In this document: positions 1 through 64,000 of the stretch, in pieces
Position numbering within the stretch: the stretch's first letter is position 1
How the letters are laid out: the number at the start of each line of letters is the position of its first letter
Assembly (NCBI GenBank): GCA_037139575.1
Contig: JBAXGD010000002.1
Location: 66 to 64,065 of the forward strand
Length of the DNA stretch: 64,000 nt
Source: a bacterium
Lineage (GTDB): Bacteria; Patescibacteriota; Saccharimonadia; Saccharimonadales; UBA4665
Direction of reading: 5' to 3'
Made by a program: the position numbers and the translations under genes
Notes under the pieces: model-generated
What the model was told of the DNA's origin: nothing
What the model saw: only the letters and a program-made list of their open reading frames with translations
The model's database searches: none

Positions 1-251
1 AGAAACTTCAGTTTAGCTAAGGCCCAAACTTCAGTTGGCTGTTCTCTGCCCCATGGAAACGCGAAGAATCCTGTAAAGAGGGATATGGGAAGAAAGACAA
101 AAAGCAGAAAGCTTGCATGTTTGATATATACGATGTAGCTTAGGTAAAGAAAACCTGCTGTCACACAGGCGAAAATAAACTGAACTGCAGAAAGAGGGCC
201 AATTAATTTGTCCTCTGCCTCTATGTCTTGAATTACTTTATATGTTGCCAT
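1..251 (-). CDS. PrgI-family (VirB3-like) T4SS membrane protein, N-terminal part; the gene continues past the window edge
   Basis: Not in the ORF track because it is open at the edge. A reverse-strand ATG at 251-249 reads MATYKVIQDIEAEDKLIGPLSAVQFIFACVTAGFLYLSYIVYIKHASFLLFVFLPISLFTGFFAFPWGREQPTEVWALAKLKF with no stop down to position 1. The YKVxxDxExEDKLxGPxSxxQF opening followed by two hydrophobic helices is typical of PrgI-family proteins. It starts 7 nt after the stop of the VirB6-like gene. Confidence 0.5.
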   Translation of the reverse strand, partial: MATYKVIQDIEAEDKLIGPLSAVQFIFACVTAGFLYLSYIVYIKHASFLLFVFLPISLFTGFFAFPWGREQPTEVWALAKLKF

Positions 252-257
252 AATTAA

Positions 258-2564
258 CTAAGGTGCCGGTAACCTCGCTGTGGCCACCGCATTAGCATAA
301 TCTGCATTACCAGGAGTAGTAGCCCAGGCCATATATGGATTCACACCTCCTCCCAGTCCAGTTACTCTTGTGTTAATATCATCAAGTGCTTGCTGGGCTG
401 AAGTTCTTTGATCCGGAGATGCTGTTGGACTGTTGATGACTCCGTTCAGTTCAGTTATGGTTCTTGCAAGCACAGGGAATGCTAAGGGATCGGCGAGAGC
501 AGCATTAACAGCGTCCTGTCCTTGAGCTATATAAGCAGACCCCCTGTTATTGGCATATGCATTTCTGTCTTGTCTGTTAATTCCAGCGGTAGCATTATAG
601 CCCTCATCAGTGTTGTTTAGATGACCAAATCCTGCAGCACCTAGTACTCCTTTTGCAACAATAAGTTTTTGACTAGCATTTCCAAAATTGGGGTCACCCT
701 CATCGAGCTGTAGTCTCCCGGATGCTGCATCTACTGTTGTTCCGCAACCAGAAGCTCTTGCAGCTTCACGAACCAATTTGTCGTGTACTGCTCCACCTTC
801 ATATCTGCCTCGCAAATTCGCCAACTGTGCCGTGGCAGCATCTCTATTAGCAACAGTGTCGGTTCGATCAAAAACAGTTCTTCCGTTTTGCTGTACTGTT
901 CGGCAGCCAGTGGCATCAGCCGCCATTTGCGTCCAATTATCAACCTCTGCCTCAGAAGCTGAGCCGTATCCGTATGCTGCTTCAACATTTTGAGTTCGGA
1001 ATACTTCACCCATCCCCGCAGTCTGCCTAATTTGCCTGGCGGCTGCGACTGAAGAAGCGCCCCTGCCGCCGTCTCTTGCAGCTATTTCTGCTAATTCAGC
1101 CTCACCTTGTTCGCGCGTTATTTGACGACTAGCCATTGCAGCAAGAACCATCCCTGCTTCATTATAGTTAGCATTTCCTCTGTTGGCTGCGTTAATAGGA
1201 TTGTTTGCTATTTGAGCCGCAGCATGGGCCGAAGTCATAGCCGCTTTCCTTTCTTCGACTGCAACACTTGCAGCATCAGCAGCTTCTGCTCGAGTACCAC
1301 CGCTTCTTCTGGAGGATCTATAAGCCCTTAATCTTCTAGAGTATGAGCCAACTGTTAAGTTTGAATTTTCTCGTTCGTTATTCATATTGGCTCTAGCCCT
1401 ATTTATTCGACTATTCGGATCATTCCTGTCTCCTTGAATTCCATGAGTGAGCCTATTACCCATAGTTCTCACCCCATTGGCGACGTTTCCTATTACGCCT
1501 CCGGCCATCCTAAAACCAAAAGGAATTAGGAAAAGAGGAGCTGCGATAGCAACAATAGCCATCAACTTTGTTCCGCCGAGCGTACTTGTTGCTCCAAGGT
1601 GACTAAATATTATTCCCATAACTTGAGACATGCATATAAGAAGAACGATTACTGGATAAACCACAAGAGTTCTTAGTAGAAGATTCCACCACCTCTTAAA
1701 CAAGGCTTCAGTGTTTGGTAGGCAGTATAGAGCAAATGCGATTGGCGATGTCATCACCAAAAGAACAAGTAATCCTTGTCTTACCATTAAGGTTATTAAA
1801 ACTCCAAGTATTGCAATTAGAACCGGCACCACAACAGCCAGCACCAGATATAGCCCCACTGAAGCGAATAGGTTCGCCGTTAAAAGGCCTGCTAACCCCG
1901 CAAGGGTAACAGCACCAGCTACTGCGGCAGTTCCACCCGTAATGGCTACTGTGAAGAGAGAAGATGTAGTTCCCCCTATGTCTAATTTCCATGCATCGCC
2001 GAAGGGTGACTTTATAAGATTATAAAGCCCGGCCCCTAAAATATTAAATACATCTTCAAGGACAGCAACAATATATATAGATAAGTTGATCAATATGACC
2101 GCAACAATAACCCTCGGCAGCATTTTTTTTATCGTATAGTTCGCAACCGCTCCTCCGCCGGCTATCTCTACTATAATTGCTATCAGAAGTGCAACTATAA
2201 GGACTAAATTCCCATATATTCTAAAACTAGACCACACCTGAAAAGTACAGCCAGTAGTGGTTTGCTGATTACAGTTTCCTGAAAAAGGAATTATAGGAGT
2301 TTTTAGTAACGCAAATACAAAGTTTTCAATTTCTTTTTCGCCATTAACTACACCATTAATTACAGGACACATAACCCAGGTAAGTGGATTCCAGTTGCTT
2401 CCACCATCACAGGGGATTGAATCATCCGCAGCCAATATGACACTATTCGGAATACTTATAGTAGCTGCTGAAGTTTTTTGTTGAGGTGCAATAACAAGAA
2501 AATACGATAGAAACAAAATAATTGTCATTATTGCTGAAATTGATTTAAATTTTTTTAAAGCCAT
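258..2564 (-). CDS. Polytopic membrane protein, TrbL/VirB6-like N-terminal half with a ~390-aa hydrophilic C-terminal extension
   Basis: 768-aa ORF. It has an N-terminal signal/anchor (MALKKFKSISAIMTIILFLSYFLVIAPQQKTSA), a Cys-containing ectodomain, about 7-8 hydrophobic helices (residues ~115-370), then an Ala/Gly/Asn/Arg-rich soluble tail. It is immediately followed by the PrgI-like gene and faces the pilin array. Confidence 0.55.
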   Translation of the reverse strand: MALKKFKSISAIMTIILFLSYFLVIAPQQKTSAATISIPNSVILAADDSIPCDGGSNWNPLTWVMCPVINGVVNGEKEIENFVFALLKTPIIPFSGNCNQQTTTGCTFQVWSSFRIYGNLVLIVALLIAIIVEIAGGGAVANYTIKKMLPRVIVAVILINLSIYIVAVLEDVFNILGAGLYNLIKSPFGDAWKLDIGGTTSSLFTVAITGGTAAVAGAVTLAGLAGLLTANLFASVGLYLVLAVVVPVLIAILGVLITLMVRQGLLVLLVMTSPIAFALYCLPNTEALFKRWWNLLLRTLVVYPVIVLLICMSQVMGIIFSHLGATSTLGGTKLMAIVAIAAPLFLIPFGFRMAGGVIGNVANGVRTMGNRLTHGIQGDRNDPNSRINRARANMNNERENSNLTVGSYSRRLRAYRSSRRSGGTRAEAADAASVAVEERKAAMTSAHAAAQIANNPINAANRGNANYNEAGMVLAAMASRQITREQGEAELAEIAARDGGRGASSVAAARQIRQTAGMGEVFRTQNVEAAYGYGSASEAEVDNWTQMAADATGCRTVQQNGRTVFDRTDTVANRDAATAQLANLRGRYEGGAVHDKLVREAARASGCGTTVDAASGRLQLDEGDPNFGNASQKLIVAKGVLGAAGFGHLNNTDEGYNATAGINRQDRNAYANNRGSAYIAQGQDAVNAALADPLAFPVLARTITELNGVINSPTASPDQRTSAQQALDDINTRVTGLGGGVNPYMAWATTPGNADYANAVATARLPAP

Positions 2565-2634
2565 TTACTTAAATTCTATACCATAACCATTGTTTTTTTA
2601 AGACTTAATAAATAAACTTGCTTAACCTGTTTTG

Positions 2635-2663
2635 TTGATTTAACTAAATCTTATATATATAGT
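2635..2663 (+). promoter_or_regulatory. Putative sigma70-type promoter of the pilin-like gene array
   Basis: TTGATT (2635-2640), 17-nt spacer, TATAGT (2658-2663), 8 nt before the ATG at 2672, in the divergent intergenic region. Confidence 0.35.
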
Positions 2664-2671
2664 ATCAATAA

Positions 2672-3169
2672 ATGAAGCATTTAAATAAATACAAAATACA
2701 AAAAAATAAGCCACTTTTGGCCGCAATACTAGTGATGGCTAGCATTGTTACCATATCGGCCATTTCAGTAGATAATGCATATGCTCGTGGCATACCTCAC
2801 CAATTATTTACCACTACTCAATCTAATACTAATTCTTGCCAACCTTCAAATCCCAGCGGTGCACCAAAGTGCTGTGGTGAAGGCGGAAATGCCGTTGAAA
2901 CTTCTATAGATCTTGGCTGTACTGGCAAGGGTAATCCAATACTAGATATGTTATTTGCTGCAATAAGATTCTTATCAGCGGGAGTAGGAGTTGTGGTTGT
3001 CTTCTCGACCATTCTCGCAGGTATTCAATACACCACATCCAGAGACAATCCAGAATCTACGCAAAAAGCTAAAGGAAGATTGGTCTCCAACGTCATAGCT
3101 TTGGTCGTTTTTGTATTTGCGTTTTCGCTTCTAAACTTCCTAATCCCAGGAGGGTTCTTTAACGGATGA
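2672..3169 (+). CDS. T4SS pilin-like protein, paralog 1 (TrbC/VirB2-like two-helix hairpin)
   Basis: Signal peptide ending NAYA, a variable segment with 4 Cys, then a C-terminal hairpin (LSAGVGVVVVFSTILAGIQYTTSRDNPESTQKAKGRLVSNVIALVVFVFAF) that aligns with the five downstream ORFs. Its TGA stop overlaps the next ATG. Confidence 0.7.
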   Translation: MKHLNKYKIQKNKPLLAAILVMASIVTISAISVDNAYARGIPHQLFTTTQSNTNSCQPSNPSGAPKCCGEGGNAVETSIDLGCTGKGNPILDMLFAAIRFLSAGVGVVVVFSTILAGIQYTTSRDNPESTQKAKGRLVSNVIALVVFVFAFSLLNFLIPGGFFNG

Positions 3170-3528
3170 TAGCTCACATATTTAACATTTTTGCATCAGA
3201 CTGCGCTTTCAAAGGAGGAGCGTTTCTAACTCTGCCCCATTGGTATCAATATTTAGATGGAAGTTCCGCAGGCGGTGCTTGCGTGCCGGTAATACATAAG
3301 CTTACTGATATATGGCTAATTTTACTTGCGGTAATAGACATGCTTCTTCAGCTGGTAGCATTCATAGCAATTATTATTGTTATTTATGGGGGTGTACAGC
3401 TTCTAAGCAGTCAGGGACAACCAGATAAGGTTGCTAGGGCTAGGACAACTATCATAAACGCCCTTGTGGGAGTTGCTATTTCCATCAGCGCCGCCGGAAT
3501 GATTGCATTCTTAGTGGGGCAGCTATGA
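3166..3528 (+). CDS. T4SS pilin-like protein, paralog 2 (no obvious cleavable signal peptide)
   Basis: Two Cys (C13, C39), then a hairpin (LVAFIAIIIVIYGGVQLLSSQGQPDKVARARTTIINALVGVAISISAAG). It has ATGA overlaps with both neighbours, suggesting translational coupling. Confidence 0.65.
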   Translation: MIAHIFNIFASDCAFKGGAFLTLPHWYQYLDGSSAGGACVPVIHKLTDIWLILLAVIDMLLQLVAFIAIIIVIYGGVQLLSSQGQPDKVARARTTIINALVGVAISISAAGMIAFLVGQL

Positions 3529-3851
3529 TTAGTTTGCTCAGGCAATTTGCAGCTAATAGTAGCAGGGTTAATATTCCTGGAAATCAGTGCAGTGGAACCT
3601 GTAGCGACACTGGACTGCCCGGAAGTGCAGTTACAAACGGGACTATCTCTAATCTCCTTCAAATTGCTTTTGGTATTATCGGTGCCGTCGCAGTACTTTA
3701 TATTGTTATAGCTGCACTTCAATTAATTACATCAGGAGGCAACCCTGAATCTGCTAAGAAGGCCAGAGAAACTATAATATACGCTGTCATTGGTTTAATT
3801 GTCGCAGTTAGTGCCGAAGCAATCGTAACCTTCTTTTTAAATAACCTATAG
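3525..3851 (+). CDS. T4SS pilin-like protein, paralog 3
   Basis: CSGTC pair, then a hairpin (FGIIGAVAVLYIVIAALQLITSGGNPESAKKARETIIYAVIGLIVAVSAEAIV). Confidence 0.65.
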   Translation: MISLLRQFAANSSRVNIPGNQCSGTCSDTGLPGSAVTNGTISNLLQIAFGIIGAVAVLYIVIAALQLITSGGNPESAKKARETIIYAVIGLIVAVSAEAIVTFFLNNL

Positions 3852-3853
3852 AT

Positions 3854-4243
3854 ATGAAAAAAATACTCACATCACTACTGCTACTAATCACAATAATAAG
3901 CTTTTCTCAGAGTGTTTTTGCAGCAAGCTATAGTGGCCTGAAAGATACGTGTAATAGCGCGACTTATCAGCGTGGCAGTAAGCCAAGCGTATGTAAGGAC
4001 GCCAATGCCTCGTCTTCAAATCCAGCCTATGGAATATTCAAATCGGTACTCAATATACTTTCCTATGCAGTCGGAGCTATATCTGTGATTGTTATAATCA
4101 TAGCTGGTCTAAGGTTAGTTTTGTCTGGAGGCGATCCACAAACACTGACTTCGGCTAGGAATGCCATAATATATGCCGCCATTGGAATAGTGGTGTTTGC
4201 TCTTTCCCAGTCTATAGTGGTGTTTGCTCTAAAAAATGTTTAA
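3854..4243 (+). CDS. T4SS pilin-like protein, paralog 4
   Basis: Signal peptide (MKKILTSLLLLITIISFSQSVFA), C-x13-C pair, hairpin (LSYAVGAISVIVIIIAGLRLVLSGGDPQTLTSARNAIIYAAIGIVVFALSQSIV). Confidence 0.7.
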   Translation: MKKILTSLLLLITIISFSQSVFAASYSGLKDTCNSATYQRGSKPSVCKDANASSSNPAYGIFKSVLNILSYAVGAISVIVIIIAGLRLVLSGGDPQTLTSARNAIIYAAIGIVVFALSQSIVVFALKNV

Positions 4244-4255
4244 TGAAGGGATAAT

Positions 4256-4729
4256 ATGAATAAAAAGATAAAGATAAAACAAATATTTGCGACTACTCTT
4301 GTAATGTTGTTAATTATTGGGGGTATTTTTGGTTCCTCTGTGTTTGCTTATAGCGGCAGTTCAAACGAGAATAATTCCTCTGTTTTATTTGCTGCTGCAC
4401 CTCCAGCTGGCAACTCTGCATTTTCGGGCTCAAAGGATTCGGTTTGTAACGGTGTGGGCCTTGGAGGAAATGCATGTTCGTCAGACTCAAATGGATCAAG
4501 CAGTATAAATAAGATAATAACTAACGTTCTAAACATACTTTCCTATATTGTGGGAATTGCTGCAGTATTTGTGCTAATTATAAGCGGAATTAGGATGATT
4601 GCTTCCGGAGGAGACTCGAATTCATTTAATAGCGCAAAAAATGGAATCTTATACGCAATTATTGGCCTGGTGATTGTAGCTACTTCACAGATAATTGTCC
4701 AATATGTATTAAAAAATGCAACTAGTTAA
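4256..4729 (+). CDS. T4SS pilin-like protein, paralog 5
   Basis: Signal peptide, Ser/Asn/Gly-rich variable region with a C-x9-C pair, hairpin (LSYIVGIAAVFVLIISGIRMIASGGDSNSFNSAKNGILYAIIGLVIVATSQIIV). Confidence 0.7.
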   Translation: MNKKIKIKQIFATTLVMLLIIGGIFGSSVFAYSGSSNENNSSVLFAAAPPAGNSAFSGSKDSVCNGVGLGGNACSSDSNGSSSINKIITNVLNILSYIVGIAAVFVLIISGIRMIASGGDSNSFNSAKNGILYAIIGLVIVATSQIIVQYVLKNATS

Positions 4730-4805
4730 AAGCTATTGTTTAAATAAATTTTTTATTGTTATATAATGCTAGTAAGAAATTTTAAGTAATCGAAAGGTAA
4801 TATAA

Positions 4806-5255
4806 ATGTTTAAAAAATTAAAAAAGAACGTATACATGTTGTCAGCAGCTATTGCGCTACTGATGCCGCTTGGCTTTGGCGTAGCAACAACATATGCAGC
4901 AAGTGGTGGAGCTTTTGATGTCCGAAACAGCTTACAAAACCAGGGTTGTGCAGGATCACAGGCTCAGGTTGGCGGTAGTTCTGGTGCCTGTACAGGAAAC
5001 CAGGCCGCAGATAGCTTAAGCACACTTGTAAAAAATATTCTTAATGTTTTTTCATGGGTTGTGGGAATAGTCGCAGTAATTATGATTATTATTGCAGGAT
5101 TCAGGTATATCGTGTCTGGCGGTGAATCTGGCGGCGTAACTGGAGCTAAGAACGCAATTTTATTCGCAATAGTCGGTATTGTTATCGTAGCTATTGCACA
5201 GATTATCGTGCAGTTCGTTCTTACCAAGGCAACCGCAACCTCAGTTGGCCAATAA
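4806..5255 (+). CDS. T4SS pilin-like protein, paralog 6
   Basis: Signal peptide ending TTYA, C-x13-C pair, hairpin (FSWVVGIVAVIMIIIAGFRYIVSGGESGGVTGAKNAILFAIVGIVIVAIAQIIV). It is separated from paralog 5 by a 76-nt AT-rich spacer, so it may have its own promoter. Confidence 0.7.
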   Translation: MFKKLKKNVYMLSAAIALLMPLGFGVATTYAASGGAFDVRNSLQNQGCAGSQAQVGGSSGACTGNQAADSLSTLVKNILNVFSWVVGIVAVIMIIIAGFRYIVSGGESGGVTGAKNAILFAIVGIVIVAIAQIIVQFVLTKATATSVGQ

Positions 5256-5274
5256 ATAATAACTAGATTAATTT

Positions 5275-5304
5275 AAAAGAGCTCATTTTCATGAGCTCTT
5301 TTTT
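5275..5304. terminator. Bidirectional intrinsic terminator between the pilin array and the hsp20 gene
   Basis: AAAAGAGCTCAT (5275-5286), loop TTTC, ATGAGCTCTTTT (5291-5302). This is a 12-bp perfect stem flanked by an A-run and a T-run, between convergent genes. Confidence 0.65.
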
Positions 5305-5320
5305 GGTAGACACTTTTTAT

Positions 5321-5794
5321 CTATAAGATCTGAATCTTCTTAACAGTATCTTGTTTGATTTTATCAAAGCTAATTGTAAGGACTCCGTCCTTAAGCTGTG
5401 CCTGAATATCATCTTCCTTTACGGGAACAGGAAGCGCTAGGCTTCTTGAGAATTCACCCCAGTAACATTCTTGGACGAAGTAGTTTTCAACATCATCCTC
5501 GTTACCAGCAGAAAGAGTTCCTCTAATACTTAGAGTATTATCTGAAATACTAACATCAAGATCGCTCTTGTTTACGCCAGCAGTTCTTGCCTTTACGACT
5601 AATTTTTCACGGGTCTCATAGACGTCTACTGCCAGTTGTCCTGGTAATGCGTCTTCTTCGTCCCATTCTTCATTGATAGCTTCTGGTGCCCCACTAGGTT
5701 GAGTTTCTGCCGATGAATCATCGTCGCCTAAAAATGCTGCAGTTAGCTCGTCCTCTTCCATCAAAAGGTCATCGTCGCGTTTATTTCGCGCCAT
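5321..5794 (-). CDS. Hsp20/alpha-crystallin family small heat-shock protein
   Basis: Alpha-crystallin domain (LAVDVYETREKLVVKARTAGVNKSDLDVSISDNTLSIRGT...GEFSRSLALPVPVKEDDIQAQLKDGVLTISFDK). The ORF opens at 5809, but GGAGGG (reverse complement of 5802-5807) sits 7 nt before the ATG at 5794 (MARNKRDD), so I prefer that start. Confidence 0.85.
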   Translation of the reverse strand: MARNKRDDDLLMEEDELTAAFLGDDDSSAETQPSGAPEAINEEWDEEDALPGQLAVDVYETREKLVVKARTAGVNKSDLDVSISDNTLSIRGTLSAGNEDDVENYFVQECYWGEFSRSLALPVPVKEDDIQAQLKDGVLTISFDKIKQDTVKKIQIL

Positions 5795-5853
5795 ATTGTT
5801 ACCCTCCATTGATTAATCTTTTTTCGGCTATACTATTTTTTGTATTAACTATC

Positions 5854-5886
5854 AGTATAGTCACATTGCATTCTTCTTGCAAGAAG
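5854..5886 (-). promoter_or_regulatory. Putative hsp20 promoter with a 14-bp perfect palindrome over the -35 box
   Basis: On the minus strand: TTGCAA (5882-5877), 17 nt, TATACT (5859-5854). The palindrome CTTCTTGCAAGAAG at 5873-5886 is centred on the -35 hexamer. Confidence 0.4.
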
Positions 5887-5982
5887 CCAGGCTTAGATTT
5901 ACAACACAATAATTACAACAACTCCCATTTTATAATTTTATAGATGAAAAATTTAAATTTCTTGATATAATCAATCTGTATT

Positions 5983-6072
5983 GGAAGGGTCGCATAGCGG
6001 TCGAGTGCACCTGTCTTGAAAACAGGAGTACCGGAAACGGTACCGTGGGTTCGAATCCCACCCCTTCCGCCA
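5983..6072 (+). tRNA. tRNA-Ser (anticodon TGA), long variable arm, CCA encoded
   Basis: Hand fold: acceptor GGAAGGG/CCCTTCC, anticodon stem-loop CTGTC-TTGAAAA-CAGG region with loop cTTGAaa, long extra arm (GTACCGGAAACGGTAC), T arm GTGGG-TTCGAAT-CCCAC, discriminator G plus CCA. Confidence 0.85.
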
Positions 6073-6081
6073 ATAGACCGC

Positions 6082-6174
6082 GGAGAGATACCCAAGTGGC
6101 TGAAGGGGACGGTTTGCTAAATCGTTAGGGGGGCGAAAGTTCCCGCGAGGGTTCGAATCCCTCTCTCTCCGCCA
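6082..6174 (+). tRNA. tRNA-Ser (anticodon GCT), long variable arm, CCA encoded
   Basis: Acceptor GGAGAGA/TCTCTCC, anticodon arm ACGGT-TTGCTAA-ATCGT, long extra arm, T arm GAGGG-TTCGAAT-CCCTC, G plus CCA. It lies 9 nt downstream of the preceding tRNA. Confidence 0.85.
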
Positions 6175-6188
6175 CAATACTTTTTAGA

Positions 6189-7304
6189 ATGTTTAAAATC
6201 GTAAAAAATATTAAATTTAATAGATATAGCGAGCATCAATCGTTTATACCTAAAAAAGAAATTCCACTAGCCCTTATTATGACTATAGGGCTAATTTTAT
6301 TTAGCATACTAATATGCCTAACTACTTGTCGATATATGATCCTGAACTCAACTGACCATGCAAGATATTTGCTAGAGCCCAATAACAAGCTCAGTGGCTT
6401 TGCCAACTGGGATGGTGTTAGATATCTATTTATTGCTCAGCATGGCTATAACGAAAGTTTCGTGACCGGATTTTTTCCGCTATACCCAATATTAATCTCT
6501 ATAATTACGAAAATCACTGGATCATATTTCTTTAGTGGTATTCTAATATCCTGGACATCATTGTTTGGAGTAGTTTACTTTTACATTAAGATAGTTAAAA
6601 AATTATTTAAAAAAATTACTCCTCAGGAGTCAATTAGAGCGGTCTTATATTTTCTGTTGTTCCCTTCGGCAATCTATCTTTTGTTTATTTATACCGAAAG
6701 TCTATTTGCTTTGCTTGCCCTGTCGTCAATTTACTTTGCGCTAGATAAAAAATATCTTAAGTCTTCGCTATTGGTCGCTCTAGCAACTGCAACACACATA
6801 AGGGGCGCTTTTTTGGTTATATTAATCGGATCCATACTTTTAGAGCAAAAAGTTAAAATATGGAAAATTATATTGTCTATGGCAATTGGCTCAATTGGAC
6901 TGATTACTTACATGGGGTATTTATACAATAATTTTGGCAGCCCAATTGAATTTCTTAAAGCCCAAGAAGTTCATGGCTGGCTTCATCAAAGCATCTTCAG
7001 CCAAATTTGGGCCATCAATACTGTTGAATGGTTCATGATAGTGGGCCTTATTTGTTCGATTATTTATTGGTGGAAGAGGCGAAGAAGTTTTTCTCTCTAC
7101 TCTGCCTTATTTTTGCTCATACCTTTAATAGGTGGCCAATTTGGCGGATTCCCAAGATATGCATTAATGGCCTTCCCTATCCAGCTTATGATTTTTAGCT
7201 ACACAAGAAATAAAAAAATTCTAGCTTGGATAATAGTTGGAATATTTGCTTTTCTTTGGGCTTGGTTTCTAATATTGTTCACTGCCGGATACGTAGTTAG
7301 CTAG
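6189..7304 (+). CDS. GT-C-type integral membrane glycosyltransferase (PIG-V / mannosyltransferase-like)
   Basis: 371 aa with about 9-10 TM helices. The first extracytoplasmic loop carries NWDGVRYLFIAQHGY, resembling the WDxxxYxxIAxxGY loop of PIG-V-like mannosyltransferases. The next gene encodes a GT2 polyprenyl-phosphate glycosyltransferase. Confidence 0.6.
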   Translation: MFKIVKNIKFNRYSEHQSFIPKKEIPLALIMTIGLILFSILICLTTCRYMILNSTDHARYLLEPNNKLSGFANWDGVRYLFIAQHGYNESFVTGFFPLYPILISIITKITGSYFFSGILISWTSLFGVVYFYIKIVKKLFKKITPQESIRAVLYFLLFPSAIYLLFIYTESLFALLALSSIYFALDKKYLKSSLLVALATATHIRGAFLVILIGSILLEQKVKIWKIILSMAIGSIGLITYMGYLYNNFGSPIEFLKAQEVHGWLHQSIFSQIWAINTVEWFMIVGLICSIIYWWKRRRSFSLYSALFLLIPLIGGQFGGFPRYALMAFPIQLMIFSYTRNKKILAWIIVGIFAFLWAWFLILFTAGYVVS

Positions 7305-7345
7305 CCTTACAGATAGAATTCAGGTTTTAAGGTATAATATATCTA

Positions 7346-8293
7346 ATGAAGCTTGTAATAATGATTCCCTGTTTGAACGAGGAGACCACCCTACCTTTGG
7401 TTATTAGTAAAATTCCTAGAAAAATTAAGGGCGTTGAAAGTATAGTCACCCTTATTATTGACGATGGCTCTACCGATAAAACCGTAGAAGTGGCGAAGAA
7501 TCTGGGAATTACAGAATTTATTTACCATGCAAAAAATAGAGGCTTAGCTCACTCTTTAAGGGATGGCATACAAAGATCACTTGAATTGGGCGCCGATATT
7601 CTAGTGCTAACGGACGGAGACAACCAGTATCCTCAAGAAAAAATTCCCGAACTAATTAAGCCAATATTAGATGGTCGAGCCGATACGGTTATAGGCGATA
7701 GAGGTGTTAATACGATTGATCACTTTAGTCCCATGAAGAAGTTTCTGCAGAAATTTGGGACTGGAGTTGTTAATTCACTAGCCGGCACCAATATTCCAGA
7801 CAGCACAAGTGGATTTAGAGCCTACACAAAAGAAGCGGCTATTAAGTTTAATCTTATAGGTAGGTTTAATTTTGCTGCTGAGACTACTATTCAGGCATCA
7901 CATAAAAAGCTAGCAATTGTAAGCATTCCAATAAAAACAAACCCTAAAACCCGCGAATCAAGACTTTTTAAATCATCATGGGAGCATGTTAGAAAAAGCG
8001 CAGTAGCTATGCTTAATAGCTTCACTATGTATAGGCCTCTAACTGTTTTTATGACAGTTGCTGGACTATTGTTTATCGGGGGTATGATTCCCTTCGGGCA
8101 CTACCTTTATTTGGTATTAACCACAAAAAATGCCTACGGGGCTCACCACATACAGTCGCTAATAATAGGCGCTGTATTAATTAATGCTTCATTCACTACT
8201 TTTGCGCTAGGAATTATTGCAAACCTTACTAGAATAAACCGTTCTTTAATTGAAGATGTTTTAGAAGTACAAAAAAGAGAGATATTTAAATAG
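7346..8293 (+). CDS. GT2 family glycosyltransferase (polyprenyl-phosphate mannose/glucose synthase-like) with C-terminal TM anchors
   Basis: IMIPCLNEE, DDGSTDKT, LTDGDNQYP (DxD) and SGFRAY motifs, with two C-terminal helices. Confidence 0.85.
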   Translation: MKLVIMIPCLNEETTLPLVISKIPRKIKGVESIVTLIIDDGSTDKTVEVAKNLGITEFIYHAKNRGLAHSLRDGIQRSLELGADILVLTDGDNQYPQEKIPELIKPILDGRADTVIGDRGVNTIDHFSPMKKFLQKFGTGVVNSLAGTNIPDSTSGFRAYTKEAAIKFNLIGRFNFAAETTIQASHKKLAIVSIPIKTNPKTRESRLFKSSWEHVRKSAVAMLNSFTMYRPLTVFMTVAGLLFIGGMIPFGHYLYLVLTTKNAYGAHHIQSLIIGAVLINASFTTFALGIIANLTRINRSLIEDVLEVQKREIFK

Positions 8294-8312
8294 AACTTGC
8301 TAATATATATCT

Positions 8313-8816
8313 ATGGAAACAAAAAAACATATCAAAAAGAATACTCCTAGTATTAGCGGTGATGTTTTTGAATGGAAAGCTCCTGAATTTGTTTATAGTA
8401 AGAAAACAACAAAATGGTATGCCTACCTAGTTCTGATAACCTTAGTCTTAATAGTTCTATATAGGCTCATATCCAAAGACATAGTAACTCCAATTCTCAT
8501 CATCCTAATGTCCTTTATCTTTGGATATTGTGGAACCAAGAAACCGCAAACAATAAAATATTCTGTTGGGCCCGAGGGGATTAGCGTCGGGAATAAAAAC
8601 TTTTCAATTGATTCCCTAAAATCATACTCAGTACAGGACTATAATAATTTGAGCGTAGTTATATTTGTGCCAGTAAAGAGGTTCGCTACTCTTATAACCC
8701 TATATTACAAACCTGAAGACGAGGACAAGGTTCTTGGATTTATCGAAACTGTAGTTCCCTTTGATGATCGAAAAGAAGACATTATAGATCGTTTCTCTCG
8801 CCACATTGGCTTTTAG
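8313..8816 (+). CDS. Hypothetical membrane protein (two TM helices plus small C-terminal domain)
   Basis: 167-aa ORF in the same operon direction as the glycosyltransferases. No motif recognised. Confidence 0.6.
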   Translation: METKKHIKKNTPSISGDVFEWKAPEFVYSKKTTKWYAYLVLITLVLIVLYRLISKDIVTPILIILMSFIFGYCGTKKPQTIKYSVGPEGISVGNKNFSIDSLKSYSVQDYNNLSVVIFVPVKRFATLITLYYKPEDEDKVLGFIETVVPFDDRKEDIIDRFSRHIGF

Positions 8817-8878
8817 TTTATTGCTCTGAATATAAAACTGATATACTTATGATTATAAAATAATCGCAGATTAATATT

Positions 8879-10378
8879 GTGAGCATCGATAACCAAAAAC
8901 AAACAAACATAGGCAGATGGATGACTAGTCAACTTGCTGCTCATCCCGATTCAGATATGTCCGTAGAAAACAGCAAAAGATCCAGTCATAAAAGTAGCCG
9001 AGTTCCCCATTCTGTAATTTACGGCAAGAATCTGCATAAGACTGGCATAATTGCATCATTGGCATTAGTTTTTGTGGTTTTTATAATATATTTCTTTGCT
9101 GCTCCGTATTTTGTGAGGTCTAGCATAGGAAACACAATAATTACCGGTAAGAAAAATAGTGTCGAATATCAGAAAATTATAAGCTCTACGGTTAACTCAT
9201 ATGGATTAAAGGTAGAGTATGCAAATAACAAAATTACTAGCTATAAACTTAGTGATCTAGGGATAGTTCCAAACTATACTCTAACCGAAAATAATCTTAA
9301 AAATATATCCACAAATATTAAGAATAGACTGGAAGTATGGAGAATTAATAAAACAAACATAGTTTTTAAAGTCGACGGCGCCAAATTGAGCGCATTTAAC
9401 TCGGCACACCTAACTCAGATTATTAATCCTCCAAAAAATGCCAACATAGCCCTCAGTAATGGCCAGGTAATACTTTCAGACAGTTCCGTGGGTAAAGAGT
9501 ATGGATTTACCGGTGGAATAAATGCTGTTTTATCAAGCGCCAAATTACTGGATCAAAAACCAATTATACTGAGCGTAATATCTGTAAATCCACCTATTTC
9601 CACTGAGCAACTAACCCCCCAGAAAAGTATCTTAACCGCGATGCTTTCACAGTCGGCATCGATTAGTATAAACGGCGAAATAATTACTCCCTCGGCTAAC
9701 GATATCGGCTCCTGGATAAATGTAGATGTTAATCCAAAAAACGGTAAAGTAAGTACGAGCGTAAACCAGGCCAATATTAACACTTATTTGGGAAGAATAG
9801 CCTATAAATACACCAAACCTACCAAAGATCAGCTAGTTCTGGCTGGTGCAGATGGCACAACTACTGTGATTCAGCCAGGACATGACGGAATAGGAATTTT
9901 GAACCAAGCTGCAGTTGCACAGTCTATTTCGGATCAAGTTCTTCAGGCTAAAGGAATATCGGCTACAATTTCTGTACACGTGACCCCTTATGGAACAATT
10001 ACTACCGACACCTATCCTAAATGGATTGAAGTCAATGTCGTAACTAAAAAAATGTATGTCTATGAGAATTCTAATCTCGTGAATTCGTTCCTTGTCAGTG
10101 CCGGAAAGTCATCTACGCCTACCCCACTCGGTATGTACAAAATATTTTCAAAATATGCCGTACAGACAATGATCGGAGCTGACTATGTACAACCCAATGT
10201 GCCTTGGATTAATTACTTTAAAGCCGGTGGCTATGCAATTCATGGCAACTACTGGCGACCTTCGGATTGGTTCGGTAACATAAATAGCTCACATGGGTGT
10301 GTTGGTTTGCAGGTTAGTGACGCTGAGTGGGTATATAATTGGGCCCCAATAGGGACCCCAATTATAATTCACGAATAG
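8879..10378 (+). CDS. L,D-transpeptidase (YkuD domain) with long N-terminal extracellular region
   Basis: N-terminal TM anchor. The C-terminus contains YVYENSNLVNSFLVSAGKSSTPTPLGMYKI...YAIHGNYW...SSHGCVGL, the catalytic His...(S/T)HGC motif. The GTG start at 8879 comes from the track; an ATG at 8921 is an alternative. Confidence 0.85.
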   Translation: MSIDNQKQTNIGRWMTSQLAAHPDSDMSVENSKRSSHKSSRVPHSVIYGKNLHKTGIIASLALVFVVFIIYFFAAPYFVRSSIGNTIITGKKNSVEYQKIISSTVNSYGLKVEYANNKITSYKLSDLGIVPNYTLTENNLKNISTNIKNRLEVWRINKTNIVFKVDGAKLSAFNSAHLTQIINPPKNANIALSNGQVILSDSSVGKEYGFTGGINAVLSSAKLLDQKPIILSVISVNPPISTEQLTPQKSILTAMLSQSASISINGEIITPSANDIGSWINVDVNPKNGKVSTSVNQANINTYLGRIAYKYTKPTKDQLVLAGADGTTTVIQPGHDGIGILNQAAVAQSISDQVLQAKGISATISVHVTPYGTITTDTYPKWIEVNVVTKKMYVYENSNLVNSFLVSAGKSSTPTPLGMYKIFSKYAVQTMIGADYVQPNVPWINYFKAGGYAIHGNYWRPSDWFGNINSSHGCVGLQVSDAEWVYNWAPIGTPIIIHE

Positions 10379-10385
10379 TTTATTC

Positions 10386-10787
10386 CTAGGAATTAATTTT
10401 TCTAGCACCTGGTACTAGAATTGAATATAAGATAATTGTATCCAATATTAGGACGATAATTGACCAAATTGGATAAATTGGCAATGAAGTAATGCTGGCT
10501 AGCATACTTCCGACCAAGACCACGCTGGCGAAGAATCTACCCCAAATGTCACCATGCGCTAAGGAAACAGCTGCGGAAATAATTATTATTCCTGTTATTA
10601 CGTTAATCCAACCCCATTTAGTATAGTTGAATAGCCAAACATCAGCTGAAGACTGAACAAACAATGTGTGTCTTCCTAAATCTGCTATACCCTCAATCAC
10701 ATGAAAGAATCCTGCGAAAAGCAATAAAAAGCTCGCAAAGCCTACCCATCCAGACCATCCGCTCACAGTATTAAGTTTAGTTGCCAT
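10386..10787 (-). CDS. Small integral membrane protein (4 TM)
   Basis: 133-aa hydrophobic ORF with Trp-rich loops (SGWSGWVGF, KWGWINV). No function assignable. Confidence 0.6.
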   Translation of the reverse strand: MATKLNTVSGWSGWVGFASFLLLFAGFFHVIEGIADLGRHTLFVQSSADVWLFNYTKWGWINVITGIIIISAAVSLAHGDIWGRFFASVVLVGSMLASITSLPIYPIWSIIVLILDTIILYSILVPGARKINS

Positions 10788-10889
10788 AATTATTGCTCCT
10801 TTGTTAGTAGTTATATTCTAGACCCCAAATTCAATCCAAGCAAACTGACAGTTATTGGAAAAACCTCGACTATATTATATAGTATATAA

Positions 10890-11237
10890 ATGAAAGAAAT
10901 TCCTAGCACCGAAATTATCCATGAACTAAGAATTGGTGAATGTTTCGAAGGATACATCATTGGCATATCTCCACCCGTAAGCAAAAAAATACAAACCTCA
11001 ATATCTAAGTTTATATTGAGAGCGATTGAAGATGAGCCAAATCAAGGTGTCGAGGATTCAGCAGTTTTTGGCGAAAGAAGATACCATCAGTGGCTACTAA
11101 AGGGAATTACTGGAAAATTAGCATTAAAGACTGCTCACCAGCTGAAATATAACAACGAGGTGGCTGACATAAAAATACTGCCCTCGGATTACAGAATTTA
11201 TCGAGATAACCGCTACCCCCTATTTGATCAAGAATAG
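10890..11237 (+). CDS. Hypothetical protein
   Basis: 115-aa ORF with no recognisable motif. Confidence 0.5.
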   Translation: MKEIPSTEIIHELRIGECFEGYIIGISPPVSKKIQTSISKFILRAIEDEPNQGVEDSAVFGERRYHQWLLKGITGKLALKTAHQLKYNNEVADIKILPSDYRIYRDNRYPLFDQE

Positions 11238-11238
11238 C

Positions 11239-12717
11239 TTATTGCAAAGAAGCTGTTAACCTTGCAATGTTATCTAGTAGTATTTTGCGCCTAGACCTCT
11301 TGCTCCAACTTTCCAAGCTAATTTGTTTGGAATTTTCTAAATAACTTCTGGACAGATTTTCAAGTTTTTCCGCAATATCTTTATTGTAAATAATTACGGT
11401 TATTTCTAGATCAAGTTCGAATGACCTTATGTCTAAATTGCTTGACCCGACAGTGACTATTTCACTATCGATTACTATAAACTTGGAATGTAGCAGAACT
11501 GGCTTGTTGTATGTAAAAATTTTAACCCCAGCTTTTAGGAGTATTTCGTAAAATGATCTTTGAGCATGCGCTACCAGCCATTGATCTTCAGCTTCGGAAT
11601 TTATTAAAATTATTTCGACACCTCTTTTTGCTGCACTAGTTATCGCCAGTAGTAGCGAATCATCAGGGACAAAATAAGGATTAACTAAAATTACCCTTTC
11701 TTTTGATGCATGAATGAGCGAAGTAAATAATTTGAGGTTATTCTCATCTTCATAACCTGGACCGCTTGGCAATATTTGAGCAATAGTCTTGCCTGGAAAT
11801 TTTATCTCTCTTTCTTGGTTTGTATACTTTTTGTAGTCGAGTAACTTGTTCGTCTCCGAAAACCAATCAGTTAGAAAAATAGCCCCCAGTTGCAAGACGG
11901 CTGGACCTTCTATTTTGACGACCAATTCATCGTAATATATGTCATCTTTACGGTGATAATTTCTCTGAACCAAATTCTGAGATCCCGAATAACCAACCTT
12001 TCCATCGATCACGACTATTTTTCGGTGATTTCTAAGATCTGGCCTAACATATCCCCTGCCCGGAAACTTTAATGGGAGCATTGGAACCGCTATTACTCCA
12101 GATGTATTCAATCTTTTCATCATTGAGCGGTAATTTGCATATTTTTTAGTCGAAAAGCTGTCAAAAAGTACTTTAACTTGAACTCCTCGATTTATTGCGG
12201 ATTCTAAAGCTTGAAAAATCGGTTCAGTAGAACCATCCATAGCTATTATGAAATATTCTAGATGAACAAATTCTTTCGCAAGATTTATATCGGCAGTAAT
12301 CGATTTAATTATAGAATCATAGTCATCGATTATTTGAATATTATTCCCGCCAAACGGAGGAAGATGGCTTAAGGATTCACTTAATTTAGCTATTTGTTCG
12401 AATTTTTCTGGAACATTCTTAATAATTTCGCCATCTTTCTGATGACCCTTCATTCCCAGAATAGTTTTCTCAATTACGTTATTTAGTGTTTTTTGGGCAT
12501 CTCTTCTAGATTTAGGTAGCTTAGGATTGCCAAGTATTAAAAAAAGCAAAAAACCAAAAGGAGGAAAAAAGAATATCAAAAGTAACCATGCCATACCTGA
12601 TGATGGTTTCCTATTTTTTGGAACAACATAAAGTGAAAGCAATCGAATTATCCATTCGCCTAGCAGCCACCAAGATCCTAAAAACTCTAAATTACTTAAA
12701 GATAATGCTGAATGCAC
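11239..12717 (-). CDS. cls: Cardiolipin synthase (phospholipase D superfamily)
   Basis: Two N-terminal TM helices and two HKD motifs: NHRKIVVIDGKVGYSGSQNL and LHSKFIVIDSEIVTVGSSNLDIRS. Confidence 0.9.
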   Translation of the reverse strand: MHSALSLSNLEFLGSWWLLGEWIIRLLSLYVVPKNRKPSSGMAWLLLIFFFPPFGFLLFLILGNPKLPKSRRDAQKTLNNVIEKTILGMKGHQKDGEIIKNVPEKFEQIAKLSESLSHLPPFGGNNIQIIDDYDSIIKSITADINLAKEFVHLEYFIIAMDGSTEPIFQALESAINRGVQVKVLFDSFSTKKYANYRSMMKRLNTSGVIAVPMLPLKFPGRGYVRPDLRNHRKIVVIDGKVGYSGSQNLVQRNYHRKDDIYYDELVVKIEGPAVLQLGAIFLTDWFSETNKLLDYKKYTNQEREIKFPGKTIAQILPSGPGYEDENNLKLFTSLIHASKERVILVNPYFVPDDSLLLAITSAAKRGVEIILINSEAEDQWLVAHAQRSFYEILLKAGVKIFTYNKPVLLHSKFIVIDSEIVTVGSSNLDIRSFELDLEITVIIYNKDIAEKLENLSRSYLENSKQISLESWSKRSRRKILLDNIARLTASLQ

Positions 12718-12769
12718 AATTATATCCCCTATTTATTCGGTTTAGGCTCAAGAGGTAATTGTATATTAT

Positions 12770-13321
12770 TTATCTATTATTATGAAGCTCAATAAGAGTT
12801 CTGGCTAAGACTATGCTCGCTGCAGAAGTGTTTCTTTGGAAATAGCCTATTGTCTCTGTAACCTCAGGATCATGATATGTTTCGCCTAGTGTGCTCGCAA
12901 AAGTAATCGCTGCCGCCTTAGTAGCAAACTTTAGTTTTGAAATATTTCTTCCATCGGATGATTCTGTTTTTGCCTTATTCCATGAGTAAGTCAATTTTTG
13001 AAATGAGTGTATTGGCTGAACTATCTTCAAACGATGTTCGAATTCCTCACCTGATTCATCTTTAAAACGAACAGTATCAGACTCTTTAGTAGGAGCAATA
13101 TCACTAGCCATGAAAATCATGGCCTTGAATTTATCCATAGTATCATCGCTAAGGGCATTAAAATGCTCAATAGATAATCTGTCGACAATAACTGCTAGAT
13201 TTCGAACCAATAATTCTGATGAGCTGTGAACATATATGTCAGGCTCGGAGGCAATTTCATCTCCAATCCTTACGTTTGCGTCCATTAGCTCTTGAACGTC
13301 GCTTTTATAAGTCCCATGCAT
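12770..13321 (-). CDS. Hypothetical protein
   Basis: 183-aa ORF with no recognisable motif. Confidence 0.55.
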   Translation of the reverse strand: MHGTYKSDVQELMDANVRIGDEIASEPDIYVHSSSELLVRNLAVIVDRLSIEHFNALSDDTMDKFKAMIFMASDIAPTKESDTVRFKDESGEEFEHRLKIVQPIHSFQKLTYSWNKAKTESSDGRNISKLKFATKAAAITFASTLGETYHDPEVTETIGYFQRNTSAASIVLARTLIELHNNR

Positions 13322-13520
13322 AATAGTATTATATAATAATCATAGAGATAAGTAAATAGCTATTAGTGATTAAGATTTATAAAGGTCCAGTTCAAGGAAT
13401 GGGAGTCCAAGTTTTTTTGGTATTTACTCGAATTTCTATTTTTAAGGATAATTATCTTAATATCATAAACCCAATAAACGGTTAAAAATATATGGTGCAG
13501 CATTATGGCTGAGGTTAGAA

Positions 13521-14171
13521 CTATATTTCTATTGTTTCATAATTCTGAAGTGGTATAAAAGTAACACCAAACTTCTCCATTACTTCAGGCAGCTTAGCGT
13601 ATATAGCACCTCGAGCTTCTTCATTCCAATGCCAGTCATGCAATGGAACAACGGTTTTTGGGCGGTCAGACATAGCTTCAATCATTTTCGTAAAGCCTAC
13701 AACTGCGCCCCACGGACCACCATTGACGGCAGCGGCAAGTATTCGCGCTCCATTTGAGCTATTCAAAGTCTGGCAGTCGCCACTGACAAGTATCTCATCA
13801 AAAATAACATAGCTAGTGTGTAGTGGCTGGTTATCAAACCATGGTGAAAGATCAGCGTGTTTTGACTCGATAAATCTTATGTTTTGATCGTCACTGCTAG
13901 TCCGGCCGCTAATATTAATATCTTTTAAGCTATCTGCAGTTTCCTGAGTACCATACCACACTGCCCTCGGCGAGGCTTGTTTTACCGCATTGGCAAAATC
14001 AACACTGAAATGGTCAGGATGATTATGGGTCACCACGACCGCAGAAATTCCAGAAAGTTCAAAGTGTTTTACTTTTTCATCTTGCCAGCTGTACACCCCG
14101 GGATCAACAAGTATTTTTGTGCCGTCTTTCTCCACGAGTAAGCATGAATGGACTAATTTAGTTAATTTCAT
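13521..14171 (-). CDS. MBL-fold metallo-hydrolase
   Basis: VVVTHNHPDHF (HxHxDH) motif near the N-terminus, with later His/Asp residues (SKHAD, PLHDWH). Confidence 0.8.
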   Translation of the reverse strand: MKLTKLVHSCLLVEKDGTKILVDPGVYSWQDEKVKHFELSGISAVVVTHNHPDHFSVDFANAVKQASPRAVWYGTQETADSLKDINISGRTSSDDQNIRFIESKHADLSPWFDNQPLHTSYVIFDEILVSGDCQTLNSSNGARILAAAVNGGPWGAVVGFTKMIEAMSDRPKTVVPLHDWHWNEEARGAIYAKLPEVMEKFGVTFIPLQNYETIEI

Positions 14172-14229
14172 ACTTTAATAATACCAAACAAAAAACACTT
14201 CTGTCGAAGTGCTTTAAGTATAAGCTATT

Positions 14230-14306
<77 letters not shown>

Positions 14307-14377
14307 GCTAAGAAGTAATGCTAGCATATTTCACCCTAGTTATCCAGAGTACTTCCCTGCTACAATGTCATATTAAT

Positions 14378-14467
14378 GGAGAGGTGGCCGAGTGGTTGAA
14401 GGCGCTGCTCTCGAAAAGCAGTATATCGGAAACGGTATCGAGGGTTCGAATCCCTCCCTCTCCGCCA
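14378..14467 (+). tRNA. tRNA-Ser (anticodon CGA), long variable arm, CCA encoded
   Basis: Acceptor GGAGAGG/CCTCTCC, anticodon arm CTGCT-CTCGAAA-AGCAG, long extra arm, T arm GAGGG-TTCGAAT-CCCTC, G plus CCA. Confidence 0.85.
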
Positions 14468-14535
14468 ATTATATAAATATAAAAATACTATTTTTAGCTG
14501 ATATAATGCTAATGTAATATTCAAAAATAAAAATT

Positions 14536-17500
14536 ATGAGCAAAGAAGCAATTCCTCAACTATCAAGCGAATCCAAAGAACTTATTTCTTCATTGCCTCC
14601 CAATCTTCGAGCCACGTCGGAAGAAAGAATTTTGGCATTATCGCATACTGCCCTACATTCCAATGATATTTTAGTTGGTACCACGCCTATACCTCAAGAA
14701 AAGCTCTCTGAAGAACATTTGCCCCATATAGATAGAGTCACCGGTATCATGAAATCTTCTTCAGAAATTCTTGGAGTTGCATATGGTGAAATCGATGATG
14801 ATGGCGCTAGCTTTGAAGACCTGGCAGACAAAGCAATAGAAATTGCTATCAGAAGTGCCAAGGAAGCCAAAGAAAGTCAAGATGATGAATCGAGCGTGGT
14901 TTTTCTGGAATCACTTTTAGCAATAACCACTCTCAAGGAAAAAACGAGTAATGAATACTCTAAAAAATTAGCTAGAGAAATAATATCTCAAGGCCTATCT
15001 ACAGAACTTATTAAGGCTACACACAACTCTTTCGGGATTGTTGCGAATAATGATGGCAAGCTTACTCCGCTGAATTCGGTTGCGCAGACTAGCACAGATC
15101 TTTTAAGGGCAACTTCGCCCTTTGATTTCAATTATGATTTTTCTGAAATCGAAACTAAAGAGCCAGACACTGATCTTAGCAAGCTTGGCTGTGGAGACCT
15201 AACTGTTTTGGCTAGATTAGCCGACAAAAATCCGTCCTTAAGTCTTGTAAGTAAAGATGTCATGGTTTTAGCTGTTCGTAAAATGAAAATTGAACGAGAA
15301 GTTGATCTTGACGATTTTACGACAGCACTGATAGCTGCTGATGAAATTATTGGAAAAAGCGACGAACTAGAATCTTCATTGTCTTCACTTAGGGCTAGAC
15401 GCAAATCAGGAAATGCGAATTATAGAAACAATGATCCAGACACTTTCAGATTAGATTCAGTATTATTTATTCTAGTCCAGCAAGGCCATGATTACCTTGC
15501 GAGAGGGCTATTATCATCATCGCCAAATGAAGCGGATAATTTCGAATCATATGTCAATTCGCATGGAATTAGCGATGAGTATACGACCGAAACATTGAGA
15601 AAAATCGCCGATATGAGAAACGAAAAAGAACTAGAACTGGTCGCTTCTATGAAAAATAATGCAGCAAACGATGAAACCATTGCATGGATCATAGGATCCG
15701 CCTACGATCCAGATTCAGCAGCGGGAATAAAGGCTAATTTTTGGGCTCAGCTAGAGAAAAATTCTTCATTACGCGAAGTATTGCTTTCGGACAGTAATAA
15801 TTTGCTAGAAACTTCAGAAGCTTTGACCAAGATGAATGATTTAGGCTTAGAAAAATATAGTCATATTCTCATATCTATTGTCAATAATATAGGTGATGAA
15901 GAAATTCAAAATAAATTCCTAACTTCTTTTAAGGAAGCAGAAGCAATGCTATCCAAAATCAATGAAAACGGTGCCATTAACTCAAATATGGATAGTATAT
16001 TAGGACGGCTTGCTTCCTTTGAGGATCCGGTTATGGCAATTCGAGCCGCCAAGGACTTATTTGGTGAAGATGAATATTTGAAAAATATATATAACCTACA
16101 GTCTCTTGTGCATCCAGACTATTTAGCATATGCAGAAATTATAGCCTTTAGCCAGAACAATATAGATGCCTTGATTAATGTCAGGAATTATATTTCAGAA
16201 ACAGGTCTCGATCCAAGTTTTTTGAGTTTTACTGCAAAGACTATTTCAAAATCAGACGATCCCATTGCTCGTTCTAAAATTATCATCAGCTCACTTGAAA
16301 TTGCGAAATCAGTCTTTCAAGAGGATCAAAACATTATTTACCAGATAATCGATAAAGAAAATCTATTTGAAATTAGTAAGGCACTATCGGAGATTAATGC
16401 TGCGATAATATCCACTAACGAGTCACTTAGACAAAGCCTAAATAGGAAGATCTTTGATTCGTTGGAGCCTGAAAAAACTGCACAATTAATGATTAAAACT
16501 CAGAATGAAATTATTGGACAGAACATAACTCTAGATGAGATGAAAGATAAAGATTTTTTTGATGCAATGATTGTTGTAGCTAATGCTGATGACCCCAAAG
16601 AAGTTGTAAAATTTTGCAGTAATTGGAAAGTAAAGAAAGAGGGTGAAGTTGCATATGGAAAATTTTGGAGTACTGCGGCAGAAGGTGGTTTAGAAAAACT
16701 CGACCCATTATTGCTTCCATCGCTTAAAGACTATCCCGAGTTGAGCGCACGCTTAAATGCAATTGGAATCTCTCCAGAATTAGCCGAAGATATATTCAAT
16801 TCTTGGAATACTAAATCTGAACTAAATAGGTTGCTCTACAATGACGACAGAACTATCTCAGAAACGAAGCCCGAAGACATTCAGTACGCCCTACCAATGC
16901 AAGCAGAGAGATTAATACCACAAATAGAGGCACTAGAAAAACATATCTCCGAATATGGCTTTGAGGAAACAAAGAAAATTATCGACATTTTTGGCATATA
17001 TCATTTTTCGAGATATCCAGACGGCATTCTTCACAAACAACTAAGACAATGGGAAAACTCAGAAGCTCCTATTAAGAACATCGTAGTTACGGCCAAGTCT
17101 GACTGGAATGGGGCTCTAGATAGCGCAGGGAAAACTTATGTGAATGGTATAGAGGAAGACGGACTTTTTTATTTTGAAGTAAATGATAAAATTCAGCTGG
17201 CTAAGGTTGCAGTAAGCGTTGGCAATAGAGAGCGTTCTATGGGTCGAAATCCAGAACAAGAAAGCCAATTAAAAAACTTTAAAATTAATGCTCATGCAAG
17301 CCCTAGCGGAATATTATTTGGGGTAAATGGGGAAAGGTTGAGTGTAGAGGATTATCTCGGAGAGCCTTTAAGTGGCTCGAAAGCCAATACCTATAAGAAG
17401 CACTTAGGGAGTAACTATAGAGTTATTCTAGAGGCTTGTTCGACTGCTGGTGAGGTTAAGGACGGCAAAAATATTGCTGAATCAATTAGTGATGGTCATG

Positions 17501-17610
17501 AAGTTAGAGTAGATGGAACTAGCGAATCAAGTTATGGCGCAATAATAATTGATCCTGATGGAAATGTTAGGTTTAATGGTGGTAAAGTTAGGGCTATTGT
17601 CTACGAATAA
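14536..17610 (+). CDS. Large (1024 aa) acidic, mostly helical protein of unknown function with a C-terminal caspase/CHAT-like (clan CD-like) His-Cys module
   Basis: Uninterrupted 3-kb ORF with no signal peptide. The last ~200 aa alternate predicted strands and loops: NIVVTAKSDWNGA ... FKINAHASPSGILF (His920, codon 17293-17295) ... YRVILEACSTAGE (Cys968, codon 17437-17439). The His-to-Cys spacing is 48 residues. Confidence 0.8.
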   Translation: MSKEAIPQLSSESKELISSLPPNLRATSEERILALSHTALHSNDILVGTTPIPQEKLSEEHLPHIDRVTGIMKSSSEILGVAYGEIDDDGASFEDLADKAIEIAIRSAKEAKESQDDESSVVFLESLLAITTLKEKTSNEYSKKLAREIISQGLSTELIKATHNSFGIVANNDGKLTPLNSVAQTSTDLLRATSPFDFNYDFSEIETKEPDTDLSKLGCGDLTVLARLADKNPSLSLVSKDVMVLAVRKMKIEREVDLDDFTTALIAADEIIGKSDELESSLSSLRARRKSGNANYRNNDPDTFRLDSVLFILVQQGHDYLARGLLSSSPNEADNFESYVNSHGISDEYTTETLRKIADMRNEKELELVASMKNNAANDETIAWIIGSAYDPDSAAGIKANFWAQLEKNSSLREVLLSDSNNLLETSEALTKMNDLGLEKYSHILISIVNNIGDEEIQNKFLTSFKEAEAMLSKINENGAINSNMDSILGRLASFEDPVMAIRAAKDLFGEDEYLKNIYNLQSLVHPDYLAYAEIIAFSQNNIDALINVRNYISETGLDPSFLSFTAKTISKSDDPIARSKIIISSLEIAKSVFQEDQNIIYQIIDKENLFEISKALSEINAAIISTNESLRQSLNRKIFDSLEPEKTAQLMIKTQNEIIGQNITLDEMKDKDFFDAMIVVANADDPKEVVKFCSNWKVKKEGEVAYGKFWSTAAEGGLEKLDPLLLPSLKDYPELSARLNAIGISPELAEDIFNSWNTKSELNRLLYNDDRTISETKPEDIQYALPMQAERLIPQIEALEKHISEYGFEETKKIIDIFGIYHFSRYPDGILHKQLRQWENSEAPIKNIVVTAKSDWNGALDSAGKTYVNGIEEDGLFYFEVNDKIQLAKVAVSVGNRERSMGRNPEQESQLKNFKINAHASPSGILFGVNGERLSVEDYLGEPLSGSKANTYKKHLGSNYRVILEACSTAGEVKDGKNIAESISDGHEVRVDGTSESSYGAIIIDPDGNVRFNGGKVRAIVYE

Positions 17611-17661
17611 ACCAAAACTTCATTACTCCCCTTTGTTTATTATTGATGTTAATATATCGAT

Positions 17662-17838
17662 ATGTCAGATTTCGTAATTTCACTCATGTTTTCAATAGGT
17701 GCTGGGGCTTGGATATATAACAAGGCCATGAAGAGTACAGGTAGCCAGGTTAAGCCGAGCCTTATGGTGTCGGGCAGTGCCGGACTTTTAATTTTCATCG
17801 TCCTCTTCTATTTGCTTTCGGCTATTTTGAAAAAATAA
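17662..17838 (+). CDS. Small two-helix membrane protein (58 aa; below the ORF-track cutoff)
   Basis: ATG 17662 to TAA 17836-17838 reads MSDFVISLMFSIGAGAWIYNKAMKSTGSQVKPSLMVSGSAGLLIFIVLFYLLSAILKK. It has two hydrophobic segments and fills the gap between the 1024-aa gene and the XRE-HAD gene. Confidence 0.4.
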   Translation: MSDFVISLMFSIGAGAWIYNKAMKSTGSQVKPSLMVSGSAGLLIFIVLFYLLSAILKK

Positions 17839-17879
17839 ATCAAGCATTTCTTTATTTCTTTAATCCTAACTGGTAACAT

Positions 17880-18731
17880 ATGGCTATGGATGAGAAAGGG
17901 TTGGGCAAGCGCCTTCAAAAAGCGCGTCAAGATGCGGGTTTAACACAGCAGGAGCTATGCCAGAGATCAGGCTTGAGCTATTCTACGCTAGCAAAAATAG
18001 AGAGAGGAGCCATAAAGTCCCCTTCTATTTTTACTATTCAAAAAATAGCTGACACCATAGGAATTGATCTTGATGCCCTAGTGAGTGGCAATACTAGCCG
18101 GATTAGACAAAGAAAGAAGTCTAAATCAGGCGTTAGTTTTATTTACTTTGATGTTAACGGTTGCATAGTTCATTTCTTTAACAGGGCATTTACGGAACTA
18201 GCTCACTTAAGCGGTAAACCTTCGGATCTTATTGAATCTTTTTTCTGGCACTATAACGATCAAATTTGTAGAGGCGAATACTCCGTCGAGGACTTTAATA
18301 GAGAGCTTGCGAAGATGCTTGGCATAGATAGTGTTGACTGGAAAGAATATTACTTTAATGCAATTGAACCAATCAAAGATGCCTATGACTTAATACTTTG
18401 GGCTAGTGAGCACTATAAAGTCGGCTTATTAACAAATTCAATGCCAGGATTTTTAGAAGAACTGATGGAACGAGACATTGTCCCAAATATTAAGTATGAT
18501 GCCATAATCGACTCCTCAAAGGCCGGACATATAAAGCCGGAACTGGAAATATTCAAGATTGCCGAAAAAGCTGCACTTTGTAAGGCTGAGGAAATTCTAT
18601 CAATAGATGATTCAAGGGCTAATTTGATGGCAGCTGAAAAACTAGGTTGGCATGTATCTTGGTTCGATGACTATAACAGTGCAGAATCAGTTTCAAGAAT
18701 CAGAAACTTACTAGAACCAACTAGCTCTTAA
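17880..18731 (+). CDS. Fusion protein: N-terminal XRE-family HTH domain plus C-terminal HAD-superfamily hydrolase-like domain
   Basis: HTH: LGKRLQKARQDAGLTQQELCQRSGLSYSTLAKIERGAIKSPSIFTIQKIADTIGIDLDAL. HAD-like: FIYFDVNGCIV (motif I-like), LLTNS, GHIKPE, SIDDSRANLMAAEKLGW. Confidence 0.75.
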   Translation: MAMDEKGLGKRLQKARQDAGLTQQELCQRSGLSYSTLAKIERGAIKSPSIFTIQKIADTIGIDLDALVSGNTSRIRQRKKSKSGVSFIYFDVNGCIVHFFNRAFTELAHLSGKPSDLIESFFWHYNDQICRGEYSVEDFNRELAKMLGIDSVDWKEYYFNAIEPIKDAYDLILWASEHYKVGLLTNSMPGFLEELMERDIVPNIKYDAIIDSSKAGHIKPELEIFKIAEKAALCKAEEILSIDDSRANLMAAEKLGWHVSWFDDYNSAESVSRIRNLLEPTSS

Positions 18732-21273
18732 ATTTAGTTAACTCACCTTCTAAAAGTTCGAGAGACTTATTGATGCTTACTAAGCTGTCCCGAGTCTCTT
18801 TTACTAGCTTTTCAGGAGCTTTTTCTATATATGCTCTGTTCTTTAATCGTCCTTCAAGGCCCGATTTTATTTTTTTGGATTCACTAATCTTAGACTTAAG
18901 GTCAGACAAATAGCCATTTAATACTTCCCTGCTAACTTCGAGTGAAGCAATAATATCTGTATTTGTTAATTGAATTTCTTCCTCGGAAGATTTAGCTAAT
19001 ATTTCACCAACTCTGGCTAGCTTCTTGATGAGTTCTTCAGATTCTTTGTTAATCTGAGCTGACTTCACGACGAGTTTTCTCTGGCTCAACTTCATTACGT
19101 TGCTTACGTTACGTATTTCAATAATTAGATCTTTTAAGGTTTCAAACTCCCTAGACTTACTTTTGTCGAAATCAATTATTGGGCTAATTTTCACACTGGC
19201 CAATATTTCAGGTTCTTTGGACGGCTTAAGTGACTGCCAAATAGCTTCAGTTACAAAAGGTGCGTATGGGTGAAGCAACTTGAGGCTTTGAACTAGCGTG
19301 TAGGCTAATATGGAGCCTTCTGACTGGCTTTTAGCAGCTTCCACGTACCAATCGGCTAAATCATCCCAAATGAAGTGGTAGAGCCTCTCATAGCCTTCAG
19401 CGAAACCATAATGATTCATATCTTTTGCTAAGTTTTTCTCAAGATCATTCAACTTTCCAATTATCCAGTGATCGGCCATCGATTTGGGTTCCGGATGTTT
19501 AGAATATAAATTAATTTTGTCCTGAGAAAACCGAGCAATATTCCATAATTTGTTACAAAAGTTTCTGGCATCTTCAACTTTTCTAGGGTCATAACCCCTG
19601 TTAACTCCAGGAACACGTCCTGAAATCATACCCATTCTTAGCGCGTCTGATCCATATTTTTCTACAACATCAATTGGGTTTATAACATTACCAAGGCTTT
19701 TGCTCATTTTGGCTCCGTCTTCAGCCATAACGTAACCATGAATGTAGACTTCCTTAAAAGGTATTTCACCGGTTTCGTATAATCCGAGCATAATCATGCG
19801 ACTAACCCATGGAAATAAGATTTCTCCACCAGTGTCCATGAGGCTTAACGGGTAGTATTTTTTAAATGTATCGCTGTCAGGATAGTCTGTTGCAACGTAG
19901 GGCCAAGAGCTGCTCGAGAACCAGGTATCGAAAACATCAGGATCTCTTTTATAGGTTTTATTATCTACTTCAATGAGTTCCTGCTCTACTCGACTATCGA
20001 AAATCCAATCATCCGGGTTATTAACATTCTGGAAGGCTGGAATTGGTATTCCCCAAGAAATTTGACGACTTAGATTCCAGTCTCGTAATTGATTCAAGTA
20101 GTTTATTAGCTGAGTTTTCTTGGACTCAGGATAAAACTTTATTTTATTGTCTCTAAGAACCTCAACAGCTTTACTTGCGAGCGGCTTCATGTCTATGAAC
20201 CACTGTTCCTTGAGTAGGGGCTGAATCGTGGTTTTGCATTTATAGCAGTGTCCAACACTGTGTTTGTAGTCCTCGGTCTTTATTAGATAGCCCTGCTCTT
20301 CTAAATCTTTGACTATTTTCTTTCTTGCATCAGTGACATCTAAGCCCCTGTAGCTCTCTGGCATTTCATGAGTTATCTTTCCCATGAAATCTATTACTGT
20401 AATCATTGCTAGAGAATGTCTTGAAGCGGCTTCAAAGTCGTTGGGATCATGGGCGGGAGTAATCTTCACGGCTCCAGTACCAAACTCTGGATCCACAAAG
20501 TCATCGGCAATAATTGGAACTTCTCTACCGGTAATTGGTAGAGTTACGGTTTTATCTATAAATTTTGCATATCTTTTGTCTTTTGGATTGACTGCAACTG
20601 CAGTATCCCCGAGCATTGTTTCCGGTCTAGTAGTGGCAACGACTATATTTTCATTAGTGCCATTTACAGGGTAATTTATGTACCAAAGATGACCTTGCTC
20701 TTCTTTGTATTCGACTTCAATATCTGCAAAGGCCGTACCGTGAAATGTACAGAAATTAACTAGTCTTTCACCCCTATAAATAAGACCATCATCCCACATT
20801 TTCTTGAATCTTTTGTAGGCTGAATCAACTACTTTTTTATCAAGAGAAAATACATGCTTTGACCAGTCGAAGCTAGCACCTAATTTCTTTAGCTGATTTT
20901 CGGTATTATTCTTATTTGCATTTACGTATTCAAAAATTAAGGAATAAAGCTCTTCCCTGCTGAAATCGAAGCGGCTTTTACCCTCTTTCTCAAGCTGTCT
21001 CTCAAAAACTACTTGAGTTTCGAATCCCGCATGATCGGCTCCCGGGACAAAGAGCACACTATCCCCTTTTAATCGACTATATCTCGCTGCAATATCTTGA
21101 ATCGCGAGAGTGAACGCATGCCCAATATGTAGATTGCCATTGGCATTTGGTGGAGGAAAAACCATACTAAACGGCTTCCCTTCTTTAGAGGGCTCAAAAG
21201 CTTTATTTAGCTCCCATAAATCATAAATCTTGTTTTCGTATTCTTTTGGGTTATATGTTTTTGGTAGTTCCAT
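18721..21273 (-). CDS. valS: Valine--tRNA ligase
   Basis: PPPNANGNLHIGHA (HIGH), KMSKSLGN (KMSKS), class Ia editing-domain architecture and a C-terminal coiled coil. 850 aa. Confidence 0.95.
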   Translation of the reverse strand: MELPKTYNPKEYENKIYDLWELNKAFEPSKEGKPFSMVFPPPNANGNLHIGHAFTLAIQDIAARYSRLKGDSVLFVPGADHAGFETQVVFERQLEKEGKSRFDFSREELYSLIFEYVNANKNNTENQLKKLGASFDWSKHVFSLDKKVVDSAYKRFKKMWDDGLIYRGERLVNFCTFHGTAFADIEVEYKEEQGHLWYINYPVNGTNENIVVATTRPETMLGDTAVAVNPKDKRYAKFIDKTVTLPITGREVPIIADDFVDPEFGTGAVKITPAHDPNDFEAASRHSLAMITVIDFMGKITHEMPESYRGLDVTDARKKIVKDLEEQGYLIKTEDYKHSVGHCYKCKTTIQPLLKEQWFIDMKPLASKAVEVLRDNKIKFYPESKKTQLINYLNQLRDWNLSRQISWGIPIPAFQNVNNPDDWIFDSRVEQELIEVDNKTYKRDPDVFDTWFSSSSWPYVATDYPDSDTFKKYYPLSLMDTGGEILFPWVSRMIMLGLYETGEIPFKEVYIHGYVMAEDGAKMSKSLGNVINPIDVVEKYGSDALRMGMISGRVPGVNRGYDPRKVEDARNFCNKLWNIARFSQDKINLYSKHPEPKSMADHWIIGKLNDLEKNLAKDMNHYGFAEGYERLYHFIWDDLADWYVEAAKSQSEGSILAYTLVQSLKLLHPYAPFVTEAIWQSLKPSKEPEILASVKISPIIDFDKSKSREFETLKDLIIEIRNVSNVMKLSQRKLVVKSAQINKESEELIKKLARVGEILAKSSEEEIQLTNTDIIASLEVSREVLNGYLSDLKSKISESKKIKSGLEGRLKNRAYIEKAPEKLVKETRDSLVSINKSLELLEGELTKFKS

Positions 21274-21335
21274 GTAGCTTAAATAATAACATCAGAGATA
21301 ATTTTTGACCACAACAGAGATAACTTCACGTGAAA

Positions 21336-22397
21336 TTACATCGATAAATTAGGGCTTATCTGTAATTTATAGGGGTCAACAGGGGTGGATTTGAGCATGG
21401 CTTTATAGCATCCTAGAGTAGCTATCATGGCGCCATTATCTGTGCAAAGCTTAATATCGGGATACTGAAGCTTCGTGTGAAGCTTTTCTTCAAGCTGTCT
21501 CCTAAGCTCTAGATTAGCGGCAACTCCTCCAGCAACAACCACAGTCTTCGGGCTAAACTCATTTTCCGCAATAACCATTTTGTCGACTAGCGTTTCAATT
21601 GACGTTTTAAGGAAGCTAGCTGCAATATCTGCCTTTTGGGCTTCACTGAGCAGGGCAGAGAGCTCGAAGGAAGGGAAGTCGTAACTTTTGCCAACTTCAG
21701 CTTGAGCAAGCCTTAGAACGGCTGTTTTGAGACCAGAGAAACTAAAATCATATTTACCATCAAGCCTTGCTTTAGGAAGTTTGTATTTATTGGGATTGCC
21801 ATTTTTAGCGGCTATCTCTATGTTGGGGCCGCCAGGGTAGGGGAGTCCTAATAGTTTTGCTACCTTATCAAAAGCTTCACCAACTGCATCATCTCCAGTT
21901 TGTCCCAAGAGTGTGTAATCGAAATGATTTCTAAAAATAACTATTTGTGAGTGTCCGCCAGAGACAATGAGCGCTAGCATGGGAAATTCAGGCTGATTTT
22001 CAGCTACCTTGATACTGTCTACCAGTGATTCAGTTATGAAATTAGCATAAACATGACCTTCTACATGGTTGATTGCATATAGGGGTAGTTGCTTGGCTAT
22101 GGCTATAGTTTTAGCGGTCTCCACCCCAACCAAAAGGCTTCCACCAAGACCCGCACCATAAGTTACAGCAACGCCATCTAAATCTTTCCAATCCAGGCCT
22201 GATTCATGCATGCATTGATCAATAACAGGGATAATTGATTCGATATGACTTCTTGCGGCAATTTCAGGGACAATTCCTCCGTATTTTGCATGTTCATCCA
22301 TACTGGTTGCGACCACATTACTAATGAGTTTGTAGCCGTCTTCAACAATAGCCGCAGCAGTTTCGTCACAACTTGTTTCAATTCCTAATATTTTCAT
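21336..22397 (-). CDS. tsaD: tRNA N6-adenosine threonylcarbamoyltransferase
   Basis: MKILGIETSCDETAAA..., HVEGH and SGGHSQ motifs. The ORF is open up to 22472, but the conserved N-terminus begins at the ATG at 22397 and the extension would overlap murE. Confidence 0.9.
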   Translation of the reverse strand: MKILGIETSCDETAAAIVEDGYKLISNVVATSMDEHAKYGGIVPEIAARSHIESIIPVIDQCMHESGLDWKDLDGVAVTYGAGLGGSLLVGVETAKTIAIAKQLPLYAINHVEGHVYANFITESLVDSIKVAENQPEFPMLALIVSGGHSQIVIFRNHFDYTLLGQTGDDAVGEAFDKVAKLLGLPYPGGPNIEIAAKNGNPNKYKLPKARLDGKYDFSFSGLKTAVLRLAQAEVGKSYDFPSFELSALLSEAQKADIAASFLKTSIETLVDKMVIAENEFSPKTVVVAGGVAANLELRRQLEEKLHTKLQYPDIKLCTDNGAMIATLGCYKAMLKSTPVDPYKLQISPNLSM

Positions 22398-22422
22398 TAC
22401 GTTAAATAGTATACTTAGAGGC

Positions 22423-23730
22423 ATGAGTTTTAGAAAATTTGTCAAAATGTTCATACCAACAGGGTTATTCAAAAAGATTGAACCATATGGTCATCTTGTT
22501 GAGGCTGTAATTTTCAATATTATTTATGGATTTCCAGCAAGAAAACTAAAAGTAATTGGCGTAACTGGCACTAATGGAAAAACAACGACAACATTTTTAA
22601 TTCATAGGATGTTACATGAAGCAGGCTACAAGGTTGGCCTTAATACCACAGTGGCTTACGGAGCTGGAATGGATATCAAGTCTCAGATGCATCATATGAC
22701 TAGTGTTCCAGTGCCAGAATTCATGAGACGACTTAGAGAGCTGAATAAAAGTGGTATCGAATATCTAGTACTAGAGACAACATCTCAAGCCATGGCTCAA
22801 AATAGAGTTTGGGGAGTGAAGTACTATATGGCCGTGATGACCAATATTACTCACGAACATTTGGATTACCACGGTACTTTTGAGAACTATAGATCTGCAA
22901 AAGTCTTAATGTTTGATTGGGCTAACAGAAACCAGTCTGGTTTAAGAGCAGGAATAATAAATGCCGATGATGAAAATTATAAATATTTTGAATCCGCAGT
23001 TGCTCATCCTCTGCTTTATGGGGAGAAAAATGGTGACCTTAAGGCTTCTCAAATAAAACTATCGTCGAGCGGAGTCAGCTACAAGGCTAAATTAAAAGAT
23101 GTGGAGTATGACATCAAGTGTAATTTAAGCGGTATGTTCAATGTCTATAATTCATTAGCCGCAGTGGGCTGTGGAGTACTGCTTGGTCTGACTAGGCCTC
23201 AGATAGAGCAGGGAATTGCAGCTCTCGAAAGTGTTGAGGGTAGAATGACAACTGTTGATGAGGGTCAAAATTTTTCTGTAATCGTAGATTATGCCCACAC
23301 ACCCGATTCATTCGAGAAACTATTCAAAGAACTCCGACCAGTAGTTAAAGGCAAGTTAATTGTGCTTTTTGGTTCTGCGGGGCGTCGAGATGAAGCAAAA
23401 AGAGCAATTCAAGGTCAATTAGCTGGAAAATACGCTGACCAAATTGTCCTTACTGAAGAAGACGACAGAGATATTGACGGCAATGAAATACTAAAACAGA
23501 TTGCTGGAGGAGCAGAAAAAGAAGGCAAGAAAACAGGGGACAGTGTTCACCTTATCCTTGATAGAACTGAAGCTATAAACTTTGCTCTTAAGCTTTCAAA
23601 GACTGAAGATGACTTAGTTCTATTGCTTGGTAAAGGGCATGAGAAAACTATAGAAAGAGCCGATGGCGAGCATCCCTGGAACGAGATAGAAGTTGCTCAT
23701 CAAGAGCTTAAGAAAATATTAGGATCTTAA
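22423..23730 (+). CDS. murE: UDP-N-acetylmuramoyl-tripeptide synthetase (Mur ligase, MurE-type)
   Basis: GVTGTNGKTTT P-loop, TNITHEHLDYHG, DYAHTPDS, GSAGRRD, and length/architecture of MurE. The added amino acid (DAP versus Lys) cannot be told from the sequence. Confidence 0.85.
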   Translation: MSFRKFVKMFIPTGLFKKIEPYGHLVEAVIFNIIYGFPARKLKVIGVTGTNGKTTTTFLIHRMLHEAGYKVGLNTTVAYGAGMDIKSQMHHMTSVPVPEFMRRLRELNKSGIEYLVLETTSQAMAQNRVWGVKYYMAVMTNITHEHLDYHGTFENYRSAKVLMFDWANRNQSGLRAGIINADDENYKYFESAVAHPLLYGEKNGDLKASQIKLSSSGVSYKAKLKDVEYDIKCNLSGMFNVYNSLAAVGCGVLLGLTRPQIEQGIAALESVEGRMTTVDEGQNFSVIVDYAHTPDSFEKLFKELRPVVKGKLIVLFGSAGRRDEAKRAIQGQLAGKYADQIVLTEEDDRDIDGNEILKQIAGGAEKEGKKTGDSVHLILDRTEAINFALKLSKTEDDLVLLLGKGHEKTIERADGEHPWNEIEVAHQELKKILGS

Positions 23731-24516
23731 TTCAAGAGTTAAGCACTTAACTCCACCACCACTTTTTTGGTATTCGCTTATCGGAACAGGGTATACGTTC
23801 ATACCCATCTCTTTGTATTTAGCTATAAGACCGGTCGCTTTATCCGAAAGCACGATGTTTTTTCCATCGCTCATGGCGTTCAGGCCATATGCGAGCGTAT
23901 CTTCATCGCTAGCCTCAATAACATTAGGAACAGTTTCACGTATTCTTCGAAGACTATCTTCAGTGAATGCCTTCGGCCACACCGACACAGCAGTTTCATT
24001 AACTATGGTTAGGCAAGTATCTAAGTGATAGAATCTGGCATCTGCAAGTTGAACTGGAACAAGTTTAATATTGAAAAACTCCTCAAGCTCTTTATGTGAA
24101 GCCTGGTCACTTCGCCACGGGTAGCCAGCAAAAAGAGTGTTATTCCAAAGAAGAGCATCGCCCTCACCCTCGAAATCATACTTAGGCTCAATAAAATCAG
24201 TATATCCATTATCTTCAAACCATTTTCTGAAAAGTTTTGTTTCAGGCTGACGATCTGGAGCCCTAAAAGTTGGTAGTGCGACTTTTCCTTTTATGACTAG
24301 TGCTCCATTGGCAGTAAAAACCATATCAGGTAGATTTTCTACTGGACTTATCAGCTGAACATCCCATCCAAGCTTATTTTTATAGACATCATATAGGGTG
24401 TCCCATTGTTTTTTTGCTTCATCAGATTGTACCTGATTTTGCTTACTCATCCATGGGTTAATTTCGTATTCTATGTCGAAGTAATCGGGTGAGCACATTA
24501 GTATTTTTTTAATCAT
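23719..24516 (-). CDS. Amidinotransferase / dimethylarginine dimethylaminohydrolase-family (guanidino-group modifying) enzyme
   Basis: 265 aa. It has the FTANG, FYHLDTC and C-terminal GGGVKCLTLEL (catalytic Cys) pattern of the GME superfamily. Confidence 0.7.
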   Translation of the reverse strand: MIKKILMCSPDYFDIEYEINPWMSKQNQVQSDEAKKQWDTLYDVYKNKLGWDVQLISPVENLPDMVFTANGALVIKGKVALPTFRAPDRQPETKLFRKWFEDNGYTDFIEPKYDFEGEGDALLWNNTLFAGYPWRSDQASHKELEEFFNIKLVPVQLADARFYHLDTCLTIVNETAVSVWPKAFTEDSLRRIRETVPNVIEASDEDTLAYGLNAMSDGKNIVLSDKATGLIAKYKEMGMNVYPVPISEYQKSGGGVKCLTLELRS

Positions 24517-24559
24517 TGAGGGATATTATATCAAATAAATTAGTCATTCAATTAGACTA

Positions 24560-24588
24560 TTGACGACAACTTCTTATTCCAATATTAT
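24560..24588 (+). promoter_or_regulatory. Putative groESL promoter
   Basis: TTGACG (24560-24565), 17 nt, TATTAT (24583-24588). Confidence 0.45.
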
Positions 24589-24599
24589 TAAATCTGATA

Positions 24600-24628
24600 G
24601 CTGGCACTCTAGGCACTAAAGTGCCAGC
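24600..24628 (+). promoter_or_regulatory. CIRCE-like inverted repeat (putative HrcA operator variant)
   Basis: GCTGGCACT-N11-AGTGCCAGC with perfect 9-nt arms, between the promoter and the groES RBS. Compare the canonical CIRCE TTAGCACTC-N9-GAGTGCTAA. Confidence 0.55.
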
Positions 24629-24659
24629 GAAAATACTAAATGAACGAGGAGTAAAAATT

Positions 24660-24926
24660 ATGAAAACTAAAATCCAGCCCCTTGCAGATTATGTTGTAGC
24701 TCAAAATGAAGAACCTGCAACTAGAACATTAACCGGCATATACTTACCCGAGAATTCAGCTCAAAAATCTCAGGTTGCTAAGGTTCTTTCGATAGGAAAA
24801 GACGTCAAGAATGTTAAGGTTGGCGACAGGATAATTCATAAAGGATACTCATCAAGCGAAATTAAGATGTCGGGTGAAGAATTCCTTTTGGTTAAAGAAG
24901 AAGACATTATAGCTACTGTTAATTAA
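24660..24926 (+). CDS. groES: Co-chaperonin GroES
   Basis: MKTKIQPLADYVVAQ...GDRIIHKGYSSSEIKMSGEEFLLVKEEDIIATV. GGAG lies 9 nt upstream of the ATG at 24660. The track's GTG at 24621 lies inside the CIRCE-like repeat. Confidence 0.9.
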   Translation: MKTKIQPLADYVVAQNEEPATRTLTGIYLPENSAQKSQVAKVLSIGKDVKNVKVGDRIIHKGYSSSEIKMSGEEFLLVKEEDIIATVN

Positions 24927-24945
24927 TACTTGGGAGACTTAAATT

Positions 24946-26589
24946 ATGGCAAAGAAAATTTTTTATGACGAAGATGCTAGAAGAAGAGTTCTAGCTGGTG
25001 CGCAAATATTATATGATGCAGTCAAAACTACTATGGGCCCTAAAGGGCGCAACGTGGTAATTAGTAAAAGCTACGGTAATCCAACAGTAACCCATGATGG
25101 TGTTACTGTTGCCAAAGGTGTCGATATTCCAGATGTAGATGATGATACTTTAGGTCAAAAAGTTGGCGCTGAATTGATAAAGCAGGCTGCAAGCAAGATG
25201 AATGACGTAGCAGGGGATGGAACGACAACGGTCACAGTTCTTACCTACAATATTCTTAATGAGGCAAATAAGTTAATAGCAGCTGGCCATAACCCAATGC
25301 TTCTTCGCAAAGGACTTGAATCAGCAGCTGAGGATGTAATCAAAAAGCTCAGCCTCATGAGCGAGTCAATTACTGGCAAGAAGGGTAGAGTAGCTGAGGT
25401 TGCCACTATTTCCGCTGGAGATAAAGAGATTGGAAAACTAATTGCTGATGTTATCGATAAAGTAGGCAAAGAAGGCGTTGTTACTGTCGAAGAGGGACAA
25501 GGACTGAATCTTGAGAGCGAAGTTGTTGAAGGCTTCACGTTTTCCAGGGGATTCATTAGCCCATACATGGTTACGGATACTGCTCGAATGGAAGCTGTTT
25601 ACGAAAAGCCATCAATCCTAGTGACTGACAAAAAGATTGGATCAGTTCAAGAGATATTACCTATCCTAGAAAAACTAGCTCAAGCTGGAAAAAAAGATTT
25701 AGTAATTATTGCAGAAGATGTTGATGGTGAAGCACTTGGAACATTAGTCCTGAATAGACTAAAGGGTGTTTTTAACACAGTAGCAATTAAAGCTCCTGAG
25801 TTTGGCGAAAGAAGAAAAGATGTACTTACAGATATAGCCGTTCTTACTGGCGCAACCTTAATTAGCGAAGAGCAGGGATATAGTTTCGAAACTGCAGAAC
25901 TTGCAATGCTTGGAAGTGCACGTAAAGTAATAGTTACTAAAGAAGACACTACAATTATTGAAGGATTAGGCTCTAAGAGCTCTCAGAAAGAAAGAACTCA
26001 ACAGATCGAAGCTCAATTAAAAGCATCTACTAGTGAGTATGATAAAGAAAGTCTAGCTAAAAGAAGAGCTGCACTTGCAGGTAAGGTAGCTGTAATTAAA
26101 GTTGGTGGCGCAACCGAAACCGAAATCGAAGAAAAGAAATTTAGAGTTGATGATGCTGTTGCTTCAGTGAAAGCTGCTCTCGACGAAGGAATTGTGGCTG
26201 GTGGCGGCGTAACGCTTATAAATCTAGCCGAAACAATTAAAACTGCCGGGAATGATCCAAAGTCTAATGGTGCACAAATACTGAAGAACGCACTTGAGCA
26301 ACCATTCAGAATTTTATTATCTAACTCTGGAATCAACCCAGATGAATGGCTACCTCAGGTTAAAAAAGCTAAAGATGGCATGGGAATAAATGTAAACGAC
26401 CCAACCAAACTAGTTGATTTAAAGGCTAACGGAGTCATTGATCCAGCTCGAGTTACAAAAGAAGCTTTACAAAATTCTGTGAGTATCGCTGGTACAGCGA
26501 TGACTATGGGTGCTTTAATCGTAGATATTCCACAGAAGGGTGATGCTTCACCACAAATGCCGAGTGGTATGGGCGGAATGGACTACTAA
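24946..26589 (+). CDS. groEL: Chaperonin GroEL
   Basis: AKKIFYDEDARRRVLAGAQILYDAVKTTMGPKGRNVV..., GDGTTT, C-terminal GGMGGMDY tail. Confidence 0.97.
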   Translation: MAKKIFYDEDARRRVLAGAQILYDAVKTTMGPKGRNVVISKSYGNPTVTHDGVTVAKGVDIPDVDDDTLGQKVGAELIKQAASKMNDVAGDGTTTVTVLTYNILNEANKLIAAGHNPMLLRKGLESAAEDVIKKLSLMSESITGKKGRVAEVATISAGDKEIGKLIADVIDKVGKEGVVTVEEGQGLNLESEVVEGFTFSRGFISPYMVTDTARMEAVYEKPSILVTDKKIGSVQEILPILEKLAQAGKKDLVIIAEDVDGEALGTLVLNRLKGVFNTVAIKAPEFGERRKDVLTDIAVLTGATLISEEQGYSFETAELAMLGSARKVIVTKEDTTIIEGLGSKSSQKERTQQIEAQLKASTSEYDKESLAKRRAALAGKVAVIKVGGATETEIEEKKFRVDDAVASVKAALDEGIVAGGGVTLINLAETIKTAGNDPKSNGAQILKNALEQPFRILLSNSGINPDEWLPQVKKAKDGMGINVNDPTKLVDLKANGVIDPARVTKEALQNSVSIAGTAMTMGALIVDIPQKGDASPQMPSGMGGMDY

Positions 26590-26616
26590 AGTCCGCTCTG
26601 CGCTAATTTTATTTAT

Positions 26617-27198
26617 CTATTCTGTAGCTGGATTTGATTTTTGGGTGAAGTAATTTATTTCGTTAACAACATCTAAGAGAGCTTGAGCTTTTTCTTTCTC
26701 ATCTGTAATTTTCTGAGCTGCATCATAAGCATCTTTTACAAGGTCCTGATTGTCGGAAGCTTGAATCATCATCATAGTTGTGTGGAATTTTTCTTCAGGA
26801 GTTTGGTCTAGCTTTCCCACTAACGGCGAGAGTTGCTCAAGAGCACTCTTTTTTATATCCATTAAACTGTTACTTGAGTCATCTTGAGAAGGGGCTGCAT
26901 TTTCTGATGGTGCTGGAGCGCTAACTGCTAATGGTTCGCTTGACGCTACAACAGTTGATGGGTCAGAGCTAGAAACTGATGGAGCTGAAGAGATCGAAGA
27001 ATCAACTACCGATGGTGTTAAATCTTGAGTCGAATCTACTGTTGGAGCTGATTGTGGCTCTGTAGACATAACACTAGGCATAGGCATTGGTGCTGGTATG
27101 TATGGAGATGGCATCCCGCTGGGCATCGTATTATCTGATACTACCGCCTGAGTCGAAGAAGTATCTGTGCTTACCCCTTGATTATCTTGTCCAAACAT
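26617..27198 (-). CDS. Hypothetical protein (Ser/Pro-rich disordered N-half, helical C-half)
   Basis: 193-aa ORF. Low-complexity composition; no motif recognised. Confidence 0.55.
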   Translation of the reverse strand: MFGQDNQGVSTDTSSTQAVVSDNTMPSGMPSPYIPAPMPMPSVMSTEPQSAPTVDSTQDLTPSVVDSSISSAPSVSSSDPSTVVASSEPLAVSAPAPSENAAPSQDDSSNSLMDIKKSALEQLSPLVGKLDQTPEEKFHTTMMMIQASDNQDLVKDAYDAAQKITDEKEKAQALLDVVNEINYFTQKSNPATE

Positions 27199-27296
27199 TT
27201 CACCCCCTAATTTGTTCTATAAATATACTATAATTAAATTACATTACTTAAATAATAACAAATTTAAAGCATAAAAGCTTTAGCTAAAGGGGTTAT

Positions 27297-28322
27297 ATGT
27301 TAGACGACTTGAAATTTATTCACGAAAAGGATGCCGATGATGTTCTGGGTACTGCGGGCAAGCAGTGGCAACAGGTTTTGGAGGACTATTCAATTGAAGT
27401 GGAAAAGCAATCTTTCGATAATGTCGTTCTTTCTGGGATGGGTGGTTCGGCACTGGCTGCAGCATTAGCCCAATCATGGCCAGGTTTTAGTGTCCCATTT
27501 GTGATTTCAAGAGATTACTCGATTCCCTCATTTTTGAATGAGAAGAGTTTATTCATTGCATCTAGTTATTCGGGCAATACCGAAGAAACATTAACCGCTC
27601 TTTCTAGCGCAGAAAAAACGGGAGCTACTATCGTAGTGATTTCTTCGGGAGGAACACTAGAACAGATAGCCCTGAAGAACGGCTACACATTCGCTAAATT
27701 ACCTGGAGGTTTGCAGCCACGACACGCTACTCTTTATGGTTTAAAGGCGCTTCTACAAATTACGGATGGTTTTGGTCTAACTGAAAATAGGGCGAATGAA
27801 CTAACATCGAAAAGTGATTATCTTAAAAAGCTGTGCGAGCCATGGTCTGCAGAGAAGCCTACAAAAGGAAATTTGGCTAAGGAAATAGCTCAAGAACTGA
27901 TGGGGAAGTCTATTGTCGTATATTCTGGTCCAGTACTGGGACCGGTTGGCTACAAATGGAAAATTAGTTTCAATGAGAATTCCAAGCACATTGCTTGGTT
28001 CAACCAATTCCCCGAATTTAACCATAATGAATTTCTTGGTTGGACTAAACAACCTACTCAAAAACCCTATGCCGTAATTGATCTAAGAACTTCGTTTGAT
28101 AATCCTAGAATCGCAAAACGTTTTGAGGTTACAAAGAAACTGCTTAGTGGTTTAAGGCCTAATCCTATAACTGTTGAAGCAAAAGGTGACGATAAGCTAG
28201 AGCAAATGCTCTGGACAATGTTACTTGGAGATTTCACTAGTATTTACCTAGCCTTATTGTCTAATCTTAATCCATTCCCAGTAGCCCTTATTGAAGATCT
28301 GAAAAAAGAACTAGCTGATTAG
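27297..28322 (+). CDS. Bifunctional phosphoglucose/phosphomannose isomerase-type SIS-domain protein
   Basis: GMGGSALAA and SYSGNTEET SIS motifs. Its 341-aa length and C-terminal region are typical of the PGI/PMI family. Confidence 0.75.
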   Translation: MLDDLKFIHEKDADDVLGTAGKQWQQVLEDYSIEVEKQSFDNVVLSGMGGSALAAALAQSWPGFSVPFVISRDYSIPSFLNEKSLFIASSYSGNTEETLTALSSAEKTGATIVVISSGGTLEQIALKNGYTFAKLPGGLQPRHATLYGLKALLQITDGFGLTENRANELTSKSDYLKKLCEPWSAEKPTKGNLAKEIAQELMGKSIVVYSGPVLGPVGYKWKISFNENSKHIAWFNQFPEFNHNEFLGWTKQPTQKPYAVIDLRTSFDNPRIAKRFEVTKKLLSGLRPNPITVEAKGDDKLEQMLWTMLLGDFTSIYLALLSNLNPFPVALIEDLKKELAD

Positions 28323-28361
28323 GCTTTTGTTTATAGACCACAAAAATTATATAATAGGCTG

Positions 28362-29042
28362 ATGAGAGAAAAAGCTGTTAAAGGCTATGGGGGTATATAT
28401 CTGGCGTTGGGTCTTCAGGCCCTAGTTTCCATTGTATTTCTAATTACAGGAGCTTTACTCGATCGTACCAATCAGCTGCTATTCATGATTTTTAATCTCT
28501 TCTTGGCATGGGTGCCTCTACTAATAGCAGTGTTGATAAATAAATACTTAAGGAAGAAACCATGGGTAAGTCCTTTGGGGATCATTCTTTTCTTGGCCTG
28601 GTTGTGTTTTTTGCCAAATAGCTTTTATATAATTAGCGACTCAGTACATCTGATCAATTTGAATAGCCCCGATATTCTTGTGAGTATAGTGGCATTCTTT
28701 CTTATGTCATTGAATGGACTACTTGTTGGGCTAATAAGTGTCTATGTCATCAACCTAGAGCTCAATAAGCGAATTAAAGGCTTTTCCTCAGTAGCGACAT
28801 TAGTAGGAATTTTTTTAATATGTGGTTTTGCGGTTTATCTTGGTCGTTTTCTTAGGTTCAACAGCTGGGATGTTATAACTAACCCGGTGTCCTTGATATT
28901 CGATGTGTCGAATCCTATTTTTGACGTCAACACTCAGAAAGAAGCCATCACAACATGCATTGGTTTTTTTGGGATTATTGGTACTAGCTATTTAATACTT
29001 TGGCGCTCAATTAACTATTTCAAGTCCCTTAAGCAGGGGTAG
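28362..29042 (+). CDS. Polytopic membrane protein (DUF1361-like)
   Basis: 226 aa with about 6 TM helices. The NLFLAWVPL and LPNSFYIISD segments resemble DUF1361 proteins. Confidence 0.55.
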   Translation: MREKAVKGYGGIYLALGLQALVSIVFLITGALLDRTNQLLFMIFNLFLAWVPLLIAVLINKYLRKKPWVSPLGIILFLAWLCFLPNSFYIISDSVHLINLNSPDILVSIVAFFLMSLNGLLVGLISVYVINLELNKRIKGFSSVATLVGIFLICGFAVYLGRFLRFNSWDVITNPVSLIFDVSNPIFDVNTQKEAITTCIGFFGIIGTSYLILWRSINYFKSLKQG

Positions 29043-29058
29043 TGATATACTAGTCTAG

Positions 29059-30762
29059 ATGAAAGATAAGATACAAAAAGTCATAAAAGACGAAATTTTC
29101 AAACACTTCAAAGTGACCGTAGACCCAGTTATTACCAGGCCAGATGAAAAATTTGGTGACTACACTACAAATATTAGCTTTGGTCTTGCCCATCAGCTCA
29201 ATAAGAATCCAAGAGAAATTGCTGAGAAATTAATCGAGGGAATAAGACATTCACTAGCATCTGATGCAATTCAAGTAAACAATGTTGCAAACTTTATTAA
29301 TATTAAGCTGAGTGACGAAGCTCTAATTAAAGACTCAGAGTTAGCTATTACATATAAGCCAAATTTGTATAAGGACCAGGTCATTGTCTGCGAATACTCT
29401 GACGCAAATCCATTCAAAGTATTTCACGTTGGACACCTGTACACATCAATCGTAGGTAATGCCATTGCTAATCTTTTTGAGGTGGCTGGTGGAAAAGTAT
29501 TCAGGGTAAATTTTGGTGGCGATGTAGGCAGACATGTTGCAATAAACATGTGGGCCATACTAAATACTGCCGGAAAGGGTGACCCAAAAGTGGCTCTAGA
29601 GTTTTTGGCAGGCCTAGAACCAAAGTCCTTAGATGAAAAAGCTGCTTATCTTGCAGATCGTTATGTTGAAGGAACTCAAGCATTTGAATCTGAGGAATCT
29701 GAACCCCATACTCAGATTACCGAACTTAATAAGAAGTTGTACGAAATTGTTAACTCAAAAGATCATGAATCTGACATTGCAAAGATTTATTGGCTCTGCA
29801 GAGACTGGAGCTATGCGTATTTTAAAAAGTTTTATCAGGATATAGAGATCACAGCCTTTGATCGCTATTATCCCGAAAGCGAAACTGCGCCAATTGGAAT
29901 AGATACTGTCAATAAACAATTAAAGAATGGTGTCTATGAGGAAAGTGATGGAGCAATAGTTTTTAAGGGTGAAAAATACGGTCTTCACACAAGAGTCTTT
30001 ATTACATCCCAGGGACTACCATCATATGAAGCTAAAGATTTGGGGCTAATTATGGCCAAATACAGAGACTTCAAATTTGATAAGTCTATCGTAATCACTG
30101 GCAACGAGATTACTGAATACATGAGGGTGGTGCTTAAAAGCTTAGAGCAGTATGAACCCAAATTGGTTGCCGCCACCACACACTTAACTCACGGAATGGT
30201 AAAGATGGCCGGTGGCGTAAAGATCAGTAGTAGGAAGGGTAATGGTCTTAGAGCAAGGCAAGTTATTGAAGATACTGCAAAAATTAATTTTGAAACTACT
30301 AACACAAAGAGCATGGAGACAACCCTTGGTGCAATCAAGTATGCCTTCCTAAAACAAAGACTTGGACCAGATTTGATATATAGCCCAGAAGAATCGGTCA
30401 GCATTACTGGAAACAGCGGACCATACCTACAATATTCACATGCTAGATCGAGGAGTATTCTTAAAAAAGTAGATAAGACAATTGAGCCATCGAGCTATGG
30501 GCTTGATGATCAGGAAAGACAGCTCACAAGAAAAATAAGTGAGTTCCCGGACTATTTAGACAAGTCTATTGCCGAAATCATGCCTCATCACCTTTGTACG
30601 TACCTCTATGAGCTATCCCAGTCGTTCAATAAGTTCTATGAGGCTAGTCGAGTCATTGGCGACGACAGAGAGGCTATAAGGCTCAAAATAGTTAGCTTAT
30701 ATTCAGATATTTTGAAGAAGGGCCTGGAGCTATTAAGTATTTCAGCTCCTAATCAGCTTTAA
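29059..30762 (+). CDS. argS: Arginine--tRNA ligase
   Basis: N-terminal Arg_tRNA_synt_N-like domain, FHVGHL (HIGH-like), ISSRKGN, and a C-terminal DALR anticodon-binding region (HHLCTYLYELSQSFNKFYE). Its last 93 nt are part of the left 227-bp repeat. Confidence 0.9.
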   Translation: MKDKIQKVIKDEIFKHFKVTVDPVITRPDEKFGDYTTNISFGLAHQLNKNPREIAEKLIEGIRHSLASDAIQVNNVANFINIKLSDEALIKDSELAITYKPNLYKDQVIVCEYSDANPFKVFHVGHLYTSIVGNAIANLFEVAGGKVFRVNFGGDVGRHVAINMWAILNTAGKGDPKVALEFLAGLEPKSLDEKAAYLADRYVEGTQAFESEESEPHTQITELNKKLYEIVNSKDHESDIAKIYWLCRDWSYAYFKKFYQDIEITAFDRYYPESETAPIGIDTVNKQLKNGVYEESDGAIVFKGEKYGLHTRVFITSQGLPSYEAKDLGLIMAKYRDFKFDKSIVITGNEITEYMRVVLKSLEQYEPKLVAATTHLTHGMVKMAGGVKISSRKGNGLRARQVIEDTAKINFETTNTKSMETTLGAIKYAFLKQRLGPDLIYSPEESVSITGNSGPYLQYSHARSRSILKKVDKTIEPSSYGLDDQERQLTRKISEFPDYLDKSIAEIMPHHLCTYLYELSQSFNKFYEASRVIGDDREAIRLKIVSLYSDILKKGLELLSISAPNQL

Positions 30763-30896
30763 TGAGTAGGGTATAATATCAATTACGTGAACATTATAGG
30801 AGATCATTGAATGGACAAAGTTCTAAAAGGAAGCAAACGTGCAGTTTCGAAAGTAGCACCATTAACTTCAAAAACCATTAATAAACAAGTTGGTGG
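30670..30896. repeat. Direct repeat, left copy (227 bp): argS 3' end + spacer + mscL 5' end
   Basis: Identical base for base to 34111-34337 (offset 3441) in my manual comparison. It contains TATAAT (30772-30777), an AGGAG RBS and the mscL ATG (30811). Confidence 0.95.
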
Positions 30897-30909
30897 CTTT
30901 ATTCAATAG
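30811..30909 (+). pseudogene. mscL: Truncated mscL 5' fragment (32 codons, then stop)
   Basis: MDKVLKGSKRAVSKVAPLTSKTINKQVGGF matches the intact MscL at 34252 for 30 residues, then diverges (IQ-stop) at the repeat boundary. Confidence 0.85.
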
Positions 30910-31000
30910 TTACAGGAGCGATACTTATAGTGGTCTGGAGATTTATCATAAAAACTGCAAGCGAGATAGAGAACGAAAAAAAGTAAAAAGCTGTGCTAGG

Positions 31001-31036
31001 TATCGTATTGACATACACATACGATAGGCATACAAT
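31001..31036 (+). promoter_or_regulatory. Consensus promoter of the TA operon embedded in an inverted repeat (putative antitoxin operator)
   Basis: TTGACA (31008-31013), 17 nt, TACAAT (31031-31036). The inverted repeat TATCGTA (31001-31007) / TACGATA (31020-31026) brackets the -35 box. The ATG at 31046 is only 10 nt from the -10 box, so the mRNA is (near-)leaderless and there is no SD. Confidence 0.55.
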
Positions 31037-31045
31037 AGCTATATT

Positions 31046-31330
31046 ATGAGTAACGTACAACTAAGTATAAAAACAGACGAGAACACCAAGCGAGAGCTAA
31101 AGACTTTTGCCACAGAGCTAGGTGTATCAAGCACCGCCCTTGTAAATATGGTCGTAAAGCAGGCTCTACGAGACCGCCGTGTAGTTTTGAGCACCAACCT
31201 TGAGCCAACTCCCTACCTTGAACAAGTTATGAGGGACGCCGACGCCGACTATAAAGCCGACCGTGATATTACACATACTAAAGGCTCAAAAGGGGCATTA
31301 GCCCACCTCGACAGCTTAATGAAAAAGTAA
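31046..31330 (+). CDS. Type II antitoxin, RelB/DinJ-like ribbon-helix-helix
   Basis: MSNVQLSIKTDENTKRELKTFATELGVSSTALVNMVVKQAL is an RHH-type N-terminus of DinJ/RelB antitoxins. 94 aa; stops 3 nt before the toxin ATG. Confidence 0.75.
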   Translation: MSNVQLSIKTDENTKRELKTFATELGVSSTALVNMVVKQALRDRRVVLSTNLEPTPYLEQVMRDADADYKADRDITHTKGSKGALAHLDSLMKK

Positions 31331-31333
31331 ATT

Positions 31334-31594
31334 ATGGACGTTGATTTTACTAAGGCGTTCAATAAACAATTTGATAAATTACCCCGTAAAAAGCAGGAGC
31401 AAGCTAGGGACGCCGTAGCTCTATTTGTAGAGGACATATCCGCTACACCGCTCCGTAATCACGGACTAAAGGGCGAGTGGTTAGGCTACCGTTCTATCAG
31501 TGCGGGAGGCGACTTACGCCTACACTATCAAGTGATTACCGAGACAAAGGTACTCTTTGTCGCTGTTGGCTCACATAGTCAGTTATACAAATAA
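31334..31594 (+). CDS. Type II toxin, RelE/YafQ-family mRNA interferase
   Basis: 86 aa. ...PLRNHGLKGEWLGYRSISAGGDLRLHYQVITETKVLFVAVGSHSQLY parallels the YafQ/RelE core (H-x-L-x-G-x-W-x-G-x-R ... D-x-(L/R)-L-x-Y ... GTH). Confidence 0.75.
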   Translation: MDVDFTKAFNKQFDKLPRKKQEQARDAVALFVEDISATPLRNHGLKGEWLGYRSISAGGDLRLHYQVITETKVLFVAVGSHSQLYK

Positions 31595-31596
31595 CG

Positions 31597-31631
31597 TGTA
31601 AACAATGTTTACTATGTTTACGTTGTAAACA
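31597..31631. repeat. Four GTAAACA/TGTTTAC half-sites in alternating orientation
   Basis: TGTAAACA (31597-31604) a TGTTTAC (31606-31612) ta TGTTTAC (31615-31621) gt TGTAAACA (31624-31631). The array begins 3 nt after the toxin stop codon. Confidence 0.8.
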
Positions 31632-31743
31632 AGTACCTAACTTATTGCTCGTGCAGACACCTTGTCGCATAATAGCCTTACTTGTTAGGTCTCACATATT
31701 GCCGCTTACAGCGAGCAACAAGGAGTAAGTCCCACCTGTGGCA

Positions 31744-31772
31744 TTGACACGAACCTTAAAATATGATAGTCT
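31744..31772 (+). promoter_or_regulatory. Possible promoter for the 658-aa gene
   Basis: TTGACA (31744-31749), 17 nt including a TG at 31764-31765 (extended -10 position), TAGTCT (31767-31772). The -10 box is weak. Confidence 0.3.
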
Positions 31773-31814
31773 GTTAGACACAAAAAATAAAAAACGTAAC
31801 GCTACAATTACACT

Positions 31815-33791
31815 ATGCAAACACCCGGAAGCTCATTTCTACACGAGAGAAACCCCAATCTCCACGCTTCGCAAGAAGTAGAAGGTGTGGTGGGCTATTT
31901 GCGTGCTGGCGGTGAGCATATCCCAAATGAGCCAGCAGATAAGATCTCTGCTCATTTAGGCTTTCTTGCTCATAGAGAATACGTCAATGACGGCATACTA
32001 ACTGGTGACCAATCGAGTATTGATCGCCAGATTGAAGCCAATGTCATTAAGGCCGAAAATGTACCGGATGGCTACTTTGAACTACAGCGTCGTATAGCTC
32101 GTGAACAAGGACACGGTGACGTTACTATTACCCAAAATATGCGTGAGCAAATGACTGAAGCAGTTCAGGCTGATCAGCGAGTCGGACTTGGCAAATGGGT
32201 TGAGTACCTCGGTGGCGAAGATGGTGGCTATCCGGACTGGTTTAAGTCCTACACATTTTCTTCTGTCACGAAACTCGGCAATTACGATAAGGAAAAGGGC
32301 GAATTCCTGAAGCGTAGTCGTGGAACTACAGCCGCTTATCCGGAACTTAACCGTGAGGCTTTAGCCTATGTCTACGATGTGCTCAATAAATCAAGAGTGC
32401 AGCACGAGCCAGTTGATGGTGGTGCCAATAACGAACAGCTCCAAAAGTTACTGCAAGGTGCCAATTTTGGTAAACTCTATGCACATGCCGTTCTTGAGAT
32501 TGCTCCAACTTCACCGGAATTGCTCAAAGATACCAGAGGCTCTTGGACAAAGTTCAACCAGAGTTCAGACCCAAGAACAGCCCGAAGGCTCGCTGGTTCG
32601 TTGCAGGGGCATGGTACTGGCTGGTGCACAGCGGGCGAATCCACCGCAAACATACAGCTTCAGGGTGGCGACTTTTACGTCTATTACACTCGTGATGAAG
32701 ACGGAAAAGAGACTGTTCCGCGCGTAGCAATTCGTATGCAAGAAGGTTCAGTAGCCGAAGTGCGTGGTATCAATACTGCCCAAGAGCTTGAGTCCGAAAT
32801 GGCAGATATTACGTCTGAGCGTCTGCAAGATCTACCTGGGGGCGAAGAGTATATTCGAAGAGCCCAGGACATGAAACACCTGACTGCCATAGACAAGAAG
32901 ATAACAGCCGATCCTACTACTGAACTTACTGGCGATGAGCTACGATTTCTCTATGAACTGGACCATGACATCTCAGGATTTGGTTACAAACGTGATCCAC
33001 GCATTGACGAGATAAGGGCTAAACGAGAAGGCCGGGATAAGCCGGAACTTGCCCGCATACTCCCTGAAACCATTCGCGACCAGCTAAGAGGTGCGTTTAT
33101 GGCTTACAGCACTGTTGCAGGCCAACTAAAAACCGAGCGTCGCTTTCGCAAGCCAGAATCTGGCGTATCGGCACAAGAGCTTGAGCACCTGTTTGCTCTC
33201 AAAGATAAGGAATGGCAAGAAAACGGCGTCTACGATCACTTAGTGGAAGAACTGATTGCCAATGGTGCTCGCTATAACCTAGTAGCCACGCCTAATGTGG
33301 AAGCAACCGAAAAACAAATTGTTGCTTTGGCTGAAGCGTTTGGTAAAGACCAGCCTTACGAAACCTACGTGTACGATGAGCTATATCGTAAAGGCAGATA
33401 CACAGGCCGTGAATTTTCTGGTAACGGCGGTAGCGACCCAGTTCGCCTCAGCCTCATTCCATCCCGTCGTGATGCAGTTTTGAGCGGTAAAACGGTTGAA
33501 ACACAGGTGCGAATGCTGAGGGAGCAGCAAACTGGTAAGCCTAACCTCAATTTGCGTGTCCCAAGTGTTCTTGACGCTGTTACCTACTGGTACACGCTAC
33601 GAGCACAGGGCGACAAACTAGCCGACAGTAGCGCATTCGACAAAACCTATATCCGACACTTCGACCTAGAACCTAAGGCGGTCGCCGGGTGGTCGTTCGT
33701 TCCGTACTCCTACGTGCTCTACGGTGGCACGCCGAGCTTGTACCGCTCGGGTGTCGAGGACGACGATGGCGCTCGCGTGTCGGTGGGGTAA
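31815..33791 (+). CDS. 658-aa island protein of unknown function with a single cysteine in a GHGTGWCTAGES segment (possible PcfJ-like core)
   Basis: Long uninterrupted ORF with GC-rich codon usage unlike its neighbours. No signal peptide, TM helix, P-loop or nuclease motif recognised. Cys271 (32625-32627) is the only Cys. Confidence 0.8.
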   Translation: MQTPGSSFLHERNPNLHASQEVEGVVGYLRAGGEHIPNEPADKISAHLGFLAHREYVNDGILTGDQSSIDRQIEANVIKAENVPDGYFELQRRIAREQGHGDVTITQNMREQMTEAVQADQRVGLGKWVEYLGGEDGGYPDWFKSYTFSSVTKLGNYDKEKGEFLKRSRGTTAAYPELNREALAYVYDVLNKSRVQHEPVDGGANNEQLQKLLQGANFGKLYAHAVLEIAPTSPELLKDTRGSWTKFNQSSDPRTARRLAGSLQGHGTGWCTAGESTANIQLQGGDFYVYYTRDEDGKETVPRVAIRMQEGSVAEVRGINTAQELESEMADITSERLQDLPGGEEYIRRAQDMKHLTAIDKKITADPTTELTGDELRFLYELDHDISGFGYKRDPRIDEIRAKREGRDKPELARILPETIRDQLRGAFMAYSTVAGQLKTERRFRKPESGVSAQELEHLFALKDKEWQENGVYDHLVEELIANGARYNLVATPNVEATEKQIVALAEAFGKDQPYETYVYDELYRKGRYTGREFSGNGGSDPVRLSLIPSRRDAVLSGKTVETQVRMLREQQTGKPNLNLRVPSVLDAVTYWYTLRAQGDKLADSSAFDKTYIRHFDLEPKAVAGWSFVPYSYVLYGGTPSLYRSGVEDDDGARVSVG

Positions 33792-34084
33792 ATCCTTTAG
33801 CTTTTGCCCTTCCTTTTAGTCTTTCTTCTCTTTTTTCTTTCCGGTGCTTCTTCGAAATTTTTTTATCTAATAAACTACCTACGAATATAACTGTTCGGGG
33901 GTAAGTAGTCCAAAGATAACACCCATCGGTGCCCCTGATGGATAGTTGTTTGCATTATGCCTAAAAAGACTTTTCTAATAGAGGAGCCGCTACTTTTTAG
34001 AGCAGTAAGCACGTCAAGAACCCTTAACACCCCACGTGTCTTTAGTGGTAGTGCCAATATGGTGCTGAAACAATAGCGGTCTTT

Positions 34085-34100
34085 CAACCACGAGTGGTTG
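34085..34100. repeat. 16-bp palindrome 10 nt inside the right island junction
   Basis: CAACCAC-GA-GTGGTTG, with perfect 7-nt arms. Confidence 0.7.
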
Positions 34101-34110
34101 TTACGAACAG

Positions 34111-34337
34111 GAGGCTATAAGGCTCAAAATAGTTAGCTTATATTCAGATATTTTGAAGAAGGGCCTGGAGCTATTAAGTATTTCAGCTCCTAATCAGCTT
34201 TAATGAGTAGGGTATAATATCAATTACGTGAACATTATAGGAGATCATTGAATGGACAAAGTTCTAAAAGGAAGCAAACGTGCAGTTTCGAAAGTAGCAC
34301 CATTAACTTCAAAAACCATTAATAAACAAGTTGGTGG
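34111..34337. repeat. Direct repeat, right copy (227 bp)
   Basis: Identical to 30670-30896. Here the argS-derived 93 nt have no upstream reading frame, while the mscL part continues into the intact gene. Confidence 0.95.
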
Positions 34338-34641
34338 ATTTGGTGAGTTTATTAGGGAGTACGGCATAGTTGGGCTTGCAATAGGTTTCGTATTCGGTGC
34401 TCAAGTTAAGAGCGTGGTTGATGTATTCACGGCTACCATAGTGAATCCGCTTGTTGGTCTAATTTTACCTGGAACAGGAAGCTTAAACCAGAAGACCTTA
34501 ACTATTCATATTTTTTCGAAGCAAGCCGTCTTTGGCTGGGGTTTGTTCCTGTCGACATTAATTAGCTTCATAATAGTAGCAATCATCATCTATGTGACAT
34601 TTAAGGCCTTGAACTTAGATAGATTAGCCAAAAAGCAATAA
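34252..34641 (+). CDS. mscL: Large-conductance mechanosensitive channel
   Basis: FGEFIREYGIVGLAIGFVFGAQVKSVVDVFTATIVNPLVGLI (TM1 region), TM2 and a charged C-terminal tail. 129 aa. Confidence 0.9.
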   Translation: MDKVLKGSKRAVSKVAPLTSKTINKQVGGFGEFIREYGIVGLAIGFVFGAQVKSVVDVFTATIVNPLVGLILPGTGSLNQKTLTIHIFSKQAVFGWGLFLSTLISFIIVAIIIYVTFKALNLDRLAKKQ

Positions 34642-34646
34642 TCCAT

Positions 34647-35027
34647 ATGGACGATGACTCTTTAAAGAAAAAACTAACAAAAGAGCAGTATCATGTTCTC
34701 AGAGAATCGGGAACCGAAGCTCCATTTAGTGGTAAGTTTGATGATTTTTGGACAACCGGAAACTATAAATGTGCCGCTTGTGGCAACATTCTCTTTAAAT
34801 CTGGCAATAAATATGATGCTGGATGTGGCTGGCCAAGCTTCTGGAATGCGGTTGATGATACTAAAATTAAATTGATCAACGATGATAGTCTTGGCATGCA
34901 AAGAACTGAAGTACGATGCGGTGTCTGCGATAGCCATCTTGGCCATCTATTTGATGACGGGCCTAAGGAGCATGGCGGTAAAAGATACTGCATTAATTCA
35001 TTATCGCTAGATTTTGATAAAAGTTAG
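34647..35027 (+). CDS. msrB: Peptide-methionine (R)-S-oxide reductase
   Basis: CAACGNILF, GCGWPSF, RTEVRCGVCDSHLGHLFDDGP and RYCINS motifs. Confidence 0.93.
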   Translation: MDDDSLKKKLTKEQYHVLRESGTEAPFSGKFDDFWTTGNYKCAACGNILFKSGNKYDAGCGWPSFWNAVDDTKIKLINDDSLGMQRTEVRCGVCDSHLGHLFDDGPKEHGGKRYCINSLSLDFDKS

Positions 35028-35368
35028 AGATTAGCGCAATCTGAATCGTAATATTTATTTCCCCAAGAAGCCATCTGTTTGAGAAGGGGGACAAGGTCAC
35101 GACCTTTATTAGTTAAACTATATTCAATTCGTGGTGGAGATTCCCGAAAACTTTCTTTAGTAATTATTTCATGTTTTTCTAGCTCGTCTAGTCTTTGCGA
35201 TAGAGTTTTCGGACTAATACCGGCTAAAGATTTCTCTAGATATGTAAATCGCTTGCTGCCATCTACTAAATCTCGAAGTATAAGGGCAGTCCATTTGCTG
35301 CCTATTACGGCCATAGCAGAAGCTATACAGCCAGTTCTTTTTTCTAAATTATTACTTCTAATTTTCAT
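35024..35368 (-). CDS. HxlR-family winged-helix transcriptional regulator
   Basis: CIASAMAVIGSKWTALILRDL...RFTYLEKSLAGISPKTLSQRLDELEKHEII...PPRIEYSLT. Divergent from a flavin reductase gene, which is a typical pairing. Confidence 0.85.
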   Translation of the reverse strand: MKIRSNNLEKRTGCIASAMAVIGSKWTALILRDLVDGSKRFTYLEKSLAGISPKTLSQRLDELEKHEIITKESFRESPPRIEYSLTNKGRDLVPLLKQMASWGNKYYDSDCANL

Positions 35369-35446
35369 ACTTTACTTTGTATAGTAATGGCACTATTATA
35401 TTAATACTACATAAAGTATATCATTAATCAAAAAGAGGGAATATAT

Positions 35447-36025
35447 ATGAAACTACAAATAGTTATTGGAAGCACACGAAAAGGAAGAAGATCTCTACAA
35501 TTCTCAAAATGGATTGCGTCAGCAGCTCAAGAATTAAAGAATGTTGAAGTTGAGATGGTTGATTTAATTGATTTTGATCTTCCACTTTTTAACGAAGCCG
35601 TATCGCCGAGATACAATCCGGATCGTAAGGTAGAAGGCGATGTTAAGAAGTTTCTCGATAAATTAGCAGAGGCTGATGGTTATGTTTTTGTTACCCCCGA
35701 ATATAACCACTCATTATCGGGAGTTCTTAAAAATGCACTAGACTACACAGCATATGAACTAAACCGCAAGCCTGCAGCTGTAGCAACACATGGAAGTGTA
35801 GGTGGAGCTCGAGCCGCAGAACACCTAAAGATGATTTTATCGGAGTGTCAGGCTGTTGTCGTACCAATCAACCTACACTTTAACCATTTCATAGATGGAA
35901 TTATTGACGAGGAAGGTAATTTGATTAAGGAACTTAAGGAACTGCAGTACGGTCCACACACCACTGTGAATACTATGCTAAATGATCTAGTTTGGTATGC
36001 CAATGCACTAAAAGCAGCTAAATAG
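35447..36025 (+). CDS. NADPH-dependent FMN reductase family protein
   Basis: MKLQIVIGSTRKGRRS... and FVTPEYNHSLSGVLKNALD motifs. Confidence 0.85.
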   Translation: MKLQIVIGSTRKGRRSLQFSKWIASAAQELKNVEVEMVDLIDFDLPLFNEAVSPRYNPDRKVEGDVKKFLDKLAEADGYVFVTPEYNHSLSGVLKNALDYTAYELNRKPAAVATHGSVGGARAAEHLKMILSECQAVVVPINLHFNHFIDGIIDEEGNLIKELKELQYGPHTTVNTMLNDLVWYANALKAAK

Positions 36026-36104
36026 AAACCTATTTTACCCTTGTAAAATAACACTTATTGTGCTAATGTATATTTAGATAAATATAAAATAAAAAAATCA
36101 AAAA

Positions 36105-37067
36105 ATGTCAGAAACTTTCAATACTTCAATTCAAGAACAGCCCCAGGTTAGCGAAGCCGATGTGGATAAATTCATGAGTGTTGTTGATGAAAAGTACTCT
36201 ACCGGAAAGGCCGTAGAATATGACGGCAAGATACTTCGTTTTGAGGATGCCATAAAAAAGAATTTGAAGGATGAGAGCGGTAACAAAACTGGCGAAACTC
36301 AAAATATTGTTATTCTTTCTGATGAAAATGGCCAACAAACGATTTTAGACGCCAAGGACTTTATATCCTCACAGGGCTTGAAATTTGATGAAGGCACTGA
36401 GTTACCCAAGGAGGAAGACGCTGCAGTTTTGGAGCAGATTCGCGAAATTACGAGAACCCCGAAAACCGAATATCGGAAGTTTAGAAACGAATTAGTGTTT
36501 AAGCCTGCCCTAGAATCTTCAGATGACAAGGAATCAAACTTTGATAATTTGCTAGATCCGAACCAAGATCTTTCTGAAAATACTGTAGAAAAAGCTGCTG
36601 TAAAAGAAACCGTACGAACTAAAGTTACCCCTGAATCCAAGAAAATGGCAGAAGAACGAATTGAACAAGCCTATATGTCCGATCCTGGATTAGCCGAAAT
36701 ATTTAATAAATTTTCAAGCGAAAATGGTTTAGCAGATAGATCCGAGCTGACTGAAGCCATGAGGAATAATAAGGACTTGAGGATTGAAGTTGGGGTATAT
36801 CTTTTGGCTAAAATTGACAGACTTTTCCACCAAATGCCCGAGAGGATTCAGGATGATACCGAAAAAAAACCTTCAACTGAAGGCTATAATCATATACCTG
36901 TAATGACAAGTCGTGAATATGCAACATTGCTCGCAATTTCTATGCTTGATGGAACATTTGATGATAAAAGAGTTGGCGGCGATACAATTGAATACAGGGA
37001 AGGTACCGATAAAGTTATTCTTGGACAACATAGAGCCGCAGCACAAAAATTAATAAGTCTGTCCTAG
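36105..37067 (+). CDS. Hypothetical acidic protein
   Basis: 320-aa ORF with no recognisable motif. Confidence 0.6.
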   Translation: MSETFNTSIQEQPQVSEADVDKFMSVVDEKYSTGKAVEYDGKILRFEDAIKKNLKDESGNKTGETQNIVILSDENGQQTILDAKDFISSQGLKFDEGTELPKEEDAAVLEQIREITRTPKTEYRKFRNELVFKPALESSDDKESNFDNLLDPNQDLSENTVEKAAVKETVRTKVTPESKKMAEERIEQAYMSDPGLAEIFNKFSSENGLADRSELTEAMRNNKDLRIEVGVYLLAKIDRLFHQMPERIQDDTEKKPSTEGYNHIPVMTSREYATLLAISMLDGTFDDKRVGGDTIEYREGTDKVILGQHRAAAQKLISLS

Positions 37068-37076
37068 GTTATATTT

Positions 37077-37637
37077 ATGAATGAGATTGATAAAACGATA
37101 AAGCCAACAAAATTACTTTGGGTTGATCTTGAAATGACTGGGCTTGATCCTAGCGAGCACGTTATTATTGAAGTTGCAGTATTAATTACGGACTTTGATT
37201 TTAAAACTTTGGCCAAGTACGAGGCAGTAATATCTCAACCTGAAGAAAAGATTCAAAACATGAATGAGTGGTCGGCGATACAGCACGCAAAAAGTGGTCT
37301 TATCGATAAAATTCGCAACAACGGTAAAACTGAAAAACAAGTTATTATAGAAATAGTAAATTTGATAAAAAATAACTTCGGTGATGAGCCGGCAATCCTA
37401 GCTGGAAACTCAATTTATAATGATCGCAAGTTTATTGAAAAGTGGTGGCCGGAAGTTGCTAGCCTGCTCCACTACAGGATGCTTGATGTAACGTCATTCA
37501 AGATTTTGATGGAGAACAAATTAACAGACAAGTTTGAGAAAAACGATAACCATAGAGCTTTAGATGACATAGGGGCATCTATAAAAGAGCTAGAGTTTTA
37601 TCTAGATAATTTGTCAAAAATTAGTGAAAAGCCCTAG
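37077..37637 (+). CDS. orn: Oligoribonuclease (DEDDh 3'-5' exonuclease)
   Basis: LLWVDLEMTGLDP (Exo I), AGNSIYNDRKFI (Exo II), HRALDD (Exo III). Confidence 0.9.
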   Translation: MNEIDKTIKPTKLLWVDLEMTGLDPSEHVIIEVAVLITDFDFKTLAKYEAVISQPEEKIQNMNEWSAIQHAKSGLIDKIRNNGKTEKQVIIEIVNLIKNNFGDEPAILAGNSIYNDRKFIEKWWPEVASLLHYRMLDVTSFKILMENKLTDKFEKNDNHRALDDIGASIKELEFYLDNLSKISEKP

Positions 37638-37658
37638 GTTGATTTATAATTTCTTCCC

Positions 37659-37991
37659 ATGTTTGAATATTCAGAAGTAAAAAAACTAATAATATCCTAC
37701 GAAGGCGTAGTAAAAAGCTATCCTTACGGTAAAAATATTGAGGTTTATTCATTAAACGAGCAGATGTTTGCTCTTCTATATAAAGATTTAACACCACTAC
37801 AAATTTCATTGAGGTGCGATAGACTGCTAGCTAAACACCTTAAGGAAAAATATGAGACCGTTCTTTCAGGCAAGGACTTAAATCCAAGGTCATGGATTAC
37901 TGTTATTCTGACCGGACAACTTACCCTAGAAGAGGTGAGAGATTTAATTAGGCACTCATACGAGATAACAAAACAGCTAGAGTCTAATTAG
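37659..37991 (+). CDS. MmcQ/YjbR-family protein
   Basis: 110 aa. YPYGKNIEVYSL..QMFALLY...ISLRCD and a C-terminal IRHSYEIT pattern. Confidence 0.65.
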   Translation: MFEYSEVKKLIISYEGVVKSYPYGKNIEVYSLNEQMFALLYKDLTPLQISLRCDRLLAKHLKEKYETVLSGKDLNPRSWITVILTGQLTLEEVRDLIRHSYEITKQLESN

Positions 37992-38598
37992 CTGATAATG
38001 TCTTAGAATAATCTGTAAGTACCTTATTTTGTTTGTATAAAGTGCTCAAAAGTGCCTTCATTGCGGCTTTAGTTTCGCCATTATATGCAATGGTAATATT
38101 ATTTTGATACAGATTAATTTTAGTCTGATAATTTGATAAATACGCTGCATCAAATGTTCCGTTGAGTATCGCAGAACCAAGGCTTGTTTTAACAGATGAG
38201 CTCGAGTACGCTTTCACTGATGGAGTTATTGGTACTCCTTCTGCTACAGCTAATTTTATTAATTGAGATTGAGCGCTGGCCATACTCAGCTGAGTAGTTG
38301 CGGAAAGGTTCAGTATAGTTTGATTCTTTGAATTAGTGGTTCCTTGAGAGGAAATTTGCATTAGGATTGCTTGATCCTCTACTAGATTAATTATATTTTT
38401 GTTGTTAGCGCTCTTTGAGCCTGAAATGATTATATTGAGGATAAAGGCAATAACAATGATTATTAATAGTCCACCGGCCACGATGAAAATTCTCGATTTT
38501 GTGCTACTATTACCCCCAGAAAATGAATTTCGCTGAGGAGAATGATTATCGTTCATGAAATAAAATTGATCGTTGTTAGTGTTTTGGTTCGGATTCAT
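37984..38598 (-). CDS. Hypothetical membrane-anchored extracellular protein
   Basis: 204 aa. Asn/Gln-rich N-terminus, one TM helix (IFIVAGGLLIIIVIAFILNIII), extracellular remainder. Confidence 0.6.
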   Translation of the reverse strand: MNPNQNTNNDQFYFMNDNHSPQRNSFSGGNSSTKSRIFIVAGGLLIIIVIAFILNIIISGSKSANNKNIINLVEDQAILMQISSQGTTNSKNQTILNLSATTQLSMASAQSQLIKLAVAEGVPITPSVKAYSSSSVKTSLGSAILNGTFDAAYLSNYQTKINLYQNNITIAYNGETKAAMKALLSTLYKQNKVLTDYSKTLSAN

Positions 38599-38661
38599 AT
38601 GTATTATTTAACCATAACTGACTTCATGTACCCAAGTAACTTTAGCGTACAATAGGATTAT

Positions 38662-40410
38662 ATGAGTGCAATTGATGAAATTAAAGAGAGAGTTTCGATC
38701 GAGGACGTTGTAAGTCAATATGTTCAATTGAAACGTGCTGGTAGAAACTTCAAGGGCTTAAGTCCATTCAATTCAGAAAAAAGCCCAAGCTTTATTGTTA
38801 GCCCAGAAAAACAAATATGGCATGATTTCTCCAGTGGTAAAGGGGGTAATATATTTAGTTTCATCATGGAGATGGAAGGGGTAGATTTCCGAGGAGCTCT
38901 TGAAATTCTGGCTAGACAATCAGGAGTAGATTTATCTAAATACGATAATAAATCTTATGCCAGAGATGCGAAAGTAAAAGAGAAGCTCTATGAAGCCCTA
39001 GAAATAGCCACTAAATTTTACCAAATTCATCTATCGAAAAATTCTACAGCTCAAGAGTATGTATTTAAAAAAAGAGGTATGGATAAGCCAACAGCACTAT
39101 CGTTTAAAATAGGCTATTCTCCCAATTCTAGATCTGATTTATCTGACTATTTAATCAAGAAGGGCTTCAATACAGCTCAAATTAAAGGGGCTGGTCTTGG
39201 GATTGAGCGAGATGGCAAGATAATCGATATGTTTAGAGGTAGAATAATGATTCCTTTAACAGATCCAAACGGTCGAACAATAGGCTTCACAGCTAGAGAG
39301 CTTATTGCTGGACCAAGTTCCCCGAAATACATAAATACTCCTCAGACAATACTTTACGACAAGAGCAGACATATTTTTGGCTTAGACAAAGCAAAGGAAT
39401 CTATAAGAAAATTGAACTATGCAGTTGTTGTTGAGGGTAATATGGATGTCATATCTTCACATCAAGCTGGTGTGAGTCAGGTGGTGGCAACAGCGGGCAC
39501 CGCCTTAACTGAGTACCATCTGAAAGGGCTAAACCGCTTTACTTCAGATATCCGTCTTTGCTTCGATCAGGATGCCGCAGGAATTAAGGCTACCGAGAGA
39601 TCAATCCCAATAGCTTCAAAAGTTGGAGTTAGCTTGTCTATGATTAATATTAATGGCGGCAAAGATCCGGACGAGCTACTTAAGGCCAATCCTGATTCAT
39701 GGCTTGAATCCATTAACAAACCTATCTATGCAGTGGATTGGCTTATTCAATATTACAAAGATGTTCTGGATCTAAATAGCGGACAGGGTAAGCGTGAATT
39801 TAGCGACATTGTGCTTAAAGTAATTAGAAGCATCACCGATCCCGTAGAGAAGGATCACTATCTCACAAAAGTCGCTGAGCTTATTAACGTCTCCAAGGAT
39901 GCTCTTGAGACAAAAATTGGAACCCAAAAAACTGACAGTGCAATTCTCAAACACAATAAAGTTGAACACCAAAAGAACCATCGTAATTATGATTTGAGTA
40001 GATACCAGAATCATTTTCTAAGCATTGTTATCAATCACCCAGAACTGAGAATATTATTACATTCAATGTCAGAAGAGATGTTTGCAACTGATGAGTCAAA
40101 AAAATTATTCAAATTCATAGTTAAGAATAAGGAAATTACAGATTTCAGCATACCCCTAGATGACTTGCAAAATATCGGCGACTATATTAAAGTATTGTTA
40201 TTACAGTATGATGAACTATATAAGGTTCAATCTACGACAGAACTTCATTATGAAGCAAGCCTTTTGCAGGCACAGATAATACAACAATACGTAAAACAAA
40301 GAAAACAAGCCATTTCAATACTGCTTAGTGATGCAAATCCTAGCCAGGCACAACAATTATTAACAGAAGCAAAAGACCTAGATAAACTATTAAGAAACAA
40401 TAAGGACTAA
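38662..40410 (+). CDS. dnaG: DNA primase with a zinc-ligand-less N-terminal domain
   Basis: Zinc-binding-domain scaffold (GLSPFNSEKSPSFIVSPEKQIWHDFSSGKGGNIFSF), RNA-polymerase core, TOPRIM (VVVEGNMDVIS ... DQDAAG). Immediately followed by rpoD. Confidence 0.92.
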   Translation: MSAIDEIKERVSIEDVVSQYVQLKRAGRNFKGLSPFNSEKSPSFIVSPEKQIWHDFSSGKGGNIFSFIMEMEGVDFRGALEILARQSGVDLSKYDNKSYARDAKVKEKLYEALEIATKFYQIHLSKNSTAQEYVFKKRGMDKPTALSFKIGYSPNSRSDLSDYLIKKGFNTAQIKGAGLGIERDGKIIDMFRGRIMIPLTDPNGRTIGFTARELIAGPSSPKYINTPQTILYDKSRHIFGLDKAKESIRKLNYAVVVEGNMDVISSHQAGVSQVVATAGTALTEYHLKGLNRFTSDIRLCFDQDAAGIKATERSIPIASKVGVSLSMININGGKDPDELLKANPDSWLESINKPIYAVDWLIQYYKDVLDLNSGQGKREFSDIVLKVIRSITDPVEKDHYLTKVAELINVSKDALETKIGTQKTDSAILKHNKVEHQKNHRNYDLSRYQNHFLSIVINHPELRILLHSMSEEMFATDESKKLFKFIVKNKEITDFSIPLDDLQNIGDYIKVLLLQYDELYKVQSTTELHYEASLLQAQIIQQYVKQRKQAISILLSDANPSQAQQLLTEAKDLDKLLRNNKD

Positions 40411-40413
40411 TAA

Positions 40414-41538
40414 ATGAGCAGAAAAGCTAAAGTAACAATGCCAACACCTGAAGAGATGGATGCATTAAAACAGCAACTATTTGATAAGGCTAAAAAAGAT
40501 GGTCAGATTGATCAAAAAGAAATCCTAAAAGTATTCAGTGAATCACCAGAAAATGTTGAAATCCTAGATTCTCTTTATAGTGATTTAGCAGAAGCAAACC
40601 TTGAAGTAGTTAGCGAACCAAGTACTGAAGAATTTTCAGATGAATGGGTACTTGAGAACGGCGAAGAAGAAGAGGTCGTAACTAATGACACAAGCTATAT
40701 TGATGATATCGCTGATGATTCCGTCAGACTCTACTTAAGAGAAATCGGTAAAATCCCATTATTATCTTCAGAAGATGAATTGGCGCTTGCTCAAAGAGTT
40801 GTGGCAGGCGATATGGACGCTAAAGCAAAAATGGCAGAAGCAAACATGCGTTTAGTGGTATCGATTGCCAAAAGATATGTTGGTAGAGGACTAGATTTAT
40901 TGGACTTAATTCAAGAAGGTAACACTGGGCTACTAAGAGCTGTTGAGAAATTTGACCCAGATAAAGGATTCAAGTTCTCAACCTATGCAACTTGGTGGAT
41001 TAGACAGGCTATAACCCGAGCTATTGCAGATCAGGCAAGAGTAATCCGTATACCTGTTCACATGGTTGAAACTATCAACAAACTACTTAGAACACAAAGA
41101 AGATTAACCCAGGAACTTAATCGTGAACCAACTAGCGAAGAAATAGCTAAGGCTATGGAAATCGAAGTAGAAAAAGTTGAACACATCATGAAGATTAAGC
41201 AGGATATTAGCAGTCTTGATGCCAGCATTAAGGATGACGAAGAAGAATCGGTTCTTTCAGACTTCATTGAAGATGAAGACACAATTAGTCCTGAAGAATC
41301 TGCGACTGGACAGTTAATGAAAGAGCAGATAAAAACTCTACTTGGGGCTTTAACAGAGAGAGAGCAGAAGATTCTAAAGCTACGTTTTGGTCTAGAAGAT
41401 GGAAAATATCATACACTTGAAGAAGTCGGACAAGAATTTAGCGTCACAAGAGAAAGAATTAGACAAATTGAAGCAAAAGCTCTTGCTAAACTTCGAAAAC
41501 ACAAAGATTCAAAGAAGCTGCACGACTATATTAGCTAA
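40414..41538 (+). CDS. rpoD: RNA polymerase primary sigma factor
   Basis: Region 2 ([37 protein letters not shown]), region 3, and region 4 ([24 protein letters not shown]). Confidence 0.95.
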
Positions 41539-41540
41539 AG

Positions 41541-42146
41541 ATGAATAATACTGAAAATATTGTGGGAATTGGTGGCTATAGTAGGTCTGGCAAAGATACG
41601 CTCGCAACATTGCTACTTAGTGCTGGTTATTTTGGAATTTCCGTCGGAGATATTGCTAGGGAATATTCTATGGAGCGCCATAAGGATTCAAAATCACCGA
41701 TTTCAAGAATTAATTTAACAGAGACGTCAAATTGGTTGAGAGAACAAAAAGGCCCTGATGTTTTCATGAAGATTGCTCTCGATAAATATAGACAAGCCCT
41801 TAAAACTAAGGAATATAAGGGAATGCTGATTTGGAGTATTAGAGCACCAATTGAGGCAGACTTTATTATTAAAAATAAAGGGACGCTTATTTGGATAGAT
41901 TCCAAAGCCAAAACCAGGTATAAAAGATTTTTAGAAAACTTGCGTACGGGTGAGGTAAGTATTGATTTTGATGAGTACCTAAGGCAAGAACAAACCCAGG
42001 TAGTTCCACAGCCCGATATTGATCCCCTAATTCAAATGAATATGGATTATGTAAAAGAGAAGGCTAATTTGACGCTTGATAACAATTTTGAAGGCACAGA
42101 AAAATTCCTAGAATATGCTAAACAGAGAGTAAATAGTATTTTATAA
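41541..42146 (+). CDS. P-loop kinase-like protein (dNMP kinase / nucleoside kinase-like)
   Basis: IVGIGGYSRSGKDTLATLL Walker A of the xGKDT type seen in deoxynucleotide monophosphate kinases. 201 aa. Confidence 0.5.
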   Translation: MNNTENIVGIGGYSRSGKDTLATLLLSAGYFGISVGDIAREYSMERHKDSKSPISRINLTETSNWLREQKGPDVFMKIALDKYRQALKTKEYKGMLIWSIRAPIEADFIIKNKGTLIWIDSKAKTRYKRFLENLRTGEVSIDFDEYLRQEQTQVVPQPDIDPLIQMNMDYVKEKANLTLDNNFEGTEKFLEYAKQRVNSIL

Positions 42147-42190
42147 AGCTTGAGCTAATCTATTGTCGATGCTAGGGTATAATTAGTTTA

Positions 42191-44842
42191 ATGACTGAGC
42201 AAAGAAAAAAACTAGTAATCATTGACGGAAAAAGCGTTTTCTATAGAGGCTATTATGCTATGCCAAATTTATCCACTAAGGACGGTATATCTACTGGAGG
42301 TGTTTATGGTTTTGCAGTTATGGCACTTGAGGTTATTAGGAAGCTGAAGCCAGATTATGTAGCTGTTGCCTGGGATAAGCCCAAAACTAACATTAGAAAA
42401 AGATTAGAGCTATATCCAAAATATAAGGCAGGTAGAAAGCCTGCGCCTGCAGATTTCTACGATCAAATACCAATTCTACACGAATTACTGGATGCTTTTG
42501 GTTGGCCACTTTATGAGCTTGATGACTATGAAGCAGACGATATTTTGGGAACATTAGCTGCTCAGGCAAAAGATAAAAATATCGAAACATTACTTGTGAC
42601 TAGCGATATGGATGTTCTTCAACTGGTTAACTCACATACCCACGCATATTTACTCAAAACTGGTTTAAGTAAGATTGATCTATATAATCCAGATAATTTT
42701 GTCGATAAATATGGATTACAGCCAAGTCAGTTCCTCGACCTAAAAGCCCTTATGGGAGACAGCAGCGATAATATTCCAGGAGTTCCCGGCATTGGACCAA
42801 AAACTGCTATTGAACTACTCAAGGAATATAAAACACTAGATGGAGTCTATGAAAATCTAGATCTAATGAAAAATACTGTTTCGGCTAAATTAAGAAATGG
42901 TAAAGACTTGGCATATTTAAGCCATAAGTTGGCCGAGATTTGGCTAGACGCTCCAATAAAACTTAATTTAGAAGAGGTTGACGGGACTAAAGCAAAGCCC
43001 GAACTAATCTTGGAACTGCTTAATAAGCTTGAATTTAAATCTTTGGTAAGACAATTGCCTGAAATCATGAAAGTCGATGCCGTTGTTTCGGAAAAAGCCC
43101 AGGATGCTTCTGATTACAAAGTAAAAAGACATATAATTGATTCCGATTCAGCCTTAGAGGATTTCAGTCTAGCTGATGTTAGAAAAATAATGCTAACTTC
43201 CAGAAGTCGTGGTAAGCACGGATCTAATCCCGAGATATTGTTTATTAGCCCAGACCCCCAAAATGTATACATACTAGAACTTGCAAAATTAGATCCTAAA
43301 ATGGTCACAAATAAGATTAAGCCATTAATTAATGACAACATGATACAAAAAATTGGCTACGATTTAAAGAATACAATCGAAGCTCTGGCTAATCTGGGTT
43401 TATTTTTATCTAGCGTTGATCATGATGTCATGATAGCTTCATTTCTACTAAATAGTCTAAGAAGGGATCAATCAATTAAGGCCTTAGCTTCTGACGAACT
43501 TGATATTGAGTCGGTAGATTTTAGCAATCTTAGTAGTGAAGAACTAATTGAGCGATCCGACCAAATGATTGGAATTCTGTGGGCACTATATAACAAGCAG
43601 GCTCCAGCTCTAATCAGGACAGGTAGTTTGTCAAAACTAGCTAAAGATATTGAGTGGCCAATAATACCTGTACTTGCAAAAATGGAATCTGAAGGCATCC
43701 TACTCGATACTAAATATCTAGAAAACTTTTCACATGAGATTAATGACCTAGTGAGCGACCTTGAACAAAAAATCTATACTCACGCTGGCACCGAATTCAA
43801 TATAAGTTCGCCAGCTCAATTGTCTGATATCCTTTTTGATAAGATGAAAATACCTTCAGAGGGTATCAAAAAAGGTAAAACAGCTTTTTCAACTGCTGCA
43901 AGCGAACTTGAAAAATTGAAGGATTCTCACCCAATAATTGCCTTAATATCTAGCTACAGGGAAGTCACTAAATTGAAGACAACATATGTAGATGCTCTAC
44001 CTAAGATGGTTGATGCTAAATCAAGACTTCATACCACTTTCAACCTGACAATTGCTCAGACGGGCCGGTTGAGCTCGACAGATCCTAATTTGCAGAACAT
44101 ACCCGTAAGAACAGATTTAGGTAAAAGAATAAGAACTGCCTTTATCGCCGGAAAGGGCAGAACGTTTATAAACGCCGATTATTCACAGTTTGAGCTTAGA
44201 ATCGCGGCACATTTATCTCAAGATCAAGACGTTATAGATCAATTTAATAATGATATTGATGTTCATTCGACTACTGCAGCACTAATATATAACCGCGCAA
44301 TAGACGACGTTACTAAAAATATGAGAAGAGAAGCTAAGGTCGTTAATTTCGGCGTAATGTACGGACTTGGATCTCACGGACTGGCTTCGGGAACTGGAAT
44401 GAGCTATGCCCAAGCCAAACATTTTATTGATAGATTTTTTGAAGTTCGTCCTAAACTTAAGGAATATATTGAAAAGATCAGGAAACAGGCAATGGAAGAT
44501 GGATTTGTTGAGGATATATTCGGTAGAAGAAGACCGACTCCAGATATTAAATCCACTAATTTTGCTGTTAGAGAAGCGGCAGTTAGGGCAGCTGTTAACA
44601 TGCCTTTTCAGGGTTCAGCTGCTGACATTATGAAAAAAGCTATGATTGATCTCGATAAAGAATTAGATCAATATGATGCCAAAATGCTTCTACAAATACA
44701 TGACTCCGTCTTGGTTGAAGTAGATGATAAACATGCAGAAAAAGTAGCTTCAATAATTAAAGAAACTATGGAAAATGCCGTTAAGCTTTCTGTTAAATTA
44801 ACAGTAGATGTTGTGACTGCTAAAAATTGGGGGCTGCTCTAG
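42191..44842 (+). CDS. polA: DNA polymerase I
   Basis: 5' nuclease domain (LVIIDGKSVFYRGYYA, GDSSDNIPGVPGIGPKTA), middle domain, and family A polymerase motifs (DYSQFELRIAAHLS, RREAKVVNFGVMYG, QIHDSVLVE). Confidence 0.95.
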   Translation: MTEQRKKLVIIDGKSVFYRGYYAMPNLSTKDGISTGGVYGFAVMALEVIRKLKPDYVAVAWDKPKTNIRKRLELYPKYKAGRKPAPADFYDQIPILHELLDAFGWPLYELDDYEADDILGTLAAQAKDKNIETLLVTSDMDVLQLVNSHTHAYLLKTGLSKIDLYNPDNFVDKYGLQPSQFLDLKALMGDSSDNIPGVPGIGPKTAIELLKEYKTLDGVYENLDLMKNTVSAKLRNGKDLAYLSHKLAEIWLDAPIKLNLEEVDGTKAKPELILELLNKLEFKSLVRQLPEIMKVDAVVSEKAQDASDYKVKRHIIDSDSALEDFSLADVRKIMLTSRSRGKHGSNPEILFISPDPQNVYILELAKLDPKMVTNKIKPLINDNMIQKIGYDLKNTIEALANLGLFLSSVDHDVMIASFLLNSLRRDQSIKALASDELDIESVDFSNLSSEELIERSDQMIGILWALYNKQAPALIRTGSLSKLAKDIEWPIIPVLAKMESEGILLDTKYLENFSHEINDLVSDLEQKIYTHAGTEFNISSPAQLSDILFDKMKIPSEGIKKGKTAFSTAASELEKLKDSHPIIALISSYREVTKLKTTYVDALPKMVDAKSRLHTTFNLTIAQTGRLSSTDPNLQNIPVRTDLGKRIRTAFIAGKGRTFINADYSQFELRIAAHLSQDQDVIDQFNNDIDVHSTTAALIYNRAIDDVTKNMRREAKVVNFGVMYGLGSHGLASGTGMSYAQAKHFIDRFFEVRPKLKEYIEKIRKQAMEDGFVEDIFGRRRPTPDIKSTNFAVREAAVRAAVNMPFQGSAADIMKKAMIDLDKELDQYDAKMLLQIHDSVLVEVDDKHAEKVASIIKETMENAVKLSVKLTVDVVTAKNWGLL

Positions 44843-44899
44843 TTAATATTGTAAAAACATGACTAATATGTTATACTAGACGTTAATTAAGAGGTAATT

Positions 44900-45475
44900 A
44901 TGAGATATATTGTTGCTGCATTGATCACAATAGGTTTACTGGCTACAGTTGTAGTACTAATCATTAAGGGCATCTCAAGTCCTTCAGTTAAAGCTCCTAC
45001 AATATCTCTGAATTCACAATCAAACACACCCATACAGTTATCTTATGTTCAAGACGGCATCATCAATAATGATATATTACATAGATCAATTACGATTAGT
45101 GTTAACCGATCAAATATAAATATGACTATTTATAAAGGTTACCAGGGCGAAGTACTAACTAGTTATAATTTTCCAAACAATGAAAAGTCATTTAAGAGCT
45201 TTTTGGGTTCAATGGGCTCACTTGGTTTTACCAGTAAGAGAGTATCAGCATATAAAACATCTACCGGACTTTGCCCACTTGGCTATAGATATAGCTTTAA
45301 TGTCGTGAATTCTTCGGTACCTACTTTCAATCAGAATCTTTGGTCTACTAACTGTGGTCAGGGAACTATGGCTGGAAATACTAGTCAAATCGCTTCAGTT
45401 ATGCAGAATCAGGTTCCAGACTACTGGACGCTTCTCAATAATATTAGTTTAGAACAGACAACTATCCAATCCTAA
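44900..45475 (+). CDS. Hypothetical membrane-anchored extracellular protein
   Basis: 191 aa with an N-terminal TM helix (IVAALITIGLLATVVVLII). No motif recognised. Confidence 0.6.
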   Translation: MRYIVAALITIGLLATVVVLIIKGISSPSVKAPTISLNSQSNTPIQLSYVQDGIINNDILHRSITISVNRSNINMTIYKGYQGEVLTSYNFPNNEKSFKSFLGSMGSLGFTSKRVSAYKTSTGLCPLGYRYSFNVVNSSVPTFNQNLWSTNCGQGTMAGNTSQIASVMQNQVPDYWTLLNNISLEQTTIQS

Positions 45476-45698
45476 AGATCATTTTTCGACTAACATTGCA
45501 CTCATCAGCCAATTGACTAGAACCGAGGCGTAATTCATTTATTAGGGCTGATCGAGGCGAAGATATTATGAGTGAATTATTCTTGATAGATATTTTTACC
45601 TCTGTCTCAAATTTTTTGAATATATAATTCTTAATAACCTTAATTTCATCTGGCTCTTCTATTCTTCTTCTTCCTAATATTTCTGCAATGTCATCCAT
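45462..45698 (-). CDS. Small protein, possibly DUF721-like
   Basis: 78 aa. ...IKNNSLIISSPRSALINELRLGSSQL resembles the core of DUF721 proteins. This is a weak assignment. Confidence 0.35.
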   Translation of the reverse strand: MDDIAEILGRRRIEEPDEIKVIKNYIFKKFETEVKISIKNNSLIISSPRSALINELRLGSSQLADECNVSRKMIFRIG

Positions 45699-45730
45699 AT
45701 GACTATTATAACTGATACAATATTTAGACT

Positions 45731-46603
45731 ATGCCAGAATTGCCAGAGGTTGAGACCGTTAAGAACGGATTGAACAGACTATTGAAAAATAAAAAAATAG
45801 TCTCAGTTAAATTTGATTGGCCGAAAGGTTTTCCAAATAGTGAAGCTGACGTCAATAAGTTCCTAATTGGCTCACAAATAATCCATACACGTCGAAGGGG
45901 TAAGTCGCTAATAATTCAATTAAGCTCAGGCTATTGTCTAGTTATTCATCTTAAAATGACAGGACAGTTAGTAATTAGGGGAGATAAACAATTTGGCGCA
46001 GGTCACCCGAGTGATTCTTTGGTAGGCCCACTTCCAGATAGATCAACAAGAGTAATCTTCTCACTAGATGATGAATCAAAATTATTTTTCAATGATCAAC
46101 GCAAGTTTGGCTGGATAAGACTTATTCCTGAAGTTGAAGTAGATCATTTAGATTTTATGAAAAGATTAGGACCTGAGCCACTTAGCGCAGACTTTAAGCC
46201 GAGCGAGTTTCGAAGCAGGGTCAGGAGAAGGAGGAACAGTTCTATAAAAGCAACAATACTTGATCAATCGGTGCTGGCTGGCGTAGGCAATATTTACGCT
46301 GACGAGAGTTTATGGATGGCAAAAATTCATCCAAGCTCATTAAGTGGAACGTTATCCGACGCCAAGCTAAATTTATTGTTCAATTCCATAAAAGAAGTTT
46401 TAAAAAAGAGTATTGATCTTGGCGGATCAACTGATCGTAACTATGTAGACGCAGAAGGAAAAAGGGGAAGTTATTTAGAGTTTGCGAATGTTTTTAGGCG
46501 TGAAGGAAAGATGTGTAACCGCTGCGGCTCCGAGATATTAAAAATTAGAGTTGCTACTCGGGGGACCCATTATTGTCCAAAATGCCAAAGGAAAACTAAA
46601 TGA
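45731..46603 (+). CDS. mutM: Formamidopyrimidine-DNA glycosylase
   Basis: MPELPEVE N-terminus, H2TH region, and a C-terminal zinc finger (CNRCGSEILKIRVATRGTHYCPKCQ). Confidence 0.93.
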   Translation: MPELPEVETVKNGLNRLLKNKKIVSVKFDWPKGFPNSEADVNKFLIGSQIIHTRRRGKSLIIQLSSGYCLVIHLKMTGQLVIRGDKQFGAGHPSDSLVGPLPDRSTRVIFSLDDESKLFFNDQRKFGWIRLIPEVEVDHLDFMKRLGPEPLSADFKPSEFRSRVRRRRNSSIKATILDQSVLAGVGNIYADESLWMAKIHPSSLSGTLSDAKLNLLFNSIKEVLKKSIDLGGSTDRNYVDAEGKRGSYLEFANVFRREGKMCNRCGSEILKIRVATRGTHYCPKCQRKTK

Positions 46604-47520
46604 TAACAGTTATCACGGGCAATAATGATCTTCTGAGAGGTGATTTCTTGCATAAAAAAGTAGCCGATTTCATTAAAATTAATGGCGATTTTTCTGTTGA
46701 GAAAATTTCTGCGGAGAATTCTGACTATCTTGGAATTAAAAGTGCTATGAACAGCTTGCCATTCCTAGTTAGCAAGAAGCTGATTGTGCTTTATGAGCCA
46801 GGGAGTATTAAGGAATTAGCCGAAAATATTGAAGAGGTCATAGAACTTGTTAGTGACGATGTAGATATAATTATTTATGAACCCAACATAGATAAGCGGA
46901 CTACCTATTTCAAGAAGTTAAAGAAGATTGAGGATTTTAATGAATTTCCTAAATTAGACTCATTTAAATTAAACAAATGGGCAGTAGATTATGCCGCTAA
47001 AGCCGGGGGCAAGATTTCTGGTTCTAATGCTGATCATTTAATAAGGAGAGTGGGCGACAACCAGCTCTTATTAAAAAATGAAATAGACAAGCTGATCTTA
47101 TTCGATTCAGACATTAACTTAAAAAATATCGAAGCTATGACGGTACAGATTCCAAGTAGCACTATATTTAATCTGCTCGATAGCGCTTTAAGTGGAAATA
47201 GAAAAAATGTTATACGAGTGTTTGAGGAACAAAAAGATCTTAGGGTTGATTCAAAGCAAATAATGTCACTTTTAGCTTGGCAGCTTCATGTTCTTGCAAC
47301 CGTTAAAACTATTAGCTCTTCTAGCCCTAGTGAGATAGTTTCAAAAAGCGGGTTGAGTAGATATACGGTTGACGGTGCTTTAAGATTACTAGACAGAATA
47401 AGCCTAGAAGAATTAAAAAACATTGTCAGTAGGGCGCTAGATTTAGACATAAAATTAAAAACTGTAACAATTGATGCTGATGAGGCAGTGTTACAGTTCT
47501 TATTAACTATAAAGAAATAG
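46600..47520 (+). CDS. holA: DNA polymerase III delta subunit
   Basis: 306 aa. ATGA overlap with mutM. Length and pattern (LLKNEIDKLILF, helical C-terminal domain) are typical of HolA. Confidence 0.7.
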   Translation: MITVITGNNDLLRGDFLHKKVADFIKINGDFSVEKISAENSDYLGIKSAMNSLPFLVSKKLIVLYEPGSIKELAENIEEVIELVSDDVDIIIYEPNIDKRTTYFKKLKKIEDFNEFPKLDSFKLNKWAVDYAAKAGGKISGSNADHLIRRVGDNQLLLKNEIDKLILFDSDINLKNIEAMTVQIPSSTIFNLLDSALSGNRKNVIRVFEEQKDLRVDSKQIMSLLAWQLHVLATVKTISSSSPSEIVSKSGLSRYTVDGALRLLDRISLEELKNIVSRALDLDIKLKTVTIDADEAVLQFLLTIKK

Positions 47521-47862
47521 TTATTTTTTTGTTGTTTTAGCTTTTGGCTTGGCTGCTGCTTTCTTAGGAGCTGCTTTTTTAGCTGGAGCTGCTTTCTTAG
47601 GAGCCTTTGATGCTGCCTTAGCTTGTGAAGCGAGTTGCTTCTGGATTCTTGCTGCTTTGTTCTTGTGAATAACATTCTTCTTAGCGGCCTTTGATACTGC
47701 ACTTTGTGCTGCAGAATGAGACTTATCGGTCTTCTTTCCTGTTGCAATATCCTTGTAAAGGGACTTAATAGCAGACTTTAGTGTTCTTTTTGTCTTTGAG
47801 TTTCTAACAGCAGCTTTTTTAGCTACCTTTACTCGTTTTTTTGCTGATTTGATAATTGGCAT
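47521..47862 (-). CDS. rpsT: 30S ribosomal protein S20 with a Lys/Ala/Pro-rich C-terminal extension
   Basis: MPIIKSAKKRVKVAKKAAVRNSKTKRTLKSAIK... followed by a ...KAPKKAAPAKKAAPKKAAAKPKAKTTKK tail. Confidence 0.9.
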   Translation of the reverse strand: MPIIKSAKKRVKVAKKAAVRNSKTKRTLKSAIKSLYKDIATGKKTDKSHSAAQSAVSKAAKKNVIHKNKAARIQKQLASQAKAASKAPKKAAPAKKAAPKKAAAKPKAKTTKK

Positions 47863-47999
47863 TTATTAGTTATCCTTATTTATTAATTCAAGAACCAACT
47901 ATACTAAAGAATTACCCCTTTTGTAAAGAGGAGAGCAAAAATACTCGACAAGCTATAGTATTTATGCTAATTTATACTTAACAAAGCTTAAACAAAAAT

Positions 48000-49637
48000 A
48001 TGGATAATCAAAATCAACAATTAAATCAAACCTCAGGTGTTCCAGTGGCCCCAGCCCCAGCACCTATTACTGCATCTTCAACCGTTTCAAACAGGGCTAA
48101 AATTGCCGCTAAATTAAATGAGTCTTATAACATTCTTGTTACTGTTAGCAATAACCCAACAGTTGATCAATTAACTGCTTTATTAGGATTCACTTTGCTA
48201 ATGGGTAAAATGAAAAAGCATGCTAGCGCAGTATTCAGCGGTGAAATACCCCCAATTATTCAATTTTTGGAACCTGAGAAAACCATTGAGAAAAATACGG
48301 ACAGTTTACAGGACTTTATTATTGCCATAGACAAAGCTAAGGCCGATAAACTTCGCTATAAGGTTGAGGACAATCTGGTGCGTATTTTTATTACTCCGTA
48401 TAAGACATCTATAAGTGAACATGATTTGAATTTTACTCTAGGTGATCTTAACGTAGATGTTATTGTTGCCCTAGGAGTAAAAAAACAGGAAGAAATTGAT
48501 CAGGCAATAATGGCTCATGGAAAAATTCTTCACGACGCCACTATTATTGCTCTTTCGAATACCCCAGAACCTTTAACTATTGGCAATCTAAATTGGGTGG
48601 ATACAACTGCAAGTAGCTTATCTGAAATGGTAACTTTAATTGCGAATGATCTAGGCGCTAAAGATTTAATCGATGGCCAAATCGCTACATCATGGTTGAC
48701 TGGAATTGTATCTAGCACAAAAAGATTCGCCAATGAAAAAACATCACCAACTTCACTCAGCGTCAGTGCTCAGCTTTTATCTTCAGGCGCAAACCAGAGA
48801 CTTGTAGCTGATCAGCTTGAACCTAAGCCTGCTTCAGCACCAGCACCTGTACAGGCGACTCTTCCACCGGTGATAGATGTAAGATCTCAAGGGGTCACTC
48901 CGACTAGTGGGCCTACAAGCTTAATTAAGTCAGCTGACCAGAAAAAAACTGAGGCAGAAGCTAAAGCCAATTTAGGCGAACTAGATATAGAGCATGCAGA
49001 TGATCCATCTGCATCTACACAGGAGGAAATTGAGAAGATTAGAATTGATGATAGGGGAACTTTACATAAACTTGGCGACGAGTCGGAAACAGAGCCAGCA
49101 AAGCCACCTGTCATAACCCCTCAACCTGGCGCATTAAATTACCAGCCACCAGTCGTCTCGAATCCACTGACTACAACTAACTCAAGACAGGGCGGCTATT
49201 TATCCAATCCGCCAGCATCTACGCAAGATTCGGTTCCCAATAATGCAGCTTTTGAAGAAAAACCATCAACTGGACAGGATTCCCACAATAACTACATTTT
49301 GAGCAGTCAAAAACCAGCGCCGGTTAACCAAATACCAAACCCAATTATTCAAAATAGCCAACCTAGTCCTAGTCTTGAATCTGCAAGACAGGCAGTTAAT
49401 TTAGCACCACAGGTAGATCACCGAGTTCCTGCAGCTTTTAATGCATTACCTCTTGGCAATGATCTTCACCCAAAGACTAATTCGTTTCCCGGTCAAACAA
49501 TGAGCATGCCATTGCCTACAAACCTAGTGCCTCCGACTCAAGTTCCTAATATGGCACCAACATCAGTACCTGGTGCACCCTCTGCGCCACCACCAATTCC
49601 ACCTCCTATGATAAATCCGACCCCACCAACTAGCTAG
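48000..49637 (+). CDS. Hypothetical protein: N-terminal degenerate DHH-like fold, C-terminal Pro/Gln/Asn-rich low-complexity region
   Basis: 545-aa ORF. NILVTVSNNPTVDQLTALLGF... and DVIVALGV occupy the positions of DHH motifs I/II but lack the His/Asp ligands. The last ~270 aa are proline-rich. Confidence 0.65.
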   Translation: MDNQNQQLNQTSGVPVAPAPAPITASSTVSNRAKIAAKLNESYNILVTVSNNPTVDQLTALLGFTLLMGKMKKHASAVFSGEIPPIIQFLEPEKTIEKNTDSLQDFIIAIDKAKADKLRYKVEDNLVRIFITPYKTSISEHDLNFTLGDLNVDVIVALGVKKQEEIDQAIMAHGKILHDATIIALSNTPEPLTIGNLNWVDTTASSLSEMVTLIANDLGAKDLIDGQIATSWLTGIVSSTKRFANEKTSPTSLSVSAQLLSSGANQRLVADQLEPKPASAPAPVQATLPPVIDVRSQGVTPTSGPTSLIKSADQKKTEAEAKANLGELDIEHADDPSASTQEEIEKIRIDDRGTLHKLGDESETEPAKPPVITPQPGALNYQPPVVSNPLTTTNSRQGGYLSNPPASTQDSVPNNAAFEEKPSTGQDSHNNYILSSQKPAPVNQIPNPIIQNSQPSPSLESARQAVNLAPQVDHRVPAAFNALPLGNDLHPKTNSFPGQTMSMPLPTNLVPPTQVPNMAPTSVPGAPSAPPPIPPPMINPTPPTS

Positions 49638-49677
49638 TAACTACTTTGTTTTAAAATATTAGTGTAGAATCCCAAGA

Positions 49678-50373
49678 ATGAATGGAATTTTATTAATAGA
49701 CAAACCAGAAGGTTGGAGTTCTTTTGATTGTGTTGCTAAGATTAGGTCTTTTGCGAGAATAGCTGAATCAAAGAAGGTGAAGGTTGGACATGCCGGAACG
49801 CTTGATCCGCTTGCCAGCGGACTCATGATTCTATTGATTGGTTCATTTACCAAAAAAGCCGACTATCTAACCAAAAAAGACAAGACATATGAAGTAAAGA
49901 TGAGACTAGGAGTTAAGTCTAGTACCGGAGACGAAGAAGGTGAAAAGCTAAGTGTTTCAGATGAAGAACCATCTGAAGAGAAGGCTAAACAGGCCATCGC
50001 TTGCTATATTGGCAAAATTGATCAAATTCCTCCGGCATATTCAGCAATTAAGATAAATGGAGTTAGATCATATAAGTTAGCTAGAGAAGGTAAGGCGGTT
50101 GAACTAAAATCCAGGCCAGTAGAAATATACAGCATAGACAAAGTAATTTATGAATATCCTTATATTAGCTTTACTACTAGAGTAAGCAGCGGCACCTATA
50201 TCAGATCACTTGTAAATGATATTGGGGAAAAACTAGGGGTGGGAGCTTATACGACCCACATCAGAAGGACCTCTATAGCTGACTATGATATTAGTAAATC
50301 TCACGCAATTAGCGATATAGATTCTGATAACCTAGAACAGAAATTAATTACTCAAGATATAAATAATGAATAA
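49678..50373 (+). CDS. truB: tRNA pseudouridine(55) synthase
   Basis: MNGILLIDKPEGWSSFD, VGHAGTLDPLASGLMILLIG (catalytic Asp), QIPPAYSAIKING. Confidence 0.93.
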   Translation: MNGILLIDKPEGWSSFDCVAKIRSFARIAESKKVKVGHAGTLDPLASGLMILLIGSFTKKADYLTKKDKTYEVKMRLGVKSSTGDEEGEKLSVSDEEPSEEKAKQAIACYIGKIDQIPPAYSAIKINGVRSYKLAREGKAVELKSRPVEIYSIDKVIYEYPYISFTTRVSSGTYIRSLVNDIGEKLGVGAYTTHIRRTSIADYDISKSHAISDIDSDNLEQKLITQDINNE

Positions 50374-50427
50374 AATAATAAGACATCTTGATTTATTGTG
50401 AAGTTTTTGTTAAAATAACCCTTAAGT

Positions 50428-50694
50428 ATGATAACTCGTGAGAAGAAAAAGGGCTTAGTAGACAGCCTACAAGTAAACAAGAAAGACACTGGATCTGTTG
50501 CTGTTCAGGTTGGTATTTTAACTGAAAGAGTTAAAGAGCTAACTGAGCACCTAAAGGTTTCTAAGAAAGACTTTTCAGCAAGAAGAGCCTTATTACAGAT
50601 GGTTGGACGAAGAAGAAGACTATTAAAGTATCTAGCCGATAAAGACGGCCAGGCATATCTCGATTTAATCCAAAAAATCGGACTCCGTAAATAG
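50428..50694 (+). CDS. rpsO: 30S ribosomal protein S15
   Basis: DTGSVAVQVGILTERVKELTEHLKVSKKDFSARRALLQMVGRRRRLLKYL. Confidence 0.95.
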   Translation: MITREKKKGLVDSLQVNKKDTGSVAVQVGILTERVKELTEHLKVSKKDFSARRALLQMVGRRRRLLKYLADKDGQAYLDLIQKIGLRK

Positions 50695-50709
50695 TGCTTA
50701 AACTTTGAG

Positions 50710-50889
50710 TTTCTTTCTTGCGAAAGAAAAACTGAGCTTGTGCATTTTAACAAACTAAATAAAGCTAGTACTTTTTACGAATAGAGACCAGATATATTAC
50801 TTACTAAAATTAGCCGCACAAGGTAATTTAAAGTATATATTTGCACCTTATTCGTAAAAATACTGAAGAACCTGTCTTAGAAAAGACAG
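50710..50889 (+). promoter_or_regulatory. Structured rpsO-pnp intergenic leader (three hairpins)
   Basis: Hairpin 1: TTTCTTTC-ttgc-GAAAGAAA (50710-50729). Long-range stem: GTACTTTTTACGAATA (50768-50783) pairs with TATTCGTAAAAA-TAC (50849-50863), 12 perfect bp plus 3 after a 1-nt bulge. Hairpin 3: CTGTCTT-agaa-AAGACAG (50872-50889), just before the pnp RBS. Confidence 0.5.
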
Positions 50890-50902
50890 AAAGGTTAAAA
50901 AT

Positions 50903-53038
50903 ATGAGTCAAATAACAATAAATCCATATAACAAGGATATTCTTAGTGTTGAGGCTGATTTTTGTGGACGAAAACTTAGCATGGAAGTTAACCGTGTTGG
51001 TTTCCGAAGTACAAGTTCTGTAATCGTACGATATGGCGATACAGTTGTTCTTGGAACAGCTATGGTTGGTTCTGAATCCAATCCAAACATAGATTACTTC
51101 CCACTGAGCATTGAATATGAAGAGAAGATGTACGCAACTGGAAAAATTAGCGGTAGCCGATTCATCAAAAGAGAAGGTCGTCCAAGTGATGACGCGATTT
51201 TAATCGGAAGATTAATTGATCGACCAATTAGACCACTTTGGCCTAAGGGTTACAGAAATGAAGTACAGGCAATAGCTACAGTTTTATCTGCAGATCCAGA
51301 TTTTCGCCCTGATTCAATTGCGATGATAGCTATCTCTACTGCATTGATGCTAACTGGAGCTCCATTCGATGGCCCTATAGCCGGTATTAGAGTTGGAAAG
51401 GTAGATGGCAAGTTAATGGCACTACCTAGCCTAGAACAGCTTGAAAAGGGTGACCTTGATCTTGTGGTCGCTGGAACAGAACATGCTATCACTATGGTAG
51501 AAGCTGGCGCTAATGAAATTTCTGAAGCTGAAGTTGTTGAAGCTCTAGAATTTGCTCAAAATGCAATTCAGCCAGCCATTAGTCTTCAAAAAGAACTTAT
51601 TGCTAAAGTTGGTGTTAAGCCAATGGACTATTCTGTGATTGGTATTGCTGAGGAAATCCAAGAAGCAGTGAATAAGTTCCTTGAAGGTAAGATGGGTGCT
51701 AAAATCCGAGTCGACTACCCTACAAGAAACGAAAAAATTGCCGAACTTAAGGCCGAACTACTTAGCCATTTCCTGGAAAAGGATGGTGATGAGTTATTCG
51801 CACAGAATAAGTCTGCGTATCTCGAAGCTTTTGGCTCAGCAATCAATAAGGATGTTAGAAAAGGTATTCTTGAAGATAGGGAAAGACCTGATGGCCGTAA
51901 ACTTACAGAAATCCGACCTATTAGTGCTGAAGTTGGGCTTTTACCAAGAGCTCACGGTTCAAGTCTGTTCACTAGAGGAATGACCCAGGGATTAAACATT
52001 GTAACGCTAGCCCCTACAAGCTATGCGCAACTTGTTGACACTATGGAGAAAAGCTCTGAAAAGAAATACATGCACCACTACAACGCACCTGGCTATACAG
52101 TTGGTGAAGTTCGAAGGCTTGGTAGTCCAGGTAGGCGCGAAATTGGTCATAGTGCCTTAGCTGAACGTGCTTTACTTCCGGTGATTCCTTCAGAAGAAGT
52201 GTTTCCATACGTAATTCGTTCAGTTACCGAAATTATGAGCCAGCACGGTAGCACCTCAATGGCTGCTACTTGTTCAAGCTGTTTAGCACTTATGGACGCA
52301 GGTGTTCCGCTTAAAGCTCCTGTAAGTGGAATTGCTATGGGGCTTATGATGGATGGTGATAATGTAGCTATTCTTAGCGACATTGCTGATGCTGAAGATT
52401 TTGCTGGTGACATGGACTTTAAGGTTGCTGGTACTTCAAAAGGAATCAATGCCTTACAAATGGATATGAAGGTCCATGGCCTAAGCATAGACATTCTTGC
52501 CCAAGCTTTAGAGCAGGGAAAGGCTGGAAGAGCGCATATCCTAGACATCATGCTTAAAACTCTAGGACGACCTAGAAAAGAATTAAGTAAATATGCACCA
52601 CAGGTTGTTGCTATAAAGGTTAACCCAGACAAGATCCGTGAAATTATCGGAAAAGGTGGCGAGACAATTAATAAGATTATCGCCGAGACTGGTGCTGAAA
52701 TAGATATTAAAGACGACGGCACAGTTATGATTGCAAGTCCTAACAAGGAATCAATCGACGGCGCAATTGCTTGGATTAAGAATATAACCGATGATCCGGA
52801 AGTTGGTCGAATCTATACTAACTGCAAGGTAGTAAGCGTTTTAGAGTTCGGTGCATTCGTCGAGATTATGCCGGGCAAAGAAGGCTTAGTCCACATTAGT
52901 GAATTAAGTGAGGAGCGAGTCAACAAAACTACTGATGTTGTAAATGAAGGCGACAAAGTAGACGTTAAGTTGGTTGCTATCGATGACCGCGGAAGACTAC
53001 AATTAAGTATGAAAGCTGTAAAAAAAGAAGGGAAATAA
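50903..53038 (+). CDS. pnp: Polyribonucleotide nucleotidyltransferase (PNPase)
   Basis: Two RNase PH domains, a KH domain ([15 protein letters not shown]) and an S1 domain ([19 protein letters not shown]). 711 aa. Confidence 0.96.
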
Positions 53039-53041
53039 ACC

Positions 53042-53233
53042 TTGGCTAAGAAAGTAAGTTCTCAAAAAGTTAGGTACTGGAATTTAGGTGGAAGCCTGGT
53101 TCTAATTGGCCTTATCTACTTACTGGTATCCAGGGCATTCTTCACCGGAAGCATGTGGGAGTACGGCGGCACCTTAATATTGATAATAATTTTTATTGAC
53201 AGAATAATAAAAGTTTTTAAACCGAATAACTAA
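53042..53233 (+). CDS. Small two-helix membrane protein (TTG start)
   Basis: 63-aa ORF starting 3 nt after the pnp stop. Two hydrophobic segments. Uncertain. Confidence 0.35.
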
Positions 53234-53236
53234 TTT

Positions 53237-53797
53237 ATGAATTCAACAAATAAAAAACAACTATTAGACAAGCTCAGTGCAACCATTACCAAAGATAATG
53301 TCTGCCCCGAACTTAAGTCTGGGGCAACACAATTAGTTTTTGGTGATGGTAGCCATGACTCCCGCGTCGTTTTCATAGGTGAAGCACCTGGAAAAAAAGA
53401 GGATGAAATGGGTAAGCCATTCATAGGTGCATCCGGAAAATTACTCAACGAAATGCTTGAAAAAATAGGCCTTTCGAGAGAGGAAGTTTATATAACAAAT
53501 ATTGTTAAATACAGACCTCCCGAAAACCGTGATCCATCCAGGGAAGAAAAGAAAGCTTTCTTGCCCTATCTTAGGAAGCAGCTGGCCATAATTGAACCAA
53601 AGCTTGTCGTTACGCTAGGAAGACATAGTATGGATTGCTTCTTACCGGGTAAGAAGATTTCTGAAGCCCATGGTGTTCCTGAAACCGTAGATGGAATAAA
53701 TTATTTACCTTTGTATCATCCAGCCGTAGCACTATATAACGGCTCGATGCGACAGACGTTAATGAATGATTTTCATAAAATCCCAGATTTAATTTAA
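53237..53797 (+). CDS. Uracil-DNA glycosylase, family 4-type, lacking most Fe-S cysteines
   Basis: GEAPGKKEDEMGKPFIGASGKLLNEML and ITNIVKYRPPENRDP align with the family 4 signatures GEGPG..ED..G.PFVG.AG..L and KCRPP.NR.P. Confidence 0.85.
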   Translation: MNSTNKKQLLDKLSATITKDNVCPELKSGATQLVFGDGSHDSRVVFIGEAPGKKEDEMGKPFIGASGKLLNEMLEKIGLSREEVYITNIVKYRPPENRDPSREEKKAFLPYLRKQLAIIEPKLVVTLGRHSMDCFLPGKKISEAHGVPETVDGINYLPLYHPAVALYNGSMRQTLMNDFHKIPDLI

Positions 53798-53839
53798 AGA
53801 ATCATAAAATTCAAATCATATAACTATAGAAAGGAAAAT

Positions 53840-55810
53840 ATGACAAACGATAAAAAAAATAATAGAGGATCATCCCGAGGAGCTGCAATAAGAGCTCAAC
53901 GAAGAAACCAGGATGATGCCCAAAGAATAATAAACCAGTACGCATCCTCAAATGCGGCTGATGTAAAAAAACGAGCCAATTTCATTGATGATACTCCAGC
54001 TTTAAAAATTACCGCTTTAGGTGGAATGGATGCTGGTGGATCGAAGAACATGATAGTCCTTGAGTATCTTAACGACGCTCTTGTGATTGACTGTGGAAAC
54101 GAACTCGGAATTGATTTACCGGGTATTAATTACGCAATATGTGACATTACATACCTCGAATCAATTAAGAATAAGGTTAGGGGCTACGTAATAACCCATG
54201 GACACCTTGACCATATTGGGGGATTACCTCACATTGTGCCAAGAGTCCCAGCACCAATTTATGGATCTAAATTTACCATAGGTATGATTGCCAAGCATTT
54301 CGAAAACTTCGGCCAGCCAATGCCTGATGGTTTTGAGCTAAGAACCGTAGTACTAAATGAAGTTACTCACGAAAAACTAAAAGTAGGTCCATTCTTTTTG
54401 GAGCTAGTAAGAATAACTCACTCAATCCCAGGTAGTACCTGTGTGGTTGTGGATACTCCTGTTGGAAAAATAATCTGTACAGGTGACTATAGGCTAGATC
54501 CAAATCCACTTGATCACGAAAAATCTGATACCGACAGGTTAAAACAACTTGGAGATGAAGGCGTATTAGCACTTCTAAATGAATGTTTATGTGCATCTAG
54601 ACCCGGACGTACGCCAAGTGAAAGCACAATTGAACCAACTTATAATGAACTATTTCAAAATGCTCCTGGAAGAGTCTTTGTGGCTGTTTTCTCAAGTAAC
54701 ATCAATAGAATTCAAATGCTTGTTAATGCTGCTGTAGCTCATGGACGAAAAATTGCTATGGACGGAAGAAGCATGATGGGTACCCTAGAAGTGGCCGTTA
54801 AACTTGGCATGATTAAGATTCCAAAAGGTACTTTTGTGCCAATTGCTAATGTTAATAGTATGAAAGATGACGAAGTGGTAGTTGTATGTACGGGAAGTCA
54901 GGGAGAGCCTAACTCAGCACTACAAAGGATGAGTATCGGCGATCATAAATATGTGAAATTAAAAGCCAACGATACAGTTGTACTAAGCTCTACTCCAATC
55001 CCTGAAAGTGGAAACGACAAGCTTATCTCAAGAATGGTTGATGAACTCAACATTAAGGGTGTATTTGTAAAAAGGCACGAAACTCATGAAGTCGATGGCT
55101 GTGGTCCTTTGCACGTTAGTGGACACTGTTCAATTGACGAATATATGGACATGATTGAAATGACAAGACCTAAATACCTAATTCCTATATATGGAACTTA
55201 TACAGCTCAAAAATACCATAACGAAGCTGCAATTGAGAGGGGATTCCCAAGAGTTAATACTACTCATATCTTTAATGGAAAAACTATTAATCTAACTCAG
55301 GATAAAATGGTTACAGCCGGAGAAGTTCCTCATGGAACCATGCTAGTAGATCAGACTGGATCATTGGTTTCTAGTATCGTAATCAAAGACAGATTAATGC
55401 TAGCAGAAGAAGGATTGGTTGCCGTCGTACTTACTGTAGATAAAAAGAATGGTAACCTACTGACTAGTCCAGACATAATTTCTCGTGGCTTTATATATAT
55501 GAGAGACAATGAAGATCTTATGAATAATCTAAGACAAGAACTAAGAAGAGCAGCACAACAAAGATTTAAACGAGTTGAGCTCGACAGGTTCAAGGTAGAA
55601 CTTAAAGATTTCATTACTCACTTCTTGTTTGAAAATACTGGCAAGAGTCCAATCGTAATTCCAGTGGTTAATGTTATTGGAGGCAAGGGCGACATACAAA
55701 AGAATCACTCTAATGGTAATCCAAAAACCGCAGAGGAAATTGCAGACGAACAGCAAAAAAGATTCGCAATGATGCGCGAAAGATTACTAAATCAGGACGC
55801 TAGAGGCTAA
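53840..55810 (+). CDS. rnj: Ribonuclease J
   Basis: Beta-lactamase/beta-CASP fold. ITHGHLDHIGG motif and a C-terminal domain. 656 aa with a basic N-terminal extension. Confidence 0.9.
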   Translation: MTNDKKNNRGSSRGAAIRAQRRNQDDAQRIINQYASSNAADVKKRANFIDDTPALKITALGGMDAGGSKNMIVLEYLNDALVIDCGNELGIDLPGINYAICDITYLESIKNKVRGYVITHGHLDHIGGLPHIVPRVPAPIYGSKFTIGMIAKHFENFGQPMPDGFELRTVVLNEVTHEKLKVGPFFLELVRITHSIPGSTCVVVDTPVGKIICTGDYRLDPNPLDHEKSDTDRLKQLGDEGVLALLNECLCASRPGRTPSESTIEPTYNELFQNAPGRVFVAVFSSNINRIQMLVNAAVAHGRKIAMDGRSMMGTLEVAVKLGMIKIPKGTFVPIANVNSMKDDEVVVVCTGSQGEPNSALQRMSIGDHKYVKLKANDTVVLSSTPIPESGNDKLISRMVDELNIKGVFVKRHETHEVDGCGPLHVSGHCSIDEYMDMIEMTRPKYLIPIYGTYTAQKYHNEAAIERGFPRVNTTHIFNGKTINLTQDKMVTAGEVPHGTMLVDQTGSLVSSIVIKDRLMLAEEGLVAVVLTVDKKNGNLLTSPDIISRGFIYMRDNEDLMNNLRQELRRAAQQRFKRVELDRFKVELKDFITHFLFENTGKSPIVIPVVNVIGGKGDIQKNHSNGNPKTAEEIADEQQKRFAMMRERLLNQDARG

Positions 55811-55837
55811 TTGGTTTTTAATCAATAAATAATTACC

Positions 55838-56134
55838 ATGGAAAATTTTGAGAATCTAAACACTACAGGACTTACGAATGATTTAGCTAGTACGATTATT
55901 CGTATTTCGTTTGAATCAGATTATCCGAATGATGATCAGCAGATTGCTCAAGCTGAAGCCGCCGAAAAGCAAAATCTAATTGCTGCTATTTCTAGTCGCA
56001 ATCTTGCTGATCCTGAAAAAGAATTAATCCAGGAGTTCAACCTAGAAGTTGGCAGAGAAGTGATTAAGCAGAGATCATCCAGACGAGGTAGAAAACAGGC
56101 GTATATAGTTAGGCGACAGAGCCGTCACTTTTGA
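55838..56134 (+). CDS. Hypothetical protein
   Basis: 98-aa ORF with an acidic N-half and a basic C-terminus. No motif recognised. Confidence 0.45.
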   Translation: MENFENLNTTGLTNDLASTIIRISFESDYPNDDQQIAQAEAAEKQNLIAAISSRNLADPEKELIQEFNLEVGREVIKQRSSRRGRKQAYIVRRQSRHF

Positions 56135-56181
56135 AGAGGTGGCAGTTACTAAGGTCTAACACCACTAAAGTACTTATGCTA

Positions 56182-56210
56182 TTGACAAGTTCGTATTTTG
56201 TTTATATAAT
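56182..56210 (+). promoter_or_regulatory. Consensus sigma70-type promoter upstream of ftsK
   Basis: TTGACA (56182-56187), 17 nt, TATAAT (56205-56210). Confidence 0.5.
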
Positions 56211-56287
56211 AAGAGATAATTAATTTCCAAAATAAAATAACTATTTTTCGATTTTAACAGATAAATAAAATGTTATAATAATTGCAA

Positions 56288-58462
56288 ATGGCTAAAAAGA
56301 AAAAACAAACAAGATCAAAAAAGAACCAACCCGCTGAAGGGGCAAATTTTTGGCCTCTAGCTGGCGGCATAATATTAATATTACTAGCTCTATTTGTTCT
56401 GCTTGGTGGCTTCGGCGGCGGCGGGCCATTGCCTAACGGGCTTTTCCATGGAGCTTACTGGGCATTTGGCTGGGCAGCTTATTACCTACCAGCAGTACTT
56501 GTTTACTGTGGTGTTATGAAATTTATAACAGAGGACAATAAAATTCCTCTCTCAAAACTAATGAGCATTCTTATATCGCTGATATCATTAACCACGTGGT
56601 TTTTCATTATAGGAGCTGTAAAAACTGATGGCGGTTGGATTTTGGGACACGGCGGAACTTTAGGTAAGTTAATCGGAAATGTTAGCTTAGTTGCGCTGAC
56701 AAAAACACCAGCATCATTAGTATTCCTTTTACTAGCTATTTTATCCATGTTCTATGCTTTCGGCGTTTCACCAAAAGTTATTACTAAAATTGGTGACCTA
56801 CTTAAGACCAAAGAAAAAGAACCCGATGCAGACTTATCTACACTTAAAACAAGCTCAACATTTAAGCTTAATGAAGGTGTGCCGGTAGAGCATAGCGCTC
56901 CAAAGCCAAGACTTTCAAGCTTTAAAAATGCTGCTCAAAAAGTGAACCCAGATGACAAACAGCAAGCTCTTACAATTGCGAGAGATCCAGAATGGAAATT
57001 TCCTTCAATTAGCTTGCTTGATCAAAATCAGGACAAGGCTGATGCTGGAGACGTAGCAGGTAATGCTCAGACAATTCAGGACACTCTAGCCAATTTCAAT
57101 ATTGAAGTTGAGATGGAAGGGGCTAATGTTGGTCCAAGAGTTACTCAGTTTACCCTTAAGCCATCAACTGGAGTTAAGCTGACCAAGATAGTCAATCTTG
57201 AAACAAACTTAGCTTTAGATCTAGCAGCACACTCAATAAGAATTGAAGCCCCAATCCCCGGCAAAAAAGCGGTTGGCGTTGAAGTGCCAAATATCAAACC
57301 GGCCATAGTAAGAGTTAGCTCATTACTAAAGTCACGTGAATGGACAGACATATCTAGCCCACTTGGCATGATTATTGGTCGAGACATTACTGGAGCGCCA
57401 ATTGTCTATGATTTAGCTAAAATGCCTCACTTATTAGTTGCTGGTCAAACCGGTTCAGGTAAGTCGGTTATGATTAATGACATCCTAACAAGTCTCCTCT
57501 ACCACAATAGCCCAAGTGATTTGAAGCTAATCCTAGTTGACCCTAAGCAAGTAGAATTAGCTCCATATAATGACATTCCACATCTTCTAACACCTGTTAT
57601 TAATGATCCAGAAAAATGTATTAGTGCACTTAAGTGGGCGGTAGCAGAGATGGAAAGAAGACTGAAGGCGCTTGCTGAAGTTGGTCGACGAAATATTGGT
57701 GAATATAACGATCTCAAAAAAGAAGAAGGAATGCCTTATATCGTTATTGTCATTGATGAGCTTGCAGATCTTATGATGATGGCTGCTAGAGACGTAGAAG
57801 CCCTAATTGTCAGACTTGCGCAGAAAGCCAGAGCCGTCGGTATTCATTTAGTCTTAGCTACCCAAAGACCTTCAGTAGACGTTATAACTGGACTAATTAA
57901 AGCCAACGTTCCAGCTAGAATTGCATTTACTGTGGCATCTCAAATAGATAGTCGAACAATTATTGATCAAATGGGTGCCGAGAAACTACTTGGTCAGGGA
58001 GATATGTTATTCCTAACTTCAGATATGCCTAAGCCAAAGCGTGTTCAGGCAGCATTTATCTCGGGCGATGAGACGGCTAAAGTTACAGATTTCATAAGAT
58101 CTCAAAGACCTCCTCAATACGACGACGAAATTATTAGCCAACCAGTTCAGCTTAATGGTAAGGGTGGCATAGTTGCAGACTATGGCGCCAATGATGCTGA
58201 TGATGAAATGTGGAAGGATGCATTGAGGGTTGTTATAGAAGGCAAAAAAGCCAGCACGAGTTTACTCCAAAGAAGATTAAGGATTGGTTACGGTAGAGCT
58301 GCTAGGCTCATAGAAACCATGGAGGAGCAGGGAATAATTGGTCCTGCAGATGGCCAGAGACCTCGTGAGGTACTCATAAGTAGCCTTGATGAAGTATTCG
58401 GTGGCGATAATGGATCCGGTGGAGCCGTAGAGCCTGCTGAGGCTGAAATAGACGAATCTTGA
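56288..58462 (+). CDS. ftsK: DNA translocase FtsK
   Basis: N-terminal TM helices, motor domain (LLVAGQTGSGKSV Walker A, IVIVIDELADLMM Walker B) and a C-terminal gamma domain (ASTSLLQRRLRIGYGRAARLIETMEEQGII). I prefer the ATG at 56288 to the track's TTG at 56282. Confidence 0.93.
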   Translation: MAKKKKQTRSKKNQPAEGANFWPLAGGIILILLALFVLLGGFGGGGPLPNGLFHGAYWAFGWAAYYLPAVLVYCGVMKFITEDNKIPLSKLMSILISLISLTTWFFIIGAVKTDGGWILGHGGTLGKLIGNVSLVALTKTPASLVFLLLAILSMFYAFGVSPKVITKIGDLLKTKEKEPDADLSTLKTSSTFKLNEGVPVEHSAPKPRLSSFKNAAQKVNPDDKQQALTIARDPEWKFPSISLLDQNQDKADAGDVAGNAQTIQDTLANFNIEVEMEGANVGPRVTQFTLKPSTGVKLTKIVNLETNLALDLAAHSIRIEAPIPGKKAVGVEVPNIKPAIVRVSSLLKSREWTDISSPLGMIIGRDITGAPIVYDLAKMPHLLVAGQTGSGKSVMINDILTSLLYHNSPSDLKLILVDPKQVELAPYNDIPHLLTPVINDPEKCISALKWAVAEMERRLKALAEVGRRNIGEYNDLKKEEGMPYIVIVIDELADLMMMAARDVEALIVRLAQKARAVGIHLVLATQRPSVDVITGLIKANVPARIAFTVASQIDSRTIIDQMGAEKLLGQGDMLFLTSDMPKPKRVQAAFISGDETAKVTDFIRSQRPPQYDDEIISQPVQLNGKGGIVADYGANDADDEMWKDALRVVIEGKKASTSLLQRRLRIGYGRAARLIETMEEQGIIGPADGQRPREVLISSLDEVFGGDNGSGGAVEPAEAEIDES

Positions 58463-58555
58463 CCAACAGGGGTGAGTACGCTATAATATGGATATTATTA
58501 ACTCAGGCTTATAACTTAAGGTATATAGGCTTATTAACCAGAAGGAGAAAGACTC

Positions 58556-58969
58556 ATGAATCAATACGAAATTGGATTACTTTTTGATCCGGGATTAGAA
58601 GTAGATATTGAAAAAGCTACCGGTATTGTAGAAAAGATTTTCAAAGACAATGGTGCCAAAATTTCCAAAGTGGATAATTGGGGCAAGAAAAAATTGGCTT
58701 ACACAATCAAGAAGCAAGACCACGCTATTTACGTATTCTATACTCTAGAGATTCCAGCATTGTCAGTCATTAAGATTGAAAAAGTGCTAAACATCACCGA
58801 AGAAGTATTGCGTTTCATCATAGTTCGTCCAGATCTTAAGAAGATGGCTAGAGCTGAAGCTGCTCAGGCTGAACGAAAGAAGAAGCAAGCTGAACGTAGT
58901 GGAAGTGATTCTTCAAAAGAAGAAAAAACCACTGCAAAAAAGACCGACGATTCTAAATCAGATGTATAA
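58556..58969 (+). CDS. rpsF: 30S ribosomal protein S6 (with charged C-terminal extension)
   Basis: MNQYEIGLLFDP...VDNWGKKKLAYTIKKQDHAIYVF. GGAG RBS. Part of the rpsF-ssb-rpsR operon. Confidence 0.93.
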   Translation: MNQYEIGLLFDPGLEVDIEKATGIVEKIFKDNGAKISKVDNWGKKKLAYTIKKQDHAIYVFYTLEIPALSVIKIEKVLNITEEVLRFIIVRPDLKKMARAEAAQAERKKKQAERSGSDSSKEEKTTAKKTDDSKSDV

Positions 58970-58994
58970 TAGGGCTTAAAGAGGAGAATTAATT

Positions 58995-59459
58995 ATGGCG
59001 AAAAGTATTAACCAAGTAATGTTAATGGGTAACTTAACAAGAGACCCTGAACTTAGACAGATCCCAAGCGGACAATCTGTATGTAGTTTCAGCCTTGCGC
59101 TTAATAGAAGCTATAAAGATGCTAGTGGTGAGTGGAAAGAAGCAACTGACTATATAGATGTTGTAGCTTGGGCAAATCTCGGCGAAAGAGTTGCACAATA
59201 TGTAACAAAAGGCCGTAGAGTATTGGTCCAAGGAAAACTTCAGAGTCGCAGCTGGGAACAGGATGGAGCTAAGCGAAGCAAAGTAGAAGTACTGGCGAGC
59301 GATGTAACATTTCTAGACTCTAGAGGTGGTCCAGAAGCAGAACCAAGAGATAATGATTCTCAAGGCGCTCCAGCAAGCAAGAAGCCTGCTAAGGAAGAAA
59401 GCGTAGTCATCGATGATATAGGTGACGAACCAATTAATTTAGACGATATACCATTTTAA
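58995..59459 (+). CDS. ssb: Single-stranded DNA-binding protein
   Basis: INQVMLMGNLTRDPELRQIPSGQSVCSFSLALNR OB fold, and a C-terminal acidic tip (LDDIPF). Confidence 0.95.
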   Translation: MAKSINQVMLMGNLTRDPELRQIPSGQSVCSFSLALNRSYKDASGEWKEATDYIDVVAWANLGERVAQYVTKGRRVLVQGKLQSRSWEQDGAKRSKVEVLASDVTFLDSRGGPEAEPRDNDSQGAPASKKPAKEESVVIDDIGDEPINLDDIPF

Positions 59460-59470
59460 GGAGATAGATA

Positions 59471-59674
59471 ATGGCAAAGATTTTTAAACAGCAATCAGAC
59501 TCAACATATTTTGAGTACAAAGATTACAAGAACCTACAGAGATTTGTTGACATCTATGGGCAGATTGAATCTCGAAAAAAGACTGGCTTAACTGAAAGTC
59601 AGCAAAGGCAACTTGCTAAGGCTATAAAGCGAGCAAGACACTTAGCACTATTACCATTTGTTGCTAATAACTAA
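59471..59674 (+). CDS. rpsR: 30S ribosomal protein S18
   Basis: YKDYKNLQRFV...GLTESQQRQLAKAIKRARHLALLPF. Confidence 0.93.
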   Translation: MAKIFKQQSDSTYFEYKDYKNLQRFVDIYGQIESRKKTGLTESQQRQLAKAIKRARHLALLPFVANN

Positions 59675-59695
59675 ATAGTTCAATAGGCAATCACA

Positions 59696-60259
59696 ATGGC
59701 TTTAAGTAACACTGAATTGAAAAAAGGTACAGTCTTCCAGATGGATGGCGTGCCGTATAAAGTCATAGACTACTCTCAAAAAGTAGTTGGACGTGGCGGT
59801 TCTATTGTTAATGTTAAAATTAAAAGCTTAATTGATGGCAAGGTAATGGAAAAAACTGTTAAAGGCAGTGAATCTATCGAGAGAGCTGAAGTTAATAGCT
59901 TAAATGTTCAGTATTTATATAATGACGGAACAAAATTCTATTTCATGAATCTAGATAATTACGATCAATTCGAAGTACTAGCAGAAGACATAGAAGAGCA
60001 AGTTGACTATCTAAAAGAGGGCGATAAAGTTACCGCTCAATTCTTTAATGATCAGCTTATCGGTATTGAGCTACCAAAAACTATAGCTCTTGAAGTTACC
60101 TATGCTGAAAATGTAGTTAAGGGTGATACAACATCGAATGTGCTCAAAGATGCTACCGTAGAGACAGGAAAGATTATTAAAGTTCCAGCTTTCGTTAAAA
60201 CTGGCGATGTAATAAAAATAAATACCGAAACTGGATCTTACTTAGAAAGAGTTAAGTAG
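59696..60259 (+). CDS. efp: Elongation factor P
   Basis: Full-length alignment by eye to E. coli EF-P (LKKGTVFQMDGVPYKVIDYSQ...VKVPAFVKTGDVIKINTETGSYLERVK). The tip of the loop carries Arg (VVGRGGS). Confidence 0.93.
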   Translation: MALSNTELKKGTVFQMDGVPYKVIDYSQKVVGRGGSIVNVKIKSLIDGKVMEKTVKGSESIERAEVNSLNVQYLYNDGTKFYFMNLDNYDQFEVLAEDIEEQVDYLKEGDKVTAQFFNDQLIGIELPKTIALEVTYAENVVKGDTTSNVLKDATVETGKIIKVPAFVKTGDVIKINTETGSYLERVK

Positions 60260-60274
60260 GGAACTGCTGCTTTT

Positions 60275-60838
60275 ATGGCTGATCTAGAATATGTTGGTCG
60301 TGGCGGTCTTAAAATACAGAGCGTAGCTAACAAGCTAGGCCTTAATTTTAGAGATAAAATCGTTCTGGATGTGGGTAGTTCAACAGGCGGATTTACAGAC
60401 TTTGCTTTGCAACATGGAGCTTTGAAGGTAATTGCTGTCGATCTTGGAGTGATGCAACTACATAAGTCACTAAGGATTAACCCTAAGGTTGAGATTCACG
60501 AAAAAACAGATATTTTATCCGTAAAAGAATTATCTGGTGAGCCAGACATTATACTAATGGACTTATCGTTCGTATCATTAAGAAACATACTCCCTGGAAT
60601 GCTAAATATAATACCGAAAAAAGCTGAAATGGCAGTGCTAGTAAAGCCTCAATTTGAAGCAAGTAGAGATGAAAAAATTAAAGGAATTATCAAGAATGAT
60701 AGAATTAGGCGCCAAATACTCAAAGATTTTGAGTCTTGGGCATCTAAATATTTCATTATTCTCGATAAGGCTGATTCTGAAATACACGGTTCGAAGGGTA
60801 ATAGTGAAAGATTTTATCTTTTAAAGAAAGTTTCTTAG
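60275..60838 (+). CDS. tlyA: TlyA-family rRNA 2'-O-methyltransferase, methyltransferase domain only
   Basis: YVGRGGLKIQ..., LDVGSSTGGFTDFALQHGA (SAM motif I), AVDLG, DLSFVSL. There is no N-terminal S4 domain, as the gene starts 15 nt after efp. Confidence 0.8.
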   Translation: MADLEYVGRGGLKIQSVANKLGLNFRDKIVLDVGSSTGGFTDFALQHGALKVIAVDLGVMQLHKSLRINPKVEIHEKTDILSVKELSGEPDIILMDLSFVSLRNILPGMLNIIPKKAEMAVLVKPQFEASRDEKIKGIIKNDRIRRQILKDFESWASKYFIILDKADSEIHGSKGNSERFYLLKKVS

Positions 60839-61474
60839 TTTTTCTGGATTAATTAGAAGAATATATGAATTATGCTTCGATATTAGTTTTTGTCTCTCTA
60901 GAATTGCCAGTTGTCTACCCGTAGTTTCTCTTGTGGCATTGATAGAACTTGCAATATCTTGTTGCCTTAAGGGCACACTTATTGAAATTGCTCCCGAGTC
61001 ATCTAATTTTTCACCGAATCTTTCAGCACAAGTCAGTAGGTAAGATATTAGTCTTTCTCTAACTGTTCTATATTCAAGATTTAAGATTCTCTCTGAATGA
61101 TTCTTATACATTTCAGTAACCATATCGACAATTGGTAGACTCAAGTTAGGGTCAGACTGTATGTCTTTGAGAAAGGTTTCTCTGTCAATACAGTAAACAG
61201 CAGTTGGCTCTAGAGCAGTATAGATAATTTTTCTATCTTCACCAGTTATGGCCCAGGTTATTCCCAAGAACTCTCCAGCCTTACGGATAACAAGCAAATT
61301 TTCTTCACCATATTTTGTTATGTCGTAGGCTTTAACTAAACCACTATCAATAAATAAAATTCCCGGCGGAGTTTCGCCGGGCCTGATGATAAATTCCCCC
61401 TTAGTGTAAGTCGTTTTCTTCGCCCGACGGAAAAGATCTATCAGGGAAGCTTTCTGTTTATCAGAGGCTAACAT
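60821..61474 (-). CDS. Crp/Fnr-family transcriptional regulator
   Basis: cNMP-binding-like beta-barrel (FIIRPGETPPGILFIDSGLVKAY) and a C-terminal HTH (QQDIASSINATRETTGRQLAILERQKLI). Confidence 0.85.
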   Translation of the reverse strand: MLASDKQKASLIDLFRRAKKTTYTKGEFIIRPGETPPGILFIDSGLVKAYDITKYGEENLLVIRKAGEFLGITWAITGEDRKIIYTALEPTAVYCIDRETFLKDIQSDPNLSLPIVDMVTEMYKNHSERILNLEYRTVRERLISYLLTCAERFGEKLDDSGAISISVPLRQQDIASSINATRETTGRQLAILERQKLISKHNSYILLINPEKLRNFL

Positions 61475-61604
61475 AAATTCATTATGACAGAACTAGGGTT
61501 ATAGGGCAAATATGTGACCAATATCTCTCAGTTTTGGTGAGCAATCTAACATACATGATTCACTAAGAAGACTAATATATAGATAGGAATAGGAGGGTAG
61601 CGAC

Positions 61605-62327
61605 ATGGTGAGCATGAGAACCGTAGAAGAACAGCTCAGACTTTCGGGTAGCCGAATAGGCCTTTGGGGGAGATCTGAAGTAAAAGAGCTCTGTAATGTT
61701 TTATTACCAGGGGAAGAGATCAGAGACTGTGTTAATGGCCACTATCTAAATGGTTTTGCTATGCTGTGTGCGACAAATCAAAGGATAATTTTGATTGATT
61801 CAAAACCTATGTTCTTAACGGTTGAAGATGTCAGGTATGACATGATAGCCGCGATAGATTATTCACACAGATTGCTTGATTCGACCATTAAAGTATTCAC
61901 TCCAACAAAGACCCTGAACTTCACGAGTTGGAATATCCAGCGCCTAAGAAGATTATCTATGAGTGCACAGCAACATGTGCTTGCAATTAGGCAGTTCCAG
62001 CAAGCCCACTCACAAGCTTTTTCTCAGACCTATCAGCAAAATCCTCAACCGAGACCGATTACCCCAACGCCTATATATGCGCCCGTAAATCAGCTGGCAA
62101 GTAAGCCAATGTCATATTTTGTAGAAAATAATGATGAAAAATATTCAATTGCAGCACTGGCTGTCAATCATGCGATGACTGATACTAGCAGTAATGAAAA
62201 TTTGAACCCAGTAGCAGAAACGGGAATTAATGGTTTGTCATCTTATCCAGTCAATCCATTCATTAAATCATCATTTAGTTCGAGGAATAGGCAATGGCCA
62301 AGACAAGGCCTAATAACTAGACGTTAA
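61605..62327 (+). CDS. Bacterial PH-domain (YokE-like) protein with Gln/Pro-rich C-terminal half
   Basis: LPGEEIRDCVNGHYLNGFAMLCATNQRIILIDSKPMFLTVEDVRYDMIAAIDYS... is the pattern of bPH/YokE-like domains. Confidence 0.6.
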   Translation: MVSMRTVEEQLRLSGSRIGLWGRSEVKELCNVLLPGEEIRDCVNGHYLNGFAMLCATNQRIILIDSKPMFLTVEDVRYDMIAAIDYSHRLLDSTIKVFTPTKTLNFTSWNIQRLRRLSMSAQQHVLAIRQFQQAHSQAFSQTYQQNPQPRPITPTPIYAPVNQLASKPMSYFVENNDEKYSIAALAVNHAMTDTSSNENLNPVAETGINGLSSYPVNPFIKSSFSSRNRQWPRQGLITRR

Positions 62328-63399
62328 ATCGAAATTCGACAACGTCATCGGGTTTCATGACATATGTCTTGCCTTCAGTTCTAACCTTGCCGCTAGCTTT
62401 AGCAGACTGCATTGAGCCAGTACTAATTAGATCATTGTAGTCGACTACTTCTGCAGCAATAAAACCCTTCTCGAAGTCACCGTGAATAACTCCAGCGGCC
62501 TGTGGAGCAGTATTGCCAGAGTTTATGGTCCAAGCTCTAACTTCTTTTTCACCAGCCGTTAAATAACTTTGAAGACCCAGTGTCGAATAGGCAATTTTAA
62601 TTAATATACTTAGGCCATTCTCTGTCTGACCATAGCTTTCCAGTAATTCTTGAGCATCTAATTTATCTAGCCCCCTGAGTTCATTTTCTAGTTTGGCTGA
62701 AATGAACACAGAAGGGTAGTTTGGTACTATATTTGAAAGTTCTTGTTTTTTGGAACCATCACTTAAGTCATTCTCGTCAATGTTGAATAAAAATATTTGC
62801 GGCTTCAAGGATAATAATTGTAGGTCTACAAGATCTGAGAAATCTTCATTGGGCAGGGAGTTTGGCATAATTCCTTGGTCTAAATATTCCCTCACTTTTT
62901 TAATTTGTTCAACAACTATGCGAACCTTTGGATCTGACCTAGCTTCTTTCTCTAATTTAGAAAGTCTTTTATCTATAGACTGTAAATCTGCAAGCATTAA
63001 TTCGGTATTAATAACTTCAATATCCTTTTCGGGATTATGGTCTTCATCTACGTGCTGTATATTTGAATCACTGAAAGCCCTTACGACGTGAACTATTAGT
63101 GCCGTAGCTCTAATATGACCCAGGAACTGATTACCTAAACCTTCACCTTTTGATGCTCCCGCAACAAGACCGGCAATATCTGTAAATGTAACAGTCGCAG
63201 GAATTATTTTATTTGTCTTGTATAGGTCAGCTAATACTTGGAGTCTGTCGTCAGGAACTGCCACTGTTCCGCTATTTGGTTCAATTGTTGCAAAAGGGTA
63301 GTTTGCGGCTAGGGCATTTCCGTCGGTGAGTATGTTGAAAAGAGTTGATTTTCCAACATTTGGAAGGCCGACTATTCCGATTTCGAGACTTTTAGACAT
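62317..63399 (-). CDS. ychF: Redox-regulated ATPase YchF
   Basis: IGIVGLPNVGKSTLFN (G1), DIAGLV (G3), NIDE, and a C-terminal TGS-like domain (RAWTINSGNTAPQAAGVIHGDFEKGFI). Confidence 0.95.
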   Translation of the reverse strand: MSKSLEIGIVGLPNVGKSTLFNILTDGNALAANYPFATIEPNSGTVAVPDDRLQVLADLYKTNKIIPATVTFTDIAGLVAGASKGEGLGNQFLGHIRATALIVHVVRAFSDSNIQHVDEDHNPEKDIEVINTELMLADLQSIDKRLSKLEKEARSDPKVRIVVEQIKKVREYLDQGIMPNSLPNEDFSDLVDLQLLSLKPQIFLFNIDENDLSDGSKKQELSNIVPNYPSVFISAKLENELRGLDKLDAQELLESYGQTENGLSILIKIAYSTLGLQSYLTAGEKEVRAWTINSGNTAPQAAGVIHGDFEKGFIAAEVVDYNDLISTGSMQSAKASGKVRTEGKTYVMKPDDVVEFRFNV

Positions 63400-63497
63400 A
63401 ATCTAAATTGTAACAGATACAGAGTTTGCAAGGAAATATATACTCGACAAAAAGACAAGAATATGCTAATGTATAAGAGTAAATTTAAAATAAAATT

Positions 63498-64000
63498 ATG
63501 TCAGAAAAGATAGAAGCAGATCATTTCCCAGAAATAGCAGATAACGGCAAGGGGTTCCACCGTTTAGAATTATTGGGAATAGACGAACAATTAGCCGATC
63601 CTGGACAAAGACGTGAGTTATTTTCAAGCATGTCGAATGAAGATTTTCAAAGAATGTTTGGTTATGTAAATTCTATTACTAGGGGAGAAAGTATTTCATA
63701 TGATTATGAGGATGGTCAGCTTCCACTCCATCCGACCCCCAAACTCGAAGATAAATCTAGATTAATGGAAAGAACTTACGATGCTGTTAGGGAAATAGCT
63801 CAAGACGAATCATTGGACGAACGGACTGCTTTAAGGCGAGCAGGTCTAACTATGGCTGGAGCGATAAATTTGATCCATCCTAAGAAAAACGGCAATGGCA
63901 GAACGGCTAGAGCATTACATTATCTAATTGAGTTTGGCACGGAGCGGGGTAAGGATGCATTTGGAGATGAAATGTATGCTGTTGTCGGGAAATTACCAGT
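63498..64000 (+). CDS. Fic-domain protein (partial; runs off the window)
   Basis: Not in the ORF track because it is open at the edge. The ATG at 63498 reads MSEKIEADHFPEIADNGKGF... and contains INLIHPKKNGNGRTARALHYLI, i.e. the Fic motif HPxxxGNGRxxR with Asn in place of the usual Asp/Glu. Confidence 0.75.
   Translation, partial: MSEKIEADHFPEIADNGKGFHRLELLGIDEQLADPGQRRELFSSMSNEDFQRMFGYVNSITRGESISYDYEDGQLPLHPTPKLEDKSRLMERTYDAVREIAQDESLDERTALRRAGLTMAGAINLIHPKKNGNGRTARALHYLIEFGTERGKDAFGDEMYAVVGKLP

Follow-up and report, generated by a model that had tools for sequence, protein, structure and literature searches.

A chromosomal type IV secretion locus with six divergent pilin genes in a member of the Saccharimonadia

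Saccharibacteria are tiny bacteria that live on other bacteria. Their type IV secretion system (T4SS) has been described in several studies. Wang et al. (2023, Cell; PMC10633639) reported that in Candidatus Southlakia epibionticum ML1 the cluster SEML1_0006-0019 is essential and includes six pilin genes, each of which was scored essential. The same holds for SEML1_0020, the equivalent of the Hsp20 gene described below (PMC10633639). Quinonero-Coronel et al. (2025, Microb Genom; PMC12102498) described in their phylum-wide survey a T4SS clade of Patescibacteria together with VirB2 arrays of 2-11 genes, which are ~25% identical within an array and commonest in Saccharimonadia and Microgenomatia. 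The paralogues were suggested there to give versatility towards different hosts. This survey and a 2025 FEMS review agree with the published T4SS of Saccharibacteria. In the Gram-positive conjugation system of pCF10 (PrgF, PrgH, PrgI, PrgJ, PrgK) the membrane platform, PrgI, VirB4 and the wall hydrolase follow each other in the same order as in the locus analyzed here.

The window, by which we mean the whole 64-kb stretch of DNA analyzed, is best explained as a whole, with a probability of about 0.9, as carrying the right-hand half of a chromosomal T4SS conserved in the class Saccharimonadia and working by the mechanism proposed below. This locus is the T4SS cluster whose presence in Saccharibacteria, and their need for it, had been established before; it was correctly identified and is not new. 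It is related to Gram-positive conjugation machines (class MPF-FATA). The original prediction had read it as the pilin/channel end of a T4SS-like locus, and this core reading is borne out by the HMM matches of PrgI and the pilins and by VirB4 to the left. The 768-aa, the PrgI-like and the six small ORFs all exist as described (Table 1). The parts comprise a VirB6-like platform, PrgI/VirB3, the VirB4 ATPase with its TrsD-like N-domain encoded by a separate gene, an envelope protein of 895 aa, a peptidoglycan hydrolase and six VirB2-type pilins, whose operon diverges from the VirB6-like/PrgI side.

Table 1. Features at the left end of the window.
Feature	Position	Strand	Evidence
PrgI/VirB3-like, N-terminal 83 codons	1-251	-	PF12666 PrgI 29.5 bits (threshold 27)
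Extended VirB6-like polytopic membrane protein, 768 aa	258-2564	-	position, weak TrbL in homologues, fold matches
Divergent intergenic region, 107 bp, AT-rich	2565-2671	.	promoter-like TTGATT-17-TATAGT
p1, 165 aa	2672-3169	+	PF18895 33 bits
p2, 120 aa	3166-3528	+	PF18895 26.5 bits (threshold 26.6)
p3, 108 aa	3525-3851	+	PF18895 58.4 bits; TrbC E 4.1e-5
p4, 129 aa	3854-4243	+	PF18895 42.2 bits; TrbC E 2.9e-5
p5, 157 aa	4256-4729	+	PF18895 51.3 bits; TrbC 28.5 bits (threshold 27.9)
p5-p6 gap, 76 nt	4730-4805	+	internal promoter-like element and GAAAGG Shine-Dalgarno for p6
p6, 149 aa	4806-5255	+	PF18895 45.5 bits; TrbC E 5e-5
Hsp20 gene	5321-5809	-	PF00011 E 3.8e-19; convergent with p6

The same set of genes stands in the same order in S. 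epibionticum, with a hydrolase, a large protein, VirB4, a TrsD-like protein, PrgI, VirB6-like proteins and six divergent PF18895 pilins. There, too, the gene order continues with Hsp20 and tRNA-Ser, and the locus is chromosomal with no relaxase nearby. However, S. epibionticum has two VirB6-like genes, SEML1_0011 and 0013, which are separated by an NTF2-like, VirB8-like gene, whereas here a single one lies between PrgI and the pilins, and its hydrolase in S. epibionticum combines glucosaminidase and phage-tail lysozyme instead of Amidase_3 and CHAP. The Patescibacteria T4SS of PMC12102498 shares the MPF-FATA-like VirB4, the adjoining TrsD homologue, PrgI/VirB3, VirB6, the absence of a relaxase and a similar level of identity within the array. 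Synteny of Hsp20, six pilins, VirB6-like, PrgI, TrsD-like and VirB4 genes was observed in ~40 Saccharimonadia loci, and Hsp20 adjoins the pilin array in nearly all related loci.

An ATPase of the VirB4 type had been predicted just left of position 1, a test set beforehand, which we examined on an overlapping metagenome contig (L001) that is 100% identical to window positions 1-2807 and reaches further left. This contig carries the remainder of PrgI, the TrsD-like gene, the VirB4 ATPase, the 895-aa protein and a wall hydrolase of the Amidase_3+CHAP type. The ATPase starts ~1.6 kb left of the window edge and matches P-loop_TraG (E 1.5e-25) and PDB 4AG5 (E 1.6e-45), so that the prediction held; in pCF10, by contrast, VirB4 is one single protein. 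The PrgI-like ORF begins with MATYKVIQDIEAEDKLIGPLSAVQF at an ATG at position 251 and runs off the window. At its full length of 342 aa (L001 2569-3597) it consists of two membrane helices and, behind them, a long charged tail, and the hydrophobic windows start at aa 16-50, covering roughly aa 16-68. Its assignment as PrgI-type was confirmed by PF12666 above threshold. It had been placed 7 nt behind the 768-aa ORF, which is the stop-to-start offset and essentially correct, as 6 nt (ttaatt) separate the TAG stop from the ATG.

The VirB6 assignment of the 768-aa protein is the weakest part of the identification and draws on fold and sequence signals that stay below threshold and on the gene position. 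In the protein an N-terminal leader (aa 6-29) and an extracytoplasmic segment with 4 cysteines are combined with four hydrophobic blocks at aa 110-358, corresponding to ~6-7 membrane helices, and a helical hydrophilic C-terminal domain of 410 aa. No Pfam match to the protein itself was found. The predicted VirB6-like identity was supported by weak matches to TrbL (PF04610) in 3/42 homologues, by the position beside PrgI and by the AF2 model of aa 1-420, for which the top five PDB matches were all TrwI/VirB6 of R388 (Foldseek best E 0.044, probability 0.97, TM 0.33). The gene lies directly upstream of PrgI like PrgH in pCF10, and hhalign detected no profile similarity between the 768-aa protein and pCF10 PrgH.

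The six small ORFs had been described as pilin-like with a common hairpin. Accordingly, T4SS_pilin (PF18895) matched all six with independent E-values from 6.6e-6 to 7.7e-16; five exceeded the 26.6-bit threshold and p2 stayed 0.1 bit under it. At the C-terminal end of each, two hydrophobic helices flank a short polar loop, S-G-G-(D/N)-P...A-(K/R). Since the arrangement of six genes was found again in dozens of related genomes, these independent E-values and the recurrence together place the array far beyond chance. A signal-like leader precedes the hairpin in p1, which has 4 cysteines, and in p4, p5 and p6, which have a cysteine pair. The signal segment is missing in p2, with the cysteine pair C13 and C39, and in p3, with the pair C22 and C26; each of these two genes overlaps its predecessor by 4 nt. 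Leader and cysteine patterns are conserved position by position in 47 genomes: an N-terminal hydrophobic segment occurs in 4/47 p2 orthologues and a leader in 1/47 p3 orthologues, and the cysteine pair is usually conserved at all six positions. In the accessible parts of the published T4SS accounts we found neither the leaderless p2 and p3 nor the usual cysteine pair at all six positions.

Six pilins had been considered an unusually high copy number. However, among the 49 Saccharimonadia arrays that were bounded on both sides 46 contained exactly six genes, so that six is the norm of the class, and the number has been published for S. epibionticum. Positional orthology held in all 2162 comparisons for p1 and likewise for p2 (2162/2162), and in 98% for p3 (2128/2162) and p6 (2117/2162). 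The six pilins are ancient positional orthologues that form six distinct groups in fixed order, and this speaks against a set of variable copies that could replace one another. Both the proposed variable surface filaments and the analogy with Anaplasma and Rickettsia are weakened by this result. Rickettsiales, Anaplasma and Bartonella are also host-dependent and possess several VirB2 and extended VirB6 paralogues, a comparison that has already been published. Nevertheless, theirs are MPF-T systems of the diderm type, built with an outer-membrane core, and the paralogues, which are frequently scattered, are believed to function in antigenic variation, whereas here a single operon keeps number, order and orthology across the whole class. 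In contrast to the versatility towards different hosts suggested in PMC12102498, we observed fixed positional orthologues, position-specific leaders and a putative dedicated promoter for the last gene, none of which we found in the accessible part of that paper.

The promoter-like element between the divergent operons ends 8 nt before the ATG of p1 (consensus match only), and a Shine-Dalgarno sequence is absent upstream of p1, as is any SD-like motif in all 47 p1 genes (0/47). Therefore, the p1 transcript may start with no leader or almost none. A -10-like hexamer lies 4-12 nt upstream of the p1 start in 16/47 genomes, again as a consensus match only. In the 47 genomes p5 and p6 are separated by a median of 72 nt, and at the other four junctions the genes overlap or adjoin directly. 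Here the p5-p6 gap contains TTTAAA-17-TATAAT at 4739-4767. Upstream of p6, T[AG]nTATAA was found in 39/47 genomes (median -38), TTG(A)-N17-23-TATAA in 42/47 and an SD-like motif in 41/47; the first of these occurs upstream of the other five pilin genes in only 0-3/47. The p6 hairpin is the most conserved of the six (mean pairwise identity across genomes 62%). Its own conserved promoter-like element and this conservation suggest one major subunit, p6, and five minor ones, a combination that we did not find in the accessible parts of published T4SS accounts. Weighing against this division, promoter-like sites in this AT-rich region were no commoner than after shuffling of the sequence (13 vs 11.0 +/- 3.4).

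We propose that the pilins enter the membrane as two-helix hairpins, four with a cleavable leader and two without, and that their cysteine-pair N-terminal segments would face outwards. The PrgI-anchored VirB4 would pull them from the membrane and polymerise them on the VirB6-like platform, while the wall hydrolase would open the cell wall. With its own putative promoter, strong ribosome-binding site and most conserved hairpin, p6 would form the bulk of the filament, and p1-p5, presumably translated from one tightly coupled transcript, may provide a low-abundance priming or tip complex. Polar effects could be the reason why every pilin gene scored essential in Tn-seq. The filament would bridge to the host bacterium and let proteins out or host molecules in. 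To our knowledge, such a filament has so far not been observed in a Saccharibacterium. A 2024 PNAS perspective called the role of the T4SS 'completely unknown'. Among the ORFs scanned in the window (large ORFs) and in the 8.4 kb extension we found no relaxase, coupling protein or integrase. As neither a relaxase nor a coupling protein accompanies the machine, DNA transport by conjugation is not expected, and a coupling protein could lie elsewhere in the genome. The same absence would fit an importer comparable to ComB of H. pylori, which takes up DNA, nucleotides or other host molecules via the pilin filament. Since Saccharibacteria cannot make nucleotides and the S. epibionticum competence system is dispensable, it has been suggested in the literature that the T4SS may provide them; the T4SS is, moreover, essential for growth of S. 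epibionticum. Nevertheless, no six-pilin array is known from ComB-type systems, machines in which VirB4 drives pilus assembly typically export, and the sequence offers nothing to tell import from export, which leaves the importer a tentative and rather unlikely reading.

Far less probable, and close to refuted, is an integrated conjugative element whose T4SS moves DNA between cells. The machine is homologous to those of Gram-positive conjugation, with the PrgH-PrgI-VirB4-hydrolase order of pCF10 and a Gram-positive VirB4 structure as nearest match of its ATPase, and two tRNA-Ser genes lie 0.7 kb past the pilin array. However, among the scanned ORFs of the window and the extension there was no relaxase, coupling protein or integrase, whereas pCF10 encodes the first two as well as adhesins. 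Moreover, the flanks and the remainder of the window consist of housekeeping genes, the locus is kept with its neighbours (Hsp20, tRNA-Ser) throughout the class as well as in S. epibionticum, and its G+C corresponds to the genome background except in the Ala/Gly/Arg-rich tail of the VirB6-like gene.

It is hardly credible that the six ORFs belong to an unrelated two-helix membrane family (holin-like or c-subunit-like) matching PF18895 by hydrophobic composition: two-helix hairpins do draw weak matches, for example to F0F1 c subunit, DUF6112 and TMEM37, and PF18895 itself was defined largely from candidate-phyla genomes, but TrbC/VirB2 (PF04956) independently matches four of the six (E 1.8e-6 to 5e-5, one above threshold), the mycoplasma ICE pilin-like NF045849 matches down to E 1.7e-9, linkage to VirB6-like, PrgI and VirB4 is strict in every related genome, the S. 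epibionticum orthologues were annotated as TrbC/VirB2 by structure, and the pooled pilin profile aligns end to end with pCF10 PrgF (69/75 residues, E 5.5e-5, probability 66%). PrgF, a VirB2-like protein of 75 aa with two helices, is essential for conjugation. Unlike the pilins here it is the only pilin-like gene product of its system and has neither a leader nor a cysteine-bearing N-terminal extension. Within the array, p1 is the most divergent paralogue (19-27% identity to the others) and the most variable in length between genomes (129-328 aa), while p5 is the closest paralogue of p6 (hhalign E 4e-48).

The open reading frames at the left end of the window are present exactly as the original prediction stated, and with their continuation beyond the window edge they make up a gene set orthologous to the essential type IV secretion system (T4SS) of Candidatus Southlakia epibionticum, including a fixed set of six pilins (p1-p6 in array order) whose features are specific to their position. 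Wang et al. reported by Tn-seq that SEML1_0006-0019 of S. epibionticum is essential, and described a Gram-positive-like composition with a run of subunits predicted to be pilins which lacks a coupling protein and a relaxase (Wang et al. 2023, PMC10633639). The tables of that study list, in order, a lysozyme, a large unknown protein, VirB4, a 293-aa unknown protein and PrgI, then an NTF2-like protein between two VirB6-like ones, six PF18895 pilins that are individually scored as essential, Hsp20 and tRNA-Ser; the synteny of this cluster is the same as at our locus. Similar systems are described in a phylum survey, which reports a VirB4 clade related to MPF-FATA, TrsD, PrgI and VirB6, as well as 441 VirB2 arrays (2-11 genes, ~25% identity), most frequent in Saccharimonadia (Quinonero-Coronel et al. 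2025, PMC12102498). In the same survey, relaxases are almost absent. The locus is an additional member of this already published system and no new kind of system; what it still offers is a pilin array whose internal structure can be tested. Growth on the host requires the saccharibacterial T4SS, which is a leading candidate for how reduced epibionts exploit their hosts. Its role was termed 'completely unknown' in a 2024 PNAS perspective, and the roles proposed speculatively in print are effector delivery and nutrient uptake.

Features of the T4SS locus and of its surroundings (L001, metagenome contig extending the locus leftward; SD, Shine-Dalgarno)
Feature	Position	Strand	Remarks
PrgI-like gene	window 1-251 (start 251)	-	342 aa in full on L001
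VirB6-like protein, 768 aa	window 258-2564	-	N-terminal leader, then an 80-residue segment with four cysteines
C-terminal 410 residues of the VirB6-like protein	window 258-1400		Ala/Gly/Arg/Asn-rich, local G+C 0.46, pLDDT ~90
Promoter-like element of p1	window 2635-2672		TTGATT-17-TATAGT, ends 8 nt before the start codon, SD absent
Six pilin-like ORFs, p1-p6	window 2672-5255	+	165, 120, 108, 129, 157 and 149 aa
Hsp20, then tRNA-Ser genes	window 5321-6174		beside the array
tRNA-Arg	window 14230-14306	-
tRNA-Ser	window 14378-14467	+
1024-aa ORF	window 14536-17610		acidic, largely helical-looking, no Pfam match
658-aa ORF	window 31815-33791		no Pfam match, G+C 0.49
TrsD-like protein, 269 aa	L001 3648-4457		TrsD/TraC-N-like, follows PrgI
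VirB4, 633 aa	L001 4457-6358		ATPase, follows the TrsD-like gene
Envelope protein, 895 aa	L001 6366-9053		~3.5-6.2 kb beyond the left window edge, flanked by VirB4 and the hydrolase
Wall hydrolase, 662 aa	L001 9050-11038		Amidase_3 + CHAP

The ORF that reaches the left edge of the window opens with MATYKVIQDIEAEDKLIGPLSAVQF... and begins six nt past the stop of the 768-aa gene. It scored 29.5-29.6 bits against PrgI (PF12666; threshold 27), and hydrophobic windows starting at aa 16-50 cover about aa 16-68. With two N-terminal helices and with a TrsD-like gene and then VirB4 downstream, its assignment as PrgI-like was borne out. The genes further left are found on the JGI contig Ga0194061_1002053 (L001), which encodes the 768-aa protein without any difference, matches window 1-2807 at 100% identity and reaches 8.4 kb further left. 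A VirB4-type ATPase had been expected just left of position 1 and is indeed encoded there: it matched P-loop_TraG (E 1.5e-25), AAA_10 (E 1.2e-13) and DUF87, the C-terminal domain of a Gram-positive VirB4 in the PDB (4AG5, E 1.6e-45) and TrwK (E 6e-4). The TrsD-like protein has a precomputed 'TraC-like' match and a sub-threshold match to TraC_F_IV, with no significant PDB sequence match. Based on the 'TraC-like' match, its position and the published survey, we read it as the TrsD-type split N-domain of VirB4. The two genes of this split VirB4 share one base, and the arrangement matches the one reported for TrsD in Patescibacteria and pGO1. For the 895-aa protein no family match was found; by position, the essential SEML1_0007 seems to be its counterpart in S. 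epibionticum. The adjacent hydrolase differs from SEML1_0006, which carries glucosaminidase and phage-tail-lysozyme domains, and is a non-orthologous replacement at the same operon position.

The 768-aa protein has hydrophobic blocks at residues 110-180, 203-284, 292-325 and 328-358 and, after them, a hydrophilic helical C-terminal domain of 410 aa. It shows both the architecture and the gene position of an extended VirB6, which a FEMS review defines by at least five hydrophobic helices and a large hydrophilic domain, encoded beside VirB3 and VirB4. A basic stretch past the last membrane helix suggests that the C-terminal domain would be cytoplasmic. Pfam and NCBIfam scans of the protein itself gave nothing significant, and TrbL/VirB6 did not appear even at E <= 1. 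We detected 172 homologues, almost all in Saccharibacteria/Saccharimonadales, and PF04610 (TrbL/VirB6) matched weakly in 3 of 42 of them (best E 0.001). A precomputed match to PF19590, a putative TrbL-like family to which we gave no weight in the assignment, is present in many homologues. A profile of 42 sequences searched against PDB sequences returned low-complexity coiled-coil noise only, from the C-terminal domain, and hhalign of the VirB6-like profile showed no similarity to PrgH of the Gram-positive conjugative plasmid pCF10. The full-length AlphaFold model (pLDDT 78.5) combines a helical membrane domain with a confident helical C-terminal domain. Armadillo/importin-like matches to the latter dominated the Foldseek search with the full model, and TrwI, the VirB6 of plasmid R388, was the sole high-probability membrane protein. 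Moreover, the top five PDB matches to a model of aa 1-420 (pLDDT 68.7) were five R388 TrwI/VirB6 chains, at E 0.044-0.23, probability 0.77-0.97 and TM 0.32-0.35 (best match: E 0.044, probability 0.97, TM 0.33), none of them at E <= 0.001. We therefore use VirB6-like as a name that reflects architecture, gene position and a fold signal below threshold, and not as a demonstrated family membership.

The pilin array is transcribed divergently from the genes for the VirB6-like protein, PrgI, the TrsD-like protein and VirB4, so that the pilins are encoded beside VirB3-, VirB4- and VirB6-type genes. This linkage is found in the window together with L001 and in about 40 related loci. Identity of p2-p6 to p1 is 19-27%, and all six end in a two-helix hairpin with the loop S-G-G-(D/N)-P...A-(K/R), in which Ser and Ala are invariant and Ala is followed by K/R. 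Every pilin matched PF18895 (T4SS_pilin), with 33, 26.5, 58.4, 42.2, 51.3 and 45.5 bits for p1 to p6; five exceed the threshold of 26.6 bits and p2 falls 0.1 bit short, which agrees with the pilin assignment first made without database searches. Four of the six also matched PF04956 (TrbC/VirB2) at E 1.8e-6 to 5e-5 (p3, p4 and p6 at 2.9e-5 to 5e-5), above threshold in p5 only (28.5 vs 27.9 bits). A mycoplasma ICE pilin-like family was among the sub-threshold NCBIfam matches.

Six pilins beside one channel gene had initially been regarded as an unusually high copy number. We fetched 80 loci from GTDB species representatives encoding a homologue of the 768-aa protein and scanned the ORFs of these loci with an HMM of the six window pilins. 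Exactly six pilin genes were found in 47 loci, the window included. Where the array is bounded by Hsp20 and the VirB6-like gene (n=49), there are six pilins in 46 arrays, five in two and seven in one. Six is therefore normal for the class and no elevated count. Related loci conserve the order Hsp20, six pilins, VirB6-like, PrgI, TrsD-like, VirB4; past VirB4 there usually follow a large protein and then a hydrolase, where the fetched flank extends that far. Hsp20 and then tRNA-Ser genes (two in the window) come after the array, as they also do in S. epibionticum and at nearly all related loci. A small heat-shock gene is thus a conserved neighbour of the pilin operon, and Hsp20 was scored as essential in S. 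epibionticum.

The individual positions of the array are conserved as well. Positional orthology, scored as the best BLASTP match in every other genome lying at the same array position (2162 comparisons per position), was complete for p1 and p2 (2162/2162 each) and reached 2128/2162 for p3, 1598/2162 for p4, 1269/2162 for p5 (with p6 as best match in 890) and 2117/2162 for p6. Profile-profile scores nest the positions as p1(p2(p3(p4(p5,p6)))), which tracks gene order. An N-terminal hydrophobic leader is present in p1, p4, p5 and p6 of the window and absent in p2 and p3; it occurs in the former at 44-46 of 47 genomes and is rare in p2 (4/47) and p3 (1/47). Besides, a cysteine pair precedes the hairpin in p2-p6 (37-45 of 47 genomes). 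Mean pairwise identity of the hairpin is highest in p6 (62%; other positions 42-57%), and the N-terminal parts of the pilins are just 25-42% identical between genomes.

The last gene is also set apart by its spacing. In the window p1/p2 and p2/p3 overlap by 4 nt, the next two junctions measure 2 and 12 nt, and a gap of 76 nt precedes p6; across genomes the junctions within p1-p5 overlap or abut and the median p5-p6 gap is 72 nt. This gap holds a promoter-like TTG(A)-N17-23-T[AG]nTATAA, with a median position of -38 relative to the start codon, and a GAAAGG-type Shine-Dalgarno sequence, elements found in 39-42 of 47 genomes. The T[AG]nTATAA motif lies 5' of the other pilin genes in 0-3 of 47. 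A promoter-like element also precedes p1 in the window. No Shine-Dalgarno-like motif was found at p1 in any of the 47 orthologues, and a -10-like box lies 4-12 nt 5' of p1 in 16 of 47 when longest-ORF starts are used, which gives modest support to the possibility that the p1-p5 transcript may be leaderless.

From these comparisons we infer that p6 would be the bulk subunit and p1-p5 a stoichiometric set of minor or priming subunits. In a wider and tentative reading, to which we give roughly one chance in three, the six pilins would form a fixed heteromeric kit that is conserved across Saccharimonadia and consists neither of redundant copies nor of host-range variants. With a promoter to itself, a strong ribosome-binding site and the best-conserved hairpin, p6 would supply the bulk of the filament, and p1-p5, low in copy number, translationally coupled on one transcript and including the two pilins without a leader, would prime, cap or tip it. 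The same reading has the pilins descend from a PrgF-like VirB2 of Gram-positive conjugation systems instead of being borrowed from diderm systems. If the reading is true, this would be the first VirB2-type pilus of ordered specialised subunits, a set that resembles the minor-pilin complexes of type IV pili. The comparative analysis predicts six subunits that cannot be interchanged, among them a major one, p6, transcribed separately, and two without a leader; it also predicts a conserved cysteine pair, which would be extracellular. In the literature searched, no extracellular filament of a saccharibacterial T4SS has been reported.

Concerning the origin of the pilins, a pooled profile of 282 pilin sequences aligned with 69 of 75 residues of pCF10 PrgF (hhalign probability 66%, E 5.5e-5), and pCF10 PrgG showed no similarity to the pilin profile. 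PrgF was described in a December 2025 preprint as a VirB2-like protein essential for conjugation. The alignment hints that the pilins may have come with the Gram-positive-type machine, a hint that is weak because membrane hairpins are compositionally biased. By analogy with VirB-type systems, VirB4 anchored by PrgI/VirB3 would extract membrane-inserted pilins and polymerise them on the VirB6 platform, and the wall hydrolase would breach the cell wall.

As reference for rates of change we used the nearest species representative (L002; ~80-85% nucleotide identity). Identity to L002 is 99.4% for Hsp20, 95% for the TrsD-like protein, 83% for PrgI, 74% for the VirB6-like protein and 72-89% for the pilins; neighbouring housekeeping proteins span 80-99.7%. 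We judged the pilins to be within this housekeeping range and set aside the idea of accelerated pilin evolution; by this comparison they are not obviously fast-evolving. Divergence of the VirB6-like protein is concentrated at its two ends, in the last ~130 residues (31-47% identity) and in the N-terminal 64. The outlier and most variable gene of the locus encodes the 895-aa protein, with 39% identity to L002 and 59% to the more distant related locus L003; the adjacent VirB4 is 99.4% identical to L002 and 92% to L003. The closer match to the more distant relative suggests allelic exchange at this gene. The 895-aa protein, and not the pilins, is likely the fastest-evolving component and a candidate host-specificity determinant.

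The adjacent tRNA-Ser genes raised the idea of an integrative element, which we rejected on grounds of synteny and because the ORFs scanned include no mobility genes. The scan covered the 26 ORFs of the window and L001 that are largest or nearest, and it found no integrase and neither the relaxase nor the type IV coupling protein that mark a conjugative T4SS; the sole FtsK-like ATPase, which has a gamma domain, is a true FtsK. Housekeeping genes make up the other large ORFs of the window: ValRS, GroEL, ArgRS, DnaG, PolA, PNPase, RNase J, FtsK, TsaD, a Mur ligase, cardiolipin synthase, an L,D-transpeptidase and glycosyltransferases. The 658-aa ORF lies in the most G+C-rich stretch (background ~0.38) and may have been acquired from elsewhere. 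The 1024-aa ORF is located just right of a divergent tRNA pair. No dnaA was found among the ORFs scanned in the window. The cumulative GC skew has its minimum at window ~12000-16000, where genes also switch from a mainly minus orientation (11239-14171) to a mainly plus one, a pattern to be expected close to a replication origin.

Follow-up and report, generated by a model that had tools for sequence, protein, structure and literature searches.

How does a piece of foreign DNA with no recombinase of its own come to lie between two housekeeping genes, bounded on either side by a perfect copy of the junction that it interrupts? The question is posed by a locus in a Saccharibacterium, within a stretch of 64,000 nucleotides (GCA_037139575.1 JBAXGD010000002.1:66-64065; hereafter the window), where two copies of the argS-mscL junction enclose an island of 3214 bp. 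Four features frame the problem.

30670-30896, unstranded: left copy of a 227-bp repeat (argS 3' end, 48-nt spacer with promoter and RBS, first 86 nt of mscL), identical to 34111-34337 and aligning to the single copy of the empty sites in L004, L008 and L009
30811-30909, + strand: 32-codon mscL stub made by the duplication, running into the insert and stopping at TAG; also called as a 32-aa gene in the public contigs L003, L007 and L010
30897-34110, + strand: inserted foreign DNA, 3214 bp, GC 0.468, an internal fragment of a small-ORF/TA/DGR cassette, collinear with L026 1409-4614 and L030 1-3194 and absent from empty sites
34111-34337, unstranded: right copy of the 227-bp repeat (string identity), running on into intact mscL (34252-34641; Pfam MscL match)

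Sequence reading and direct string comparison find the two repeats identical at every base, with first mismatches at 30897/34338 on the right and 30669/34110 on the left, and a repeat finder run on the window returned a single direct-repeat family (30670-30900 and 34111-34341, spacing 3441). A preliminary description of the locus had reported perfect 227-bp repeats at this offset and with this content, and both methods confirm it. In each copy, 93 nt from the end of argS (stop at 30762) are followed by the 48-nt spacer and then by 86 nt from the start of mscL, whose ATG falls at 30811 in the left copy and 34252 in the right. Because the duplicated segment spans the stop codon of argS and the start codon of mscL, both genes read as intact in the filled site: as had been proposed, argS is complete on the left and followed by the 32-codon stub, while the right copy restores mscL. 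The earlier statement that both targets stay functional holds in the sense that both stay intact in sequence. The repeat finder detected no terminal inverted repeats at the island, no tRNA or tmRNA lies near it as an insertion target, and the 64-kb window holds no second copy of it.

The uninterrupted loci that the preliminary description suggested looking for in relatives do exist. Three contigs from close strains (L004, L008, L009) have an empty argS-mscL site with one 227-bp copy, L051-53 likewise carry a single copy, and the empty site recurs in a sister species (ArgS 89% identical), where at least 20 contigs show it; the flanks of the island are syntenic with the empty-site genomes. These comparisons support a recent, strain-specific and derived insertion into an intact argS-mscL junction. 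The duplication also looks young, since the window's two copies do not differ at all, whereas the sequence of other strains departs from them at 3-4 of the 227 positions, a pattern in keeping with the recipient having duplicated its own sequence de novo.

Linkage of the island to the chromosome across both repeats is given by three concordant assemblies: the window itself and two JGI samples (3300021601, contigs L003 and L010; 3300021069, contig L007), in which the filled arrangement is 100% identical along the through-path. Could the chromosome nonetheless be empty, and the island a small circular replicon that shares the 227 bp and was threaded in by assemblers? A perfect repeat of this length exceeds the usual k-mers, and the MEGAHIT contigs L005 and L006, from two further samples, start exactly 141 nt before the repeat end, where the assembly graph branches. 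Against such an artefact, the partners at each junction have just 7 nt in common, so that no k-mer assembler could have created the joins, which must exist in the reads. Nor does the island contain a replication gene, and a replicon composed of truncated gene fragments would be an unlikely object. Taken with the agreement of three assemblies, these points make a misplaced episome very improbable.

The composition of the island sets it apart from its surroundings. Its GC content of 0.468 compares with 0.389 for the window and 0.37-0.40 for the flanks, and matches the 0.465-0.473 of three donor-like contigs (L026, L030 and L027), in line with the earlier impression of a GC-richer, foreign interior. 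Three real ORFs lie inside: a RelB/DinJ-like antitoxin, a RelE/YafQ/ParE-like toxin and an ORF of 658 aa. The left part is organized as follows.

30891-30986, + strand: 3' fragment (last 31 codons) of a truncated small membrane-protein gene, whose WWLYSIVTGAILIVVWRFIIKTASEIENEKK, ending at the stop, matches the C-terminus of an 81-aa ORF at L026 1260-1505
31008-31036, + strand: promoter-like site TTGACA-17-TACAAT ahead of the antitoxin gene (11/12 matches, a consensus match only)
31046-31330, + strand: RelB/DinJ-like antitoxin gene encoding 94 aa, with the toxin gene next downstream
31334-31594, + strand: toxin gene of the RelE/YafQ/ParE superfamily, 86 aa
31596-31632, unstranded: run of GTAAACA/TGTTTAC motifs at 9-nt spacing after the toxin gene, unique in the window

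The 81-aa ORF of L026 has a weak match to DUF6750. The toxin passes the curated cut-offs of its family models (ParE_toxin 36.9 bits, cut-off 23; YafQ_toxin 36.1, cut-off 30; TIGR02385 RelE_StbE 46, cut-off 27.9), and the antitoxin ORF, which ends 3 nt before the toxin start, scores below those of its own (RelB 16.8 bits, cut-off 22.4; TIGR02384 27 bits, cut-off 45.65). The DinJ/YafQ-type pair named in the preliminary description is upheld as a TA pair whose antitoxin is RelB/DinJ-like, and by sequence the pair is intact, with a promoter-like site of its own. Runs like that of GTAAACA/TGTTTAC also recur at several places in L026 and L027.

What the island lacks is equally informative. No recombinase was found in it or within ~4 kb on either side, which bears out the earlier observation, and no transposase, integrase or other mobile-element gene is present in the 3214-bp insert. 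It carries no restriction or modification gene, its cargo being a type II TA pair and a DGR target gene. The suggestion of a minimal defence island finds no backing: the island gave no convincing match to defence families (the lone PADLOC match, PDC-M28B with E 0.01 and 13 bits, is noise), and its large gene encodes a DGR variable protein.

DGRs, typified by that of Bordetella phage BPP-1, are abundant in CPR/Patescibacteria. The features that tie the large gene to one of them are listed here.

31815-33791, + strand: gene for the DGR variable (target) protein of 658 aa, whose large Saccharibacteria family lacks a Pfam model, recognized by its homologues and by the downstream RT and VR/TR pairs of relatives
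33678-33790, + strand: variable repeat (VR), the last 113 nt of coding sequence, at the position of the 111-114-nt VR/TR pairs of relatives

Far from being an orphan, as first thought, the 658-aa protein has more than 1282 homologues in its Saccharibacteria family and is a DGR variable protein that lost its retroelement. We regard this identification as firm because four lines of comparison coincide. In at least 16 related loci an RVT_1 reverse transcriptase (RT) lies ~750 nt downstream of the homologous gene; the RT carries the IGxxxSQ-type motif (IGNLTSQ in the sequence read). VR and TR in relatives differ almost only at TR adenines (23/23 mismatches in L012 and 16/16 in L011, for example). 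When the VR of the window is set against the TR of L044/L045, all 18 of its 18 mismatches also fall at TR adenines. Finally, a 119-aa minus-strand ORF between TR and RT in L026 weakly resembles bAvd (PF22296, E 1.2e-5, 26.2 bits, below the cut-off of 40).

The relatives thereby share with BPP-1-type systems a C-terminal VR, an adenine-differing TR, an RVT_1 RT and an Avd-like four-helix protein. This family has its own particulars: avd sits on the opposite strand between TR and RT, a conserved spacer of ~320 nt with a structured RNA core of ~215 nt and no Rfam family separates VR from TR, and the variable protein has no Pfam domain. Unlike a complete DGR, the window holds the target gene, VR and spacer only; tblastn with the relatives' RT found no RT in the 64-kb window, and neither TR nor Avd was found in the island or in that window. 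With VR present and TR absent, the locus reads as a DGR target remnant and not as a DGR. Since TR, Avd and RT are all missing from the island and the window, the VR of the locus can probably no longer vary, unless a matching DGR supplies these functions in trans.

Searches aimed at the function of the 658-aa protein in Pfam, PHROGs, NCBIfam, PADLOC and PDB sequence and profile collections returned nothing usable, and fold searches gave no significant PDB match. An AlphaFold2 model (pLDDT 83.6) shows weak structural likeness to phage PcfJ-like proteins (E 4e-3, TM <0.2). The C-terminal 179 residues are modelled with pLDDT 93.7, and the recurring fold among their matches is that of C-type lectins only (TM 0.37-0.45, probability <=0.3, E >0.3). 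A protein scan of viral contigs recovered one distant locus only, and no contig location was found for P0001, an exact (100%) homologue.

Where, then, did the fragment come from, and how do its ends relate to those of the source? A search for the source lineage, as the preliminary description had advised, led to the donor-like Saccharibacteria contigs L026 and L030, which are collinear with the window from 30890 to 34117, share its gene order and continue past both ends of the island. Beyond the left end they contain the rest of the small membrane-protein gene; beyond the right end, TR, avd and RT. The left junction cuts the 81-aa ORF after codon 50, and the right junction falls ~15 nt before TR, leaving TR, Avd and RT out of the island. 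Because the contigs run collinear through both ends, the island reads as an arbitrary internal fragment whose ends are cut points and not the termini of an element. At only 76% identity overall, L026/L030 are relatives and not the true donor; identity is 80-97% in the left part, falls to 53-79% within the ORF and reaches at least 94% over the last 170 nt. Two short matches mark the cuts.

30890-30896, + strand: left junction microhomology TTGGTGG, found both in mscL and, at the WW codons of the small membrane-protein gene, in the donor-like sequence; the L026 alignment starts at 30890
34111-34117, + strand: right junction microhomology GAGGCTA, found both in the 3' region of argS and in the donor-like sequence immediately before TR; the L026 alignment ends at 34117

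On the left, L026 passes from GCATTGGTGG into CTTTATTCAATGG and mscL from CAAGTTGGTGG into ATTTGGTGAG, and the window is a hybrid that passes from CAAGTTGGTGG into CTTTATTCAATAG; this microhomology is inferred from a relative, at conserved WW codons. On the right, L026 and L030 pass from ACGAACAGGA into GGCTACTAGAGG, and argS from ACGACAGAGA into GGCTATAAGG. The two 7-nt microhomologies differ from each other.

Such junctions bear directly on the two origins proposed in the preliminary description. One was a discrete site-specific element, non-autonomous and mobilized in trans by an integrase encoded elsewhere, that brings with it a copy restoring the target; such an element would account for the missing recombinase, the restoration of two housekeeping genes and the TA cargo. 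This model is already largely refuted and retains only the slightest probability: the left end interrupts a gene and the right end a DGR while relatives continue across both, terminal inverted repeats are lacking, the junction microhomologies are unlike each other, and the 3.2-kb unit is seen at this one site only. Other copies of the 658-aa gene that lack an RT (L001, L022 and L023) have different end points and no long flanking repeats. Integrative elements at the 3' ends of tRNA and other genes likewise leave direct repeats, or att sites, around foreign DNA and restore the interrupted gene. In contrast to these, the island has neither an integrase nor conserved ends, its junction microhomologies differ, and its 'restoring copy' appears to be a de novo duplicate of recipient sequence.

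The other proposal was Campbell-type integration, in which a 3441-bp circle already carrying one 227-bp argS-mscL copy enters by a single homologous crossover. Repeat-island-repeat is the exact product of such a crossover, 227 bp is long enough for RecA, and excision between the existing repeats would yield a circle able to re-enter conspecifics of a naturally competent lineage (PMC10633639). How the circle acquired its patch is nevertheless left unexplained: the patch-island junctions are the same two different 7-nt microhomology joins, so an illegitimate event is needed in any case. The donor-like loci, moreover, contain no argS-mscL sequence and stay collinear past both island ends, and the identity of the two copies, where strains differ at 3-4 of 227 positions, gives no sign that one came from another strain. 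As an account of the origin, a Campbell circle is unlikely, if less so than the artefact considered above.

The position of the right cut close to the TR boundary may be coincidence or a hint of retroelement involvement. Microhomology at both joins and truncation of the 5' end are typical of target-primed reverse transcription, as performed by LINE-type elements, and DGR reverse transcriptases are template-specific, making short cDNAs that start 3' of TR. One could imagine a long transcript, reaching from within the small-ORF gene to just upstream of TR, being reverse-transcribed at staggered target nicks by the RT of the DGR or by some other one. A long target-site duplication would result, the two microhomologies and the 5' truncation would fit, the donor cassette does encode an RT, and the right end of the island lies ~15 nt before the TR boundary. 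A DGR cDNA would contain TR, however, which the island lacks; neither RT nor TR occurs in the window, and no terminator or defined RNA 3' end coincides with the cut. We consider retro-insertion extremely unlikely.

The reading that we favor and think probable is that foreign DNA was captured here once only, through illegitimate recombination mediated by microhomology, and that the island is not a mobile element. By comparison with the donor-like contigs, the donor was another Saccharibacterium, or one of its mobile elements or phages, of ~47% GC, with a cassette in the order small membrane-protein gene, RelB/RelE-type TA, DGR variable-protein gene with VR, structured spacer RNA, TR, antisense avd and RT. 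Uptake by natural transformation is plausible, as Saccharibacteria are naturally competent (PMC10633639). An internal 3.2-kb piece of the cassette became attached to two chromosomal sites of the recipient that lie 227 bp from each other, the order of the joins being 'crossed': its left end is at TTGGTGG, 86 nt into mscL, and its right end at GAGGCTA, 93 nt upstream of the stop codon of argS. The simplest route to this geometry invokes two recipient 3' ends that overlap by 227 nt, arising from opposite-strand nicks or a broken or stalled replication fork; each would anneal to the donor via 7 nt and prime fill-in or template-switch synthesis, so that the 227 bp would be copied onto both sides of the insert. 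The overlap itself may have arisen from staggered nicks, from a template switch at a replication fork, or from joining to two sister chromosomes. Once in place, the island could be deleted precisely by RecA-dependent recombination between the repeats, and the TA pair would penalize segregants that lose it, which may help to explain the fragment's persistence.

Insertion of this kind is known but poorly understood, and the locus offers a clean natural case of it, representing neither a novel type of mobile element nor a novel defence system. Insertions with long target duplications have been described for restriction-modification genes (Nobusato et al. 2000, Gene 259:99; Furuta, Abe & Kobayashi 2010, NAR 38:2428, PMC2853133). 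In PMC2853133 the duplications measure 46 to ~420 bp, the inserts lack mobility genes, the species are mostly naturally competent, and the repeats often span start or stop codons. That study used a screen for repeats longer than 30 bp that align to a single empty-site copy, inserts below 20 kb without mobile-element genes, and the presence of restriction and modification genes. The island shows the repeat with its single empty-site copy, and the small size without transposase or integrase, at a repeat length of 227 bp within the range given there; restriction-modification cargo is what it lacks. It is also like those cases in that the repeats span a stop and a start codon so that the flanking genes survive, in its addiction-type cargo and in its competent host lineage, and unlike them in carrying a RelB/RelE-type TA with a DGR remnant in a Saccharibacterium. 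Beyond the cases in the available text of PMC2853133, where such junction detail was not found reported, donor-like sequence here reveals an arbitrary fragment with 7 nt of microhomology at each junction.

A second affinity is with illegitimate recombination during natural transformation, whether homology-facilitated, double illegitimate or of the SPDIR type, in which foreign DNA is joined at microhomologies with no dedicated recombinase; SPDIR-type and illegitimate events have been linked to DNA replication and to competent bacteria (bioRxiv 10.1101/2023.11.22.568220). The island differs in lacking a homologous anchor at both sides, which sets it apart from homology-facilitated events, in being a 3.2-kb insert instead of a short patch, and in its crossed joins, which give a 227-bp duplication and not a replacement or deletion. 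Literature searches on experimental double illegitimate recombination that yields duplications brought up mainly risk-assessment documents.

Insertions with long target duplications are recognized as one way for addiction-type genes to enter genomes without the help of mobility enzymes, but their mechanism has gone unexplained. This locus lets the empty site, the filled site and donor-like sequence be read side by side, and the combination of an arbitrary donor fragment with two 7-nt microhomologies supports an origin in illegitimate recombination or replication. The locus also extends the phenomenon to TA cargo and to the Patescibacteria, a group of naturally competent bacteria with reduced genomes. 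The case also documents the separation of a DGR target gene from its TR and RT, and draws attention to a well-supported structured RNA tied to a DGR family that is widespread in Saccharibacteria.

33792-34110, + strand: conserved VR-to-TR spacer of the DGR family, complete to ~15 nt before the TR start of relatives, by comparison with them
33895-34108, + strand: structured RNA core within the spacer, 8 helices and 50 pairs, by covariation

The preliminary description had noted ~0.6 kb of structured non-coding DNA; the structure holds for the 3' part (core 33895-34108), and that part is the VR-TR spacer of this DGR family. Within the core, 97.5% of cells are paired, against 39-45% in slid controls, and 19 pairs show compensatory changes, values that none of 500 shuffles reached; invariant G-U pairs place it on the + strand. 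Rfam gave no match in the island, the core included, or in the TR region of L026, and a motif scan of viral contigs for the core found nothing. The RNA could serve, for instance, as a 5' domain of the DGR RNA or as a target-side recognition element for retrohoming. The island retains VR together with the complete RNA element, only TR, avd and RT having been lost, and for that reason the orphaned gene could remain a DGR target. We offer as a tentative idea, with the odds somewhat against it, that the conserved RNA is an undescribed functional component of this Saccharibacteria DGR family and that the orphaned gene still works as a remote target for a DGR encoded at another place in the genome.

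Conservation of the tail up to the island end had also prompted the idea of an RNA-guided, omega-RNA-like module, formed by the 658-aa protein and a 3' RNA abutting the target. This candidate was dropped once a second copy of the ORF 3' end, adenine-specific mismatches and a downstream RT identified a DGR.

The island of 3214 bp (30897–34110) lies between direct repeats at the argS–mscL junction, and the perfect 227-bp identity first proposed for these repeats is confirmed. A repeat finder returned a single long direct-repeat family in the window, pairing 30670–30900 with 34111–34341 at a spacing of 3441, while reading of the sequence and direct string comparison place exact identity at 30670–30896 and 34111–34337, bounded by mismatches at 30669/34110 and 30897/34338. 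ORF coordinates agree with the preliminary description of each copy: 93 nt from the argS 3' end, then the 48-nt spacer, then the initial 86 nt of mscL, the left copy leaving an mscL stub of 32 codons. It was also right that the insertion preserves its targets, with argS and a full mscL both present.

Features of the argS–mscL locus in the window
29059–30762, argS ORF
30811, mscL ATG in the left repeat copy; 34252, mscL ATG in the right copy
31008–31036, promoter-like site before the toxin–antitoxin (TA) pair, strong consensus match
33678–33790, variable repeat (VR), differing from the template repeat (TR) of relatives L044/L045 at 18 positions, 18/18 of them TR adenines
33895–34108, + strand, predicted structured RNA core with strong covariation (8 helices, 19 compensatory pairs)
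34252–34641, mscL, full gene, with a Pfam MscL match

The composition of the island is foreign, as had been suspected: the 3214-bp interior has a GC of 0.468, where the window as a whole has 0.389, and its value equals that of the donor-like contigs L026 and L030 (0.465–0.473). Three ORFs are credible (94, 86, and 658 aa). The first two confirm the TA-bearing cargo, the 86-aa product being a toxin of the RelE/YafQ/ParE superfamily with profile matches over cut-offs, and the 94-aa product a putative RelB/DinJ-like antitoxin with matches under curated cut-offs. The 658-aa ORF has no matches in Pfam, PHROGs, NCBIfam, or PDB sequences, and no tRNA genes were found near the island. As a separate point, the Pfam MscL match begins at residue 29 of the 129-aa MscL; the duplicated 86 nt (34252–34337, residues 1–28) thus encode no more than a lineage-specific N-terminal extension, and the conserved channel domain starts at about the repeat end.

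Both states of the site could be retrieved from public assemblies by exact look-up of the MscL and ArgS proteins. Filled sites occur in L003/L010 (JGI 3300021601) and L007 (JGI 3300021069), where the whole structure is 100% identical to the window. The uninterrupted argS–mscL arrangement, which the preliminary description had proposed to seek in related genomes, is present in L008, L004, and L009 (argS, 48 nt, mscL, with one copy of the 227 bp and flanks 96.5–99% identical to the window) and in a sister species with 89% identical ArgS, represented by at least 20 contigs from numerous samples. The best named match to the host's ArgS is Candidatus Saccharimonadales, at ~55% identity. Because gene order beside the island is otherwise unchanged on both sides relative to the empty-site contigs, nothing else arrived with it. 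The absence of a recombinase, noted at the outset for the island, extends to several kb around it. Across the 227-bp segment, 3–4 of 227 positions separate empty-site strains from the window and none separates the window's two copies, so the duplication is either younger than strain divergence or homogenized. These comparisons identify the insertion as real, recent, and strain-specific. Chromosomal linkage across the repeats is supported by three concordant assemblies. MEGAHIT contigs L005 and L006 begin exactly 141 nt (= k) before the repeat end, indicating that the assembly graph branches at the repeat in two more samples.

The 658-aa product, originally called an orphan, turns out to have more than 1282 homologues, many 70–94% identical, and all those with a source name belong to Saccharibacteria/Saccharimonadales. 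The ~113 nt at the 3' end of the ORF recur ~410–440 nt downstream in related loci, and the two copies, VR and TR, differ almost exclusively at TR adenines (23/23 in L012, 16/16 in L011, and 17/17 in L016). At least 16 loci have an RVT_1 reverse transcriptase (RT) gene ~750 nt past the ORF, its sequence including IGNLTSQ, a motif of the type found in RTs from diversity-generating retroelements (DGRs). Between TR and RT, a 119-aa antisense ORF gives a near-full-length but weak match to bAvd-like accessory variability determinants (E 1.2e-5, under cut-off). Together, adenine pattern, RVT_1, and Avd-like ORF form the signature of a DGR, and we assign the 658-aa gene as a DGR variable protein. Since every mismatch between the window VR and the L044/L045 TR falls at a TR adenine, the window gene has evidently been diversified by such a retroelement. 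Neither TR, RT, Avd-like gene, nor a second copy of any island sequence was found in the window, and the locus as it stands is accordingly not itself a DGR.

Structural modeling of the variable protein is fairly confident (AlphaFold2 pLDDT 83.6), and no significant structural neighbor was found in the PDB. The C-terminal 179 residues, modeled separately, reach pLDDT 93.7, with C-type lectin matches that recur but are insignificant. In a viral structure library the best match is to phage 'PcfJ-like' proteins; this Foldseek match is weak (E 4e-3, probability 0.98, low TM), covers model residues ~240–320, a region that also holds an invariant GTGWCTAGES motif, and is the sole structural lead for the N-terminal and central part of the protein (gene 31815–33791).

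Downstream of the gene, what had been described as structured non-coding DNA can now be identified as a conserved predicted RNA between VR and TR. Window positions 33792–34112 could be aligned to VR-to-TR spacers from 18 non-identical relatives (L002, L012–L018, L024–L028, L030, L032, L039, L044, and L048). The RNAalifold structure has 8 helices with 50 pairs, and 19 of the pairs show compensatory changes, against 1–6 covarying pairs in controls with partners slid; the pair count finds 97.5% of cells paired, versus 39–45% in the slid controls, and the observed values were reached in 0 of 500 shuffles. Invariant G–U pairs assign the RNA to the + strand. Rfam searches of the window and of L026 gave no match, and a motif scan of viral contigs found no match to the RNA core. 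Among the Rfam families are the RT-associated motifs of PMC5737381.

Where the island was cut can be read from two metagenome contigs, L026 (MWWH01000503.1) and L030 (Ga0136612_10000339), which carry small ORF, antitoxin, toxin, 658-aa homologue, and spacer in the island's order, are collinear with window 30890–34117, and then run on into TR, avd, and RT. At the left end, window 30891–30986 retains just 31 C-terminal codons of a small membrane-protein gene that in L026 encodes 81 aa. Here L026 reads ...GCATTGGTGG|CTTTATTC, mscL reads ...CAAGTTGGTGG|ATTTGGTG, and the window is a hybrid, ...CAAGTTGGTGG|CTTTATTC, with 7 nt, TTGGTGG, shared by L026 and mscL. At the right end, L026/L030 read ...ACGAACAGGA|GGCTACTAGAGG, with TR about 15 nt further on, argS reads ...ACGACAGAGA|GGCTATAAGG, and the window ...ACGAACAGGAGGCTATAAGG; the overlap is again 7 nt, GAGGCTA, inside a patch of imperfect similarity. 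Simple arithmetic puts the chance of an overlap of at least 7 nt at a blunt random join at roughly 4e-4 per junction. The two overlaps are unlike each other, a gene and a retroelement are cut, and the repeat finder found no terminal repeats of the island, all of which argues against an att core or defined termini. We therefore regard the island as an arbitrary fragment, its junctions as microhomologies, and the whole not as an integrative element.

The same ends weigh on several alternatives. A site-specific element mobilized in trans, one of the mechanisms first put forward, is largely refuted by their arbitrariness. Moreover, homologues of the 658-aa gene lacking TR or RT in L001 (6001–7977), L022 (4400–6376), and L023 (6001–7977), as also in L019–L021 and L031, sit at unrelated chromosomal sites and are cut at differing distances past the stop codon (+1, +42, +135 nt), with no long flanking repeats found around those in L001, L022, and L023. 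Retro-insertion by the RT, for which proximity of the right cut to TR is the sole hint, is just as improbable: the expected cDNA would include TR, and the island does not. Somewhat less remote, though still decidedly unlikely, is an episome that assembly wrongly merged with the chromosome; 7-nt overlaps cannot create junctions in assembly, however, the three assemblies agree, and the island holds no replication gene.

At the level of sequence, the joins show DNA of a ~47%-GC Saccharibacteria cassette connected to the recipient through a pair of microhomologies. In the recipient, the attachment point of the donor's left end lies 227 bp downstream of that of its right end, and this order and distance place the intervening 227 bp on both sides of the insert. 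Such geometry would need two recipient 3' ends overlapping by 227 nt, which might come from opposite-strand nicks, a collapsed replication fork, or two sister copies; each would anneal to the donor by 7 nt and then prime synthesis, combining the logic of target-site duplication with that of microhomology-mediated template switching. The recipient strand at the left junction ends in GTTGGTGG (window 30889–30896), which resembles Chi in fitting the Chi-like consensus reported for Haemophilus, GNTGGTGG, and in differing by a single base from E. coli Chi, GCTGGTGG; a Chi-protected 3' end there would suit the overlap model. Donor DNA could plausibly have entered by natural transformation, as reported for Saccharibacteria (PMC10633639). 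Campbell-type integration of a circle already bearing the 227-bp patch, the other mechanism first suggested, yields the same topology and may have served as a secondary route of spread. Yet building the patch would still take the same two illegitimate joins, the donor-like loci lack it, and the repeat copies lack strain-specific differences, leaving it improbable, if less so than the other alternatives. Neither early proposal is thus supported. Once in place, the island could be deleted precisely by recombination between the perfect repeats, a loss that the intact TA pair would penalize; this bears on persistence rather than on insertion.

The nearest described phenomenon is the 'insertion with long target duplication' of restriction–modification (R-M) genes. 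Such inserts lack mobility genes, duplicate 46 to about 420 bp of a single-copy target with repeats that frequently run across start or stop codons, and are found mostly in naturally competent species (PMC2853133). The argS–mscL locus shares the structure of these insertions, but its cargo is a TA pair and a decapitated DGR rather than R-M genes, and unlike a DGR it lacks RT, TR, and Avd. Because donor-like sequence exists, this locus adds junction-level detail.

Identity of the island to L026/L030 is mosaic: 80–97% over 30960–31850, 53–79% over the ORF, and at least 94% in the last 170 nt, with L044 the best match for the ORF's C-terminal third, the first half of the spacer, and TR. L026/L030 are therefore relatives of the donor rather than the donor, and the patchwork implies that DGR cassettes recombine often. 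The TA region and last 170 nt of the spacer are nearest L026/L030 (90–100%), and the ORF body is nearest L001/L022 (about 90% nt). Orphaned DGR targets seem common in this Saccharibacteria lineage. Classical DGRs are ordered VR–avd–TR–RT on one strand; the Avd-like gene here (L026 4751–5110, − strand, with equivalents in L002 and L044) occupies the interval from TR to RT, reading the other way and running into the start of RT. In L002 (1802–13977; MAG GCA_035510455.1) a full DGR sits amid a ParB–methylase fusion, a terminase-like gene, a ResIII helicase, a second methylase, and a large serine recombinase, neighbors that place it inside a prophage-like or integrative element. Finally, runs of a GTAAACA(A/T)TGTTTAC-type motif at 9-nt spacing occur just past the toxin gene (31596–31632, unique in the window) and, several kb apart, in the donor-like contigs L026 (11–64, 2115–2150, 9501–9536) and L027 (461–500, 1045–1075, 2543–2602, 2794–2835, 11746–11787); conceivable roles are an operator or iteron array, or border marks of some larger element.

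Follow-up and report, generated by a model that had tools for sequence, protein, structure and literature searches.

The locus examined here raised the question of what kind of protein is encoded by a long, previously unassigned reading frame lying in a small chromosomal insert. The frame (31815..33791, + strand) opened with ATG and ran uninterrupted for 658 codons in the window, i.e., the whole 64,000-nucleotide stretch of DNA that was analyzed. Its GC content was 0.48-0.49 when both flanks were about 0.35-0.41, and the translation held one Cys, at residue 271, in line with the long, GC-rich, single-cysteine ORF described in an earlier note on this DNA. The relatives' genes were likewise GC-richer than their flanks (e.g., 0.50 vs 0.41 at loci L001/L002), indicating that the elevated GC is partly a family property. 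No TM segment or signal peptide was found in the 658-aa protein (maximum Kyte-Doolittle 19-residue mean 0.75, hydrophilic N-terminus), again as first described. Nothing significant was obtained when the protein, singly and as a profile, was compared with Pfam, NCBIfam, PADLOC, PHROG and PDB sequences, or when its full-length fold was searched against PDB. Homologs at E<=1e-3 numbered more than 1,282, and a profile search with the family returned 2,319 50%-identity cluster representatives, showing that the ORF is a genuine gene rather than a chance frame. The family is confined to Patescibacteria (CPR), where Candidatus Saccharibacteria represent it best. Genes flanking the insert were 55-76% identical to, and syntenic with, those of Saccharimonadales MAGs, indicating that the host is a Saccharibacterium.

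The relatives' loci pointed to a DGR. Intact relatives opened with a promoter and the target gene, the VR forming its final 114 nt; a structured RNA of ~250 nt came next, followed by the TR, an inverted avd and the RT. The domains bAvd and RVT_1 were called directly downstream of homologs, and RT and/or Avd were recovered by tblastn in 15 of the 20 full-length loci. All TR/VR mismatches fell at TR adenines in L002 (23/23) and L003 (18/18); over 14 full-length loci the figure was 261 of 278, in pairs chosen beforehand for an A-bias of 80% or more. A-biased TR/VR pairs were present at the 3' end of the gene in five distant CPR relatives as well. In such a cassette the RT copies the TR with errors solely at adenines, and codons templated by AAY or GAY change while the intervening scaffold residues stay constant.

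The window gene carried the same type of 3' end. By comparison with TRs its VR comprised aa 622-658 plus the stop codon (33678..33791, + strand, the final 114 nt), and its 3' end, GTGTCGGTGGGGTAA, was IMH-like. Against the TR of locus L006, 19 of 25 mismatches lay at TR adenines (P 3.5e-7). The variable residues of the window VR (624, 625, 628, 631, 635-637, 639, 641, 643, 644, 646 and 648-652) fell at AAC, AAT, GAC, GAT or AAG codons in the relatives' TRs. The terminal stretch GGTGGGGTAA was the same as the VR ends of the relatives, whose TRs read GGAGGGG or GGAGAGG at that place. Across the family, hypervariable VR columns (2.4-3.4 bits) were interleaved with invariant scaffold residues, and the VR was a hotspot of change among near-identical copies: the closely related copy P0003 showed 40% divergence in aa 622-658 and 4% elsewhere. 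Taken with the state of the window locus described below, the ORF very probably encodes a DGR variable protein of a CPR family, in a copy that has lost its cassette, leaving an orphaned gene with an apparently frozen VR. The earlier verdict that the protein was otherwise unassignable is thus superseded, the beta-rich C-terminus noted at that time being its hypervariable VR.

The C-terminal domain that carries the VR (aa 451-658; 33165..33788, + strand) was modelled by AF2 with a pLDDT of 97 and a pTM of 0.92. Its best PDB fold matches with meaningful TM-scores were the C-type lectins 3ubu_B, 6xfq_B and 1egi_A (TMt 0.43-0.45, E 0.5-0.9, prob 0.16-0.21), which were not significant, and a C-type-lectin fold for the modelled domain is only weakly suggested. 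Mtd of Bordetella phage BPP-1, TvpA of Treponema denticola and TaqVP of Thermus are DGR variable proteins with a C-type-lectin fold. The window family resembled all three in its C-terminal VR of ~38 aa, where AAY-templated positions sit between fixed scaffold residues, in a GC-rich, IMH-like 3' end and in adenine-specific mutagenesis. However, their structures were absent among the PDB fold matches listed, which included generic, non-significant C-type lectins only; the N-terminal module was unrelated to theirs, and the cassette of the window family adds a conserved structured RNA ahead of the TR.

A possible phage origin was also weighed, in which the protein would be a receptor-binding or tail-fibre-like relic of a degraded prophage, comparable to Mtd. 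The first DGRs found are described as diversifying phage receptor-binding proteins (PMC2408619), and one cassette of the present family (L005) sat in a prophage-like context beside a terminase-like gene, a ParB-methylase and a serine recombinase. Yet no phage structural genes were found near the window copy or most relatives, the PHROG search was empty, and the N-terminal module had no tblastn match among 50,697 phage records. The cassette occupied many different chromosomal intergenic sites, mostly between housekeeping genes. We regard this origin as very remote.

The rest of the protein is an N-terminal module (aa 1-441; 31815..33137, + strand; AF2 pLDDT mostly 80-95) tied to the C-terminal domain by a linker of aa 442-448. 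The module was 40-50% identical across many CPR phyla and was joined to differing C-termini. Most of its distant CPR relatives had no DGR within 6 kb, indicating that the module is independent of diversification. The sole Cys of the protein (codon 32625-32627) lies within LQGHGTGWCTAGES. Conservation of this residue and of the surrounding segment had been proposed as a check, and Cys271 was found to be invariant in 65-81 diverse CPR sequences together with W270, T268, G285, F287, P302, R303, A305, R317 and G318.

A PcfJ-like core had been suspected around this cysteine. The suspicion held at a remote level, in the exact register described, and did not extend to membership of the Pfam family. 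The core spans aa 255-338 (32577..32828, + strand), with invariant W270-C271, P302-R303 and R317-G318, and is placed by Foldseek, hhalign and the invariant columns. In the viral fold library BFVD the best Foldseek match of the 658-aa protein was A0A6J5KJN7 (E 7.3e-4, prob 0.99), named 'PcfJ-like protein'; ranks 2, 9, 13 and 19 were also PcfJ-like, making five in the top 20; TM-scores for these matches were low (0.13-0.17) because both sides are multidomain. When the core was aligned locally by hhalign with 12 diverse PcfJ domains drawn from phage genomes, 80 columns were aligned in the predicted register with a score of 26.0 (P 0.0012, probability 19%); of 200 column-shuffled controls, which scored 11.5 +/- 2.3 and peaked at 17.9, none reached 26.0. 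PcfJ HMM-versus-sequence scoring gave about 0 bits, and pCF10 PcfJ had no BLASTP match to the window protein. Neither the window protein (E<=1) nor any of 65 diverse members of the family (E<=1e-3) matched PF14284, when the pCF10 PcfJ control scored 148.9 bits; judged by Pfam's gathering score, the window protein is not a member of PF14284. The PcfJ likeness of the core appears real but is remote. As a side observation, a homolog search started from the PcfJ domain returned close Enterococcus relatives only, and hhalign with so shallow a profile produced a spurious match of 16 columns.

Compared with PcfJ (PF14284), which occurs in E. faecalis pCF10, Herelleviridae and other Firmicutes phages, the core appears to show the same succession of an aromatic/His-Cys, a hydrophobic strand ending in Arg, a Pro/Lys-led strand and x-Q/E-x-R/x-G-x-N, with a Cys invariant in both families and a match at the level of fold. 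In contrast to PcfJ, the window family is found in chromosomal CPR DNA rather than on a conjugative element or phage, and its core sits inside a 440-aa module joined to a DGR VR domain.

How the gene came to stand without its cassette can be read in part from the insert. A perfect direct repeat of 227 nt, which runs from the final 31 argS codons through the intergenic region into the first 29 codons of an mscL-like gene, lies at 30670..30896, and its right copy, a duplicate of the argS-mscL junction, at 34111..34337. The 3.2 kb between them (30897-34110) holds the target gene and an unrelated RelB/RelE pair. Homology with the relatives' DNA spans 31743-34112 only. It starts at 31743/31744, where a promoter-like site (31738..31767, + strand; consensus match only, 9/12) marks the 5' edge of the shared DNA unit, and ends at about 34112, 17 nt short of the position of the TR in L005. 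The right junction falls within the microhomology ACAG(A)GAGGCTA, which occurs both at the 3' end of argS and where the DGR spacer ends. No long repeats were found flanking the cassettes at eight other loci, indicating that the 227-nt duplication is not a signature of the family. Metagenome scans for the native mscL junction and for the exact VR of the window gave no matches.

Between the target gene and the right junction the window retained a conserved structured non-coding element (33859..34105, + strand), which in intact cassettes stands between the target gene and the TR. A covariance model of the element matched the window once, at 33891-34070 (158.8 bits, E 5.6e-35); 93% of cells were paired against 35-44% in slid controls, and 22 pairs showed double changes, a result reached in 0 of 500 shuffles. 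No Rfam family matched the element in a scan of the island region. The window copy thus keeps promoter, gene, VR, IMH-like end and RNA element and is cut 10-17 nt before the expected start of the TR. No blastn or tblastn match to TR, Avd or RT was found in the whole 64-kb window.

An exact-protein look-up of the window protein found five contigs from other samples that were 100% identical to the window copy, VR included; these represent one clone (100% over 12 kb) and are consensus assemblies, which hide minority variants. The absence of TR, avd and RT from the 64 kb and the unchanged VR in five other samples indicate that the window gene is an orphaned, apparently frozen target. Its VR would have been diversified in the past and would now be fixed. 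Exact-protein look-ups also matched for P0002 and P0003, and that of P0001 did not. The window copy, P0003 and P0004 were 92-94% identical and all lacked a cassette, yet their VRs differed. This last finding would also be expected if the window gene were a remote target still diversified in trans by a complete DGR elsewhere in the genome, outside the 64-kb window, and such a DGR could serve the window VR from there. The intact ORF, the IMH-like 3' end GGTGGGGTAA shared with active relatives, and the preserved upstream promoter and downstream RNA element fit that explanation as well, and the literature describes inactivated DGRs, targets that are non-adjacent but lie within 10 kb, and DGRs serving several such separate targets (Wu et al.; PMC5758913). 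Against it stand the same two observations that mark the gene as orphaned, and the differing VRs of the orphans could equally predate the separation of each copy from its cassette. We regard continued diversification in trans as unlikely.

Loss of the retroelement might also have left a functionless remnant on its way to a pseudogene. Other orphan copies form a progressive series of decay and loss, and P0001, from one JGI sample, is a variant of the window gene that loses frame after residue 638. However, the 658-codon frame of the window gene was intact and identical in the five samples, orphan genes at other sites kept full-length frames and the invariant residues, and the promoter-like region was retained. 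We give this explanation little credence.

The neighbouring genes in the insert had suggested a different role. An antitoxin of RelB/DinJ type (31046..31330, + strand) and a toxin of the RelE/ParE family (31334..31594, + strand) lie in the island, outside the conserved DGR-derived unit, and the ORF had been proposed as the cargo of a TA-stabilized island. That picture fits this one insertion but not the family: a RelE homolog was present in two of 85 homolog loci, one relative (L027) having RelE adjacent, and RelB in none of the 85. A check of homolog neighbourhoods for TA linkage accordingly went against conservation, the contexts being mostly housekeeping. A functional cargo might be a PcfJ-like effector whose variable tip recognizes an invader or host molecule, acting in defence, exclusion or host interaction. 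The remote PcfJ-like core would suit such a role, as PcfJ domains occur on conjugative plasmids and in 449 phage records and pCF10 PcfJ adjoins an AcrIIA9-family gene; the RelE of L027 and the prophage-like setting of L005 point the same way. A design combining a conserved module with a DGR-diversified binding domain has reportedly been proposed in a review on DGR-based immunity. On the other side, the best PADLOC match, PDC-M28B (E 0.01, 13 bits), was not significant, TA adjacency was rare and neighbourhoods ordinary as just described, the phage records were silent on the N-terminal module, and the literature gave no experimental function for PcfJ. Service as defence cargo is rather improbable; as no defence-system model matched and the neighbourhoods were mostly housekeeping, the findings speak neither for nor against a defence or exclusion role as such.

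For the orphaned DGR target, the modelled architecture suggests a binder in two parts. The C-terminal domain would present its variable tip as a ligand-binding surface, and the N-terminal module, with its remote PcfJ-like core and invariant Cys271, may supply a constant activity. Having no export signal, the protein probably works inside the cytoplasm, or else is released along a non-classical route. We may further speculate, as a long shot, that the CPR-wide module is an enzyme or effector steered by the DGR-diversified domain onto changing intracellular targets, such as proteins of phage or host origin; the family would then constitute a recognition system driven by a retroelement and working in the cytoplasm. 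Cassette-less copies would in that case be alleles of fixed specificity that pass between strains on small TA-stabilized units through recombination, either homologous or microhomology-mediated, and perhaps in the form of a 3,441-bp circle.

Among described DGRs, the closest counterparts are the CPR targets of 'category g', defined by a PcfJ-like motif upstream of the VR, with the cassette architecture 'B3' (Wu et al., 2018 NAR; PMC5758913), and the CPR 'clade 2' targets (Roux et al., 2021; PMC8144416). By description, the window family shares with category g/B3 and clade 2 a CPR host, a VR at the extreme C-terminus and the order target-TR-avd-RT with inverted avd; as in category g and clade 2, the target has no TM segment or recognizable conserved domain, and a PcfJ-like motif precedes the VR. 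It differs from category g/B3 in that its link to PcfJ lies below the Pfam threshold and the window copy is without TR, avd and RT. The window gene also resembles incomplete or inactivated DGRs and non-adjacent targets in having a VR and an IMH-like end with no adjacent TR or RT. Unlike the surveyed incomplete DGRs, its break point is known to a precision of about 15 nt, immediately before the TR and at the junction of the 227-nt duplication, and a TA pair lies beside the orphan.

CPR bacteria carry unusually many DGRs, the targets of which are almost all "hypothetical"; Roux et al. (2021; PMC8144416) acknowledge as an open question whether these are really non-membrane proteins. A large target family of 2,319 cluster representatives now gains an anatomy: a conserved N-terminal module found across CPR phyla, a remote PcfJ-like core with an invariant Cys, a confidently modelled VR domain and, as part of the same defined anatomy, a structured RNA that is lineage-specific and precedes the TR. 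Within a syntenic backbone the cassette was found in differing intergenic positions, an observation relevant to the mobility of DGRs. The window itself documents the separation of a target from its retroelement with this mapped break point, and what had been a mystery cargo of an island is now, very probably, an orphaned DGR target.

The open reading frame at 31815-33791 (+) comprised 658 codons from ATG to TAA, and the sole cysteine of its product was residue 271, located inside LQGHGTGWCTAGES; the earlier note had described the ORF, its single cysteine and the neighboring genes correctly. argS (29059-30762), a RelB-like gene (31046-31330) and a RelE/ParE gene (31334-31594) lay upstream, and an MscL-like gene, msrB and an HxlR regulator lay downstream. 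No hydrophobic segment was present in the protein (maximum of the 19-residue Kyte-Doolittle mean, 0.75), and searches of Pfam, NCBIfam, PADLOC, PHROGs and PDB sequences returned nothing significant; that the gene is the remnant of a phage receptor-binding protein is highly improbable. More than 1,282 homologs were retrieved at E<=1e-3, and a profile search gave 2,319 cluster representatives. The named homologs were all "hypothetical protein" from Candidatus Saccharibacteria or Saccharimonadales.

In the first two homolog contexts examined, and likewise in a third, the gene was followed by an opposite-strand 112-aa bAvd-like ORF and an RVT_1 reverse transcriptase (RT). The final 114 nt of the homolog gene recurred ~400 nt downstream with 80-84% identity, and all mismatches coincided with adenines in the downstream copy (23/23 at homolog locus L002, 18/18 at L003). 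Mismatches restricted to these adenines are the diagnostic signature of a diversity-generating retroelement (DGR), indicating that the downstream copy is the template repeat (TR) and the 3' end of the gene (33678-33791 in the window) the variable region (VR). Among 80 loci surveyed from species-representative genomes, 20 held full-length relatives; an A-biased TR/VR pair was found in 14 of the 20, with 261/278 mismatches at TR adenines in pairs pre-filtered for >=80% bias, and RT and/or Avd was found in 15. In the protein alignment, entropy reached 2.4-3.4 bits at columns 628, 631, 635-637, 639, 641, 643, 644, 646 and 648-652, with V629, P630, S632, V634, G638, P640, L642, S645, R654, V657 and G658 fixed among them. 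The variable residues were exactly those templated by AAC, AAT, GAC, GAT or AAG in the TR of a relative, showing that what the earlier note called a beta-rich C-terminus is the hypervariable tip of a DGR target. On the best-supported reading, the window protein is very probably a DGR variable protein separated from its retroelement; given the adenine mismatches and the bAvd and RVT_1 genes of its relatives, the verdict "unassignable" had to be abandoned.

DGR enrichment in CPR genomes was already known. Wu et al. 2018 (PMC5758913) described CPR targets in which a "PcfJ-like protein" motif precedes the VR (category g), as well as a B3 architecture in 90% of CPR DGRs, so this kind of target is familiar; the window gene, which lacks the cassette, is a new member of it. 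GC content was 0.48-0.49 in the window gene and ~0.35-0.41 in its surroundings. Target genes also exceeded their flanks in other genomes (0.50 vs 0.41 at L001/L002, 0.47 vs 0.40 at L005, 0.50 vs 0.48 at L004 and 0.57 vs 0.55 at L003), showing that the GC excess is a feature of the family rather than of the window island alone, consistent with lateral spread or a compositional constraint. Two 96-nt segments of the window (5979-6074 and 14374-14469), 73% identical to each other, resembled long-arm tRNA genes (GGTTCGAATCC T-loop) and bear no relation to the DGR finding.

No TR, Avd or RT was detected across the whole 64 kb by blastn and tblastn with the components of relatives or by a repeat search. 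DNA homology between window and relatives began at 31743/31744, ~70 nt upstream of the ATG and at a promoter-like site, and ended at ~34112, which corresponds at L005 to 17 nt before the TR start. The window VR still carries the footprint of adenine mutagenesis: 19 of its 25 mismatches with the L006 TR fell at TR adenines, while adenine made up only 30/113 positions (P 3.5e-7). It also kept the conserved IMH-like end GGTGGGGTAA. The close homolog P0003 was 94% identical to the window protein overall, with differences at 15/37 VR residues vs 25/621 elsewhere; the VR is the hotspot among near-identical proteins. Contigs from two JGI samples, one ENA sample and two SRA runs, five further samples in all, encoded the exact window protein, VR included, and matched the window at 100% identity over up to 11,944 nt. 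This is the pattern expected of a frozen VR, with the reservation that the contigs represent one clone and are consensus assemblies. The alternative that the gene is a remote target, with a DGR beyond the window still diversifying it in trans, is unlikely.

Orphans were also found among the relatives, and together with the window they formed a decay series: L009 had the gene, the spacer RNA that lies between target and TR, and only ~37 nt of TR; the window had the gene and the spacer RNA; L004 had the gene and the first RNA motif; and L015, L017, L021, L027 and L100 had the gene only. One variant from a JGI sample, P0001, was identical to the window protein to residue 638 and then continued in another frame to 668 aa; the divergence, at window ~33728-33791, reflects a frameshift within the VR or else a sequencing/assembly indel. 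The occurrence of this frameshifted variant in one sample speaks for the window gene being itself a decaying remnant, a reading we consider improbable.

The ~320-nt spacer from the stop codon to the TR was conserved in DNA (77% between window and L002) and contained the invariant blocks GGGGTAAGTAGTCCAAAG, ATCGGTGCC, AAGCACATCAAGAAC, CCCCACG and GGTGCTGAAA. RNAalifold on 17 sequences predicted five helices with 31 pairs, and compensatory double changes were seen in 22 of the 31. Under the predicted structure 93% of cells were paired, vs 35-44% when partners were slid by 1-3 columns; the covariation score was 0.53 vs 0.07-0.13 in the slid controls, and none of 500 shuffles reached any one of the observed measures. 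The many G-U pairs place the RNA on the + strand. The structured element, ~250 nt long, occupied 33859-34105 (+) in the window, 10002-10220 in L002, 10072-10246 in L005, 7446-7621 in L018 and 8046-8210 in L026. It matched no Rfam family. A covariance model built on its 5' 180 nt had a single match in the window (33891-34070, 158.8 bits), matched L018 and L026, both outside the training set, and had no match in distant CPR relatives. The spacer RNA was thus retained in the window though its likely partner, the TR, is gone; we suspect that it forms the 5' portion of the DGR template RNA. At L005, a third partial copy of a 24-nt TR segment (12413-12436, 88%) may be a chance match.

The gene lay in an insert of 3,214 nt (30897-34110) between the two copies of a perfect 227-nt repeat, 30670-30896 and 34111-34337; the figure of 231 nt from the repeat search includes an imperfect 4-nt extension. 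The repeat ran from the final 31 argS codons through the intergenic region into the mscL-like gene, of which it included the first 29 codons, so that the argS-mscL junction was duplicated, leaving argS intact on the left and mscL intact on the right. The right junction fell in the microhomology ACAG(A)GAGGCTA, common to the argS end and the DGR spacer end as found in relatives. Both repeat copies and an identical gene order were present in two independent JGI assemblies, showing that the duplication is not a one-off assembly artifact. An ENA contig (L099; ERZ27300165 k141_60920, MEGAHIT k141) spanned exactly 30670-34251, i.e., one 3,441-nt unit plus a 141-nt terminal overlap, as expected of a graph path that is circular or looped. 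A circle that recombination between the repeats had excised could have given rise to it, as could a de Bruijn graph loop.

When window 21336-58462 was compared with six other loci on the syntenic Saccharibacteria backbone, the cassette or orphan was found between argS and mscL in the window, before groES/groEL in L016, before truB in L002, between fpg and holA in L014 and L027, after RNase J in L021 and before serS in L100. These differing intergenic sites indicate that the unit is mobile. No linked recombinase was found at the compared Saccharibacteria loci, no other cassette or orphan locus examined had long flanking repeats, and the toxin-antitoxin genes and left part of the insert had no counterpart at any homolog locus. 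At L027, a RelE-family toxin (5654-5902), 40% identical to that of the window, lay immediately upstream of the cassette-less family member (5989-7986, fpg-holA site); no RelB homolog was detected there. The L014 cassette contained a (GTCA)n microsatellite of ~15 units (9224-9285) directly after a truncated RT match ending at 9226, where its RT may be disrupted. The other loci lay in housekeeping contexts, but the surroundings of the intact L005 cassette (target 84% identical) resembled a prophage or mobile element: 3802-7053 and 11728-17210 held two methylases, one of them a ParB-methylase, together with a terminase-like gene, a ResIII helicase and a serine recombinase. The earlier note had proposed that the protein is island cargo for defense or exclusion; the DGR assignment would allow this, but the present evidence lends it no support, and we regard it as quite unlikely.

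The AlphaFold2 model of the DGR target was confident (pLDDT 88.5), with a disordered linker at 442-448. The N-terminal ~410-440 residues were common to many CPR phyla at 40-50% identity (Moran-, Kuenen-, Woese-, Shapiro-, Falkow-, Roizman-, Kerfeld-, Magasanikbacteria and others), and the C-termini differed. At least five distant CPR relatives were themselves DGR targets, each carrying an A-biased TR/VR pair at the 3' end, and an RT lay near another four; for the majority, no DGR was found within 6 kb. Across 65-81 diverse sequences Q121, W128, R167, Y222, W244, T268, W270, C271, G285, F287, P302, R303, A305, R317, G318 and R396 were among the invariant residues, confirming the conservation of Cys271. 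Other Pfam domains were almost absent among 65 diverse members.

The earlier note had suggested a PcfJ-like core. PcfJ of pCF10 (L086, 447 aa) matched PF14284 at residues 287-433, but 0/65 diverse family members did, and BLASTP of this PcfJ against the window protein gave no match. Pfam's own criterion rules out PF14284 membership. The CPR-family HMM scored PcfJ sequences at ~0 bits, yet in the expected register. The top Foldseek hit in a viral structure library was a "PcfJ-like protein" (E 7.3e-4, prob 0.99), and the top 20 contained four others. When a profile of 12 diverse PcfJ domains (pCF10 and phages Shbh1, BigBertha, SM1, MDA2, ENFP1, K, LP-064, ADU4, Freya_8 and Dionysus) was aligned locally by hhalign with the CPR core (aa 235-345), the alignment extended over 80 columns (window residues 255-338) and scored 26.0 (P 0.0012), vs 11.5 +/- 2.3 (maximum 17.9) in 200 column-shuffled controls. 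The register (CPR/PcfJ) was WC-T/HC-V, QGGDFYVYYTR/kG.tlIlflR, PRVAIRM/ks.TiEir and VAEVRGIN/vQ..G..N. We conclude that the N-terminal module probably holds a remote PcfJ-like core, in which the cysteine is the only invariant polar residue common to both families; the core suggested in the earlier note and its conserved cysteine held up. The literature searched gave no function for PcfJ. On pCF10 (15874-17984), pcfJ runs in the same direction as an overlapping gene whose annotation reads "Cas9 inhibitor AcrIIA9 family protein", and this hints at an anti-defense neighborhood for canonical PcfJ.

A C-type-lectin fold carries the VR in most DGR variable proteins (PMC5006420, PMC6328139). The C-terminal domain (aa 451-658), modeled alone, reached pLDDT 97 and pTM 0.92, and its sole PDB matches with meaningful TM-scores were the C-type lectins 3ubu_B, 6xfq_B and 1egi_A (TMt 0.43-0.45, E 0.5-0.9, probability <=0.21). 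As modeled, it may be one of the uncharacterized CLec variants anticipated for CPR by Roux et al. (PMC8144416). Four aspects may be new: recognition of the N-terminal module as a CPR domain of very wide distribution that has a remote PcfJ core, a structured RNA that is specific to this lineage and lies upstream of the TR, the mapping of the window orphan's break point, and movement from site to site on a syntenic backbone. In intact relatives, the RT-Avd complex copies the TR RNA with adenine-specific errors, and the resulting cDNA replaces the VR, rewriting ~17 codons, nine of them AAY, on a fixed scaffold. In the window, diversification is no longer possible in cis, and the allele looks fixed. 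We infer that the protein combines a conserved domain, which bears a variable binding tip, with a constant N-terminal module that has an invariant cysteine. The protein carries no export signal, which is in keeping with the "non-membrane-bound CPR target" class left open by Roux et al. (PMC8144416).
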